Part shown: piece after piece, positions 1-64,000 of the stretch
How the letters are laid out: every line of letters begins with the position of its first letter
Numbering within the stretch: position 1 is the stretch's first letter
Source: Pseudovirgaria hyperparasitica
Taxonomy: Eukaryota
Assembly: GCA_010093815.1 (NCBI GenBank)
Contig: ML996573.1
Direction: 5' to 3' (one strand)
DNA: 64,000 nt
Position numbers and translations under genes: made by a program
The notes under the pieces: model-generated
Told to the model about the DNA's origin: nothing
Database searches by the model: none
What the model saw: only the letters and a program-made list of their open reading frames with translations

Positions 1-254
1 GAGATGTTCTTGCCGTCATGAGGTAAGATGCCGTGGTTGGCCATGGCGTTTATCATTGGACAGGCAGATCGAGAATCGCCTTCCTTTGGAGGAATGTACT
101 CGGGCCATTTACCGCCGTGCCCGGCCTGTCCTTCCGGTACAAGATGACCAGGCTTGTATGAAGGAAGTACGAAATTGAGCAATAAAAGGTTGAAATCCCA
201 AACAAGAACGAATATATCGATGAAAGGTTTAGTGAGCTTTTGGAGCAGGCCCAT
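1..254 (-). CDS. Heme-thiolate peroxidase (chloroperoxidase/unspecific peroxygenase family), 5' part only; runs off the window
   Basis: Not in the ORF track. Manual translation from ATG 254: MGLLQKLTKPFIDIFVLVWDFNLLLLNFVLPSYKPGHLVPEGQAGHGGKWPEYIPPKEGDSRSACPMINAMANHGILPHDGKNI. This matches the family proximal-Cys motif D-x-R-x-x-C-P-x-x-N-x-x-A-N-H-G-x-L-P-x-D-G. Confidence 0.88.
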   Translation of the reverse strand, partial: MGLLQKLTKPFIDIFVLVWDFNLLLLNFVLPSYKPGHLVPEGQAGHGGKWPEYIPPKEGDSRSACPMINAMANHGILPHDGKNI

Positions 255-1084
255 GATGGCGGACTTGTATGGCAGAACAAAATGTTAAATTTCAAGTTTG
301 AGGACTGCGATAGACTTCGTGAGATTGGAGACAGATGGGAATCCTCGAGACCATAGATCCGGGGAGCTTTCTGATTTTCAGAGCTGCATCTGTTGGGCGC
401 GTGTATGTGAGGGGGAGGGTTTATCAGCCAGCCACTTCCAATGAATCGACTCCGATAGGTTGTGGTGTGAGCTCATGCTGCATTGCCCTAGTCGGAAAGC
501 ATCTGATGATCTGATCTTGCATATTTTCAGCTATTACAACAAGCCCTCATAGGCCAACCGAGCGCCAATGCAGAAACATGCCCCACTTCTTGTACGATCT
601 CAAAGATTACACATGCGGCTAGCCAGGCGCAAGAAAAGCTAGAGATGTGTTGAACGTTGAATGAGGGGGTGCATTCTGTAGCGGACGTTTTGAGTCGAAT
701 GATGAAGAATCGCGGCAAAGATATAAACTTTTCCCAATATCGGGCCATGTCAGCAGTCCTCTAGAGGACGGGAGTGGATGGATTGGCGCTAGGAACAGGG
801 GCTTTACCCGTCCGGTCCCCTCCCATAGCAATTCATGAATGGTCCGTGCTTTGATCCAAATTCTTTAGTGTACATACACCTCATCTCAATCTTCTTTCAT
901 ATGTCATAGCGTTCGCTTTCACTTTACCAGGCGTGTCCCCAGTGCTCAAGTCCTCAGTGTTGACCAATTCATTGGTTCTGCATCAGCGTTTTCTGAAGAT
1001 GAAAAGAGCTGAAGCGAAGAAACGATCGTCCATAACACGGTTCAATGGGCATCAAATCCTCGAAGGACACCTCACCTCATCTTA

Positions 1085-1811
1085 TCAGCGGCGTGGAAGG
1101 TACCACCGGTCGTCTGGACCGTAGAGCTCTTCTCTCGCTTCGAGCGCAGTGACATGGTGATTCTGTCTGCTTCTACGTAGATACACAGTCTTTGTCTCCT
1201 CCGCTTCGTCCTCCGTTGTATCATCCTCTTCAACCGGAGAACCTGCGCGGGGGATGATTGCGGGCCGAGGCGCTGGTATGAAGCGAATAGTACCTGTTGG
1301 ACGCGAGTCTGATATACGGGCATGTGAAGGATCCGCGGACGGGGCCTTCTCGATAGAGGCTTGAGGTTCACGCCCCTTCCAAGATGTGAAGCTCATTGTA
1401 CGCTCACGACGCTTTGAGGCCGAGCTAGGTTGTGGTTTACCGACAGCTGGTACATGAGACGATCGTTGCGAATTCGATCTTGCTGAGGATATAGAATCCA
1501 GCGGCAGTCCTACAGACCCGTCTCTACCGAACTTGGCTGGGAGAGGTCAGTGGTGAGTAAACGTTCTAACAAGTGTTCCGCCTTACAGTTTGGGGGCCCA
1601 CTCTTTACAGATTCGTGTGAACTCTGTAGGTCCACTGAGAGCATGTAATCTGTGATAAGTAAGTGACTGTCACTGGAATCGACTTCGTTCGATTGTAGGG
1701 TCACACACTGGCAAGTTGCTCCATTTCTCGCTGATTCGCTTGCAGCTTCTCAAGAAGCTCTCGATTTTCTGCTATGATTCGCTGGAATGTCTGCGCTGCT
1801 TGTTCCGTCAT
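1085..1811 (-). CDS. Hypothetical protein, about 3 exons, N-terminal coiled-coil-like segment
   Basis: ATG 1811 (MTEQAAQTFQRIIAENRELLEKLQANQREMEQLA). Two GT..AG introns join it in frame to ORF 1085-1396. No recognisable domain. Confidence 0.5.
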
Positions 1812-2486
1812 GGTCACGAAATTGAGCCTATTGCTTGGTGATGTTCAACTTTAGTTGGCGCGATGTTTGGAAAGCTGTTTTAGTGTTACACATTATCCGA
1901 GAAGAAGCTGTGACTGTGAAGCTAGGCAGGTGAGACTGAGAAAAGCTACGAGAATTAGGTCATGGTGAGAGGTACAATTGTTCGTATGCATCTGTGTAAC
2001 GTGACGAAGTAAGGGGTGTACCACCTTCATCGCATCTACGGTGTCTAACAGCTCAAGTAGGAAACGCGTCAGTTTCGAGGTGTGAAATCATCTGCACAAT
2101 GCAGATACAACTGAGACTGTGATTCGAAATTGCACACAGTTTTAGACGCTGACAAAATATGAGCCAGCACCCCATTAGATTGAGAGACATTCATTTAACC
2201 ACGAAATGTTACCAATGTTACCTTGAATAGATGAGTCTGTCCATGACTTCTCTCGTGCTTTCTTAAGCCTTCAAACTTATTAAATGTTGGTACGGTGTTA
2301 GTGCCTGAGGCGATAATGCCAAGCTTCTGGTCTGTGCTTGCTTAGCGAGGACCGCACAATTTCAACTACCGCCCTCCCCATCTCCTTACACCACATCATC
2401 CGCCACCCTCACGGTATCGCCAATTTCTACGGATCCGAAGATCAAATCGAAGACAACATCTCATCACCAATTTCCAACAGTTCAAG

Positions 2487-2986
2487 ATGGTGAGACGCCC
2501 GCTACATACTCCAAGCGAACCCTGTGGCGAAATTGTGGCATCAGGCACACGACATGGCAACCTCATCAAGACGAGGATGTGTATCATCTGAACTGCTTCC
2601 GAATCGATGAAGGAGAATCACTTGGGCACTTGATATGGGCTTCGCGCGGGGTTGTTGATGTGCAGTGTACATTGAGCTGACACGCCCACTAGGTTCTCGA
2701 CCGAGATTTCCTCAATGAGTCGGCTCAGGCCCAAGCTCGCAAGCACAAGTTGAAGGTATGTTTGTGATAATGTCTGCGTCTGCTACGCTCTGACATTGTT
2801 TAGATGCTCGTACCTGCCCCACGCTCATTCTTCATGGACGTCAAGTGTCCTGGTTGCTTCACCATCACCACTGTCTACTCGCACGCACAAACAGTCGTTA
2901 CTTGCCAAGGCTGCTCGCAGGTGCTTTGCCAGCCCACCGGTGGCAAGGCCCGTCTCACAGAGGGTTGCTCTTTTAGGAGAAAGTAA
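2487..2986 (+). CDS. RPS27: 40S ribosomal protein S27 (eS27)
   Basis: Exons 2487-2489 (ATG only), 2693-2755 and 2804-2986. Protein ...[66 protein letters not shown] with the C4 zinc finger. Probable extra 5'UTR intron at about 2415-2480. Confidence 0.97.
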
Positions 2987-3686
2987 ATGTGGCGCTTGTG
3001 GACTGGTCAAAATTATGAATGATGGATCCTGGGTGTGGCATTAGATCTCATGCATTCGACGAATAATCGACTTGCGGGATAGAAGAGGGATCATCTCCAA
3101 AAAGCTATTTGGGAGTTCCGGATATCTAGCGTGGTCGACGGTATCTTTTCCTTTTCCTGGGCTTCTTGTGCGGCATGTGGCCATCATTGTACATGCATGT
3201 GGACGGGGAGATAGCGTTCAGCATGAGCCTTCCGTTCCTACCTGGGATTCGGTGGTTATGACCGTCTGTAGCATCGAGGATGCCTCCACTTGCTCGCGGT
3301 CTTTCTGTAAAATCCGAAAAAATACTCGTACTACAACGTATTCACCCAATGCACTCCCATGTTATATCCCACCCCGAATCCTCAGACATTTGTTGTAGTG
3401 ATGGATTGGATCTCATAGATCGTAACATCATTAACAAAGGCTCTAAAAGTAAGTGATATTAGATAACCTCGCAGGTCATCGGAGCCGCCCGTCAATTGCG
3501 GGGCAGCCTCTATGAGAGGAAGTGGTGGCTCCGAGCTGCCGTCGACGAACGACCGATGTCACCAAAATTTCGTGGAGCCCAAAGAATCAGCATGACCGCA
3601 CCGCCGGAGTCCTTTGTAATATTGTTCCAAGCTATCACCTTAATACAGCCTCGATTCCTCTAATTACGCGCCCAACAATATCCAAC

Positions 3687-4663
3687 ATGACCCTCCCAAC
3701 CTCTATACACAACTCTGCCGTTGAAAAAGCCATCGAGAATGCCAAAACCCTCTCCCCATTCACCGACGCCGATTGGCTCCTCAGCATAAAGGCTGCCGCC
3801 GAGCATATCAAGCCCAGCGATGACAAGATCACCTTGAACGACGTCGGGCCCAAGGCTATCGCAAAAACAATTGACCATACCCTGCTGAAGCTCGACGCAA
3901 CAGAGGCCCAAATCAGACAACTATGCGTAGAAGCGAAGGAGGATGACTTCATGGTCCAAACCCCTTGCCAATACTGTACTATTATATGTACTAATCTATG
4001 CCATAGTCCGTGTGTGTCCGCCTGCCGCACGTGCCCCTTTGCGCATCCCTCCTTTCCGCGTCCACCGTCCTCATCGCCTGCGTCATCGGCTTTCACGAAG
4101 GAACATACTCCACGCCCACGAAAGTCGCTGAATCAATCGACGCGGTCCGCGCCGGAGCATCGGAGCTCGATGTAGTCCTCAATTGGCCCGCGTTGCAGTC
4201 CGGCCAGTATAGTTCTATCTTCACTGAATTAGCCGCAATACGCCTTGCCTGCCCACACCCGACAACTCTCAAGATCATCTTCGAGACGAGCCAGCTGTCC
4301 GAAAGCGGCATACTAGCGGCATGCCAGCTTGCTGCGGCGGCGGGCTTTGATTTTGTGAAGACGAGCACAGGGTTCAACGGGCGGGGCGCGAGTGTGCGGG
4401 ATGTGCAATTGATGCGTGCAGCGAGCAAGTGGTATGCCAGTGATGATGGGGTGAAGCTGTTGCGGAAAGCAGGGAAGTCGTTGGGGACGAAGGTGCCGAT
4501 GAAGGTAAAGGCGAGTGGCGGTGTGAGGACTTTCGCAGATGCAGTGAAGATGCTAGAGATTGGCGCAGAGAGGATTGGCGCGAGTAGCGGCAAAGTCATC
4601 GTGAAGGAGGCCAAAGAGGGCAAAACGAGCTCAGGGGCAGCAGCTGGTGCAGAAAGTTATTAG
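3687..4663 (+). CDS. Deoxyribose-phosphate aldolase (DERA/DeoC family)
   Basis: IDHTLLK, GASELDVV, LKIIFET, GFDFVKTSTGF (Schiff-base Lys), VKASGGVRT and GAERIGASS motifs. One intron 3954-4006. Confidence 0.95.
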
Positions 4664-4771
4664 GGTGCCTCAGTACCCACATACTGTACACATTATCACA
4701 AGAACACTGAATACGCCAACAACAACTCTTCCATTCATTCTCCCACTCGAAACATCGTACCCTTATTTAAC

Positions 4772-5803
4772 TCAGTTCACCGCTCGTCTGTACCCTTTTC
4801 TTGGCAAAAACCTGGTAGCACGAGCTTTATGGTCTTTCCATTCCCATCCATTCGGATCTTTCTTCAACAAAAGAGGGCCTCGCAATTGGAATTTGTTCGG
4901 GTTACCAGAGATCGACCATGCTTCGTCCATAGGCTGCCTTGCAGCGGAAGGTCGGATCAGTTTCACAGGGTCACTATGAGGAAGACGTCGTGTTTCCGAG
5001 TGAGAGCTTGCCGTTGTTGGCTCAGTGCTCGTTGGCTCACAGTGTGCGGTTGATGAGCACGAAGCTGAGCAGGTATGATCCATCGAACAAATGGATGTGT
5101 TGTCGACAGAATCATCACGCCAGACCTTGAAAGGGGTTGGTGGTAGATTGTAAGCCACTGGTGTTACATAGTCCGGCGATGGAGTGCTTGCGACAAATGT
5201 GCTATCCATAGACGAGAGAGCAGGAAATCGCGTGTGAGGGGATGGACTCGGCGAGGCTGGTGCACTCACACTCCTCGGACGATTGAGAGAAGAGGAATGC
5301 ATCTTGCGTACTACAGGTGTTCGTGGATGAGAGTCATACACTGGTCTGCACACGGCAGGTGTGCATAAGCGTGTCCGGTGGCCTTCTTCGCAAGATGACG
5401 GTACCTTCGCTGCATTTCGGTTCCGGAAGGCTGGCGGTGGTTCAGTAGAATAACGTCTTGACCTGCCCAGCCGTGGGCTGGTCGTCCATGCTGGGTCATG
5501 ATGGGCTTGCTCGTCAACCCAGGTTCGAAGTCGAGCTGATTCCAGGACGTCTTTACGAGCCTCTAGCCTGTGACATTTGGCCCTCCTTCGTGATTGGAGG
5601 TTCTGAATCTCCTTCTTCCTCCGTCGATCTCCATATAGAAGGAAGATCAAGACTCCGAATATAGCAACGTAACCACTCAAGACCGAGACAATAGCTTGTA
5701 TGTGGGTAACACAGACTATTACGCAGAAGAGGAAGGCAAGCTCGTACATTGGGATGTAATCATCAGGGATCTCGATACGGCGAATGTCGTGTGCTCGGTT
5801 CAT
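4772..5803 (-). CDS. Hypothetical protein with two N-terminal hydrophobic helices and a Ser/Pro-rich tail
   Basis: Uninterrupted ORF of about 343 aa. Hydrophobic segments LAFLFCVIVCV and IVSVLSGYVAIFGVLIFLLY are followed by basic RRRKK. Confidence 0.6.
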   Translation of the reverse strand: MNRAHDIRRIEIPDDYIPMYELAFLFCVIVCVTHIQAIVSVLSGYVAIFGVLIFLLYGDRRRKKEIQNLQSRRRAKCHRLEARKDVLESARLRTWVDEQAHHDPAWTTSPRLGRSRRYSTEPPPAFRNRNAAKVPSSCEEGHRTRLCTPAVCRPVYDSHPRTPVVRKMHSSSLNRPRSVSAPASPSPSPHTRFPALSSMDSTFVASTPSPDYVTPVAYNLPPTPFKVWRDDSVDNTSICSMDHTCSASCSSTAHCEPTSTEPTTASSHSETRRLPHSDPVKLIRPSAARQPMDEAWSISGNPNKFQLRGPLLLKKDPNGWEWKDHKARATRFLPRKGYRRAVN

Positions 5804-6219
5804 GATCACAGGTTGAGCGATAGTGAGAGGAGATGTGAGATATTCACCTCCTGGTCGGTGGTCTGTAGCGAGTGGAGACTGTTTGTGGGTATGTGATAGA
5901 GCCGCTGCACAAAGGTTATCAAATCAAATGACGAAAGGAAAGTAATACATAATCGGTTTGGCGGTTTTGAGGTTGGGAGAGAGATTCTGGATTCATAACA
6001 AAAATTAGATCAGGAACAGCGTTAATAGTGCAGGAGAAGTCGACATAGTCTGACCAGCAGCGCTATTGCCTACCTGCAGACTCGAGAGTAGGTGCTTTCC
6101 GTTGTGACCGAACACCTGAGTCCACCATAATTATGCGAACGTCTGCAAGCTGACAGATCAGAGGCTTGCAATTGCATATATACATGACTATATCACCCAG
6201 TCCGAGTAGATTTGAGTGT

Positions 6220-6948
6220 CTAAGAGAGTTTCTTCGCTTGCTTCCGCGTTCTCCCAATCTCTGACTCAAGTATGCGCATTTCTCGCAATATATTACAGAG
6301 CTTTGGAATGGGGTCATCGACGGCTTGTACAAAATGGCTTTGTGAAGTTCTCAACGCCTGAGGGACAAGAACACCAAACCATCGGATTGGATCAACTATC
6401 TTCTCCTCGGATTCATCCGAAGGCCGATTGGGAGACTTCTCGGGGCTTCGTCCATGTTGACCATTTTCGGTATTGATAGTCTGTCCGTCGTCTTTGGTGT
6501 GTCGCGGCTGTTGATCATTGTCTGGATGGACCTTCTCGTCCGATGAGGCTTGGTCAGCTGACTCGGATGTGTTCGTGGTGGGAGTCAAATTCAGAGACAG
6601 GAGATCAAGCTTAGTCAGACCAGAATCTGTTTGAGATATTCGTGCTCGCCGCCATGCCTTCATGCGATCATCGTACTGATCTTGCCCGTACCTAACCCTT
6701 GAGGCAAAATTTGACTGCGCTAAAGAAATGAAACCCTAACGATCATCAATATACATGGCCTGTTCCTTTATTATTGAGGATAGACTTACTGAGGACATAT
6801 GGGACGAAAGTTGTATGCGCGTTTTCTGATATTCATCTACAAGCTCTAGGTAGCGTTCGAGAAGATGATCAATCTTATCCAGCATCTCTTCACGGCTCGG
6901 TTTTTGTTGTAAGTTCTGGTCAGCCATCGGAGCCAGAACAGATGCCAT
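6220..6948 (-). CDS. VMA22: V-ATPase assembly factor Vma22/CCDC115
   Basis: Exon 1 LLERYLELVDEYQ..LSSHMSS, intron 6736-6789, exon 2 GFISLAQSNF..YGQDQYDDRMKA and DPIRWFGVLVPQALR (family signature). Confidence 0.88.
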
Positions 6949-7143
6949 GCTGTCTATTTTCACCCGTGTTTGTTGAAGAAGGGGAAATTGACGATGTTGA
7001 TGTTCGGCTCCAGCTGCCTTCATGACCCACCGAAGCTAGGATATAATTGCCGCTTTTCACCGCCCAAGACGACCGACATAGCTAATAGCTTCATTCGAAC
7101 ATTGAACAAGTCTGGGTAGCCAGATCTTGTCTGAAATTACGAC

Positions 7144-8230
7144 ATGAGCCAGTTTGGCCCACTCTGGAGGCATGTATCTCGCCTAAAGACCATAAACGAG
7201 CAGAGAATATGCTCTAGGACACTTCCAAAGAGGCAGAAGCCTCTCCACCAGCAATCGCGCCGCTACGCTCATCAGCCCGCAGACGACGCCGAATGGGTAT
7301 CGCCAGTAGACAAACCTGCTGTACTTATGCGCTCGAAGGCGAATAAGAAACATGGTCCAGGTCTTATCATACTAGGTGTGTGCTCAATCTGTTTCCTGAC
7401 GCTGCGAGAGCGCCCTCATCCCACAGCAATGCTAATCAATATCTAGCATTGATGCCAATCACAGCATTCGCCCTCGGTACATGGCAAGTCCAGCGACTTT
7501 CCTGGAAGACCGATCTCGTCGCCCGCTACGAGGACCGCTTAGTCCGTCCGTCCCTCCCTCTCCCACCACACATTGACCCAAGCGCGATCCCCGATTTCGA
7601 CTATCGCCGTGTGTTCGCACGAGGCAAGTTCCGACATGACCAGGAGATACTACTCGGTCCGCGCACGCATGATGGTAAAGATGGGTATCAAGTGATAACA
7701 CCAATGGAGCGGTGGGACGAGCAAGGCAAGGAGATGGGCAAAGTTCTGGTCTGCCGCGGCTGGATATCGCGAGCAAAGGAACTGCAGAAAGATAGAGCTG
7801 GCCCTGATGCATTACCAGAAGGAGAGATTATCGTGCAAGGTTTGCTAAGGCAGCCCTATAAGAAGAACATGTTTACCCCGGCTAATAGTCCGGAGAAAAA
7901 TTTGTGGCATTTCCCGGATATCGAGGCCATGGCTAAGCATGTTGGCGCAGAGCCTGTGTTTGTGGAAGAGACTATGCTACCTGATTTACTAGTATCTCAA
8001 TCGAGAGAGACGAACGGTGTACCAATTGGGCGGCCCGCGGCTGTGAACCTGAGGAATAACCACACACAGTACATAATCACATGGTAAGATCAGTCAGATG
8101 TCGTGTGGTAGCGCAAACTAACATAAACAGGTATGCTCTAGGTATCGCCACTTCTATCATGTTCTGGATGGTGGTCAAGAAGCCACAGTCAGGCATCCAA
8201 CAAAGACTACAACAGGCCAGGAAATGGTAA
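7144..8230 (+). CDS. SHY1: SURF1/Shy1 cytochrome c oxidase assembly protein
   Basis: Basic mitochondrial-type N-terminus. LGTWQVQRLSWK, DYRRV, VLVCRGWI and NNHTQYIITWY motifs. Two introns (about 7376-7447 and 8084-8130). Head-to-head with VMA22, about 195 bp between ATGs. Confidence 0.95.
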
Positions 8231-8447
8231 CTCGAGCAACAATGCGATGTCCTGCCCGTGCAGCAGCCATTCCCCCTTCTCCTGTACATATATTCAATAA
8301 TTGCACGAAAGCAGACGTACATAAAATGCCCCAAAAACACAAAGCCTATCCAACACGACCCTTACCAAACATCACATACCAACGTAACACCAAACATCAC
8401 CCATCCCCGTCCAAAACTCCCCTTTCCACTCCAACCACCCCAACCCA

Positions 8448-9002
8448 TCAAGCAATAATCGTTCCGCGCCTCCCCCACCTCCTCAACATCCACAACTCAT
8501 CCAAGAACCTCCCCTCCGCCTTACCCCTCTCCCGCTCCTCCCACCGCACCTGCCTCTCCGCCGCCCTCTCCCCACTCAAAAACCCATACCCCCCCGTCGC
8601 CGCCATCCACGCCTCATACACCACCCACTCCTCCGGCTTCTCATACCCTTCTCGCTCCTCCTTCCTCCCACCCAGCGCATACCAAGCGCGTGTCTCCTCC
8701 GCAGCAGCAGGTCGCGCCAGATCATCTACTTCGTAGTCCGGCTGCGCGTCGAACCAGATGGTGTAGATGGTGCGCAGGCGGTGCGTGTACCAGGTATATG
8801 AGATAATGCATTCGGAGCGGACGGGTTCGGGTAGGGAGGAGCAGTATGTTGGGGGGGTGGTGCGTTTGGCGGTTGTGTTTGTTGAGGGGTGCCAGGCGAG
8901 GTTGGGGGTGGTTATGGGGCCGATATGGCGGGCTTTTGTGGTTGGGATGGACGCGAGGAGGAGGAGGGTTGTGAGGAGGGTGATGGGATGGAGGGTGTGC
9001 AT
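8448..9002 (-). CDS. Small secreted protein (signal peptide, possible Kex2 KR site, 2 Cys)
   Basis: 184-aa ORF. MHTLHPITLLTTLLLLASIPTTKA looks like a signal peptide. TAKR dibasic site, then YCSSLPEPVRSEC. No recognisable family. Confidence 0.6.
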   Translation of the reverse strand: MHTLHPITLLTTLLLLASIPTTKARHIGPITTPNLAWHPSTNTTAKRTTPPTYCSSLPEPVRSECIISYTWYTHRLRTIYTIWFDAQPDYEVDDLARPAAAEETRAWYALGGRKEEREGYEKPEEWVVYEAWMAATGGYGFLSGERAAERQVRWEERERGKAEGRFLDELWMLRRWGRRGTIIA

Positions 9003-9553
9003 TGCGGTTTGGCTGGTTGAGGTGTGTTGGGGTGTTTTCTGTGGGTGTGGGAGGTGTGTGGAAGGTGGATGATGATTGGTAGTGTGGATTTATGAAGGTT
9101 ATGATTGGGAGTGTGGAGATATGAAGATTATGATTAATCGTGTTCGGGTTGCGGATGTATGGGGATTATGATTGATCGTGTAAGGAGGTGAGGAGTTGAT
9201 TGATGTTAAGAGCGAAATTGGGTGTAGTGAAGTAATGCTATAGAACACAGGTGAATTGGAAATTAGTATTTAGAGCGTGACGAGATAACTATGTGAACAA
9301 TGTGCAACAACAACACAATTGTCCCTACAGACAACACTTATGTCTTGCGATCGCGATTCTCTCCTGTTCACCCACACCATACGTTTCAAAGCGTACAACT
9401 GTCCTTGATGATGTAGCTAGATCGCTGCGATATTCCTTTCAGGTATATCGTCGTGCCAGATCCCCGAACCCGTATGTCTAGATATTTCTCTCAAAGTTCT
9501 CTGCTCAGGGACAGGTGACTATCGTCAAACGCCTTCTCAGCTTCGATTCTCGC

Positions 9554-10429
9554 CTACCCAGTGAAAGCAACATCCTTGTCGGGCTCGTTTACGTCCGGTT
9601 TGAGTTCAGATTCTTGCTGATCGGGAGTGAGGTATCCACTCAGTCCCTGATTCTCTGTCGAAGTCGCAGGCTCGTCTTGGATGATCAGACTTAGTCTTCC
9701 GTTCGGTTGCACACTCAGACGTGGGATCCTCGACGACGTGACAGATGTCGACTGCTCAATCGACGACGTCGAAACTCCAGCTTCACTCTCCTGGCTTGCA
9801 AGCGTTTGTGGAACCGAGTTTTTGAGCTTAGCCTCAAAGGCCAACTCTCTGCGTTCTTCTCTCCGTCTGCGTGCCTCTAGAATAGCCTCCATTTGGAAGA
9901 ATGATTCGACCCAGTTCTTGCCTTCAGCTGCGTAGTCAAGCGTATGGGAGCGGGTCTTCAGGATCGAATCGAACCAGTCCTTGCTCTCATCTGCGAGTGC
10001 GGTCAAGCGATCGGACACGGACGGCCGACGTTGGCCAGGAGGCTGCAGTGACTGTTCGGAAGACGATTCTTCCCCTGACATTGAAAGCTGGCAGAGTCCA
10101 ATCGTAGAACGAGATTTTGATTTGATCTTTGACTCAACGGTCTGCTTATTCTGTGGCCCATCTTGGCTACTGACAGATGCCCGCAGCACGCTCTTATGTC
10201 GTTTGAACTTTACAGGCTTCGGTGGTGGCCAGTACTTGGGATCGTGAGATACTGAGCCAAACGTAGCCCTTCCTCTTTCTGCATCTTTCGATGCTGTACT
10301 GCTGGCGACTCTATTCGCATGAACTCGGTCCCGGATCCATGGAGGAAGGTTTTCGAAAGCTGGCCGCTTCGTAGGCGAGATGAAGTGGTAGAAGGGGAGA
10401 ATCGCAAGAGAGGTCTCCAAACCGGGCAT
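9554..10429 (-). CDS. Hypothetical Ser-rich protein
   Basis: Uninterrupted ORF of about 291 aa from ATG 10429. Short amphipathic/coiled segment (WFDSILK..WVESFFQMEAILEARRRREERRE). Confidence 0.55.
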   Translation of the reverse strand: MPGLETSLAILPFYHFISPTKRPAFENLPPWIRDRVHANRVASSTASKDAERGRATFGSVSHDPKYWPPPKPVKFKRHKSVLRASVSSQDGPQNKQTVESKIKSKSRSTIGLCQLSMSGEESSSEQSLQPPGQRRPSVSDRLTALADESKDWFDSILKTRSHTLDYAAEGKNWVESFFQMEAILEARRRREERRELAFEAKLKNSVPQTLASQESEAGVSTSSIEQSTSVTSSRIPRLSVQPNGRLSLIIQDEPATSTENQGLSGYLTPDQQESELKPDVNEPDKDVAFTG

Positions 10430-11239
10430 CTTGAGATCGAACCGCAAAATATAGGTTACTTTCCTTGTTGATATCGTCGGAATGGACAGAGTAGTTAACT
10501 GTGTATGTCAGGTACTGAGGAGAGGTTAAGGGTCGTTTGGTAGGCTACTTCGATCTCATAGAGTGAGTGATGCCACGTCGAGGTCGTCACTTTTATCGAA
10601 TTGGAAATGACGTAAAGAGCACGACTTTAAAAATGTAAAAAAAAATGAAAGCGAGAACGAGAAGCAGTCCCTACTTAGGGCAATGATCGTGAGAATGGAA
10701 GCAAAAACGCTGCCTTCAGTTCTTTTTGGACGACGAAAAATTATCATTCAGTCTGGTCTTACCTACCATGCTTGTATTTGTCAGTGAAATCGGTGTCTTC
10801 TGGCTGGTCGTTTGACGTAGTGTGCGCTTTTTCAATACTAGTATTACGTACTTCATGATAAGTTAAGTTCCTTACGGGCCGGGTCATATGGCTTGGTGAA
10901 GATCGTAACCACGACAATTGCTATGCTCTGATTTGAGTGAGAATTCGCATCCGCAATACGAGGTTCCGAAGTTGCCTGGTCAACAGCTGGTGTGCTTGTT
11001 GGACTTCCAAGCAGGGGTGTTCGAGTGAATAGCAGGGGCATACACAATGATCTTGACATGTTTCTGTGAAGGTCAACTAGGCTGAACCAGGTATTTGCAC
11101 ATCGCGAAGAAAAATCGTAGGTAAACCTCGGGTCATGTCGAAGTATGATTAGCAAGATTTGGGTGACAACGAAGCCTACGCTGTGGCAGGCACGGTGATA
11201 GTAATCCTCCAGGCTCACTCCATAGGGTATAGTGAGAAA

Positions 11240-12109
11240 TTAATAAAACAAAAGCTGTAAACCATCCTTCCCGTAGCGTTCTTTGAGATTGTTCATCGCC
11301 AGAAGCTTTACCAAAGGCACTTGGACCTCCTTCATATCAAGCACGCCTCGTTTTTTGGTATCGATGTGACTAGCGTCTAGTACAATCACTCTTAACTTGT
11401 CCATCTTGAGGGCTCCATTGTCAATCAGGTCATACACCCTCTGAGGAGTCCCAACCCCAAAACTCATGCGCACTTTGCCACAGGTCTCTATGGCTTCTTT
11501 AAGTTTAATATGCTTTGCGAACAGCTTCTCTACCTTTCCTTCTTTCGTCTGGAAAGTCCGTAAACTCCGTACTAGCTCTGCAGCACGAAGACCTGCTGAT
11601 GCTATGACGAGAATATGCGGCGAACCAGGCGTACTGGGTGCTTTGTCTAAATCGATATTCTTGGGGCTGAACTTTCTGATGAAGTCTGCCAAATTATCGG
11701 TCGTCCGTGGCTTTAACCAAGAGGTTGTATCGGCTATGGCACTTTCTGAAGCCACAAGTTAGCATGTATGTTCCGGACAAGTGGAAATTTCGAAGCTGAT
11801 ACCTGGAATGTAGCGGTCCTCAAGTTCTACGTGACTCAGCTCAGGCTCAAAGCGCTTGGTCCGCTGGGCAACGTAGTCGGACAATAGTCTTGCGTCCATC
11901 TTTGACAGACCATTATTTATCCCTAGGTCGCCATCAAGGTCTGCATCGTTTATATCTTTCGGCTTCTTGCTCCGTCGCTTGCGCTTTGTAGGTTTCTGCT
12001 GCTCTGATTCGACTTCGCCATCGTGCCGCTTGCGTTTGATGCTACTCTTTGATGTCTCGATGTTGGCTGACAGAGTCCCCTCAACGTCTGAATCTCCGGA
12101 AATCGACAT
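11240..12109 (-). CDS. CMS1: Cms1, 90S pre-ribosome-associated helicase-like protein
   Basis: Basic NLS-like stretch. LSHVELEDRYIP, intron 11746-11802, then GSPHILVIASAGLRA, KLFAKHIKLKE, GVGTPQR and LDASHIDTKKRGVLD (CMS1 family). Confidence 0.9.
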
Positions 12110-12423
12110 ATCGGTGTTGTGCTCAAGACGATTGCATTGGTTGAGCAGCGTCTTATTGAACTGACGTGGGAAGTCCCTAGACTAATTTTTTGGTGGACTC
12201 TTATCGATAAGACGTAGATCCCTGCAGGTGCTGTAGCGTAGATGTGGTGGAGTGGGTCCGCTACGATCCCGACGCGTCTCGCGCTGCACCACCTGGGGAT
12301 TGATGGTTCACGCAATATGCCCAGGTCATAACAAATCCCGATTGGTCTTCCTCCAACACTGTCAGTTGGCAGTCGCAAAACTCCATAACATCTGATCCAG
12401 CACGAACATCTTCCCTCGCGAAG

Positions 12424-14177
12424 ATGTCTGAACCGCGGCCAAAGCGGCAGCGAGTTACGCCACGAAATTCGAACGCAAATGAGCTTGCTACTCAAGCTCA
12501 GACGCCCTACGCAAATGTAAACACTGCTCGAGTGTTTCAATGATAGTAGAATCTAGACTGACAAGATACAGCTTCGTCAACTTGCTTCGTTGATCAAAAA
12601 GCCCGCAGCGACTCCGTACAGGCGTGCTGTATCTGCTGGGCCAGAGACGACACCAGGAACCGAACGTAGCGCGAACACGACACCAGGGACGCAGAATAAG
12701 ACACCGAGATCTGTTGGAAGAACTGGCCTCTATGCTAGACCTGTGATCGCGCGTCGTGGTCCGCCAACAACACCGCATGCGATTCGGGCACTGCAGCAAA
12801 GACGCAATGCTGCTATCACACCAGGGAAGAATAGAAGGCGGAGCGGCCGTATGCAGAGGGAAACGCCTAGGGACACCTTGCGAGCATTAAGTCGACTTCT
12901 TGCTCCTAAGAGCAAGCCTATCGTTGCCACACCGCGTACAGGAGGACAATCAAGAAGAAATTCACTGTTGGACGACATCGACGACGAATCTGATCCCCGA
13001 CCACCGAGACTGTCTATGCCTTTGGACTTTGAATCCGATGATGAAGACGCGCCGCCACGCCTATCAGCTTTGCCAGAAGATCTCGACAACGACAACCTGA
13101 CTGCAAACCTGACTGCGGTGTCTCTAGAGACGGGCCGTCGCGCTATAAGCGAAGATCCGAGATACACAAGAAGGAGCCTGGGAAGGCTAAGTGAGCGATT
13201 TCCGGGAATCAATGATCTTAGCTTTGATGCTGGAGATGGTGCAGACCCCGACGCGACTTTCCTTCGCGAAAACAACCTGTTCGGCGATAATGGGGATATC
13301 AACATCGATGATGGCACGATCAACTTGGGCGACGAAGCAACAGCTGACCTACGCGCGCTAATGGAAACAACAAGACAGCGGAGTAGATACAGTGATTTAG
13401 GAATACCCGGGTTAGATGACCATGATGAGCCAACATTCCAATTCAGAATTGGAGGCCAGGATCGACTTGCACAGCCAGTATTCACCTATCCGCCTAACGA
13501 GGAAGATCATGCAAGTGCGGCAAATCTGGTAGAAGGCGATGAGGCGGCAGCGGACTATGATGACGAGACAGCTCTGGTTGGATTAGAAGAACCACAATCT
13601 GATGCATCCGACGGAGAAGAGCCTATACTACGTCAAGACTCAGTTGAACTAGCACAGGCTCCGGAAACGGATGCTAAGAAGGTTCGCAGGTGTCGAAAGG
13701 AAGTGAAGGTGTCCAGATATGGCATCGAATACCCATCCCTGCCATCGAATGTGGTAAAGAGGGTCGCAACAAGCTTTGCACGAATACACGGAAACAGCAA
13801 CACGAAACTCAACAAGGAGACGCTGGCAGCTATCGTAGAGGCATCAGACTGGTTTTTCGAGCAAGTGGGAGAGGACCTGGGCACGTATGCAGTACATGCT
13901 GGACGGAAGACCATAGAAGATAGCGACGTGATGACACTGATGAAGCGGTATGTTCGATACATCAGTGTTGGGTTCCGGAGTATCTTGCTTATCTTGCTAA
14001 ACAATCTATAGGCAGCGCCAGCTCAACGCAACAAACACGCCATTCTTCCTGGCGCAGCGATACCTGCCCCGGGAACTGTTACAAGAGATGCGCATGCCAG
14101 CACCCAAAGTCAAATCAAAAGCGCATAAGAGGAAACGAAGGCTGGAGACGGTCGATGAAGAAGATGACGAGGAGTGA
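12424..14177 (+). CDS. Centromere protein T (CENP-T/Cnp20-like), C-terminal histone fold
   Basis: Three exons (introns about 12517-12571 and 13949-14011). Long disordered N-terminus with many S/T-P sites. C-terminus PSLPSNVVKR..ASDWFFEQVGEDLGTYAVHAGRKTIEDSDVMTLMKRQR..FFLAQRYLPRELLQE. Confidence 0.88.
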
Positions 14178-15979
14178 AAGTAACTCCAACAAAGCCTTAC
14201 GCACTAGTGCTTATTAGTTAGTACACACGACTATTGATACCCCTTTCTACCAAAAAAACTAGCATTTCCTACACTATTCAACATGAACAACACTACTAAG
14301 AAAGAACACCATTTTCAATAGTCGATATTTCGTCACACTCTCACAGTCTCACACCTGCAGTCGCAATATGAGTGATGAGTAAGACGAACAATAAAGCCTG
14401 GACGACCGACCTACGTGCCGTGCCCCCATGACCAACCCAATGAGCACAAAACTGGTTCCAGGCCCCAATGACGAGTCACGACATTGCCCTGCCGTGCAGG
14501 ATCACACAGCAAATCGATCGTGTTTCGAAACCAAACATTATCCCCTTCGTCGGCGGCGGCGGCGGGCCCGAAGCACACACCAGAACACGACCAGTGCATC
14601 CTCGTACATACTGTATTTAACTTTATAAACTTTTCGAACGATAGTACATACAACGTAGTAATGAGCTAAAGAAAGACTATGATGCTACTTGGAGGCGAAA
14701 GCTTAAATCAACAAATCGCGATCTGTTGGACCCTGCATGCATCTAGATATAGCTGCAAGCAACGGGAAGGTCTCCGGTGCCGTCGAAGCGGACGGGATAG
14801 TAGTTATTTATCAAGGGAGGAGGAGAGTTTGTCGGAGGTTTGATGGATGGGCAATCGGTAGTGCAGTGCATATTGTAATCCTGGCTTTGTGCAGGGCAGA
14901 AACATGGCGAGAAAGGTTCGCAGCGTGTGGGCAGGCAGAAGGCGGAAATGAGGCATCCGCACGGCTAGTTCGTTCAGGCGCAGAGGCCACGATAAGGCAC
15001 GACCCTCAGGTTTCGGCGGCAGTGTGCCGTGGCTGTGGGAGTTGTACTATGTACTATGTACTGTGCACCATGTATGTGGAACCGTGTGAAGTAATTAGTC
15101 GGTATTTCCTGGCTTGCATCACATTCACGGACTCAGTCGAGTCTGGACTTGTGTTATGACTTAGTCAGATGTAGGGTTCATGTCTGTCTTCTCAAGCCAG
15201 GAGTTTGAGTCAACAAGTTCGAATGTGATCTGTCACGACGTACGTCAGCGTGCAAGCAGTAGCATCCATCTGACAGGCACAGCATTCCATAGCGATAAGA
15301 TGAGGGGACCTCCCACACAAGGGAGCAACTACGAAACGTTGGTGGAAAGTATGTATGACGGCGGGAAGAAAGCGTTCGAGTACGACAGAGGGAGGAGGAC
15401 CTGCATATGATTGTGCAGACAGGGCTGGAAAGGCAACGGGTTGGTGGTATATTATTACATTCGTCTCCAGGTCCTCCTGTCATCTTCCTGCATGACCTCC
15501 ATTGTAGAGATGAGAACAGTCGTAGAACAGGGTGGTTGGGATCGAGGAGATATATAATAGCGAGCCACGAATAGGAGAAAATACGTGCACAAGACGCACA
15601 GAACGGGATATTGGCATCGATATATCTCTAACACGAGGGCGAGTGTGTGTGTGTGACCTCGGCAGTGTGTGTGACGGGTGTGATTGGCCACACGATCGGG
15701 TTTCAGCACCAATTATTGTTTGTGTCAAGGGGGAGAGTCAGAGTGGGAAGAAATTAGGGGATTCTACAGGGCAATATAGATGTATGCGAAGTGGGGTTAA
15801 CAACAACCCGCCGGCCGGGCTCCGGCTCCTTGATCAGCGAGGTTTTCCCTCGTGGCAGCAGCAGCAGCGCCGCGTTGCGCAACTCGACACAGCACAGCCT
15901 CTGCGGCGCGTGGTTTAGGTATGACCTGTGGCTATACATGGTACTTGTATTGATAATTGACAACTGGCATGGCGTCTTT

Positions 15980-16001
15980 GAGTGAGTGAGTGAGTGAGTG
16001 A
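15980..16001. repeat. (GAGT)5 microsatellite, followed by GT/GTAT repeats
   Basis: gagtgagtgagtgagtgagtga read directly. Confidence 0.9.
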
Positions 16002-17136
16002 TGGAGGGTGTGTGTGTGTATGTATGTATGCTTATGTGCCGCTGGTCCGTACCTGGGCGTTTCACCATGCACCGCTGTCAATGAACGATACCCTGCCTCC
16101 ACGATGGAAGAAGAGTCAGACAGAGGCAGAGAGGCGGAGAGAGGGAGGAAAAGAGATGAATGCGCTGGAGGAATAGTGGAATAAGAATAACGATTCGTAG
16201 TTTGGGCCGGGGCCTGGCTGGCGTGGTGTGTATCTTACGTTTGAGCTGAGCTTGTACCTTTTTCTGTAGTATTACCAGTTACAACTTACCTGCGACTGGA
16301 CTGGACTGCACCCGTCCCGTTCCCTAATTTACCCCCAAAGCTACTGCAACTAATTAACGAAATCCTTCATCGTCACGCACAGCTGAGTGATCACCTACTT
16401 CTCTGCCCAGACCGCCGCCACCATCTCTCACTCTCTCTCTCTCTTGTCGCTATCACATTGCGCCTCTCGTTCCTTTTGCTTCGGCATCTTCTACTCTCCT
16501 TCACTTCTTTTCTGCTTCTACTATTACTTACTCACAACTTTGCACCGAGCTACTTTCTGTCTTTTTCTTTTTTTTCTATGCTTGCTTGCTGTCGTTGCGT
16601 TGCCTACCTTTCGAATACCACGACTTATCTCGTCAATCGCCTATCCAACCTTGTCCCGACTGTCGCAACGGCCGACTCGACCTTCACGATACCATTCACT
16701 CCATATAGAGACCAAGATCGACTCCTCTGCTTCCTCCGGCGATTTCCGCATCCTCCGACCAGCTCAATCGTCCTAAAACCCGCAGTGTTCGCGTATGTCG
16801 GCAAATCTCCTACTTCTGAAACCCCACTGCATAATTCCCTCTGTTTGGTGTCTGCCGCAACAACAGTCGCATAACCTCGTCGCTTGGCCATTTTCAAGCA
16901 TCGAGTCTAGAATGCTATGCGCATGATTTTCTTGCTGCTCTGGACGGGTTACCGTCCAGAGTCGTAGTAACATCGAATATGCCGATCATGACAGTCTCAT
17001 CGCTTACCTGTTTATTCGCTCTTCAGATTGCCACTCTTCTCGCTGACGTAGCTTGTAGTTATCATACTCAATCAGACACTATTCAATCTTTCGCACGAAT
17101 GCCACCTCCAAGCTCGACGACTTGACCAATCAATAC

Positions 17137-19695
17137 ATGAATCCGGGATTCGGTGAAGGTGATGCGCCATACGGTGCATCTGCTGAGCGGTGGAACATGA
17201 GCACATCTAGGAAAGGTTCTGTGAAGGCCGCAAGAGAACGTCTGCAGGTTGCACAGAACAATCAGCGACAGGGAATGTTGTCGGCCGGAAGGTCACAAGG
17301 GACATACCCAGCACCAAACCAGCTTGTCTCGCAATTCCAAGCACGTCCACGAAATGATCATGCTCCAATGACTAGCAGTCTAGGCATGTCAAATGTACAG
17401 CCTCACCCGCAGTGGACTCTGGAGGAAGACAGTCACGATCAATATGTCCATGGCCAACAAGCACAGAGGAAAGAACCACCACCACGCCCGCCTCGACCGA
17501 GTTATGTTCCTTCCATTCTCGACCCAACTCACTACACCACAGCTTCAACGTACGGACAGCCGCTTCATGACTCCATGCAAACACCTATAGAGCCATATCA
17601 AGCTCAGCCGCAATACTACGAATACGGTCACAGCGATCCCCAGCCCGATTGGTCTCCTGAACACTATCTTTCTCCCAACTATCATTCCCACCGCAATTCC
17701 GACCGACCCATGACACTAATGTCACAAAGCACAGCTTCATCTCTAGGCGAAATTCCCGACTTCCCAATCGTCCCCAATCCGCACCAGCAGAAGAAGTCTC
17801 CCTTAGTCGGGCCCCCTCCTTCCGCACGACGAGGTCCATCCTCGTACTACTCGCAAATGTCATTCGTGTCTCCAATCGTCGAAGAGTCGGAGGGAACAAA
17901 ATCACACAACTCTTTTGCTTCCAGCAATGTCTTCTCTCCCGAGCAGCATGCCTCCTACGATGACGGTGAGAGGTCAGTTACAGACGATAAGGATCTTGAA
18001 AAGGATCCCAACTACGCTCTGGCAGGCGCAGGTCCTCAAGGAAGTAACCGAGGACCAGTTAGAAAAGCGAGTCTGGGACGTCGCGAAAAGCCTATGTTGA
18101 CGACAATCAGATCAGGAGACACGCTACGCGACGAAGCAGTCGAGCAAGGCATATCAAGCAAGACAAAAGGAGCTATTGCTCAAGCTGCTGTTGCAGCAGG
18201 TGCCGCTGGCGGTGCCTTTGCTGCTGGGTTCGGCTCAAGGCATGGCTCAAAGAGCAATTCGCGAGTAAACAGTCCCGGTGGCAGTCGATCAGAGCTCAGC
18301 AGTGGGACAGGACTTCTCGAAGACTCGTCGTCGGATTCGGAGTCTTTGATATCTCCCATCCAGGGAGTTGCTGCTGGACGGCCAAACATCTCTCGATCCC
18401 GCTCGCCTCTGGCCATCTCAGTCCTTGACTCGGATTCTGATGCTCCGACCGGGAGAGGACAATCTTCCAACCGACCGATCCGCCAGGCATCCTTTGCAGA
18501 TCGCGCCAGGACCAGACGACCTCCGAAGCTGAACATGGATGCTGTTCGTGATGCAGAAGCTCGAGGCAGTCTGACAAGTCTACCTGATCTCATTCGACGG
18601 GCAACTCGTCTGGCCGCAAATCTAGACCGTGGCAAAACAGCTAGCCGTCTCGGGTTGGATGTTTTCGCAGATGGCACCTACAACGGGCACCATCGCGGGT
18701 CGGGCTCTTTGTCTGACATGCTCGCTTCATTCCCCCCGCCGGCATTAGGGACACCCGATCAAGGATCGTTCAGCCGCGAACGTGGCTCCAGATGGCCGCC
18801 CCGGCATTTCGACCAGATCTCTACTTATCACGACGAGAAGTCTCCAGACCGGAAGAAGCAAGGACGTCGATGCTGCGGAATGCCTCTCTGGGTGTTTATT
18901 GTCGTGATGCTAATACTATTCCTGCTGATCGCAGCAGCTGTGGTTGTTCCAGTCGTCCTCATCGTTCTGCCACGCCAAAGGGACTCCTCGCAAGCCTCAG
19001 TCGCGTCTCAATGCAACACTAGCTTCAGCTGTTCCAACAATGGTGTCGTAATTACCACACCTCAGGGCTCTTGCAGCTGCCTTTGCAAGGATGGCTTCAC
19101 AGGCGAGCGCTGTACGACTGCATCCGATGCATCGTGTACTACGATGAGCATTCCGGGTGTGGATTCTGCGACTTTAGGCAACGTCATACCTCGCCTTCTG
19201 AACGACGCCAATCAGAATTTCAGCATTCCCCTTGACGCTGCTCAGGTTGTCGCCCAGCTCAACGCTGCTGATCTGAGTTGCAGAGCTGAAAATTCTCTCG
19301 TCAACTTTGGTACTGGATCAAGCCGCCGCCGGTCTCTGGACTACATTTCTCAGCCCATCCTTCCACGCCAGGAATCATCCGCAGCTTCCACAGCAGTTCC
19401 GACTTCAACACCTTCCGCTACTCCCACCCCCTCATCCACGTCGACACCGAAACCGACGCCTTCTGGTGCTGACTCCGTTACTTATACCCTTGACTTTGCC
19501 CGCGTATCTGTTCTCTTCATTCTCCAAATCAGCACCAGCGTCGACACTGCCTCGGAGGCGCAATCAAGCATCAAAGATGCACTGTCCAACGTTCCCCGAG
19601 AGACATTGAATCACATATCTGTAAAAAACTTCACAATCAACCTAGCCGACTACCACATTACCGTACCCAACGGCACTACCTATGGAAACCAATAG
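17137..19695 (+). CDS. Single-pass membrane protein with extracellular EGF-like Cys motif (uncharacterised)
   Basis: Intronless ORF of about 852 aa. Long disordered N-terminus, LPDLIRRATRLAANLDRGKTASRLG block, RRCCGMP then one TM helix, CSNNG..CSCLCKDGFTGERC (EGF-like C-x-C-x5-G-x2-C), S/T/P linker. Confidence 0.85.
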   Translation: MNPGFGEGDAPYGASAERWNMSTSRKGSVKAARERLQVAQNNQRQGMLSAGRSQGTYPAPNQLVSQFQARPRNDHAPMTSSLGMSNVQPHPQWTLEEDSHDQYVHGQQAQRKEPPPRPPRPSYVPSILDPTHYTTASTYGQPLHDSMQTPIEPYQAQPQYYEYGHSDPQPDWSPEHYLSPNYHSHRNSDRPMTLMSQSTASSLGEIPDFPIVPNPHQQKKSPLVGPPPSARRGPSSYYSQMSFVSPIVEESEGTKSHNSFASSNVFSPEQHASYDDGERSVTDDKDLEKDPNYALAGAGPQGSNRGPVRKASLGRREKPMLTTIRSGDTLRDEAVEQGISSKTKGAIAQAAVAAGAAGGAFAAGFGSRHGSKSNSRVNSPGGSRSELSSGTGLLEDSSSDSESLISPIQGVAAGRPNISRSRSPLAISVLDSDSDAPTGRGQSSNRPIRQASFADRARTRRPPKLNMDAVRDAEARGSLTSLPDLIRRATRLAANLDRGKTASRLGLDVFADGTYNGHHRGSGSLSDMLASFPPPALGTPDQGSFSRERGSRWPPRHFDQISTYHDEKSPDRKKQGRRCCGMPLWVFIVVMLILFLLIAAAVVVPVVLIVLPRQRDSSQASVASQCNTSFSCSNNGVVITTPQGSCSCLCKDGFTGERCTTASDASCTTMSIPGVDSATLGNVIPRLLNDANQNFSIPLDAAQVVAQLNAADLSCRAENSLVNFGTGSSRRRSLDYISQPILPRQESSAASTAVPTSTPSATPTPSSTSTPKPTPSGADSVTYTLDFARVSVLFILQISTSVDTASEAQSSIKDALSNVPRETLNHISVKNFTINLADYHITVPNGTTYGNQ

Positions 19696-21609
19696 ACGTC
19701 ATATTTTCAGAGCAACACTAGCACCTCACACATACGACTGAGTAGACATGCATAGCCCTGCGCCAAGGATCGACCCTAATGACACGAAGAGCGCACGTCA
19801 TTTTTTCGGCGCATATCATCACTTCGCTTCGTGCGTCTTTGTTTTTTTGTCGCATTTTCAGCGTCATGTAACGTACCCTTTCTTGTAAATCTCCCTAGAG
19901 CAGGCTTTTTTTTCGTTCCGGTCGCGTATCGGGTGGCATTTTCCGGACACCTCTCGATGATCTGCGTTTGCTGCATTAGACGCATGGCACTTTGCTTGAC
20001 ATATCTTCGTCACTTGAATTGTGACTGCATGGAGGCTGGATGCTGGAGGCTGGAGGTTCTGGTTGTATGTAATGCGTAATGCAAGCATGAAGCCACCAAT
20101 ATATATATCGTGAAGGCGATGATATTAGAGAGACAATTTGCAGTATCTCATAATCTCATAACCTGTGTGTGTAGTGTCCTCGAACTCTATTGATGCGGAT
20201 TTCAGCTCCTTGAGTTAATTACTATCAACCATGACCTGCTGTGGCTCGTCACAGCCCACAAACGACCACTTCTCAAGCAGATCCTCCCTGCATCTCCTCC
20301 AGTGGCGACGTACGCCACAGCATTGACAACACTCAGATCCTCGTCGAGAGCATACCTCCAACCAGGACACCCTCAATACGAGACACATATAGTCTCCAAG
20401 TAGTTAGACGTCCTTCCAGGCAGGGCCCACACGTCGTTCAAAATAGGGCCCCAATCCCAGCCCCATTGGAACCGCGCTCTTCGGACCGGCCCACGGGCCC
20501 ACTCCCGTTTTGATGAACGATGGATGAATCGATTGCGCGGGGTGCTCGTCGACCAGTGCGAGTCCCCCCCCCTTTTTTTGCGCGCCGGTTCGAATTTTTT
20601 ATTTGTTTGCAGGTTGTTGATGTCACTGGTGTCGGTGATGTTGGCGGTGCGATGGCGGATGAATGAATGTATTGTCTGTCTTTAACACCTCTTTGCTGTT
20701 GATGAATGTGGTGGCGAAAGTTTTCCGCCCGTTGAAAACAACAGGTCCGTCTGGGTCTCGGGTGGTATGTGGAACTTGGTCCGATCAGTCCTCGGAAGCT
20801 CAGCGGCCCATTGTACGGAGAGTTCGTTGGGGTCCAGGAACGGATCGGGTAGCCATTATGTTCTGCTCTTGCAAATAAATTCGGATGGATTTTCTGTGAT
20901 AGGATTCCTGGCTGGCCCGCCAAGGCTCGTCTTCGTTGTCGGAACGTCTGGATGTCTAGCCGGTGGAGAGATCATGTCTTGCTCTAGCTGCCGATGCTGT
21001 CGTTTCGCAAGTTTCGGTACGGACAGCGCAGGCCGTGTCGAATATGGTCGAAAATCTAGTTCACAATCCGTTCGAGTGCCGGGAAACAGGTACTGCTGCA
21101 TCGACTATTACAACACGAGCCGCATCAAAGAAAATCCAACAGACTTCGGATGGCAGAGCAGATGGAGATACTCGGAGGCTATGTTCCGTGTCTTTTCTGT
21201 AACATGTACCCATATGCTAATTAGCGAGGTCAGTTAGAGGTCTCGTTAAAGTTGGTCGGTCCGGTTCGGTCTAATAATCTGTCGGCCATGGAAGTACCAG
21301 TTTCGCATTGACGTACCAATTCCTCAATTGGTTGATCGCGAGATAAGAGTGACTGTACCTCAGCGCTTCATGCTTTACTCACATCACATGATGCGGGGTC
21401 GCCAAATATAGGAATGATTTGTCGTCCTGCCAGACAGGGGCTCGTGTGATAAGAGTTACTATTGCATGGCATGCATGCAACCTCATCCTCATACTCTGAG
21501 CATGGATGGCTGCGTATTCATTTGTGCCCTCTACTAGTGCTACTTTACTACTCCAATCTCCTTGAATGACAGTACACTTCACATCCACGGTTTCGCCCAA
21601 TCGCTCAAG

Positions 21610-23724
21610 ATGAGCAGAGACACCAGCAAGAATGTTTCTGTCAAGGCAGAAGAAGACCGGCATGATGAAGCTGGGGCGGATTTCAAGATTGTCGAGGTGG
21701 AGGAGTTTAAAGGAGTGAACCCGACTTTTGCCGCCATCATGGCGAGGAATCCCCCGAATCCGTTTGGAAGAGGCTATCTCAGGCTCTATGTTCTCTGTGG
21801 CATCTGCTTCCTGAATTCGACTATGATGGGTAATTGATGAATCGATTTGTGTATCAGAGCACGGCACTAAATGGTCTTGATAGGTTTTGATAGCTCGCTG
21901 ATGGGGTCCATAAATACCTTACCAAGCTATACGAAGTACTATGGTCTGCCGGAGCATGGAACAGCCTCTACTGGAATAGTGTTCGCCATCTTCCAGGTAT
22001 GTGTGTTGAATCTCGGCTATTGCCCATAAGATCACTGACTTTGGGAGATTGGACAAATGACCGCAGCGCTCTTGTAAGCATCAACACAATGCGACATTGC
22101 TGATGCATAGAGCTAATGAGACAGTGTCTGGATGGCCGACTGGCTTGGAAGGCGATATTTCATCTTTATTGGAACCAGTGGGTAGTACTTAGTGGCTTGT
22201 TTTCTGAGACTGACCCAAGATCCCACAGCCGGCGTGATCATAGGTGCCATAGTTACTGCCACTGCGAAAACGCTGCCAGTTTTCATCGCAGGCCGTTTCT
22301 TGTTGTCCTTTTTCGCCACTTGTGCTTGCAGTGCGTCGCCTTTGTATCTGGTTGAGATTGCGCCGCCTTTGTATCGTGGAACAGTGGCAGATATGTGGCC
22401 CATTCAATCATATTCAGTTAAGCACTAATCACTGCAGGCTTGTACAATACCTTCTACTTTATTGTAGGTATGCCTCGACACTTTAAAATCATTTCTGACT
22501 GCATCAGGGCTCTATCCTTGCCACGTCATCTGTATATGGTACACATCTACATCTTCAAAACAGAGGAACGTTGGACTTCCGTCTTCCGGTCAGTACTAAT
22601 CTATCACCTGCTCTACATACCGCAGTCCTGATACAAAACAGTTGTGGCTGCAGATGTTATGTCCGGCAATCGTTTCCTTGGTCGTTTTGTTCTTCCCTGA
22701 ATCGCCACGATGGCTGGTTGCAAAGGACAGGCACGAAGAAGCGCTCAGTTTCCTGGTGACATACCACGCGAACGGTGTTGCTGATCATCCGCTGGTAAAG
22801 CTTGAGATGGATGAGATGATAGCGTCGTTGAGGAGTGAGCCACCACCGTCATGGAGTAATTACTTTGACATGCGTACTCTCTTCAAGACACGGGCTAGGC
22901 GGTACAGGACTATGCTGAACATGACGTTTGCATGGTTCGGTCAGTTCTCTGGTAACAAGTACGTCTGATAAGTTTTTTGAATGCCAGTATTCCGCTCATC
23001 CTAACAGCATCGTCTCCTATTACCTGCCATATCTCGTCGCGAACGTCGGAATCCGAGACACCGATACTAAACTCCTCCTTAACATCATTTACGCGCTCGT
23101 TGGCTGGATTTTCTCGACGGCAGGGTGCCGCTTCCACGATATCCTTGGGCGCCGCAAGATGCTACTAGGTAGCACTGCTGGGATGATTGTAAGCTTAGCA
23201 ATCACAGCTGGGTGTGCGGCTGGCTACGTCAACACAGGGAGCGTTGCCTCGTCCTCTGCGTCGATAGCATTCATCTACATCTTCGGTGCTATCTTTGCAT
23301 GGGCATACACCTCTATGCAGCCCATCTACCCAGCCGAAGTCATGGGCAACGACATGCGTGCCAAAGGTATGGGAACCTACAAGATCGTCGGAGGTGCAGC
23401 AGGCTTCCTCAACACATTCGTCGGGCCGATCGCGCTGCGCAATGTAAGCTTCTCCTCCTCCCGTGGTGGTTGCGTTTCAGACGGCTGACTAAAAAATAGA
23501 TCGGGTACTGGTTCTACGTATTCTTCGTGTTCTGGGATTGCTTCCAGTTTGTCTTCATGTACTTCTTCTTTGTCGAGACAAAGGGGCTCACGCTCGAGGA
23601 GCTGGATGAGATTTTCGAGTCGAAGAACCCGAGGAAGGCGAGCACGGATGTGAAGTGGCTGCAGCGTCGCACGCTTGTGGGTTCTGATGGCGAGATTATT
23701 GAAGAGACGAAGCAGATGTGCTGA
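21610..23724 (+). CDS. MFS sugar porter, lactose permease/cellodextrin transporter-like; one intron has a non-canonical AT donor, so it may be a pseudogene
   Basis: [57 protein letters not shown] and [12 protein letters not shown] motifs. About 9 short introns. Confidence 0.9.
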
Positions 23725-23990
23725 GAGTGATCGTTGAGATGATACTTGCTACGATGTTAACGTTGTAGGAATGAGGTTTGTGACATTTCTTCTCAGTATA
23801 CCTCGGGGCTCTAATATGGTTGCTGTCAGTGATGAACAGTGAAGATGCCGAGATCTCAGATCAAAGGCTCCATCGCCTATATCTGATTCTACTCACCGGC
23901 TCGTCAGTAGATTAAGTCCGCATACTCAACTATCACATACCCACCTGACATCACATCTATCAAACACCGAGCCTCAATCGGAAATATATC

Positions 23991-26221
23991 CTAATAAACA
24001 AACGTCCCTGCAAACAAAACCACACAATACACAACCATGACACCCCAGATAATCTCTCTTACCAACACCAGCCCTCCCCAAGACTGTCTCGCCTCCATAA
24101 ACCCAGGCCGCCCAACACCCGTCTCCGGCTCAACAACCATAACCTCATCCCACTCCGGCACCGTCGGCGGCGCAAACATATACAAAACCGGCACCGCAAA
24201 CGACGTCGCCAAAAGCAGCCACCACCCAGGCGGCAAACACGAACGCACCAACAAATGCAACAGCGCATCCCGGACATCCCCACCCCGCCCCCTTACCTCC
24301 CACGCCCGATACACATCAGTCCCTCCAGCGCCCAGCGCAAACCCCACAAACCCCACAAAGAACCAGATATGACAATACGCGCCTATCAGTCGTATCCGCG
24401 TCCGCAGCCCTGCTCTCCACCTCGCACTGCGCTCCATGAGATGATCACGCACGGCGCCCGAGGCTTGAAATGCGATTTGCACGCCGCCTAGCCAGCTGGG
24501 CAGAACGTAGCAGCGCACCACGGCGACGGCGAGATACGGCATCATGAACTGCCATGCCATGGCGTTTCGCTGGCCCTGGAAATAGCCCGATGGCAGCGCG
24601 AATGCAACGTCGTTGAGGCGCAGCGAGCAGATCCAGATTGCGGCGAGGCGGATCTGCCAGCGCAGCTCGGACGCGGTGGTGGAGACGAGGAGGGGCCGGC
24701 CCCAGTAGAGGAGGGTGGGGAGGGCGAGGAAGGCGAGGAGTTGGGGGAGGATGAGGAGGGTGGTGAAGGCGAAGGTGAAGATGCACCAGCGTTGGGCGAA
24801 GGTCATGTGTTTGGTCTTTTTTTTGGGGGGGTGGTTAGTGTTTTGGGTGTATGTTGGGATGGGGATGGAGAGAGCTTACGTGTTTGCCTGGGAAGCCCCA
24901 GTTTAGCACTTGTGCGGTTTGAAGTGTGCCTACGGCCCATCTGGTGCGTTGTTTGAGGTCAGGGAAAGTTAGAGAGTGGTCGGGTATGGTGTGAGCAGGA
25001 ATGACATACGACTTGTTATGCTTTCTGGAACCATGCCGATTTGTAGGAATTCATGGCAGTACGCAGTCTTATATCCCTCTCCGTTCATGATGCATGAGAG
25101 CAGCTGGTCTTCTGCCATGGACGGGGTTGGCCATCCGCCAATCTGGTCGATGATGAATCTTTTCATTACGACGCCGCTACCGGTGCACCAAGCAGTGCCA
25201 ATATGATCCTTTTTCAACTCCAGATAATGTATGAAGTCGCAGAGAGACTGACAAAGAGAGTCGTCAGCCGGGACATTCCAGAAGGTCTGCGGTGGCGATA
25301 TGAGACCGAGGAGAGGGTCACGCAGGAGGTGTGGTAGCAGGGCACGTAGCCATTCCGGATGGGCAATCATGTCCGCATCCAAGGTTGCAATGTACTCTGC
25401 ACATCCACCTGGCAAACCAACTACAAAGTCAATGCCGGACTGGAGATTGCCCGCTTTATAGTGATGAGGAACGCCAGGGTATTTCCGCCGGGCCTGGTAA
25501 TACAACTGCGGGTATTCTACCAGCAGAGGCTGTAAGGCCTCTTGTAATTCCGGATCTGCACTATCGTCACATACGACGACTCGGTATCGATACTGCGGAT
25601 AATCAATGTTACAAGCAGCCCGAACACTATTCACAATCACAGGTATGGCCTCGCCACAAGTCGTCAGGAGAACGTCCACAGTAGGCACCGCCGCGCCTCT
25701 CAGACGCAGCTGAGGCCGTTCGCGATTGCCAAAGGAGAACACTAGAATGGACATGTAGAACAGATACGGTACTGAGAAACGTCAGCTAACATTTCGATAG
25801 TAGTGAATGTAGCCGTACAGATGCAAACGCCCTCCAAGCACACGAACATCAGCGAGGCCTCCGTGATCCTGCCGTTCACAGCTCTAGACTTGTAGTTGCA
25901 CCAGATTCGAAAGGTGAAGTACGCTGTGTATGTAAGGAAGACCCACACGATGAGTACAGGATGTACGAGCATCAAAGTGCGGCACCATGGTTTGACATAT
26001 TCGTGATCGTCGTATTTGTGGAGTGTTTCGACTTTGTATTCGCTAGGTTTGTGCCGGTCGCTGTAGAACATTTCAACCTTTTCGTCCCTCTTCTCGAGAT
26101 CCTCGCTGCTGGCTTGGATGGAGTCGTCATGGCTCGATGTGCCTGTTGGGAGAACCGCGTTGTTGGCTGAGCGTTGACTCTGGGAGACATACGGGCTGCA
26201 GAGTCCCAGTTGATGGTCCAT
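23991..26221 (-). CDS. Cellulose-synthase-like processive GT2 glycosyltransferase (BcsA/CelA/Tft1-like); the acceptor before the QxxRW exon is TG, so it may be a pseudogene
   Basis: DVLLTTCGE, DYP..VVVCDD, HHYKAGNL, DADM, PPQTF, CTGSG, SMAED and (manually spliced) HLKQRTRW give the D,D,D,QxxRW signature. N- and C-terminal TM helices. 4 exons. Confidence 0.9.
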
Positions 26222-27462
26222 CGTGAAGGGCCGTGCAAGAGTTTAAGAATACAGACATGATTCAAAACGATTGCGTATTGCAGTGTGGCTTTATATGCAA
26301 GGAGAACTCGATGTACCTTAATCTTTCTACATTAAGTTCCATTTTTCAATTGAGAAAAAGCAAAATGGAATACGCAAGTTGAATGTCAAGTTGGCTGTAG
26401 TGACAATCATTCTTTTACTTTGCCTATTTGAATGTGCCTTCAAAGCCCTGAGTAGATATTCCTGACTACACCCTTGATGAATATATGATCTTACCTCATA
26501 CCATGAATGATGAGTCTAGCCTACACACGATCTCAAGTGGAAGAGAGATATAAGACAATGGTAAAGCTCTAGCTCCTAAAGAGAACACGACTCTCTACAT
26601 TCTCGTAGCCTGGACACTTGATGCTGTGAAATGTTGAGGTTTGCCTAGTTTCGCCGTGGCCGGTCTAGCTTCTGCGTCTCTGCAAGGATTAGCTACTAGA
26701 CCACAAGGCAGTGTATCCATATATCACTGAAGCATCCGACGACGAATTGGCTAAGTTTTCTTCTGGTGTTGCACACGATCGTAAGATAACTGTACGATTA
26801 TCTTCGGGTTACATGTCCGTGCGTACCTGGAGCATTATGGTATAGTTGGATCTACTTACCAATTGTGCTTGTTCCGGACGATGCAGTATGTATGTACTAT
26901 GGATGTACACTGTGGACTAGCGCAGAAGCACTTCATTAGCCAACTCGAAAGCTAGTGCCAATCACCAGCCTAGCCCGTGCGCCATTAATAGTTCTGCAGA
27001 ATTCATTCGATGCAATTATCCTCCCCCTTCATCTCATGTTGGATTATACATAGCTGCGTAGTGATACATAAATAGCTTTGACTATGAGAGAGAAAGCGGC
27101 ATGTATGAGCACCCGTAGATGCACAGCTAATGATACTTATCTATACTAGTACTAAGTACGTTCGTGGGCCCGGTGAACGACGAGAACAGCCGCTTGTCCA
27201 TGCATGAATGAATAGGGTGGGCGCGCAACGGGCCGCAAGCTTTGATACTTAATTACCCTGCGGAGTCCTAGCGCGAATTCTCAGGATCAATATACTGTTT
27301 GGGGATGTCAAATTCATCGTTAAACGTTCGTCATTTAGTATCCTAATGGATTCTACTCTCCTTCTATGGTCCTGTCACTACTTATCACGAATCTAGCCAA
27401 ACGTCGTCGAAAAGTCCATGGTGAATTTAGATCAGGAGAGCATCGATGCCATCCAGATGATC

Positions 27463-28237
27463 TTACCGCACCAACTCCCACTCTTCCCCAAACCCAAAGT
27501 CTACACGCTTGACAACCTCCTTGTCATACATCCCGCCCGCGAGGAAACGATGCTTGAAGTCACCAAAGTCGAAAGAGTCAGAATGCTTATCCAGACATAG
27601 CTCGCCCGCTTCGGTGCTGACCTTGAGCTTCGGGTCATGCGCTGCACATAACACCACGCGGTCGGATTTGATCATAACAGTTTTGCTTCGATCATCTTCA
27701 GCGTCGATACGAATCTGGAATCGGGTACGGCCTTGACGAGTCGCATAGATGCGACCTCCGGTCTCCGCAGCCCACCAGTACAGAGATGGCTCTGACTTGG
27801 ATCGCACATAAAAGCTACGGTGCGATAAGTATCTTCTTGCAGAACACACAAGAGTATACACTTACGTGCCACCGCTGATGTGGTCAGTCCGAGACGCCTG
27901 GTCCAACATGCCAGCGCCGTTGCGTACAGCGGTACCACCAGCGGCATCAACAATAAGTGTGAGGAAGATACTTAGATACGGGACCAAAATTCAGGTAGAG
28001 TGGAGTGAATGTCTCCTGTGGCATACGTATAGAAGTCTGGAGACATTCGCTCCATTCTCAGTCCTTTGTGCTTCTGATGTGCCCGCCACCACTCATCAAT
28101 AGTATCGGCATCAGCTGCCGAGACAACAAACCGAGTCGCGTCCCGGTGAGGAGTCTGAATGGAAGCCAGTAATGTTAGTAGTAGTAAACATGTAGCGCTT
28201 CTCGACATACATATTTGATATAGGCGTGGTGGACCAT
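27463..28237 (-). pseudogene. Small fungal hypothetical-protein gene disrupted by an 8-bp insertion (stop plus frameshift)
   Basis: ATG 28237 and two canonical introns. Exon 2 reads ..TCC CGT ATC [TAAGTATC] TTC CTC ACA... Removing the 8 bp restores one frame (EFWSRIFLTLIVD..TDHISGG/FYVRSKSEPSLYWW..GEEWELVR). Confidence 0.7.
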
Positions 28238-29589
28238 TGTGCTGAATTTGGCTCAACAGAAACAAAGGATCGAAAGTAAACAAATTTCCACAAAAGCTCA
28301 AAAGACTTGGTAAGGCCAAACTTGACTGAGTCTTTGCTGATGTATTTATATTCATTGGACTAAGAACTAAGCACCAAACTACGCCATAGTATTTCTCATG
28401 CCTGCGTGAGACAGCGATAATGCTGTAATCGTGCATGCTCTACCAGGCAGGAGAATTTGTTGTCCGAGCTAGCATTTGGGCATATAAGCACACTGAACTT
28501 GCAACGCAACTCACGCAGCGTAAGAGTGAACCGTTGAGATGGCGTACATCGTAGGTTAATGTTCTCAGCTGCAGCATGATTTAGCGGATCAATAGGAACG
28601 ATTTCCGAACCGGAGAGTCGACAACAACATAGCAGATCTACGAGCGCCCTGCCTTATTCGTTCTATCAGCTACAGTCGCACAGAGTGGCTTATGCCGATC
28701 CATGAGCCTCTCCTCTCAGTGTTGGTCGCGGAGTTAATGCACCCATGGATACACTCAGATCCCACTAAGATGATACGCCATGTGTCCGTTGGTCTGTTGA
28801 CTATCGAACCTCTCCATTTGAGAAAGTCGGAACTATCTACTCTGCAAATACATAAAAGTACACTCCGAAGTTTGAACTCGGTAAGGCCGAGACCGAAAAC
28901 TTGGAGTAGATAACTATTAGCATGAAGAGTCATTCCGAATTTTCGAATAGCATTCTTGCGTGGGCATAGCATAAGCAACTTACTAGTACCAGTAACAACT
29001 TCACGTGAATATATTGTGGGGATTACTGGATGATATAGGTGCACTAGCTATTGTACAGAGTTGTCAGATATGTCAGACTAGTTATATCTATCAATGCTAT
29101 TTCGCTCGAGCCAGTTTTTGAGGTAGATGTTTAGTAAACCTTCGTAAATAGCCAAGAAAAATGCCGACAATAGCGCAAGTGTATTGACCAAGATACATTG
29201 TATTCGGAGTTAGTCCTTTGCATTGATTCTGGACTTTAGAAATCATTCTTCTTGCAGAAGTGGCTGCCACGAGGAAGGTTGTGCCGAGTAAACATCGATG
29301 CAGAAAGATCCGACACCGGCACCAGCCATGGAAAATGTCTCAATAGACAATGCTAGATCAGCGAAGCGTTGCATCACACCAAACGGACTGCAGCTCCCCT
29401 CCGGAGGTGAACTCCGAGGTAGTGGCTGGCCAAGACACAAGAAGGGGCTGCGTATATGTCCTCTAGGTTGCATCGGAAGTTGTTCAGATCGAGGTTGGTC
29501 TGCAGCCCAGTCCGGCGAGACGTCCATAAAGAGCTGACGCTTTCTGTGAAGACAGCGATATCGCAATTCCTCACTTCTTCATTTCCAGC

Positions 29590-31155
29590 ATGGCGCAAAC
29601 ACGCTTGACCCTAGCCTTGGGCATCTTCTCTTCTCTGGCAGCCTCCCAGACTCCTGCCGATGTCATTCTGTTCGAACAGATGGCCGAACGCCATACCGGT
29701 GCTCAAACGCAGAACTTGTCTCTCTTTCGCCCGTCTTCTTCGCACTCGAAAGTGATTAGTCTTGAAGACATCCTCCCAGTCGCCGATAGCACCGGCAATC
29801 TTCGATGCTGCCCTCAGGGCACCGTCAACGATGGCAAATCTTGTGTTTTCCTACACAGCGAAGTTTGTCCTCCAGGCACCAACCTAGAAGGCAATGTTTG
29901 CGTTAGTGTTATTGGACCCAGGTGCCCTGATAACATGACCTTCAACGGCCAGGTCTGTATCAGCAAGTCACCACCAAATTGCCCTCCCAGCTCTTGGTTC
30001 AACGGCCAGGCCTGTGAGTCAGCGGCGGAGGCCGAATGCCCCCCTGGTTTGAAATTCTATAATGGTGAATGTATCTCAACATCCCGACCCAGCTGCCCGC
30101 CAGGATTTGAAGCCGAAGCACAGCTTTGTGTCTCTAGGACACGTCCAACATGTCCAGAAGGACTCAAGTTCGACGATGGAAGCTGTGTGGGGTCACAACC
30201 ACCTGAATGTCCGGCCGGAACAAGTCTCATGAATGAGCTTTGCTACGGCAATGGAGCTCCAGCTTGCCAGGCCGGTTATGTGTTTGAGAATGGGAAGTGT
30301 CTACACAGTTCTAAGCCTCGATGTCCAGGGGGTTCTACATTCGATGGATCCGCTTGTGTTAGCGATGAGCCCCCAAGGTGCCGTACCGGGACTCTCAATG
30401 GACAAATCTGTGAGTCTAAGCCAAACTGTCCGCCTGGCACATCTTTGAAGAACAAGGAGTGTGTCGAGGAAAGACCTGCATCTTGTCCTCCTGGCAGGGA
30501 AATCTCCTTTAATGAGGGTCAAGCAGCATGCTGCCCCACCGGATTCAAGCTCAACGAAGGCCGATGTGCTAAGTCGGCATACTCTGAGAGCGAATGCCCC
30601 ATTGGAACTCGATACGATTCCATTGCCAAAGAATGTACAATTGCTCCAGACAACGAGCCGACATGTCCTATTGGAACTTTGTTCAATGGCGAAAAATGCG
30701 AATCGAAGACGCCACCTGACTGTGCTGGTGGTACCTTCACCAGTGATAAATGTATCTATACCGAATCACCCTCGTGCCCACCTGGCAGTACCCTGGTTGT
30801 TGGAAAGTGTGTATACTTAGTGTTCTACTACTTCATACGCTTGACGTCTTTCGCAACCTTGAATTCAGCCCCGGTCTTTGCTCTCACGTCCTCCACACTT
30901 GTGTCAGGAGCAAGTTCAGTTAGGGTGAGTCCTCCTTGTTCAGAAGTACGATCAACTTCGAACACACACATATCAGTTATTATAGTGCTGGCGCATCGAG
31001 CCCCAGTTAGTGGTAGTTTGCAATCCTGTACGATCTTCGGTGACCCATCCTTTGCAACGTGCTCTGTCGCTATCACCACCTTCGTGTGGCCGGGAGAGGA
31101 CACAAGGTCCATTGCGCCTCCCATACCCTTTACGGTCTTCCCTGGAATCATGTAA
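29590..31155 (+). CDS. Secreted cysteine-rich repeat protein (about 18 CPxG-x6-7-C units, resembling oocyst-wall-protein repeats); C-terminal ~110 aa are antisense read-through into SCOT
   Basis: Signal peptide MAQTRLTLALGIFSSLAAS. Repeats with a period of about 19 aa (e.g. CPPGTNLEGNVC, CPEGLKFDDGSC, CPPGSTLVVGKC) end at about 30812. Confidence 0.8.
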   Translation: MAQTRLTLALGIFSSLAASQTPADVILFEQMAERHTGAQTQNLSLFRPSSSHSKVISLEDILPVADSTGNLRCCPQGTVNDGKSCVFLHSEVCPPGTNLEGNVCVSVIGPRCPDNMTFNGQVCISKSPPNCPPSSWFNGQACESAAEAECPPGLKFYNGECISTSRPSCPPGFEAEAQLCVSRTRPTCPEGLKFDDGSCVGSQPPECPAGTSLMNELCYGNGAPACQAGYVFENGKCLHSSKPRCPGGSTFDGSACVSDEPPRCRTGTLNGQICESKPNCPPGTSLKNKECVEERPASCPPGREISFNEGQAACCPTGFKLNEGRCAKSAYSESECPIGTRYDSIAKECTIAPDNEPTCPIGTLFNGEKCESKTPPDCAGGTFTSDKCIYTESPSCPPGSTLVVGKCVYLVFYYFIRLTSFATLNSAPVFALTSSTLVSGASSVRVSPPCSEVRSTSNTHISVIIVLAHRAPVSGSLQSCTIFGDPSFATCSVAITTFVWPGEDTRSIAPPIPFTVFPGIM

Positions 31156-32552
31156 TTGGCAAGATTCCCTCTGGCATCGACTTGAAGCGCGCCCAGTATC
31201 GATACATCAACGTGGCCACCTCTGATCATGCCAAAGGACTCTGCTGAATCGAAGGTTGATGCGCCCGGTACCAATGTTACCGTCTCCTTGCCAGCGTTGA
31301 CAATATCGGGGTCAACCTCGTCCTCGTGCGGGTACGGCCCCATCCCAAGAATGCCGTTCTCTGACTGCAGCCATACCTGCCGGTCCTCAGGTAGATACGC
31401 GGGAGCTTGCGTTGGAAGACCAACACCAAGATTCACGTAGAAGCCCTGCTTCAGTTCCTCAGCACAACGACGAGCAATCCTGACGCGGCGCTCAGCATGC
31501 TCATCAGATTTTGCTGGCTTTTCTCTGACCGGGGGCTGCTGGTGAGATGATTCTGGTGCTTTAGTAGGCCGCGTCTTACGAATTTCAATGTGCTTGGGCG
31601 AGGTCGCAGCTATGGCACAATCAGTGAATATACTGTAACATAGAATCACATTCAACTTACGGACGATCCGGTCAACATATATACCAGGGAGGTCGATTTC
31701 GTTGGAGTCCAGCTCGCCAATCTCGACAATGTTCTCGGCCTCTACGATAGTCACCTTTGCTGCTTTTGCCATTATTTGGCCATATGATCTCGTTGTGTAT
31801 CGAAAATTACAGTTTCCAGCCTTGTCCACTTTCCAGGCGCGGAGTATCGCTACATCACCTGGTAAAGCTTTCTCGAGGAGAAATTTCCGTCCGTCGAACT
31901 CACGAGTCTCTCGTGGAGTACCATATGCTACTACTTTCCCATTCTCGTCAAATTGGGATGGTATCCTCCCCTCTTCAACTAATGTGTTCACCGCCGTGGG
32001 CGTGTAGAACGCCGGTATGCCAGCGCCGGCTGCACGTATTCTTTCAGCCAAGGTGCCTTGCGGACATAATTCAATGCTGATGTGACCGGTGAGAAACTTT
32101 TTTTCGAGAGCTTTGTTGTTTCCCAAGAACGAAAGTATCATTTTATCTACCTGACCGGTCTTGGTGATAAGGGATAGACCTCCGAGACCCTCGATGCCTG
32201 CATTATTCGACACGGCCGTGAGACTATGCAGACTCTCGACGCCACGGTCTCGAATCGCATGGATGATTGTCTCGGCAACACCACAAAGGCCAAAGCCGGC
32301 ACTCAGTATCGTTGAGCCGGACTTGATGTCTGCTACAGCGGCATTGGCGGAGTCAAACAGCTTAGACGCTGATCGGTCAATGCTAGGCGCATTTGCGACG
32401 GATTCTATTTGTATAAACTGTCGCTGTGTCGTTTGCGTGTAGTTGCGGGACGAAGGAAAAGATGTGAGATGAACTGTAAGTGAACTACGCGCTGCGAATG
32501 TTCGTGGGATGAAAGAGACGAGCAGCGTATGAGGTTGCAGAAGCGACTTCAT
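30828..32552 (-). CDS. Succinyl-CoA:3-oxoacid CoA transferase (SCOT/OXCT), mitochondrial
   Basis: GFGLCG, VSNNAG, PQGTLAERIRAAGAGIPAFYTPT, VNLGVGLP, QSENG (catalytic Glu) and KGMGGAMDLV motifs. A 51-nt in-frame intron lies at 31610-31660. Confidence 0.96.
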   Translation of the reverse strand: MKSLLQPHTLLVSFIPRTFAARSSLTVHLTSFPSSRNYTQTTQRQFIQIESVANAPSIDRSASKLFDSANAAVADIKSGSTILSAGFGLCGVAETIIHAIRDRGVESLHSLTAVSNNAGIEGLGGLSLITKTGQVDKMILSFLGNNKALEKKFLTGHISIELCPQGTLAERIRAAGAGIPAFYTPTAVNTLVEEGRIPSQFDENGKVVAYGTPRETREFDGRKFLLEKALPGDVAILRAWKVDKAGNCNFRYTTRSYGQIMAKAAKVTIVEAENIVEIGELDSNEIDLPGIYVDRIVRKLNVILCYSIFTDCAIAATSPKHIEIRKTRPTKAPESSHQQPPVREKPAKSDEHAERRVRIARRCAEELKQGFYVNLGVGLPTQAPAYLPEDRQVWLQSENGILGMGPYPHEDEVDPDIVNAGKETVTLVPGASTFDSAESFGMIRGGHVDVSILGALQVDARGNLANYMIPGKTVKGMGGAMDLVSSPGHTKVVIATEHVAKDGSPKIVQDCKLPLTGARCASTIITDMCVFEVDRTSEQGGLTLTELAPDTSVEDVRAKTGAEFKVAKDVKRMK

Positions 32553-34260
32553 GGCGATAGCGTCAGTCGCGCGGGGCTTGGCGTGTATGTTTAGGCTTAG
32601 GCTTGTATACCAATATGATATGAAGTCAATTGAGATATGGAAATGGATGTAAGGAGTATATTTGGCATGTATATACCTACTTGGACTAATTACTCTTCTT
32701 TGCCATCGGCAGCGAGCTTAACATTACGACAGTGTGATCCACTCCAATGTCGCGGTGCAGTCCAGTTCGGAGACAAAAGAAGCGCCGAACAACGGCTAAT
32801 CGGCCGGATCATTCGACCAATCAACGCTTGGTATCTCTACTCCGTCAACATGAACAGTTGCAGCATAGATAAGTGCAGCTGTTATGGGCTTGATACATAG
32901 ACATTCGAGCCATATGAGCAATGCACCAGACTAATAAATACGTGTCGTGGCCCACGAGTCCGTGGCCTCAAGAACTCATTGATATTGTCTCATGTCAGGG
33001 ACCTTGATATACCGGCTCTAAACTCTGGGCTAGTAGCAGTGACCGGATCGGTACGTCGTCATCAATTCCACGCGCATGGCTTGTGCTAGTTATTAGTTCT
33101 GTCTGACACGCAGCTGTGGCACCACCGAGTGCGTCTATCACACGACCCTTGGCCCAGGCAGAGCGTGCCAGTTCTAGTTGAGGCATCCCGTATGACTCTG
33201 CTGAAATTGAAGTATCAATCTGCCATTCAGAATTGCATCACATCGTTATGACACAGCCATTTTGCGTCGTTAATACACAAATACACATAATCACGTATTA
33301 TGGTACTGCGTCGATCGGCCATATACGCTTCTTTCTTGAAGAACTGGAACTTGGTATACTCACCTTGTGTGATTTTCTCATGCGGTATGACGAGTGTTAG
33401 ATCGGGTCTTGTTGACGGTATAGCAGATTCAATTGGAAATACTGCTAGAGTTGACCCGTCTCAGATATGCAGAGGCGGAACAAGGCTTCTTTTTGACCGA
33501 TGTGCGTGTAGGAACGCTTTTTCAGGACTAGCCCAGAATGCGTGAGTTGAAATACAGCAGATTGTCGGCCTTGACGTTGCTAGATCTCAGGACGATACCT
33601 TACCCGCACTTTGGCAAGTCTGATGACGGGAGCCATTGCTACAACTGTCTGTGCACCATCAGATGTTTCGAAAGATCGGTCCCAACAATAATCTGGATCG
33701 CGGCAATATCAATGATACCCAAAATTGTCGATACTTTAAAGACGGAAGACATCGAGTTCCTGATGAAAGGTGAACTTCAGCATGGCTTCGAATCTTCGAA
33801 TGGCGCCGAGTAAGATGCTCTGGTTCGTTTCCATGAAGCCAAACTCCGTTCCGTGTTGGTAGTACCAGAACTATCTCTTTTGTTTGGACGTCTTCTTCAA
33901 TGCCAAAAACCTCATTTTTTCTTCGTCTGGGTTTTAGTTTCTCAATTCAATTAATATGTTTTCGCGCTTCCGAGGTTAATGCCGCCCCAGCAAGTTGTTA
34001 CCAAGAGACAGAAAATACAGCTCGGGTGAAGAAGATGGCATATCTAGAGCTATGGGATATAGTGTTGAGCAATATGCTGGAAACAGGAGATCCTTCCATT
34101 TGAAGGACACGTTCACATGTAGACGAAAGTTGGCTTGCACGTGTTATAAGTTTGGTGCCTGAGGCATAAATAGCCCCAACCTCCTCCATACCAAGGTTAA
34201 TCTAGACTCTGCATCAGCAGCTTGACGTCCGTGATGCTGAATTCCTCCTCCATGGCGTAG

Positions 34261-36726
34261 ATGTCGTCGCTCGATCATTTCAGCTCAGCGACGAAACAAG
34301 CCGCATGTCTGCACTGTCGAAGAAGCAAAGTCAAGTGTAAGAGGGACCAGGGTGACGTCGTCTGTGAACGATGCCAAAATGCCGGGCTAGACTGCTCAAC
34401 TCCTGGGCAATTCCATGTCGGCAGACAGAAAGGGGTGAAAAAGTACGTCTTAATCCCTATACCACTCATGTAGTCTTCTGAGACCGAACAGTAAGCGCTC
34501 AGGACTGGAAAAGGCAGTTTTTCAGATTGAGGAAGCACTCAAAAAATCACGCAATGATCCACCACTTGGCGCAGCCAGTAACACTGAACTTCATCGTCTC
34601 CTAGATGAAGCACGATCCCGCCTGTCATCATCAGCACAGGGGCCAACAGGACCTATTCCAGATATCACTCCATCGAGACACAGTCTTGACGTAGACAACC
34701 AACAATTAGCCCTCGATGATGCTGAAAATCCATTGCAGTTGCTTGCACGTGCGTCTGATCTACAGCTATCAAGTCCGCAAGGTTCGACACAAGATGTGAC
34801 GACACCATCTAATCGAAGGCCTACTATTTCTGGTCCTCAAATCACGCCCAAAGCCCATCGTTTCTTCCGGCCCATGAGAGCCACAAATGCTAGTGAGGAA
34901 GAGCGACATAATGACTTGGATCCCATAGATCTCGGGCTGGTTACCATTGATGAGGCAGAAATGCTCACCTCTTTGTACGTGCTGTGAGCCGACTTTTCAT
35001 ATTCCCAACTCACCGTGTCAGCTTCCATCGAAACCTCGCGCACACGAGATGGGGACTGGATCCGTTTTTGTATACGCTAGATTTTATCCGTAAACGCTCG
35101 TCATTCCTACTCACTTCCATCATGGCGGCTTCGTCTCTGTTTATTTCATATACCGATGCATTAGCCAAACGGCTCTCTATACACACGAAGGTGCTAGCTC
35201 AGAGAGTCATCGCACAGAGACTACGTTCGGTTGAGATAGTTCTAGCTTTCATTGTGAATATTCCATGGATGCCGCCTGGTATGTTCCCTCAAGCCTGCTT
35301 TATACTGGGCATCATCTCTAATAAGAGCTCTTAGGGGATCACTCGGCCGACGACGACACAGGGCTTTACCTTGCTACCGCTATGAGTATCGCTTTGGACC
35401 TCTCCCTGGACAAAATTATCCTACCATCGTCTTATATAGATCGCAAAGTCTTAGATCGAATACCCAATGCCGATTGCATTGATGCTCGGAAAGCACTAAC
35501 AATGGACGGATTTGACGGTGTAGATCCCAGTACCGAGTGGGGCCGACGACTATGTAATAACAGAGAAAGGATTTGGATTGCCTTATTCGTGCTAGAAAGA
35601 GGAGTCTGTCTTGCTCGAGGCAGAAGATACACAGTTCCCATCAGTCCACTTATCAACCATTGTGACAAGTTTCACACCATTGACATTGCTATTCCTGGCG
35701 ACCGAGCAATGATATCGATGTCAGTACTTCGACGAGACTTGGATGGCCTCTTCAGCGAAGTCAGACTTCGATGCGACAGTTTTACATCATCCGATAATGG
35801 ATCGAACATTGCACGAGACATCGAACGCAGTATTGAGAAATTCTTTGACAGTTGGCTAATCATCTGGACTGCAGGCAAGAAGGAAGCATTACCACCCTAC
35901 GTAGAAGTTATGATAACGTCAGTGCACATGACCTCCACTCCTTCGGCGCTGACGATTCTGTGTAGACATACCAAGCTTTCGACATATACGAAGGTGATGA
36001 ACCATCCTACAGCTCCTCTAGAGGTATGTATTGTCAACAGTATGACTACAATATGCACTTTAATGCGATTATGCTACTATAAACTGACTGAACCGTAGGT
36101 TAAGCGTTTGTTCAGAGCGTCTGCTCTGTCTTCAGCGCTCAATGTCATGCGGGCCGTCGTCCAAAGTAGCTCGCAGCTAGCATCAATGCCGAACAATACA
36201 TGTATCATGTTAGCATTTGCGTATGTCATACAATTCTTGCAGCTGAGAACTGAGCTTACATCAAATCAGGGCCTGCATGGCGCTCAACCTATGCACTGGG
36301 CCGTCTTCCGGAGGTGCGAATCTCGCCCCAAGTATCGCACAGCTCATCGAAGAGGCCGCAGACGTTTTGGAGCGTCTGGGAACTACCCCAAAGCATAGGA
36401 GAGGTCAATCTGTGTACTACGGAGAATATCTTCGTGACCTAGTGCGTCAAGCGCCAGTTCCTCTTCCTGCCACAGCGCCACCTCCAGCTGAAAATCCTAA
36501 GCATGCGGCCCAGACGATGGAGACAGTTTTCAGTAGTGGCACGCAGCAGGCGTTCCATACGCTACAAAATTCAAACAACGTTTTGTGGGGAGAACCACTG
36601 CACTTCTCTGCTATGTCTGATGATCAGATCAATGAAGCGATTGGCCAGGGATTCGATACGACGATGTCTGAGACATCAGGGCTATGGCTCGATTGGAACG
36701 ATATGCCAGAGTTCGGGTTCCAGTAA
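34261..36726 (+). CDS. Zn(II)2Cys6 transcription factor with fungal TF middle-homology region
   Basis: ACLHCRRSKVKCKRDQGDVVCERCQNAGLDC binuclear cluster. DAENPLQLLARASDL, DPIDLGLV and RERIWIALFVLERGVCLARGR. Six canonical introns. Confidence 0.93.
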
Positions 36727-37185
36727 TCGTCCTGCATGAGTACGATGCGCGCCAGAGATATTTAGACTGAGCTGATCTGCGATCAAGTTACAGGGCACTT
36801 GAGAGTGCGCAAATGCTTATCGATTATTTGTATATCTTACAAATGTAATACTTATTATACTAATACGATTTTATGAGGTTGAGGCGAACGACGTCGAGCA
36901 TCGTAAGCCCAGCCAATATCTGAGCGCCATGCATGCGACATTAGGAATGAGCGGATATCTACTACTACAATTACAATTTACATATTGGCTAACTTGAGAT
37001 ATTCGACTTTGATTTTCACTTGACCACTGCGGATACTCCGTAACGGGGTTTTGACCACACTACAGGCATATAAGCCTTTGGACCAACCACATAGAAAAGA
37101 TTAAGCAATCTTACATACCGCATTGATGCCCCGTCATTCGGGAAGGCTCGATAGACGAGACGTGAACCACTTAGAGCGCAATGTG

Positions 37186-39074
37186 TCACTGTCCAAAAGG
37201 CCAAAGCCTTTCCCATTCTTCTTTCTCCTGCTCATTTTTAGCAAATTGCTCGATGATCTGTGTTTTCATCTGTGCCAGAGCGTCGAGAGTTTCATCATAT
37301 TGGTCATGCCTGACAATACCCTGTTCAGGAAATAGTTCACCGATAGAATCTCGGATTGAACTCATCAAGTTCATTCCTTCTTCTGCGCCTTCCAACTCAG
37401 CAGCAATGCGTGCCCGGTGCTGGGTGGAGAAGTTTAATGGAAAACTCTTATTTTTTGCGCCAGGAAGTGTGTCCCATAGCTTCTCTAACTCGAGTACTTG
37501 TGCAAGATATGTGGCTTCCCCGTCGATGATGATGTTGCGTGCCAGCAGAAGCAGGGAGAACTCTGGGGTACGCTGGAATTCGAACGCAGCATGGAGCTTC
37601 GGATTGGCCTTATAAACCCAGAAATTGTATAACGCACAGAGCGATCGCTGAAAGTACCGGGTCTCTGCGGCTTTTTTAGCTTCCGGATCCATGCTGTGGA
37701 AGTCTGCAGGATACTGCGGTCGCTCTATCCCGGTGACCGGGGTTCCAGCGTGGTCAATAAGGTGAGGCTGACGGGCCAGGAAGTATAGCGGAGATATCTC
37801 AGTTGATTGCCAGTCTATAATACTGACGACCTCTGCGGGGTTAGACGGATTGACAAAGATATTGGCAACGTGCAGGTCTTCGTGCCATAAATGCGCCGAT
37901 GAAATAGCCGAATTAGATGGTACTATCGCATCAAGTAAGGTCATGTAGCAGTGCAAAGCTTCAAGTTTTCTTTCGCGAGTGGGGATATAGATGCCTGGAC
38001 CATAGAGGGTAACGGGGGACTTCGGGAGGTGAGGCAGTTGATTGATGCAAGTTATCTCGCGCTTGCCAATAGCTGAGTGGAATTCAGTCAGTGTCTTCCC
38101 TGGTTTAATTCAGTCAAGTCACATCTGGTATCCCGCCTTATACTCACATGGACCTCTGTCAAGTTTGATGTTGACTCGCCCATTATCAATCCATTCGCGC
38201 CCGGGCGATGGGCCAATGGCGTATTTGGTATCAACAATGTCATGACCATCTGCATCGACGTATAGTGCATCATTCCCAGTGTCACTATCAAGGTCCTTTT
38301 TATAGTACAACCCGCCAAATTTCTTAAAGGAAATCGAATTCCAGGATTTCTGGTAGCCTGCGACAGCTTTAACAACGGCAAAACGCTCCTTGATATCCAA
38401 AGATGGCCAAATTTGTTCTAACTCGACACCGCTGGCCTTTTCCATAATGATATACTCAGCACCGATTGGGTTGCTCTGAGCCCGCGAGCTCCAAGCTAAT
38501 ACCTTAGGAACAGGGGTGCCAAGTTTCTCCCGAATCTGTGAGGGCTTTAGTGATGCCCGTGTAAGTCAATTCTTCGACGTTGCACACGTACAAACTCCAT
38601 GGTAGCAACTTCACTTGCAGTGGTTAGATGAGGTATGCCAGCATTTGGATTGGGAATTTTCGCAACCACTTGAGAGCCGTTATCCATGGTGAGAAGCATG
38701 CTTTTATTATACATGCCGTCCGGATATTTCTCGATGCTGATGCAAGACTCTGCTCCCACAGTTTCAGCTGCGCATCGAGCTAATGCGTCTACATTGAAAT
38801 CAACACATCGTTGAGACAGCTCAAACTGCTCGTCAGTTATGAAACGGCCCCTGGTGTAGTTGAAGAGGTCTCTACCATTTTGTAGACCTAGTCCAGTTAG
38901 CTAGAGACTGGGATGAAAGCAGATATTTTCACCCAGAGTTGGGGACTGCGAGATCGTCCGGGAAGCGCAAGGGCTCTCAGTACTTAATGCTCTTGCATTA
39001 AGCACATATCTAGCGATGCGTCCAGGTGTGGAACGAAATCTGGCCCAAGATGTTGCAAGATTCTTTGTAGACAT
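37186..39074 (-). CDS. APH/AIM9-like phosphotransferase (protein-kinase-like fold), probably mitochondrial
   Basis: DLFNYTRGRF, DGMYNK, VVAKIPNPNAG, TTASEVATMEF, EYIIMEKASG, LWHEDLHVANIFV and IIDWQ motifs. Three canonical introns. Confidence 0.9.
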
Positions 39075-39413
39075 GGAGTCCTGAGTCAGGCCAAATGTTC
39101 GGAACTGTGGAGGCAACTATAATATGGGCCAAGTGACTGAGTCCATGTCCTTGACGTTCTAGTCTGTTATCCGTACATAAGGAGGTGACGTGCGATTTGG
39201 TTGACTCCCTAATTATGTCTGAGAATGAGATAACAGACAGTACAATTGCAAGGAGTAATAATAGTAAGGGCACGGTTTTGCTCTACCTGGGAGCACTACG
39301 CCTAATTGGGTATAGTAGAACACCAGACGGGCTGCAGGTGAAAGCTGGATATGACAGACGCTTGCCTGGCGTTGAACACCTCCAACGCGTGTTCGATCAC
39401 TCCCCTCTACGCA

Positions 39414-41567
39414 ATGTCTTCATTCCGCTCAAGCCGTGTGAACCGCTCTGGCAGGACAACTGCTGATCACGATGTCTTCGAAGGCCTTCCTATCCGTCAA
39501 TGGCGCGTCTCCGACGTGTCCATCGCGCCGCCTCAACAAAACGAACCTGTTATAGACACAAACGCGTTCCCCGAGCTCCCGATGCCGAAAGACTCGCACA
39601 TGCTCCCTGAGCATAGTCAACAGCTGCTACGCGCTGCGCGCGCTGGAATAGCTACGAAACCGGCCACCACTGTGACCGAGGAAGACAAGGAAAATGATGA
39701 AGCCGAGGACGAAAACAAAGACGTTCCGCGCGGCTTCACCGTAAAGCGCTATACCAAACTCGCAAGACATTTGGAAGAGCCGGAGGTGGAATACCTTGCC
39801 AAGAGACGGAAAGGCCTGCCCTCAGCACACCTGTCGCATAGTATCGCAGCTCCGCTTGCGACAAATGTTCCGATGCGCAAAACCAAAGTGAGGAAGATTG
39901 ATGCAGAAGGCAAAGAGCAGATCTGGAGCGTGCTGGTACCAGAAGGTCAAACCGTTGAGGGTGAGGTGCTTCAGTCCGAAGTGCCCGCGCTTGAAGCGTT
40001 ACCAGCACCATTGCCAGGTACCGTGGTCGAAGGCGTCGGGGTCGTCAATTCAGAGGGGATGGTTGTTGCAAGTGATACTATCCGTCAAACACCACAGAGA
40101 ATACGGCGGCCGCCTCCGCCAAAGAAGAAGCAGAAGGGTCCCGGGAGAGGCCACAAGAAAGTCAAATTTACCAACCCAGACGGCTCGATCAGCGTTGCTC
40201 CTACCAACGGACTCAATCAAAATGGACTTGCAGTACCTGGAGCCGCGCCATCTGGAGCGTCACTTGGTGGAACCTCGGACATGGACACACCAATGGGTGG
40301 CACTAACGATGTCGATGACGACGAAGACGATGATGGAGAGGATGGCGATGAAGGCGACGACGACTCTGAACACGAAGAGGGCGAGCTCTCCGAGTCACCA
40401 AGCCGACCAACGATACAAGAACCACCCAGATCCCATACAGGAGACGTACACATGACCGACTTCGCGACCGATCCTCCTCAGCGGAGCACACTTCCGAATG
40501 TCCAAGTGTCAGAAGCCGCGTCACTACCTATCCCCAATACACAAGCCGTATCGACTGCCAGTCTCGAGCCGCCTCCAGGTCCCAGTCGAGAACCGTCAAG
40601 CTCTCCAGATCTCCCGCTTGCCAACAGCAGTAACAGTCAAGCGAAAGCTCCGAGTCAGCCTCTTGTAACTGCTCCCGACTCTATGGACACATCAAACGAC
40701 ACCGCTCAAGTCGCACGCGCACCTTCACGGGAACCCGTCACCGCGCCCATCGATGAACCCGCAGCGCCCTCCATCCCAGCACCTATTGAAGCCCCAATCA
40801 CGGCACCAATCCCGTCGCCAATTGTATCCCCCATCGAAGCTCCACCAGCAGCTCCCCCAAGCGCAGAATCAAATACGCAACCTCCAGAAGCACCCACCAC
40901 AGACCCAGTGGTCGAAGCCCAAGCCGACTCTATAATACCTGCAATCACACTACCAACAGCTACCATCCTCGCTCCCCCACCACCCATGGAGCCCGCAGTC
41001 GACCCTCACCCTCCCACCGAACCCCAAAAGACCGAAATCCCAATATCATCAGACGCTCCTCCCCACGCCCTTGCCGTGAATCCATCACCTCCCTCTTCAT
41101 CTTCTTCCGCACCCGTACTCGCACCGCCCGTCCTCCCTCCCCCGGTACCGGCGCCCACGCCTATAGAACCCCCCCGCGAGACTATTTCCGCACCTCCACC
41201 TCCACCTCCACCGCACCTCTCACCCGCAGAACCAATCGAACCCGTCGTCCATCCCGATCCTACTCCTGCAGCTGCGTCGCCACTGCCACCACCACCACCG
41301 CCGCCGCATCAGCAGACATCAACACAAGCACAAGCACAAGAACAAGCACAAGCACAAGAACAAGACCAAGCACAAGAACAAGCACAACAACAAATACAAG
41401 AACAAGAACAAGTACAACCCGTCCTTCCCGAGCCATCGTCCTCTTCCGCCGCTGCACCGCCGAAAGATGCAGGAAATGCGGGAGAGGCAGGAGATGGAAC
41501 GGATGAGCGCTTTCCAGACGGCGAACCGGATTTGCTGGGCAGTTTGGAGAGACATCTTGAGGAGTAG
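39414..41567 (+). CDS. Fungal Pro-rich/acidic disordered protein, probably nuclear
   Basis: Intronless. N-terminal HDVFEGLPIRQW..PELPMPKDSHML..LLRAARAG, basic PPPPKKKQKGPGRGHKK, acidic tract, C-terminal PDLLGSLERHL. Function not assignable from sequence. Confidence 0.85.
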   Translation: MSSFRSSRVNRSGRTTADHDVFEGLPIRQWRVSDVSIAPPQQNEPVIDTNAFPELPMPKDSHMLPEHSQQLLRAARAGIATKPATTVTEEDKENDEAEDENKDVPRGFTVKRYTKLARHLEEPEVEYLAKRRKGLPSAHLSHSIAAPLATNVPMRKTKVRKIDAEGKEQIWSVLVPEGQTVEGEVLQSEVPALEALPAPLPGTVVEGVGVVNSEGMVVASDTIRQTPQRIRRPPPPKKKQKGPGRGHKKVKFTNPDGSISVAPTNGLNQNGLAVPGAAPSGASLGGTSDMDTPMGGTNDVDDDEDDDGEDGDEGDDDSEHEEGELSESPSRPTIQEPPRSHTGDVHMTDFATDPPQRSTLPNVQVSEAASLPIPNTQAVSTASLEPPPGPSREPSSSPDLPLANSSNSQAKAPSQPLVTAPDSMDTSNDTAQVARAPSREPVTAPIDEPAAPSIPAPIEAPITAPIPSPIVSPIEAPPAAPPSAESNTQPPEAPTTDPVVEAQADSIIPAITLPTATILAPPPPMEPAVDPHPPTEPQKTEIPISSDAPPHALAVNPSPPSSSSSAPVLAPPVLPPPVPAPTPIEPPRETISAPPPPPPPHLSPAEPIEPVVHPDPTPAAASPLPPPPPPPHQQTSTQAQAQEQAQAQEQDQAQEQAQQQIQEQEQVQPVLPEPSSSSAAAPPKDAGNAGEAGDGTDERFPDGEPDLLGSLERHLEE
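41325..41411 (+). repeat. Coding hexamer repeat (CAAGCA/CAAGAA)n encoding a QA/QE run
   Basis: caagcacaagcacaagaacaagca... translates to QAQAQEQAQAQEQDQAQEQAQQQIQEQEQ. Confidence 0.9.
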
Positions 41568-41814
41568 TGAGCGGTGGTGGTGGTGGGTTGGTATTGGATG
41601 GCTTGGATGTTGATATTTACAGTAGATGAAGAGGACAAGGCAGGTGCAGTGGGCCGCTCTTGCTTGTGACGGGATGAGATGGACTGGTATGGACGACTTC
41701 CAGTTTGGGGAAGAAGAGAAATGACCTCAGCACACACGTACGCAACGCACGCACGCACGCACGATAGTAGAGAGCGTCGACCTTTTTGTAAAATTTTGAA
41801 AAATATTTATTGGT

Positions 41815-41863
41815 TGATTGACTGACTGATTGATTGATTGATTGATTGATTGATATATATATA
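41815..41863. repeat. (TGAY)n tetramer microsatellite followed by (AT)n, between converging 3' ends
   Basis: tgattgactgactgattgattgattgattgattgattgatatatatata. A (CATC)n tract lies nearby at about 42037-42072. Confidence 0.9.
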
Positions 41864-42182
41864 AATCTTGAGCAACATTACGACTTTCGTAGCTTCGTGT
41901 AGGTAACTTGTAGGTGAACAAGCATGCCGCCCAGTCATTCATGTATGATACGTATGGATGTGAGACATTGAAGAGAGCATGAAAGAGCCTACAAGACTTC
42001 CGTGCGCGTCCCAGCGTAGACGCAATACGCATCTGTCCATCCATCCATCCATCCGTCCATCCGTCCATCCATCGCACAATACATAACCCCGCCGTCCGCT
42101 CTCGTCGTCGTGCACGCACATGGAAGCCAGCCTTCCAAAAACCATCACAGCGCATGGCTAAACCAACGATATACATCCAGTT

Positions 42183-43868
42183 CTACGACTCGCGCCGTGA
42201 TACCCAGCCTATGATGCCGTTCACGCGCGCAGTGGCAGGAACCATTGCATCGGCGATACAATCAACGTCCTGCGCGCCGACGTCGTCCTTGAACTTGACG
42301 TCGTAGCGCAGCACGAGCGCTGCAAAGGCCGTGTATATTTCTGCCCAGGCGACGCTGTTGGGGAGGAGGGGAGTTAGCTTTTGGTCTTTTTAAAAAGGTG
42401 TTGTGTGTCTGTCTGTATAACACTGACGGTGTATGTGTATATGTGGAAAGGGGGCGCGACTCACTGCATGCCGATACATATCCGCGTGCCTCTGCCGAAG
42501 CCCGCCCAGAACGGCTTCTTCTCGCCGGGCTTGACGAGCCAGCGCTCTGGGTCGAAGCGTTTGGGATCAGCGTGGATGCTGGGGTCCATGTGCATGTTGT
42601 AGATAGTCATGCTGACGGGCGTGCCGGCGGGGATCTTGAAGCTGTCGGCGTATACGATGTCGCGATCAGGGGCGATGCGGGCGGCGCGCGTGACGAGGCC
42701 GGGGCTCAGGCGCATGCCTTCTGTCAGGACGGCGGTGAGGTAGGGTAATTGTTCGAGTTTGGAGACGGGGTCGGAGAGCGGGTCGACGGCGGAGTCGAGG
42801 AGTTCGGCGCGGAGGGTGTGGAGGATGGAGGGCGTGGTGTAGACGTGGTAGAGCATCATGCGCAGCACGCTGGAGCTTGTTTCGGTGCCGGCACCGACGA
42901 AGACGGAGATGTCCTGCTGGATGCGCATGGGCAGTTTTTCCTCGGGCGGGAGGTCGGAGTCGAGGATGACGTCGATTGCGTTGCGGGCGGCCTTGTTGTC
43001 GGATTGGGCGGCGGTGCCGTGTGTGGTGATGGTGTTGGAGACGATGCTGCGGATTTCGCTGGCGAACTTGAACCATTCCACGAAGGCTGGGTCGGTCTTC
43101 TGCATGAATCTGCTGGGGATCTTCTTCATGAGCTTCATGTAGCCGCGGATGTGCTTTGAGACGCGCCAGATTGCGCCGCCACTCTGGCCGACTTTTGTCA
43201 TTGTCACGTTGAAGGTAGGGTGTTGGAGGAGGCCGTAGGACTTGCCCAGGACAAAGTCTGTAGCGACATCGTATGCCAGTGCTGTGAGTGCTCCACCGAT
43301 GTTGACTGTTGAGCCTGCGGCTGCGGATTCGTCGAGGCGGTCGAGGAGCTCCTTGACGTGTCCTTGGATCATGCCATGCTTGCGGGCGACGCTGGCTTTG
43401 GAGAAGTATGGGTTTACCGGGACGCGACGGCGCCTGTGTAAATCGTGGTCGACGGTGTGGATCGTGGCTCCAGGGCCGTTCAGCGCATCCCAAGCCCAGC
43501 CGTACTTGTTCCAACGGCCATCTTGGCGATAGAGCTTCTCGTAGAAAGCAGGATCGTGAATGTGGATCTCATAGGGACTGATGCGTACGATAGGACCTGT
43601 AGAACGACTCGAGTGTTAGCAGAGTGTTGCGAATGTTCTGAAAGTGGGCATCTCGGCTCTGACCGTATTTCGCATGCAGCTCGCGGAGCTTGAAAGTGTA
43701 TTGACCCTTCTTGACTACGTCATAGTAGGCCTCATAGTATCTTGTGATCGCGGCGATTTTAGGACCTGGAATTCTCGAGAGCGGGTCGAGGAATAGACGG
43801 TAGAAAGCAAGAGCTATGAAATAGAAAGGAAACGACAGCAGTAGGATCTGTATGACTGTGACGATCAT
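42183..43868 (-). CDS. Cytochrome P450 (trichodiene-oxygenase-like class)
   Basis: N-terminal anchor, PLSRIPGPKIAA, I-helix VGAGTET, EGMR, FDPERW, heme loop FGRGTRICIGMH. Two introns. Last exon ends at the stop at 42183-42185. Confidence 0.95.
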
Positions 43869-44868
43869 GTTGAAGGTGTTGTCAAGCTTGAGCAAAGGAT
43901 CAATTCGAGAGTTCAGCCATGCAAGCTTAATGACAATGAAATGCGTGACTTGCGCGGCGCGTGAAGGGTAATTCAGCACTGCTGTTGATCACAAATGTCG
44001 CACGCAAACATGTAGAGCTATAACATACAATTGACGATTACGATACTACGCGTGTCCCACCACACACACACTAAGGTCCATATCGAGATCTGAGTACCCG
44101 TGGACCTGTATAGACTAGACTAGGCAAAGTAAGCAGCTATTCACGGGCGCTAATACGACGATGCGTGATAAGACGACGCTGCATGGGCCGATATATGCAC
44201 ACTTTCGCACACCTGCACAGGGCCCTAGCATGTTACAAATCGCTACATGCACACGCACATAAATACATACATCTGAGTATCAATGCTGAGTCATGGTGTA
44301 TTGATCTGCGGCTTGGGATCTTATTGCGTAAGGCGGTTGTGGCACACTGACTCCAAGCTGGCGGGAGAATCTGCACGGGTAGGCGCAGATGTCAGACCGG
44401 TATGACGAGATGGGCGTAAAAAGTGGGTCGTCACTGCCAGACTATCAGAGTGTGTCACTGCACTATTTCTGTGCGCGTCACCTGACTCGAACTCGATTGG
44501 ACTTGTCCTGCTCCGTATCCAGTACTAAGCATGGGTAAGACAACCTTGAACAACTGGAGACCCGTCGGAAGCTCCCATCCCGCCACTGCGCTCAATGGCG
44601 TCGATAAGCATGCATGCCTAGAATTACTATTACCATCGTTATTATCATTAGATACTGCCGGGCCAAGCAAGTCCTGTTTTTGATTCATTTGCTCACGTCA
44701 TAATAAGTGAGGAGGTGCGCTGGCTGCTGCTGGAGTAGAGGCTCCAGCTGGCGATTCATGCATGCTCTATGCATTGCACTGCCCAGAAGAAAGTTGCAAG
44801 TCATATGTAATTCTATCGTTAACTATAAACAGAAATGAAGAAAAAAAATTAAACCTCTGCACCATTGT

Positions 44869-46116
44869 CTAGCGTCCATCGCCGACAGATGACACCGCGT
44901 ATCCATCTGTGTGCACAATGTCCTTGTGTGACGAGTTGTTGTGATGGACCGAGTCTAGAGGAGCAGGCGAGTCGCTGCGCGTCCCGCCGAATCTGCCCGA
45001 GGTAGGCCGCACACCGAGTGCGAGGTAGGAGTCTTGGCTGCTGGTCGCGCTGAACTTCTCCTTTGACTTGCTGAATATTGATGAGCCAAATGAGCGGATC
45101 GATGCCAGGTTGATCCTCATAATCAGCGATGCGAACGTGGGCACGGAGCCGAGGATGATGACGAGACATTGCTCAGCCACGGCCCATGGCAGGGATTGGA
45201 CTGCGTGGTACTGCGCGTCGGTCTGTTCGCCTGTCGGAGGCTGCGAGAGCACAGTCTTCATGATCGATGCTAGCGCTGTGACCAGGGAGAAGGCCATGAT
45301 GGTGGCAAGACCAATCTTCTTCTTCAGCGGCATCTGTAGTTTCCAGATGATGGCGATGGGGAAGAACGTGTATGTGATGTCTGAGAAGGAGAACATAGCT
45401 GTTACGACGTGTTAGCCTGTGGCTGGTTCAGATGGCCATCTTGATGCGACTCACATTGCACCAGATATGACGAATATAGCTGAATGTTAGGGTTCCATCG
45501 TTTCGCCGGAATCAAGGGGTTCCATAGAGCTTCGACAGGATCTGACTGCGCAAAGATGATGATGATAACCATGATGCCTCCGATGCTCTGCAAGATCGTA
45601 AAAATGATCAAATACACCTTCAGCCATGACTTCCGGTTGAAGATCCTGATGAGAAGGATGGTGATGGATATGCGCGCAAGAATTGAGACGAGAATACCGG
45701 GCACGATGTTGAACCAGACCCATTTCAAGATGTTGACCTGGCCAAAAAGTCAGCGTACATTCATCAATATCCAGGCGCCTGCACTCACTAATTGATTGTA
45801 CGTGAGGTCCAAGTCATGTTTTCCCATTCCATAGGAATATGACACTGTGATGAACGCCTGAGCTGTAATCTGGAGCACCTGCGGAAGTCCGATTAATTGC
45901 TTATTTCTGCTCCAAAGTAGACTAATCACCTACTGTCGCTGCCAACATTATCCAGTCGTCCAGACCTGGACTACTCGGCGCTCTGCTGCGCACGTAGAAT
46001 CGGAATGCTATCACGGGTATACACAGTCCGGTCAACATCCACGTCGTCCCGATGATCAACGGTCCTTTCCCAGGATCGCTGGGATTCACCGGTGGTGGAA
46101 GCATGCTCGGATCCAT
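44869..46116 (-). CDS. PTH11-like integral membrane protein (fungal rhodopsin-like domain, no CFEM)
   Basis: RFYVR..GLDDWIM, YGMGKH, ARISITILLIRIF, SDITYTFFP..IWKLQMPLKKK and EQCLVIILGSVP motifs. Three introns. Confidence 0.9.
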
Positions 46117-46132
46117 TGCGAAGGGAGACCAG

Positions 46133-46133
<1 letters not shown>

Positions 46134-46180
<47 letters not shown>
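46134..46180. repeat. (TG)~23 dinucleotide microsatellite, 17 bp upstream of the PTH11-like ATG
   Basis: Perfect tgtgtg run read directly. Confidence 0.97.
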
Positions 46181-46181
<1 letters not shown>

Positions 46182-47462
46182 GTGGAATTACGAATCGAAC
46201 GATCAGACGGCGACGTCGAAAGTCGGAAGCTCTTTCAAAAGCAACGCATACGTGGATCAAGAACTTGAGATCGTAGGGCGATAGAGCACGTCCCCAGTAC
46301 TGCCTTATAAGAAGCGCGCTTGAAATCGCACCGTATGAAAGAACGTAAAAGGCGCTATAGATATCGACGGTCTCTGAGCGATATCTGGGCTAAATGATGC
46401 TAGGTTGGCGCGGGGCGGGGCGGGCTCGGTGCGTGTGATATGATTAACGTCTCACTACGAAATTAATTAAGGAGCCAGCATCATCCCCGACTAGAGATAG
46501 TTTACGCCGTCTGTAATAACATTGGCGGATAATTGTTTAGAGACATCTAAGCTTGGAAATGATAGGTCATCGAAGACAAAGGATCAGGTCTAGTTCTTTG
46601 TTTAGTGGTAGGTATACCTAGTTATATAGAGAAACACCCAAGCTCTTCTAGTCATAGGTCCTAGTTATCCTCAGCATCACACACTACTCGCTTTAGTAAG
46701 TCCTGGCTCACCAGGAGTACAGATGGATGACTCATCTTCCCAATACATGATAATACATGAAAATACATATATAGACGACTGTATTTCCAAGCCCCTTTGC
46801 AGTGGAATCCGCATCCTCACGCAGGGGCTACCCCACTCATTACTGCAACAATCCCTGACCTGAGAAGTGTTACAACTAATGCGCAATTGATGCTGGATGT
46901 TCCAGGGGGTTCACAGGACGATCAGAGAGTCCCCCGACAGACAGGAAATGTCGCGCTTCAGAATGAGGGACAGTCGATTGCGCCACTGACTGCCCTATTA
47001 TATACAGACGATATGACACGCATAGATGGTGTTTGGGTGAATGAGCCTCTGATCGGCTTCCTACGCCTCCATTTCTGCTGTCGGTCGAGAGATAGCCGTA
47101 ACGTTAGTCGTCGCATCTTGTGGATGATCGACGATTCACTATACTTAAGGTAGTAACCATAAGATGTCAGTGGGGTCACTGGTGTGGCCGCTGCCACTGT
47201 GTGTGTCTGTGTGTGTGGCGTGGCACCAGCCCGCCCGGCCGTGGCCCGCCCCCGCCACATTCTGGCTTCAGTTTGCGCGATGGAGCAGCATCAGCCTTAG
47301 ACCTGTATGACATGTCTTCCAAGGTTGCGCAGTCTTTACCTGAACTCCGGTCCATTGTGTGAGTGCTGTTTTGCTGTCCTCCGAAGATACCGGACATCCT
47401 ACTCGCGGAGGATAGAACTAGAACTATACTGCTAGCTCCTCCGCTAAACGCTCCTTGAAAAC

Positions 47463-49133
47463 ATGTTCTGGCCGGAGCATATATCTACGATCGGCATTCT
47501 CGCCGCTACCCTTTTCCTTCTCCGTGTACTACACTCCTTTGGCCATTTCAAGATTCAGCACACGTTATGGGAGAAGATCGGCGTAGTGGGTGTATCTCCG
47601 GGCGGTGGTATCTTCTCCTGGCTGCTCGCTGTGCTGAAGTCGCCCGTGAAGCTGGATGAATATCTCCAAGATGGCTACGACAAATATTCGAAGCAGGGCA
47701 AGCCGTTTGGACTGCCTACCATGTGGATGGGCGGTTATCTTGTCATCCTACCTCGTTCAATGTTGCACTTTCTGAACAGATCCAGGCAGGAGCTCTCCGG
47801 ATTTAATGCTTTGCTCGAGGGCATCCAATTCAAATACCTCCTTTCAGATCGGGGACGAATCTGGTCCAATCCAATACATTTTGAAGTAACAAACGATTTG
47901 ACATCAAAGGACTTGGCAGTTCTTGCGCCCATCATGATGGAAGAGTTCGAAAATGCATTCCGTACATGCTGGGATGATCCGGGCATGGCCGACAATGGTC
48001 TCATTACTGATGCATTTGCCTCCATGACACGAATCACATCGCGCGTGTCGGTTAGAGTTATGCTTGGACTTCCTATCTGTAGGAATGCAGAGTATATGGA
48101 AGAGTCAATGCGGTACTCCAACTCTATCATGCAGAGCGCAGCTATCATCAATTGTCTCCCACCTTTTATGAGGCCTGTGATAGGAAGACTTCTTGGTCTA
48201 TGGACGCGGCACAACGCGCGGAAAGTACTCAAGTTCATGGTTCCTGTGGTGGAAGAACGACTGCAAAAGCATAAGCAGATGGGTGGCGACGCACACAGCC
48301 AGGTACAGCTATACTTCGTTTCCACTGACTAGGCCATGCGTACTGACTGATAGGTATCGCAGCTCGATATGCTCCAGTCACTGATCCGCGTAGCGCAGAA
48401 CCATGGGCCAGCGGAGTTGGGCGCCGATCGAATAGCTAAACGCGTTCTTGCCCTCAAAACCATGTTCATTTTCGGCATTGGTTGGGTGTTTGCGCAAGCC
48501 GTCTTGGAAATCTACAGCAATCCAGACTGCGCCGATATAGTCCGAACTCTAGAGCAAGAGTGCCGTAGAGTAGCGAGAGAGAATAATGGATTGTCGACAC
48601 GCGAGGCAATCGACAAACTGTACCACGTGGATTCGGCGATCCGGGAATCGATGCGTCTGAATGATGCCTTCCTGCATACTTTGCCTTTCGATGTTGTAGC
48701 AGGCTCACCGATCGAATTGAGCAAAGGTTGGACGATAAGTCCGGGATCACGAGTCCGCATGGCTTACCCAGGACGATTTGTACATTTGGACCCTGACATA
48801 TATCCTGAGCCACGGCGTTTCGATCCGTTCCGTTTCGTGCATAAAGGCGACACTAACAGTTCAGAAGAGTCCGGAGAGGAGGCCATGTCCAAGCAAGAAT
48901 TGCTAACCACGCCTAGCAAGTCGTTTCTTTTCTTCGGCTATGGACGCCACGGCTGTCCTGGCAGATGGTTTGTATCTACGCTGGTGAAACAGGCTTTGAG
49001 CTACGTGGTTCTCAATTACGATGTGGAGGTGACGAATTTGCCGGGCAAGAAGCAGTCCCTGTTGAACTTTGTGCTCCCTCCAATGGAGGCAAGACTACGA
49101 GTGAAGCGGAAAGTATCAGTCTCGACTGAGTGA
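47463..49133 (+). CDS. Cytochrome P450 (ent-kaurene-oxidase-like class) with atypical I-helix
   Basis: N-terminal anchor, GYDKYSK, DSAIRESMR (ExxR), FDPFRF, heme loop FGYGRHGCPGRWF. Intron 48303-48352. Confidence 0.94.
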
Positions 49134-50431
49134 CAGCTCCGGCTGTGATTTAGGGATTGAGTCAGTTGACTCATACTTTTGTGGGGGACACTCTTGCAAC
49201 TGAGAACACTGAGCACAGTGTTGTACCCAAAATTTTGGTGTCACAGGATCATATACTCGGTGGAGACATCGAATGATGATATATCGGACAGAAGTTTGTT
49301 TTGATCACGTGGGGGTCCTGAGCAAATGTGGATGGATAGTATGGCCTCAGGCCCCAGCAAAAAGCCTTCTCGTATCCTCAAAGCTTCGCCAAATTCTATT
49401 TCCACGACATGATGATACATCTTCCATCAACGAACAATATGCCATCTGTGACGGCGCATGTCACCATCAACCGGGATTGATGCACACCAGTCTATTCCAT
49501 GACGAGCAAGTGTTGAATACTGACTCCCTTCATCTCGTCAACATCAGCTTATCTCGAGCTTTTGCTTTTCCCTTTGTGTCTTTGTGTCTGTAAGAAGATC
49601 ACGGTGTCCAATCGCGACGACGCTTCGGAAGCCGAAGATTGATTGATAAGATAACAATGCTGGGCAGTCATCTACTTGTCACACGCCATCGCCCACAAGT
49701 TCTCGAATGGACGGCCGGGCCCGGGGAATGGATGCTTTCATCCTTGTCCCTGTGGTGAAATTGGAATTTTTAGAATGTCAACCCGTTTTGCCGGATTACC
49801 CAGTGTGGCCGTGGATCGGTGAGCAAGTAATACAGCCAGGTCAGGCTGCTAGAAAACGTCATATGAGGCGCGCCGGCTGTGAAGCTGGGAGGTCTGCCCA
49901 GGTGCTCGACAACGACAATAATGATGACACTTACTCCAACAACCAGCCAATGCAACGACTGGATGCAGCATGCAGGGAGTTCTCAGCATCATTTTCCCAC
50001 TCCCAGAGCCGCCCATGAGACAGCGTGATGATCTAGCAGGGGACCATAACGACGATCACAGCGCGGCGTGGGGGCGGGAACACTGGCTGTGTCCACGTTG
50101 ATCATCTCCATGGATCGTTGTTCTCCTAGGGATGTTCCCCCCCCTTTCGAGCTGGCTATTCTACGGAGCATTGTCTCAGATTATAAGGAGTCATCATACC
50201 AATCTCTCCAGATGCCACTACCTCCCGCCAAAAGACCAACAGGAGGACATCGCGTCTACGATCTACGAGCGTTGCCCCGTGTACGCCAGCCGCCGTCATG
50301 GCGGGAAGGAAGCGCACGCCCCTCCCGTTCGAATTCCTTCACTATACTATCGCTCGCATACACGAGCCACCATCCTTCCGACCAGTCCAGCCGGCACTTT
50401 GAGCCCTTAGGACCTAAACCAAACATCCAAC

Positions 50432-52568
50432 ATGTCGAGAAGCGCATCAGATCTTCACGATGATTCTCAGAGTTCTCCACAGGATGAGACGTCCGGGAGA
50501 GCCTCTGACATTGCCGAGGTGGAGAAGCCGCAGCACGGCTCTGTCAGGGAGACGGAATACGTGACTGGCTTCAAGTTGGTGTTGATTGTAGCCAGCATGG
50601 CGCTCGCGTGTTTTCTCATGCTTCTGGATACGATGATCGTCAGTACTGTAAGTCATCTCGGTTGCCACATCCGTCGGAATGCTGTGTTTTGACTGACTTG
50701 TTGATTTAGGCTGTACCACGCATTACAGACACTTTCAACTCCCTTCCAGATGTAGGATGGTATGCAAGCGCGTATCAATTTGGCAGGTACGTACCTGATG
50801 ATGATTCTTTGATCTCCAAGTCCACGATAGCTGACCTCAAGACAGTGCTGCACCTCAGCCCCTGACGGGGAAGATCTATACGCACTTCAACTCCAAGGTT
50901 TGTGTAACCGTGCTGAATGCCAATTGAGTGTTGCATTTGCTCATGATTGCACCACAGTGGACATTCCTGTCGTTTTTCGGCATCTTCGAGCTTGGCTCCA
51001 TCCTCTGTGGGGCAGCCGTGTCGTCAAACATGTTGATAGTCGGTCGTGCGATTGCGGGATTCGGTGCAGCAGGAATCATTAATGGCGCCATCACTATCAT
51101 CTCGAGTTGCGCGCCCCTGGAGAGGCGCCCTGGTGAGTTCTCTCTATTACTTTTTTGCAGGATTGGCAAGTGGCTGACAGAGAATATACAGTCCTCATTG
51201 GTATCACAATGGGTCGTAAGTCGAATCTCAGTTATGAAACTTTCCAGTGTCCTAAGCTTTCTGACTAGTAAATCAACTTGGACTTGTTGCTGGCCCGCTT
51301 ATAGGAGGTGCTTTTACTTCTTACACGACTTGGAGATGGTGTAAGTGCTGAAGTTGCCCCTTTTTGAGTAACCCTTGACTAACGAGGGCTGCTAGGCTTT
51401 TATGTCAATCTCCCTCTAGGAGCATTCACAGCAGCAACACTCGTCCTCGTACGAATCCCTGAGCAAGCCAAGAAGGAGCGTGCGGCTGCTGTCCTGTCCA
51501 AGCTGCACCATTATCTTGATTTGATCGGATTTCTCCTTTTCGCCCCTGCTGTGCTGATGCTTCTTCTTGCTCTTCAGTATGGCGGTAATCAGTACCCCTG
51601 GAGCTCATCTCGCGTCATCGGCCTATTCTGTGGATCCGGCGTGACCTTTATAGTATGGCTATTCTGGAATCGCCATAAGGGCGACGATGCGCTGATTCCT
51701 TGGTACATGATCAGGCAGACCGTCGTCTGGTCGTCGGGGCTCTTCCAAGCGCTCGTGATGTCTGCTGTGTATGGAGCAACGTTCTATTTGCCTCTATATT
51801 TCCAGGCCATTAACAATGCCACACCGGTCCTAAGCGGCGTGTATCTTCTCCCTATGATTCTCCCACAGCTCTTCGCTGCTGGCCTATCTGGAGGTCTAAG
51901 TAAGTTATATCATTGCATTGTCACGGCGTTGCTAAACAGGCTGCAGTCCAAAAATTTGGATATGTCATTCCACTAGCAATTGTTGGTACAATCCTTCTCA
52001 CCGTAGGCAGCGGTTTGTATTCGCTTCTACAGCCATCTAGTCCGACTGGATGGTGGGTTGGCTTCCAGATACTCGCCGGCTTTGGCTCTGGACTGACCAT
52101 GCAGCTGGTAAGTCCACACCTCCCTTCCTGATAATCCTCAGCAGCATTGCCAGACACTAAATCCTACGAAACAAACAGGCTATCCTCACAGTGCAAGCCG
52201 TAATCGGGGAGAGAGATCTCTCGACCGGCATGGCAATCATCATCTTCGCACAGTCCATCGGACCAGCCATATTCCTGGTGATTTTCAACGTCCTTTTCCT
52301 GGCTAGCCTGAACGGCCAGCTCCGAGAATATGCGCCGGGCGCTGATGCGGCAGCGATCGTGCGCGCCGGAGCCACGGGATTCCGCAGGTTCGTTGCAACA
52401 GAAGATTTGGCTGGTGTGCTGGTTGCATATTCCAACAGCGTCGACCGTGTGTTCTACCTTGTTGCTGGGGTTGCTGCGGCTTGCTCTCTTGTGCTCTGGG
52501 GAATGGGATGGCGTGATCTGAGGAAGCCAGAGGAGAAGCCGAAAGAGTCTGAAGGGCAAGTTATTTAG
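50432..52568 (+). CDS. MFS drug/toxin efflux pump, DHA14 family (AflT/GliA-like)
   Basis: [63 protein letters not shown] and YLPLYFQAI motifs. About 8 canonical introns. Confidence 0.95.
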
Positions 52569-54988
52569 AAGTCTTGTTAGTGACGTTGAGCGAGCGTGCG
52601 ATTAGTGTTGATGTAATAGCTTATTTTCGGTTATGATATCCCAAATGCAATCAATTTACTGTGATAGAAACACCTACATGACAAAACATGTGCACTATAA
52701 ATTCATAGCTAGAATCAGAACCTCCTTTCCACGCGATGTTCAGCGTTATCGTCGCAGCGATCTTTCGCCATAAACAAGACGTTTCCAATATGGAAAGCAC
52801 GATTCTGTTCAGGGCAAGCACGCTAGCCAGTAGAAGATATAGCTAAACTCAACCTTTGTCTTCAAGTTTCTCTTTCTTTATCTCTTTACAACACCTTCAT
52901 TCAACACGCATCACTGAATAGTCGCTACTCAGCATATCAAACATGCCCATGTGCGCACACCTGTACACCCGTCTGTAACGTACAGCACGGTACAACACTA
53001 GACCACCTATTCCAGGCAAGTCTTCTCCCTAACCCCCTTAGCGGAGAACCGCGGTACCCCCGGATCCAGCAGCCCGCAACGACGACACAGACACACTACG
53101 CCGAACCGGGCTCATTCGCCGCCCAGGCCACCCACCTGGCCATAAACGGGCAAAGGGGCCAGATGAACGGGCGCTGCTCCGGAGTAATCATGCCGTGCAG
53201 CCGTGCGAGGAGGGCGGAGTATGTGCATACATAGCACACTCAGCCGTCGTTCGTTTCCTACGGAGCATTGCAGATTGCAGGCACGAGGCCGATACCGACA
53301 CCGATGCCATCTGATCGCGATGCAGCAGCTGGACGGAGCGGTTGCATTGCGTCGGCCCAGAACGAAGCCTGTCATCGCGCAGCACTCAGCAGTCAGCAGT
53401 CCGGCAACGAGCAGGCGGTGCAGCGCAAGCTGAGCTGGGCTCGACTGGACTGGGTTGCCTTATCCTTCTCGCAGTGCGACCCTCAGTGGTCGGCTTGATA
53501 CGGAGATACAGATACAGATGCAGCAGATGCAGATGGAGATGCGGATCTGGACTTGCACGGTTGGCCTTGCGCATGTGCATGGCGTGCCGTATCCGACAAA
53601 AGACGGCTCTGGCGATGCTGTGCTATGCTGTGTCTGTCTGTGATTGTGCATGTCTCATTATTCATGCGATCGAGCGGGCGGTAAACAAACTTTGTGACCA
53701 TGCATAGTATTATCTGGATACGTGCATGCAGGGCAAGCGCACGCTGGCAGGCATGTGTAAAAAAGTATATTCGCCCGGCCGGTGGGCAACGGGCAGCGGG
53801 TAAGCGGGCAGGAAACAAGCAATCAAGCAAGTACAGCCGTATATTAAATCTTCAGCACAGTAACAGGAATACCTCTCCGCCGAACGATACCCACAGTCAC
53901 CGCCAACGTGTCTCAGCATATGGTGCTCACTCGCACACTTTCTGCTACTAATTATCCTTCTCCGCTTGTTACCAAGTCGGTAGTCCGCAGTCATCCAGCC
54001 AGTCCACACGCCCTAGGGAGCAGTCATAATGGCACGCTAAAGGGGGAAAGGGGGAGGGGAGGGGGGGAGACAAAGCGCTAACCAGAGGCCGTTCGTTCGT
54101 AAGATCCTTTTCTTCGGAGTGCACCGTGCCGGCTTGAACACTAACGACATAGTATTAGTCTTAACCATGAGCACGAGCACGAGCACGAGCAGCAGCTGTG
54201 GACCTCAGCAGGGCCCGGGCTCCAGCACGACCACGTTGGACACGTTCGTCAATGCACAGACGGACAGACAAAGCCTTGTCCTCCTAGCGTGGGACTCTGT
54301 AGGATTGCGTGAGCGCATGTGCGCGTGCTTGTGGTTCCTGCGCGGGCAGTAGTAAGTATAGGTCAGTGACAGGTGTGGAGAACGAAGGGGGGGACCATAT
54401 AAATTGGAGGGGCTCATGCACTGCGTGGGGAACATACACACATTACATACACACATCCACACATACAACAGAGTGGATCTGGGTGGTAGTGATCCTGAAT
54501 CCTACACTTTAGATTTGACTGAGGGGGGGTACATCGGCAGCTGGGCACGGGAAGGAATGCCTGTGGTTCGTAGTGACGTGTGGCTAGAACTGTCATGGCT
54601 GTGGCGTGGGCTTGATTTTGGTGCCTTGGTGGTTGTGTTGCTGTTGACGGTTGGGTCAGCGCGTATATATGCAGGGCTGGCTGACTGGCCTGCGTCGTGC
54701 TGACTGGACTCGCTGGTTGACTGGCTGGCTATTTGGAGATGAGGTAGGGCGTCGTATGAATGGGTGTAACTGTGACTGTGACTGTGTTGGTAGCCAGGCA
54801 GGCAGCAGCCAGACAGAGGCAGTGTCGTTTAAATGGGTGGAGGTCAAATTTCTGAAGGCTGAGACAGAGCTGAAGACATAAAATGAAGGTAAACAAACCG
54901 TAAACGCATGCACGCACCGTGCCACAGCCATACGAACCATCCAACCCATCACCCATCTATCCACCAAACAGATCTACCCATCTATCAA

Positions 54989-55039
54989 CATCCACAAATC
55001 ATCCACAAATCATCCACAAATCATCCACAAATCATCCAC
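54989..55039. repeat. 11-bp minisatellite (CATCCACAAAT) x ~4.6 just downstream of the O-methyltransferase 1 stop
   Basis: Read directly: catccacaaat repeated four times plus catccac. Confidence 0.92.
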
Positions 55040-55092
55040 CTTCCCTACCAAACCTCAAGAAACCGAATCCCCCCTCCCCTTAACTCCCCAAG

Positions 55093-56913
55093 TCAACACT
55101 CTACCCCCCTCCCCCTCCGCACAACCATAACCCCCTCATACAGCAACGGCGCATACATGTACGTCTCAACCAACTCCAGCCCCGCCTCCGCCAGCGTCTC
55201 ACGCCACTGCGCCTCCGTACGCTCCTGCCCGCCCAGCGCCGCAAGCATCGTCAGATCAATCGCCGCCGCCATCTGGCTCACCCCCGTCTCCGGCAGTATC
55301 ATCTCGTCGACCAGCAGGATCGACTCAGGCCCCATGGCGTCGCGCGTGTGCTCGAGGATGACTCGTCCGCGCGCCGGGCTGTGGTCGTGCAGGATGCCGC
55401 GCATGTAGTAGAATTTTGCGTCTGTATGTGTGTGTGAGTCTTGCTTTAGTTATCTGGACGGTGGATTGTTGTTGTTGTGGTTGTGGTGATAGAGAGAAAA
55501 AAAGGGAGAGACGGAAAAAGGGGGGGCCAGGGGGGGTAGGTGGGCATCATGTTGTATAGACCCAAACAAAAACTCACCCTTAACAGGCTGTTCCTCGAAG
55601 AAATCAAACTCCATATTCACCACGCCCGGCGTCTCCAGCGCGTTCGCGATCGAATGCGGCAGATCCTGCAGTACCACCTCGCCCGTGACATCCGGATACC
55701 GCTCCCTGAACTCGCGGCACTGGTGTCCGATGCCGCCGCCGACGTTCACGTAGACTGCCTTTTGCTTCCTCCCCGCGCTCTCCTTTACCCCCCTGTCCAC
55801 GTCGGGATTCCACCCGCGCACATACCGCGCAACGGGGAAGACAGAGAGCCAGGTAGCGTCGTGGGCGCGCTGGCGGCGCAGGGCCATGTAGTCGTTGAAG
55901 TAGGCGAGGTGGTCCGCGTGCTCGGCGAACCAGGCGAATGCGTCGAGATGGGTGTTCCAGGCGGCTTGGAAGGCGGTGTGGGTTTCGTCGGCGGGGGGTT
56001 GGTAGTTGTTTTGTGCGAGCCAGGCGGGGAGGGCTTCGTATTGGGGGGCGACGGTGTTGAGGCTGGGTTGGGGGTTTGTGAGAAGGGGGGGTTCTTGGAG
56101 GGGGTGTTTGGGTGTGGTGTGTTGTTGTTGTGGTGGTGTGGGAAAGGGGGGGGATGGGGAAGCAAGGACTTACAAGTGTGCTAGGCCGGCCTCGACGGTT
56201 TTGTCGGCGAGGTGGCGTGTTCGTTGGTTGGCGGCATATCGGGTTGGTGATACTTGCGTGATGGCGTCTATGGAGGCGAGATATCTCAATATGCGATCTT
56301 CACGTGGGAGTGTCAGTGTTGGTACAGTACATCAATCAGCATCAGTAGCAGCAGCAGCAGCACTACCACCACATGACATCGCATACACACACAGCAGACC
56401 AATCTCTCAAAGAACAGCCCGCTGTATGTGTATGCGCACGTGTACATGAACGCGTAAAATGTAAAAGTGAAAATGCAAACTCACTCAGCACCAACCCCCC
56501 AGCCCCCGGATTCCGCTCCACAATCCCGTCCACCGACACCGCACCACGCCCTTCCGCCTGCGCCTGAGTCAAAAGCCTAAACACGCCCAGATCGATGCCG
56601 ATTCTGATAGCTGCAGTTTGGAGAGTCTATTCCGCACCCGCAACGCACACCGCCATGATTAGCCAAGTCATCAATTCAATGTTATGTATGTGTGTATGTG
56701 TGTATGCTTGGCGGATATGGGGGGAGCGAGACAGGGAAGGTCGGACCGGGGGCAGGGGGGTCTACTTACCATATGTCCGTACCGGTGGATGACATCGGAC
56801 GGGCTCTCGAGCGATGCGATGAGGCGGGAGAGCGTCCGGAGGAGGAGTTGTCGAGTAGTTTCGAGGGCCGTGTGCGTGTATCCGCCGATAACGCGGCGGA
56901 TTTCTGATATCAT
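55093..56913 (-). CDS. SAM-dependent O-methyltransferase 1 (Methyltransf_2 family)
   Basis: IRIGIDLGVF, RILRYLAS, VNVGGGIGHQC, VLQDLP, FDFFEEQPVK, YYMRGILHDH and GGQERTEAQW motifs. Five exons with long CA/GT-rich introns. Confidence 0.92.
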
Positions 56914-57495
56914 CGTGTTTCTTTGCTGTGCGGAGAAAAGGTGTGGGTGTGTATCTGTTGTCTTCGTGTTTGTTCTGGATGTGTTAAATGTGGATAGTAG
57001 GATTCTTTGTAGGTGTACGTAACACCTGCTGAGATTGGCTTTTCGGGTGGGGAGGAGTTGGTGTTAATTTTGTGTATCTAGGAAGACTAAGACGGCTGAA
57101 ACGAAAAAAATAGGGCTGAAGTGGACCGGGGCAGGTTGACGCGGGTGATCCGGTGCCTGGAGTGGGGTTCTAGATACGTTGTGACATGTCTCACCTTACG
57201 TTAGGAAGAGTCAAGGGGATGACACGTCAAATCCTAAAGGAAGCAACTGAATGTAATAATACTTTGTGGATATCTCTATAGGTAAGAATGGATGGATCAG
57301 ATAGAATCTACACTAGTTCTAGCCCCACCCAATTGCGCCCGAACAATAATAGTAAAGAGACCCAGATAGATTTGCGGAGATCAAGAAGCCGAAAATACAA
57401 ACACACCACAAGGGGGGGGATATATCGCTAATACTACTGATGTACAAAATACGCCTCATAGCCATGCATTCAAAGAAACCAACAAGGATCCATGC

Positions 57496-60402
57496 TCAAA
57501 CATTCCGTGCGTGCAACGCTTCCTTGAGCGTTGCTGCAAACTGCGCCACATGATCGGCCCCAAGCATCGTGTAATGCGCTCCGCCCACAGCATGCAGCCT
57601 GGGAACATCCCTGGAAAAGTCTCTCCACTTGCTGAGATGCTCGTGGACCCATTCCTCCCGCGATGCAGCAGCGTGGCGCAAGGGGATGGCATGGAAAACA
57701 TCGATACTCGCGACTTGTCCGCTAGGCTCATAGTCGACGGCCATGCCTTGCAAGCCGTATGCGACGTCGGCCCAGCGGGTCAGGGCGAGATGATCGAGAC
57801 CCAGCTCCTCTAAGCGTGCCGCGTCTGTGGCGTGCATTACAGTTCCGAGAGCATCGTCCCTATGCGCGCCAGGGTAAGTGCTGCTCTGTTCCATAACTTC
57901 GGCTACTGTGTCTGTGACCAAGCCGAGAAACTGTGCCAGGTGCAGAAGACACATGTTCCAGCTGAGTTGACGCATGCGAGATTTGATATGTGGGGGCAGG
58001 TTAAAGCTTCCGAGAAAGCTGACGGTGCCATGATCCAAGCGTTCCAGCCGTTTTGTGATCTCGAATGCAAGCATTGTTCCATAGCTGTATCCGGCAATGG
58101 CGTAGGGCCCGTGTGGTTGGCGTTGTCTGATCGCCTGAACGTACGTATCGACTGTCGCTTCTATCGAGGAGAACCGCTCGCCACCTTCAAAACCCTTTGC
58201 CCGTAAAGCGTATATCGGACGGTCGTCATCTATCATGTGTTGTGCAAGACCGACGAAGACTAGGACTTCACCCACACCTGGATGAACTAGCCATAGGGGG
58301 GCTTTGTTACCGCTAGATTTCAGTGTTACAACGGGATCGTAGCTGGTACTTATCGTCTTGGATTGCTCCACAGAGGAAGTGACGCTCGCCATATTTGTGC
58401 TGAGTGCTGCTGCCAACTGCCTCGCTGTTGGATTGCGTAGCAGTGTGATGACAGGAACACTGATCTGTAGACTTCTATCCAGATGGCGCTTCAGACGAAT
58501 GAGGTCCATGGACGTGAAGCCAAGTTCAAAGAGCCGTGTCTCCGGGCCAATATTGTCAAGACTAATGTCTAGAGTGTTTGCAAAGCTTTCCATGAGGAGT
58601 AGTTCAGTCCCAGTCCTGGCAGCGTCGGATGACCCTGTCCGCCTCGTCTTTTTCCGGAAGGCATCGAGACGTTGCCGGTGCTCAACAATATCTTCGTCAA
58701 AGCGACCTGAGTCAAACAAGGAGCTCATCTTCGCACGTGATATTTTCCCGAGAGTGGTCATAGGTAGTGATGAGAGGGAGGATCCCATCAGCGAAAAGAC
58801 CGACGGTAGAGCGGAAACGCTGGACATGCATACTTCAGCTGCAAGCTCATCGATTGCAGCCATCTGGGCAGCAGTGTGTGGCGATTCCCTTGGAATATAA
58901 GCGATGGTGATTTGTTCCGTGTGTGCTGCACGCGACGGGAATACGACATAACGTTGCACTTTGCTAGACAGTGCCTGTTCCAGTATTGCATCAATATCCG
59001 CAATGACAATCTTGAGACCATTGATATTGATCACCTCTTTCGACCGACCATTGAGGCACAAGTTCCCCAGATTGTCAATGTAAGCCCGGTCCCCTGTACG
59101 AAACCACCCGTCCTGTGATGGGAATGCGTCCGCGGTCGCTTTGGGATTGCGATAATAGCCCTTGAAAACTATGTCTCCCCTGACCTCAAGATCGCCGGTT
59201 TCGTTCGTAGCTGCAGGGGTGGAGCCAGCAACAACTCGCATTTCGATACCTTTCACGCATTTCCCGAGGCTTGCCACCGTGCGTCCTTGCTGTTCGTCGT
59301 AACGGGGGCACCGGCTGTTGAAGATCGCACCAGCACATGTTTCCGTCATGCCAAACCCCGGAGTTATAACATCGTCTCGAGCTCCGTATCTGCTCAATAG
59401 TTTGGATGCCGCCGAACATGTCCTAATATCATTGGCTTCACCACCAGAAGCAAGAATCTGTAGAGATGAGAGATCCCAACCTCCTCTAAACGTTTGGCGC
59501 TCCATCTCCAGAGTCACGGTCGACGTCAATTTGGCCAGGAAGAAATTTGGGGCAAAGGTACGACATACGCGATGCTTGCTCAAGAGATCCAAGAAGTGAA
59601 TCGGGGATGAAACGACGTCCGCTGCGTTGACATGGATCTGATCGGCACCGAGCCACAATGCTTGAATATGTATCTCCACGAGACTCGCGACGTGATCGAG
59701 TCCTATCCAGTTGAGAAATGATCCTTTCCCTTCGAGCGGCCGAACAGAAGCTTTTCCTGCGATGGCTGAGAGAACCTGCTTGTGCGTTATGCGCACAGCC
59801 TTTGCGTTTCCTGTGCTTCCTGATGTCAGCATCAACATCGCCAGAGCATCGCCCCCAGGATATTGGAAGTGAGCCATTGGTTCGTCCGCGGATGATGCTG
59901 AACCGTCCGAGGCCTGCGATGACGCTGATGAGTCGGCGGACAAATCATCATAGCATAGCGATTCGATTGTGTGTAATTGCAGAAGACCTCGAGAGCCATC
60001 GAAGAGATCCAGCAATCTCTCTCGGGTGATGCATATTGGCGATTGAAGCAGAGACGAGAGCCCGCTAATATGTTGATTACGGTGCTCCTTGATGTTGCTG
60101 AAAGGAGATGAGAGTACTGGCAATCCTTGGGCAAGCGACACGGCCCAGAACCAGACAATTGTTACCCAGTGGTCGTCCAGATGAATGAGTACTGGATGGT
60201 TCCTTCTGAAGGCAGGGGTGGCGCGAAGGATTCGGCCGTAAGAGCTGGCTTGGACAAATAGATCAGAATATGTGAACGACTTTGGTTTTGATGTGTCGCC
60301 AAGTGGGTAGCAAACGATGTCTCCCTTCCTCGTTATGGCCCGGCTACGTAGGATATCCTGGAGACAAGTAGCGGACTGTTTGTACTCGTGCAATACCTGC
60401 AT
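57496..60402 (-). CDS. Single-module NRPS-like enzyme, A-T-TE (atromentin/polyporic-acid/furanone synthetase family)
   Basis: Intronless, about 968 aa from ATG 60402. A domain LTSGSTGNAKAV, WIGLDHVASLVEIH, SGGEAN, GFGMTETCAG, WFRTGD, LGKISR. T domain LFELGFTSMDL. TE domain HPGVGE, GYSYG, GSFNLPPH, GAHYTM. No C domain. Confidence 0.96.
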   Translation of the reverse strand: MQVLHEYKQSATCLQDILRSRAITRKGDIVCYPLGDTSKPKSFTYSDLFVQASSYGRILRATPAFRRNHPVLIHLDDHWVTIVWFWAVSLAQGLPVLSSPFSNIKEHRNQHISGLSSLLQSPICITRERLLDLFDGSRGLLQLHTIESLCYDDLSADSSASSQASDGSASSADEPMAHFQYPGGDALAMLMLTSGSTGNAKAVRITHKQVLSAIAGKASVRPLEGKGSFLNWIGLDHVASLVEIHIQALWLGADQIHVNAADVVSSPIHFLDLLSKHRVCRTFAPNFFLAKLTSTVTLEMERQTFRGGWDLSSLQILASGGEANDIRTCSAASKLLSRYGARDDVITPGFGMTETCAGAIFNSRCPRYDEQQGRTVASLGKCVKGIEMRVVAGSTPAATNETGDLEVRGDIVFKGYYRNPKATADAFPSQDGWFRTGDRAYIDNLGNLCLNGRSKEVININGLKIVIADIDAILEQALSSKVQRYVVFPSRAAHTEQITIAYIPRESPHTAAQMAAIDELAAEVCMSSVSALPSVFSLMGSSLSSLPMTTLGKISRAKMSSLFDSGRFDEDIVEHRQRLDAFRKKTRRTGSSDAARTGTELLLMESFANTLDISLDNIGPETRLFELGFTSMDLIRLKRHLDRSLQISVPVITLLRNPTARQLAAALSTNMASVTSSVEQSKTISTSYDPVVTLKSSGNKAPLWLVHPGVGEVLVFVGLAQHMIDDDRPIYALRAKGFEGGERFSSIEATVDTYVQAIRQRQPHGPYAIAGYSYGTMLAFEITKRLERLDHGTVSFLGSFNLPPHIKSRMRQLSWNMCLLHLAQFLGLVTDTVAEVMEQSSTYPGAHRDDALGTVMHATDAARLEELGLDHLALTRWADVAYGLQGMAVDYEPSGQVASIDVFHAIPLRHAAASREEWVHEHLSKWRDFSRDVPRLHAVGGAHYTMLGADHVAQFAATLKEALHARNV

Positions 60403-61163
60403 AGTTGGGTGATTTTGCAAAAGATGAAGAGATCAAGCGCGAACATAGGGTACGATATAGTCGGAGCCCGATTTCGTGTGCCGCATCATCAATACCAGTA
60501 AGATAACAATCTGTGCTATTACTAGGTATCTGTTTCTGTTGCCTGAGTCCAGATGCTGTTAATAGAAGCGCTGGCTTGCTTCGAGATTGAAAGCCACTAC
60601 GGAGCGAGACTCTTGGACAAGGGGGGGGGGGGGTCCCACCAGTGCTGGACCGGCGCGAAGTAGCACCCACCAGAGGGGCCCTAGTATGCATGTCCAGACA
60701 AAGTAGCGGTGCACCGTGTACGCCTCGTCATCATGTCCGATCCAACATGAATCGCAAATAACGCCATCGGAAAGCGCGAAGCCTGCCATAGGTTGAATAT
60801 CAAGGCCTTGTTCTCTTCGGCTGTGTTGATGAGCCTACACTAGCCTCAAACTGCATACGAAAAGCAATTCTACGGCGTGCTTACCCGTCTGTGGTATGCA
60901 TTCGACTCTTCGTTGCTATCGTCAGCAGCTTTGGCGCCACAAGCAGTGCGGCGCTGAGCAGCGAGAAGTATTGAAGTCTCGTAGAAAACGGCTTAGTCGG
61001 TTTTGTGTTCTTTTTGTCGGCCTCCTTGCTTCATCGGACTAAAAACCACCATCCCCAAGCGCCGTGCAGCTGCCGAAGAACTGCTATTGATATACGCGGC
61101 TTTGTCATCGACCTAGGCTCATCTAAAGTCCGATTGCGTGTAGCCAAGCCTTCATACAACACG

Positions 61164-62627
61164 ATGGGTGCAGGTCAGTCTACACCACGCATTGTAGAGC
61201 TCGCTGCCTCCATAAGCGAAAATGTGGCAAAGATACAAGAGATACTGGACGCTCAAGGCGCTCCAATGCCGTCTTTTGACGAGGACAGTCCGCCTTTGCC
61301 GAAAGAGATCGCAGGTCCTCAACATGCAGTTCTTGACGCTACAGCAGAGTTGCAGGATCTACTGCAAGATCCCATGAATTTTATACACCGGTCCTCGAGA
61401 GTATGTAGATACATTCTGTGTTCAGCTTCGATTTGTTGACACTGCGCAAAAGAGTGACAAACCGGCATGTATCAACACTATTGTACGATTCGATATTGCG
61501 GCGCTGGTCCCTTGTGGAGGGCGAACATCCTTTCAAGATATTAGTAGACAAACTCCCCTGACTGAACAGATGGTGGGGCGAATTGTTCGACACGCTGCCA
61601 CAATGCGGATTTTCAAAGAACCGGAGCCAGGTCAGGTGATGCACACAAAAGCCTCGAAGCTCCTGGCCAACCATGATTTCAGAGACTGGGCACGAACAGG
61701 CATTGAGGAAATGGGACCTGCTGGAGGACGAGTAAGGTGTTTGAACCAGGGAACAGACGCTTGCTAATGCATGAACCTAGCTGGCCGATGCTCTTGAGCG
61801 ATGGCCAGGCTCGCAACACCCCAATCAGACGGTAGGTGAAACAGTCACTTATCCCGGCGCATCTAGCTGATCACCATCCAAGGGGTTTTCTCTGGCGAAC
61901 GATACGAATGATTCGATATACGAAGTCGTAGGGAAAGATCCTTCTCGTGCCGCTCGATTCGGAAGCGCCATGAAAGTCATGACGGCCAGACCCGAATTCG
62001 ATCTGGCATATGGTGTGAACAATTATGATTGGGGCGCTTTGGGCAAAGCTCTCGTTGTGGATGTTGGGGGCAGTAAAGGCCACTTTGCGATCGCCCTTGC
62101 ACGTCGTTATGAGAACCTCCGCTTCATCGTACAGGATATGGCACATATGCTCGGTGACGGCCCTGAAGAGATCTCCGCGGATAGATTGGAATTCATGGCT
62201 CATAGCCTGTTCGATCCTCAAAGCGTTCAGGCAGATGTGTTCATCTTCCGCTGGGTATTTCACAACTGGTCAGATGAGTATTGCGTCCGTATATTGAAGG
62301 CACAGTTACCCTCGATGAAACCAGGCGCAAGGCTTATTCTGCTGGAGGCTATACTGCCAGAGTCAGGGACTGTGGGCTATTGGAAAGAAAGCGAGTTAAG
62401 GTGATTTACACAAGGCCGTGTGCTGCTCATCGAAACTAACATGCATCCACTACAGGTCGCTGGATCTGGAAATGGCATCGACATTCAATGCTAGAGAGAG
62501 GACTCTTTCGGATTGGAAGGCCCTATTCGCGCTAGCAGATCCAGGCTTTGTGCTGAGGAGTGTAGTCGAGCCTGAAGGATCCGCGATGGCTGTCCTCGAA
62601 TTCTTCTGGGAGAGATCATCGGCTTGA
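61164..62627 (+). CDS. SAM-dependent O-methyltransferase 2 (OmtA-like, Methyltransf_2), divergent from the NRPS-like gene
   Basis: RIVELAASI..PSFDED, RIVRHA..IFKEP, VVDVGGSKG, FIVQD, FRWVFHNWSD and NARERT motifs. Four canonical introns. Confidence 0.94.
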
Positions 62628-63350
62628 TGCCCCGACACATGATCTGGTATCTTGCTCTAATATTGCCTCTGCAACACGTCGCAGATTCTCAAGGCAGCTG
62701 TCTGCACTACGCGTGCTCTTAGTACTGTTCGTGTCCAGCATTGGAGTCACGGGAGGGGCGATGAGTGATTGCTAGACTTGATGGCGTGCAATCTATAGAC
62801 CGCAGTGATGAGAAACCTAGAAGCGGGATCAGACGATGTCGGCGTAGACTTTGAAGAGAAACGAAAATCATGCATGGAGCTGAGGGAATAGTGTGTTGGC
62901 AGAATAAGGTGGATAACTGGCTACAGTATATATATCACATCGGGTCTCGGGCTCGGAGATGCTTGGATCTGCGTGCTTCACAACAGTTGGGTGGCTGGAT
63001 ACTACGTTATAACATTTGTTCAAGTTGAGGTTAGAGAAAGATGCAGTGTGGCTTGTGACTTGTGGCGTGAGATCTGCGTGGCGCACCACAGCATCCACAA
63101 CAAAGGCAGCTAGGGAACTGGGCACCTCAGGCATCATCCATCCAGGGCAGCTGCCACCCACCTGGGCACCACCCTGCAGTTGCGCATTATGACGTAGCGG
63201 ACATCCAAAACAAACTCATTCAAAACAACCGGGATATTTGCAAGTCGCAATACGATATTCCAACCTCTTCATTCCCAACTGCCCCAATCTTCCCCCGTTA
63301 ACACCTTCCATCCATACAATCAACATCAACATCGTCATTGAAAGATCAAC

Positions 63351-64000
63351 ATGTCCGAGAAGGTCAAAGAAACCGCGCGCGAGGAAGTGGAGAAGCTCAG
63401 AGCACTCACTGTTGATGCCGCTCGCTCAACAGCCTATCTCTACCCACTCAAGGTAGGCAGATCGATCCTTCGTATCAAACATAACACCAACTAAGTCTCA
63501 TTCAGGGTATCGCTTATTTCTTCACCCACCGCTCATTATGGAAGCCCCTCACAGCCAAACTCGCACCCACTATGACCCTCGGCGTCGGCGTGACGACGTT
63601 CATGTTCGCCGTGACATACCTTCCTCAAGCCGCCTTTCTCGCCATATTCAACGGCCCTCTGGCTGCCCTGACAAGCATCCTCCTCGTACTTAGTGAGAGC
63701 TCGACCATATTCACTGTACTTTCTAAGAACTTCTTCATCGAAGAAGCGTTGCTAGACACATTTGACGGCACTCTTCTTACCCGTAGCCAGACAGAGCTCG
63801 TATCGCAGGGCCGCGATGTCAAGGCTGGATCTGACCCTATTGGCAAGCTCGGCAAGCTGGCCAAGAAGCCGTTTGCACGTTTTGCGCCCAAGGCCATCAT
63901 TCGGTACTTCATGTACCTGCCGCTCAACTTCATCCCTGTCATTGGCACAGCGCTATTCATCATCCTTCAGGGCCGTCGTACAGGACCGGTGGCGCACACG
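63351..64000 (+). CDS. EI24/Rrt8-Lds-like membrane protein, 3' end beyond window
   Basis: Not in the ORF track. AYLYPLK, intron, GIAYFFTHRSLWKP, TYLPQAAFL..GPLA, LVLSESS, LLDTFDGTL and YLPLNFIPVIGT motifs. Confidence 0.85.

What the first reader, a model, noticed from the sequence alone, without database searches (positions are those of the whole stretch)
42183..62627. Intact NRPS-like (A-T-TE) cluster with an unusual tailoring set: candidate new terphenylquinone-type pathway
Seen: an A-T-TE enzyme with no C domain, two OMTs, two P450s, an efflux pump and a PTH11-like protein, all with canonical splice sites and no lesions I could find. Known: Val in place of the amino-binding Asp (LDHVA) marks alpha-keto-acid-activating A domains. 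This family (AtrA, TdiA, MicA, PgnA, BtyA, AcyN types) dimerises phenyl-, 4-hydroxyphenyl- or indole-pyruvate. The TE has Ser (GYSYG), Asn (GSFNLPP) and His (GAHY), the triad usually associated with quinone- rather than furanone-forming members. Inference: a polyporic-acid/atromentin core is hydroxylated, O-methylated twice and possibly oxidatively cyclised. No aminotransferase, reductase, dioxygenase, prenyltransferase or transcription factor lies inside the cluster. That differs from the related clusters I know, so the product may be undescribed.
Basis: partly seen in the sequence, partly recalled or inferred. Interest (0 to 1): 0.8.

Follow-up and report, generated by a model that had tools for sequence, protein, structure and literature searches.

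The report
Fungal aryl-pyruvate dimer gene cluster
A rust-parasitising fungus has an intact, transcribed set of seven genes that most likely joins two tyrosine-derived acids into a pigment-like aromatic molecule and decorates it; similar untested clusters are common in moulds, and its most unusual part is a cytochrome P450 that lacks the usual oxygen-activating residues.

Summary
Seven intact genes lie at 42183-62627 (A-T-TE synthetase, two O-methyltransferases, two P450s, MFS pump, rhodopsin-domain protein), and spliced contigs of one sample cover them. Source labels name Pseudovirgaria hyperparasitica.

The gene set is less unusual than claimed. Untested A-T-TE clusters with several methyltransferases, up to four P450s and mostly no aminotransferase were described in Hypoxylaceae (PMC8403587), and six of the seven gene types recur together in locus L014.

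The thioesterase Asn does not discriminate (120 of 120 homologues; furanone-forming MelA was mispredicted from it). Specificity position 5 is Ala, which points to 4-hydroxyphenylpyruvate. The core is probably atromentin (0.5) rather than polyporic acid (0.2) or a furanone/butyrolactone (0.2).

Two additions. P450b belongs to a clade that lost the I-helix acid-alcohol pair; 7 of its 20 looked-up relatives match a synthetase's contig length. A quinone-reductase-like gene lies just outside the window, so 'no reductase' may depend on the border.

No characterised match was found in ten searches of open literature. Verdict: new, untested member of a known cluster kind.

The parts
42183..43868 (-). 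P450a, 502 aa, 3 exons; trichodiene-oxygenase-like annotation, canonical I-helix (AGTETS) and heme Cys motif; likely conventional hydroxylase
   Evidence: contig cover
44869..46116 (-). Fungal rhodopsin-domain (PTH11-like) membrane protein, 361 aa, 4 exons; role unknown, recurs beside A-T-TE genes
   Evidence: homologue in L014; same Pfam family in L015, L036, L050
47463..49133 (+). P450b, 536 aa, 2 exons (intron 48303-48362); ent-kaurene-oxidase-like fold neighbours; ExxR and heme Cys kept, I-helix acid-alcohol pair replaced by Phe317-Gly318
50432..52568 (+). MFS efflux pump (TRI12-type hit), 556 aa, 9 exons
   Evidence: all 8 introns seen as joints
55093..56913 (-). OMT1, Methyltransf_2 family, 407 aa, 5 exons; nearest solved structure LepI; Asn in place of the motif-I Asp, His-Asp kept where LepI has Arg-Asp
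57496..60402 (-). Non-reducing NRPS-like synthetase A-T-TE, 968 aa, no intron; V238 (code 1), A318 (code 5), S631 (carrier), S773-N801-H943; only A-T-TE match of this kind in the genome search
60403..61163 (.). 761-bp divergent spacer shared by the synthetase and OMT2; the head-to-head pair recurs in L013 and L025
61164..62627 (+). OMT2, Methyltransf_2 family, 418 aa, 5 exons; canonical SAM motif; nearest solved structure GedA

Best explanation
The synthetase adenylates two molecules of 4-hydroxyphenylpyruvate taken from general tyrosine metabolism, loads them on its carrier serine, and the thioesterase condenses them to the terphenylquinone atromentin. OMT2 and OMT1 O-methylate ring or phenolic hydroxyls. 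P450a hydroxylates an aryl ring. P450b does a less conventional oxidation of the polyhydroxylated product, such as epoxidation or C-O/C-C ring closure. The MFS pump exports the compound, perhaps a pigment or antifungal of this rust mycoparasite. Shown: gene integrity, domains, splicing, co-occurrence in other fungi, the residues named. Inferred: substrate (one code residue), quinone core (gene context of relatives), every tailoring step, their order, and the ecological role.
For: Domain set and Val238. Ala318 at code position 5: the legend of Fig. S1 of PMC10316625 assigns Phe/Ala/Leu to ascomycete 4-HPP enzymes, Val/Ile to phenylpyruvate and Asp to indolepyruvate; a register slipped by one gives Leu317, also in the 4-HPP set. 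My register fits internal controls: Asp loci L030 and L047 carry a prenyltransferase, L030 also an aminotransferase-like gene (read by eye); Ile locus L017 carries DAHP synthase and prephenate dehydratase; 78 of 80 bacterial loci have Ile/Val. For a quinone core: Ala5 loci L015 and L026, sister to this clade at support 80, hold separate homologues of both OMTs plus an NAD_binding_2 reductase, and L015 a GST. That resembles the predicted rickenyl cluster and the alf/ucd reductive route, which acts on quinones. Hypoxylaceae enzymes of this type group with RicA in the published tree. P450 hydroxylation of a terphenylquinone has precedent (MO6277).
Against: No characterised enzyme could be placed in my tree. 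The 4-HPP rule for ascomycetes rests on four Aspergillus terreus enzymes, of which one makes a quinone and three a furanone or butyrolactone. Position 5 relaxes but does not strictly set specificity. The triad is uninformative. RicA itself is only predicted. The most complete syntenic relative, L014, has Ile5, so the same tailoring set may act on a phenylpyruvate dimer. Co-expression was not shown: contig depth cannot rank genes and the data are one sample. No over-represented palindromic or CGG motif stood out in five promoter regions.
Confidence: 0.5

Rival explanations
1. The synthetase uses phenylpyruvate and makes polyporic acid; P450a adds aryl hydroxyls (as MO6277 does in ascocorynin), the OMTs methylate, and P450b cyclises or epoxidises. 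Excludes the best explanation.
For: L014 has six of the seven gene types and Ile5. Within the clade, position 5 varies (Ala 84, Val 14, Ile 11, Thr 9, Asn 1, unread 1 of 120). Two P450s are easier to justify on an unhydroxylated core (inference). Precedent.
Against: This enzyme has Ala, not Val/Ile. No DAHP synthase or prephenate dehydratase is clustered, unlike acy, alf and L017.
Confidence: 0.2
2. The thioesterase closes a furanone or butyrolactone (aspulvinone E or butyrolactone IIa type) from 4-hydroxyphenylpyruvate, which is then methylated and oxidised. Excludes the best explanation.
For: Three of the four ascomycete 4-HPP enzymes listed make such cores. MelA was mispredicted as a quinone synthetase from its TE residues. 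btyA shares a bidirectional promoter with a methyltransferase, as this synthetase does with OMT2.
Against: Sister loci carry a reductase of the kind used on quinones (the link of AlfC to NAD_binding_2 rests on my recall of its listed BLAST hit). The published tree puts most Hypoxylaceae enzymes with RicA and only one with the furanone synthetase MicA.
Confidence: 0.2
3. The cluster is larger than drawn: the MDR oxidoreductase at G000:C9:622987-623907 reduces the quinone to its leuco form, which the OMTs lock by methylation, giving rickenyl-like O-methylated terphenyls. Compatible with the best explanation; it changes the end product.
For: Best solved-structure hit is a quinone oxidoreductase and best NCBIfam hit is the PIG3 family, below cut-off. 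It is 38% identical over 275 aa to the reductase beside the prenyltransferase in terrequinone-type loci L030 and L047. One match in the genome. It lies two genes from OMT2.
Against: An EI24-family gene intervenes and a splicing-factor gene follows, so this may be the ancestral neighbourhood. Homologues occur in only 2 of 80 metagenome loci, both Asp5, and in none of the Ala5 loci or L014, though flanks were at most 10 kb. Its expression was not examined.
Confidence: 0.25
4. One or both odd enzymes do not do what their family name says: OMT1 may be a non-methylating helper or cyclase, and P450b may be a poorly coupled or non-oxygenating enzyme. The product would then carry fewer methyl groups or oxygens. 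Compatible with any core.
For: OMT1's nearest solved structure is LepI, which I recall as a SAM-dependent pericyclase, and it has Asn for the motif-I Asp. The tdi pathway uses a chaperone-like TdiE. Loss of the conserved Thr abolishes efficient hydroxylation in P450cam T252A (PMC9112060).
Against: OMT1 keeps His-Asp where LepI has Arg-Asp. OMT1 homologues recur with OMT2 homologues in L014, L015, L025, L026 and L061. P450b keeps ExxR, the heme Cys and a confident P450 fold, and its clade is widespread.
Confidence: 0.2

Closest known systems
Predicted rickenyl (ric) cluster of Hypoxylon rickii and the related terphenyl-type clusters of Hypoxylaceae (PMC8403587, section 23 read)
   Same: A-T-TE core, two or more O-methyltransferases, usually no aminotransferase; some members carry up to four P450s. 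Hypoxylon enzymes are among the close homologues (up to 67% identity).
   Different: ric encodes the oxidoreductase RicF and, as described, no P450; here there are two P450s and no reductase inside the borders. None of these clusters was tested experimentally in that paper.
ucd cluster, uscandidusins, Aspergillus ustus (seen only as described in PMC12105029)
   Same: 4-HPP to atromentin, dimethylation, hydroxylation, dibenzofuran formation.
   Different: ucd has an aminotransferase, the reductive dehydratase UcdB and a prenylation step; ring closure there is spontaneous. This cluster has no such genes inside its borders.
alf cluster, allantofuranone (PMC12105029, parts 1-2 of 6 read)
   Same: A-T-TE plus O-methyltransferase, with later oxidative remodelling of the ring.
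   Different: AlfA uses phenylpyruvate; alf has DAHP synthase, reductase AlfC, dioxygenase AlfB and a transcription factor, and no P450.
Ascocorynin pathway, AcyN plus P450 MO6277 (PMC9047271, parts 1-2 and passages read)
   Same: A P450 hydroxylates a terphenylquinone made by an A-T-TE enzyme.
   Different: The P450 is unclustered, there is no methyltransferase in the described cluster, and the substrate is phenylpyruvate.
Terrequinone (tdi) cluster
   Same: A-T-TE architecture; the reductase just outside this window resembles the reductase of tdi-type loci (38%).
   Different: Asp at position 5, indolepyruvate substrate, prenyltransferase and aminotransferase: none is present here.

Membership tests
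Non-reducing NRPS-like (A-T-TE) synthetases | A, T and TE domains, no condensation or reductase domain | tested here: met
Non-reducing NRPS-like (A-T-TE) synthetases | Val at specificity position 1 (keto-acid activation) | tested here: met
   V238
Non-reducing NRPS-like (A-T-TE) synthetases | Carrier Ser and TE Ser/Asx/His present | tested here: met
   S631, S773, N801, H943; matches the NPS3 motifs quoted
Non-reducing NRPS-like (A-T-TE) synthetases | Dimerises an aromatic keto acid | not testable with these tools
   needs expression or an assay
Atromentin synthetases (ascomycete) | Position 5 of the code in the 4-HPP set (Phe/Ala/Leu) | tested here: met
   A318; register anchored on recalled GrsA numbering and checked on internal controls; only the figure legend was seen
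Atromentin synthetases (ascomycete) | Quinone-forming thioesterase | tested here: inconclusive
   Asn is near-universal and mispredicted MelA
Atromentin synthetases (ascomycete) | Groups with characterised AtrA in a tree | not testable with these tools
   characterised sequences were not retrievable; the tree has none
Polyporic acid synthetases | Val/Ile at position 5 | tested here: not met
   Ala318; the rule is not strict
Terrequinone-type clusters | Asp at position 5; clustered prenyltransferase and aminotransferase | tested here: not met
ric-type terphenyl clusters | Several O-methyltransferases beside the synthetase | tested here: met
ric-type terphenyl clusters | Clustered NAD(P)-dependent reductase | tested here: inconclusive
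   none inside the borders; candidate two genes outside
Conventional P450 monooxygenases (P450b) | P450 fold, ExxR, heme Cys | tested here: met
Conventional P450 monooxygenases (P450b) | I-helix acid-alcohol pair | tested here: not met
   Phe317-Gly318; Thr or Ser in 95 of 125 aligned rows at that column

The most novel reading that the evidence does not exclude
P450b defines a fungal P450 subfamily dedicated to A-T-TE clusters that dropped the acid-alcohol pair because it performs a non-standard step on the hydroxyquinone: nucleophilic epoxidation leading to ring contraction, or oxidative C-O/C-C ring closure with the substrate's own hydroxyls supplying protons. It would be a clustered enzyme for a terphenylquinone rearrangement of a type still described as enigmatic or spontaneous, in a cluster family spread over dermatophytes, Sordariales, Xylariales and other ascomycetes.
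Probability: 0.25. Interest if true: 0.65.

Novelty: new member of a known kind. Interest (0 to 1): 0.36.

Why it matters
Chemistry downstream of A-T-TE enzymes is mostly unstudied (PMC8403587), and routes to involutin, thelephoric acid and variegatic acid are called enigmatic (PMC12105029). This compact, intact, transcribed cluster, built on the genome's only synthetase of the kind, is a cheap way into a large untested clade whose closest members are in Microsporum, Trichophyton, Metarhizium, Hypoxylon and Chaetomium. One reconstitution would assign a product class to many clusters, test whether Ala at position 5 means 4-hydroxyphenylpyruvate outside Aspergillus, and show what a Thr-less P450 does. 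The product might bear on how this fungus parasitises rusts, which is inference only. The cluster itself would not surprise a specialist.

Tried and rejected
Triad as predictor of a quinone: rejected. Hidden transcription factor or other gene inside the cluster: no complete six-cysteine motif in the intergenic regions, and 0 of 78 frames with a Pfam hit. Shared promoter motif: three weak candidates at about threefold over background, not pursued. AlfC/UcdB-type reductase acting from elsewhere: one genome match, next to what reads as an acetylglutamate synthase gene (my reading), so probably housekeeping. Dedicated aminotransferase: two weak unlinked matches. Betulinan as product: the search listed 10 papers, none on a fungal betulinan cluster by title or abstract start, and Ala5 argues against a phenylpyruvate core. 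Locus tags of dermatophyte homologues: 0 occurrences in the 23 listed papers, though the search joins such tags and may miss them. Word-based search for P450b relatives found only itself; the HMMER search found them. No run was on record as RNA; the spliced joints were seen on laying. More flank of L014 could not be had. ESM Atlas gave only family-level names. Earlier scan findings: nothing by place, by sequence or by the first word search; one unrelated chytrid cluster. The careful tree for P450b did not finish; the quick tree was used. No complex prediction was run.
Full report
OBSERVATION. The region holds seven genes as stated. After correcting my first trial models, all seven translate without internal stops using GT-AG introns. 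Pfam gives the expected families and no condensation domain. A search of the genome found one full-length match, the gene itself; the other 25 matches were partial and far weaker (best E 3e-17). Database labels on the identical P450 proteins name Pseudovirgaria hyperparasitica, described as a mycoparasite of rust sori (PMC3317363, passages).

TRANSCRIPTION. Two runs from one sample, kept as contigs and not on record as RNA, were laid on 42700-62699. They show joints that match 14 of the 21 introns modelled in that stretch: all 8 of the pump, all 4 of OMT2, 2 of 4 of OMT1. Adjoining pieces of one contig skip 60 bases at the P450b intron. Pieces end at or near intron edges of P450a and the rhodopsin-domain gene. 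Eight joints were not displayed. The genes are therefore transcribed and spliced in that sample. Depth cannot rank genes, so co-regulation is not shown.

BORDERS. No Pfam family was found in 78 intergenic frames. On the left lie a long proline-rich gene, a phosphotransferase-like gene and, at about 34.3-36.7 kb, a Zn2Cys6 gene. On the right lies an EI24-family gene, then, outside the window, an MDR oxidoreductase at G000:C9:622987-623907, then a splicing factor. The oxidoreductase has one match in the genome, its best structural hit is a quinone oxidoreductase, and it is 38% identical to the reductase next to the prenyltransferase in terrequinone-type loci L030 and L047. It was found in 2 of 80 metagenome loci, neither of the type studied here. 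I give it about one chance in four of belonging.

THE SYNTHETASE. 1549 proteins matched at E 1e-100 and 120 were listed; the closest are 59-67% identical and come from Microsporum, Trichophyton, Hypoxylon, Paraphoma, Chaetomium, Apiospora and Metarhizium. Names such as 'TdiA' on them are automatic. In a FastTree of 59 rows (38 of the 120 proteins and 21 loci chosen by me) the enzyme sits in a clade of 39 rows with support 100; no characterised enzyme could be included. The thioesterase Asn is present in 120 of 120 proteins, 39 of 40 readable metagenome loci and 72 of 72 readable bacterial loci. MelA, a furanone synthetase, was first thought to make a quinone from these residues (bioRxiv 10.1101/2020.03.25.008516, section 18 and passages). 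The triad therefore does not decide the ring type.

SUBSTRATE. PMC10316625 (passages, and parts of two supplements; the alignment figure is a picture and only its legend was seen) reports that code position 5 tracks the substrate: Val/Ile phenylpyruvate, Asn or in ascomycetes Phe/Ala/Leu 4-hydroxyphenylpyruvate, Asp indolepyruvate. I placed position 5 on the residue before SGGE from recalled GrsA numbering and checked it on the data. Asp loci carry tryptophan prenyltransferases. An Ile locus carries DAHP synthase and prephenate dehydratase. Of 80 bacterial loci 78 have Ile or Val. This enzyme has Ala318, as do 84 of 120 homologues. The rule is soft: exchanges relaxed but did not switch specificity, and the four ascomycete 4-HPP enzymes behind it make atromentin (one), aspulvinone E (two) and butyrolactone II (one).

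RING TYPE. The best argument for a quinone is context. L015 and L026, both Ala5 and sister to the clade at support 80, carry separate homologues of OMT1 and OMT2 and an NAD_binding_2 reductase; L015 also has a GST and a rhodopsin-domain gene. This resembles the predicted rickenyl cluster and the AlfC/UcdB step, which reduces terphenylquinones. That AlfC belongs to this Pfam family is my recall of its listed BLAST hit, not a test.

THE GENE SET RECURS. Of 80 metagenome loci, L014 carries OMT2 (partly), OMT1, P450a, the rhodopsin-domain gene, P450b and the synthetase in 14 kb; it is the only one with a P450b homologue, none of the fungal-looking loci showed the pump, and it has Ile5. Both OMT types occur together in 5 of 80 (L014, L015, L025, L026, L061). 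Six of those twelve... more exactly eight are megabase contigs, where the proxy is weak. Of 20 P450b relatives looked up (of 150 listed), 7 match a synthetase contig, all under 0.51 Mb, and 5 more match only a P450a relative; in Trichophyton tonsurans the tags are six apart. Misses are inconclusive because only 120 of 1549 synthetases were listed. PMC8403587 (section 23, part 1, and passages) already reported such clusters: several O-methyltransferases, mostly no aminotransferase, up to four P450s, products unverified. The architecture is thus described in silico.

P450b. Its best relative is 44% identical. The AlphaFold model is a confident P450 (pLDDT 87.7) with ExxR and the heme cysteine. 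At the I-helix column where 95 of 125 aligned rows have Thr or Ser, it has Gly318, preceded by Phe in place of the usual His or acid. In a quick tree of the 60 closest rows, 12 Thr-less proteins form a clade (support 99) inside a 19-member clade (support 100) that holds every co-located relative placed in the tree. Five of the ten other members of the Thr-less clade that I looked up match a synthetase contig; two of the misses lie on contigs of 7 kb or less. Thr is also absent in scattered distant rows (30 of 125 in all), so the loss is not unique. Removing this Thr from P450cam favours epoxidation over hydroxylation (PMC9112060, passages), and epoxidation of polyporic acid is the proposed entry to ring-contracted phlebiopsins (legend of Fig. 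S5). I recall natural Thr-less P450s that use substrate hydroxyls for proton delivery; I did not verify this in a call. What P450b does is inferred, not shown.

METHYLTRANSFERASES. OMT2 has canonical motifs and its nearest structure is GedA. OMT1 is nearest to LepI, has Asn for the first acidic SAM-motif residue, and keeps His-Asp. It is probably active, but two genes do not prove two methylations.

MECHANISM AND ODDS. Core: atromentin 0.5, polyporic acid 0.2, furanone or butyrolactone 0.2, other 0.1. Then O-methylation, aryl hydroxylation by P450a, an unusual oxidation by P450b, and export. If the outside reductase belongs, the end products would be methylated terphenyls of the rickenyl type.

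NOVELTY. Ten searches of open PubMed Central and bioRxiv papers showed no characterised cluster with this set and no listing on this P450 clade. Subscription papers, including the primary ucd paper, and MIBiG were not searchable, and the preprint's supplements were not seen, so a characterised match cannot be excluded. Other papers seen as passages: PMC4205913, PMC9603100, PMC9979454, PMC5523082. Verdict: a real, intact, expressed member of a known and widespread cluster kind with an unknown product. The Thr-less P450 is the part worth following.

Noticed in passing
G000:C9:622987-623907 (L011 1987-2907), just right of the window: Single-match MDR/quinone-oxidoreductase-like gene two genes from OMT2, 38% identical to the reductase of terrequinone-type loci; possible eighth cluster gene.
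   Followed up: partly
window 52549-52677: One run shows a 129-base joint with CT..AC ends over the 3' end of the MFS gene, which suggests a spliced antisense transcript.
   Followed up: no
window about 34300-36726 (+): Zn2Cys6 transcription-factor gene 5.5 kb left of P450a, separated by two unrelated genes; a possible but unshown regulator.
   Followed up: no
window 55093-56913: OMT1 has unusually long introns (111-187 bases) full of simple repeats and GC-rich exons, unlike most genes of the cluster; P450a's second exon is also GC-rich.
   Followed up: no
window 60621: A one-base difference in the G run of the synthetase/OMT2 spacer in one run's contig; non-coding.
   Followed up: no
L015, L036, L050, L014 (Pfam); L032, L035, L043 (tblastn): Fungal rhodopsin-domain genes recur within 10 kb of A-T-TE synthetases, which suggests a recurring accessory role.
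   Followed up: partly
window 29530-31155 (+): Long cysteine- and proline-rich repetitive open frame with a signal-peptide-like start and no Pfam hit.
   Followed up: no
window 23991-26242 (-): GT2 glycosyltransferase-like membrane gene near a sugar transporter.
   Followed up: no
L017: A-T-TE locus with Ile at position 5 clustered with DAHP synthase, prephenate dehydratase, two methyltransferases and a P450: a self-supplying phenylpyruvate cluster.
   Followed up: no
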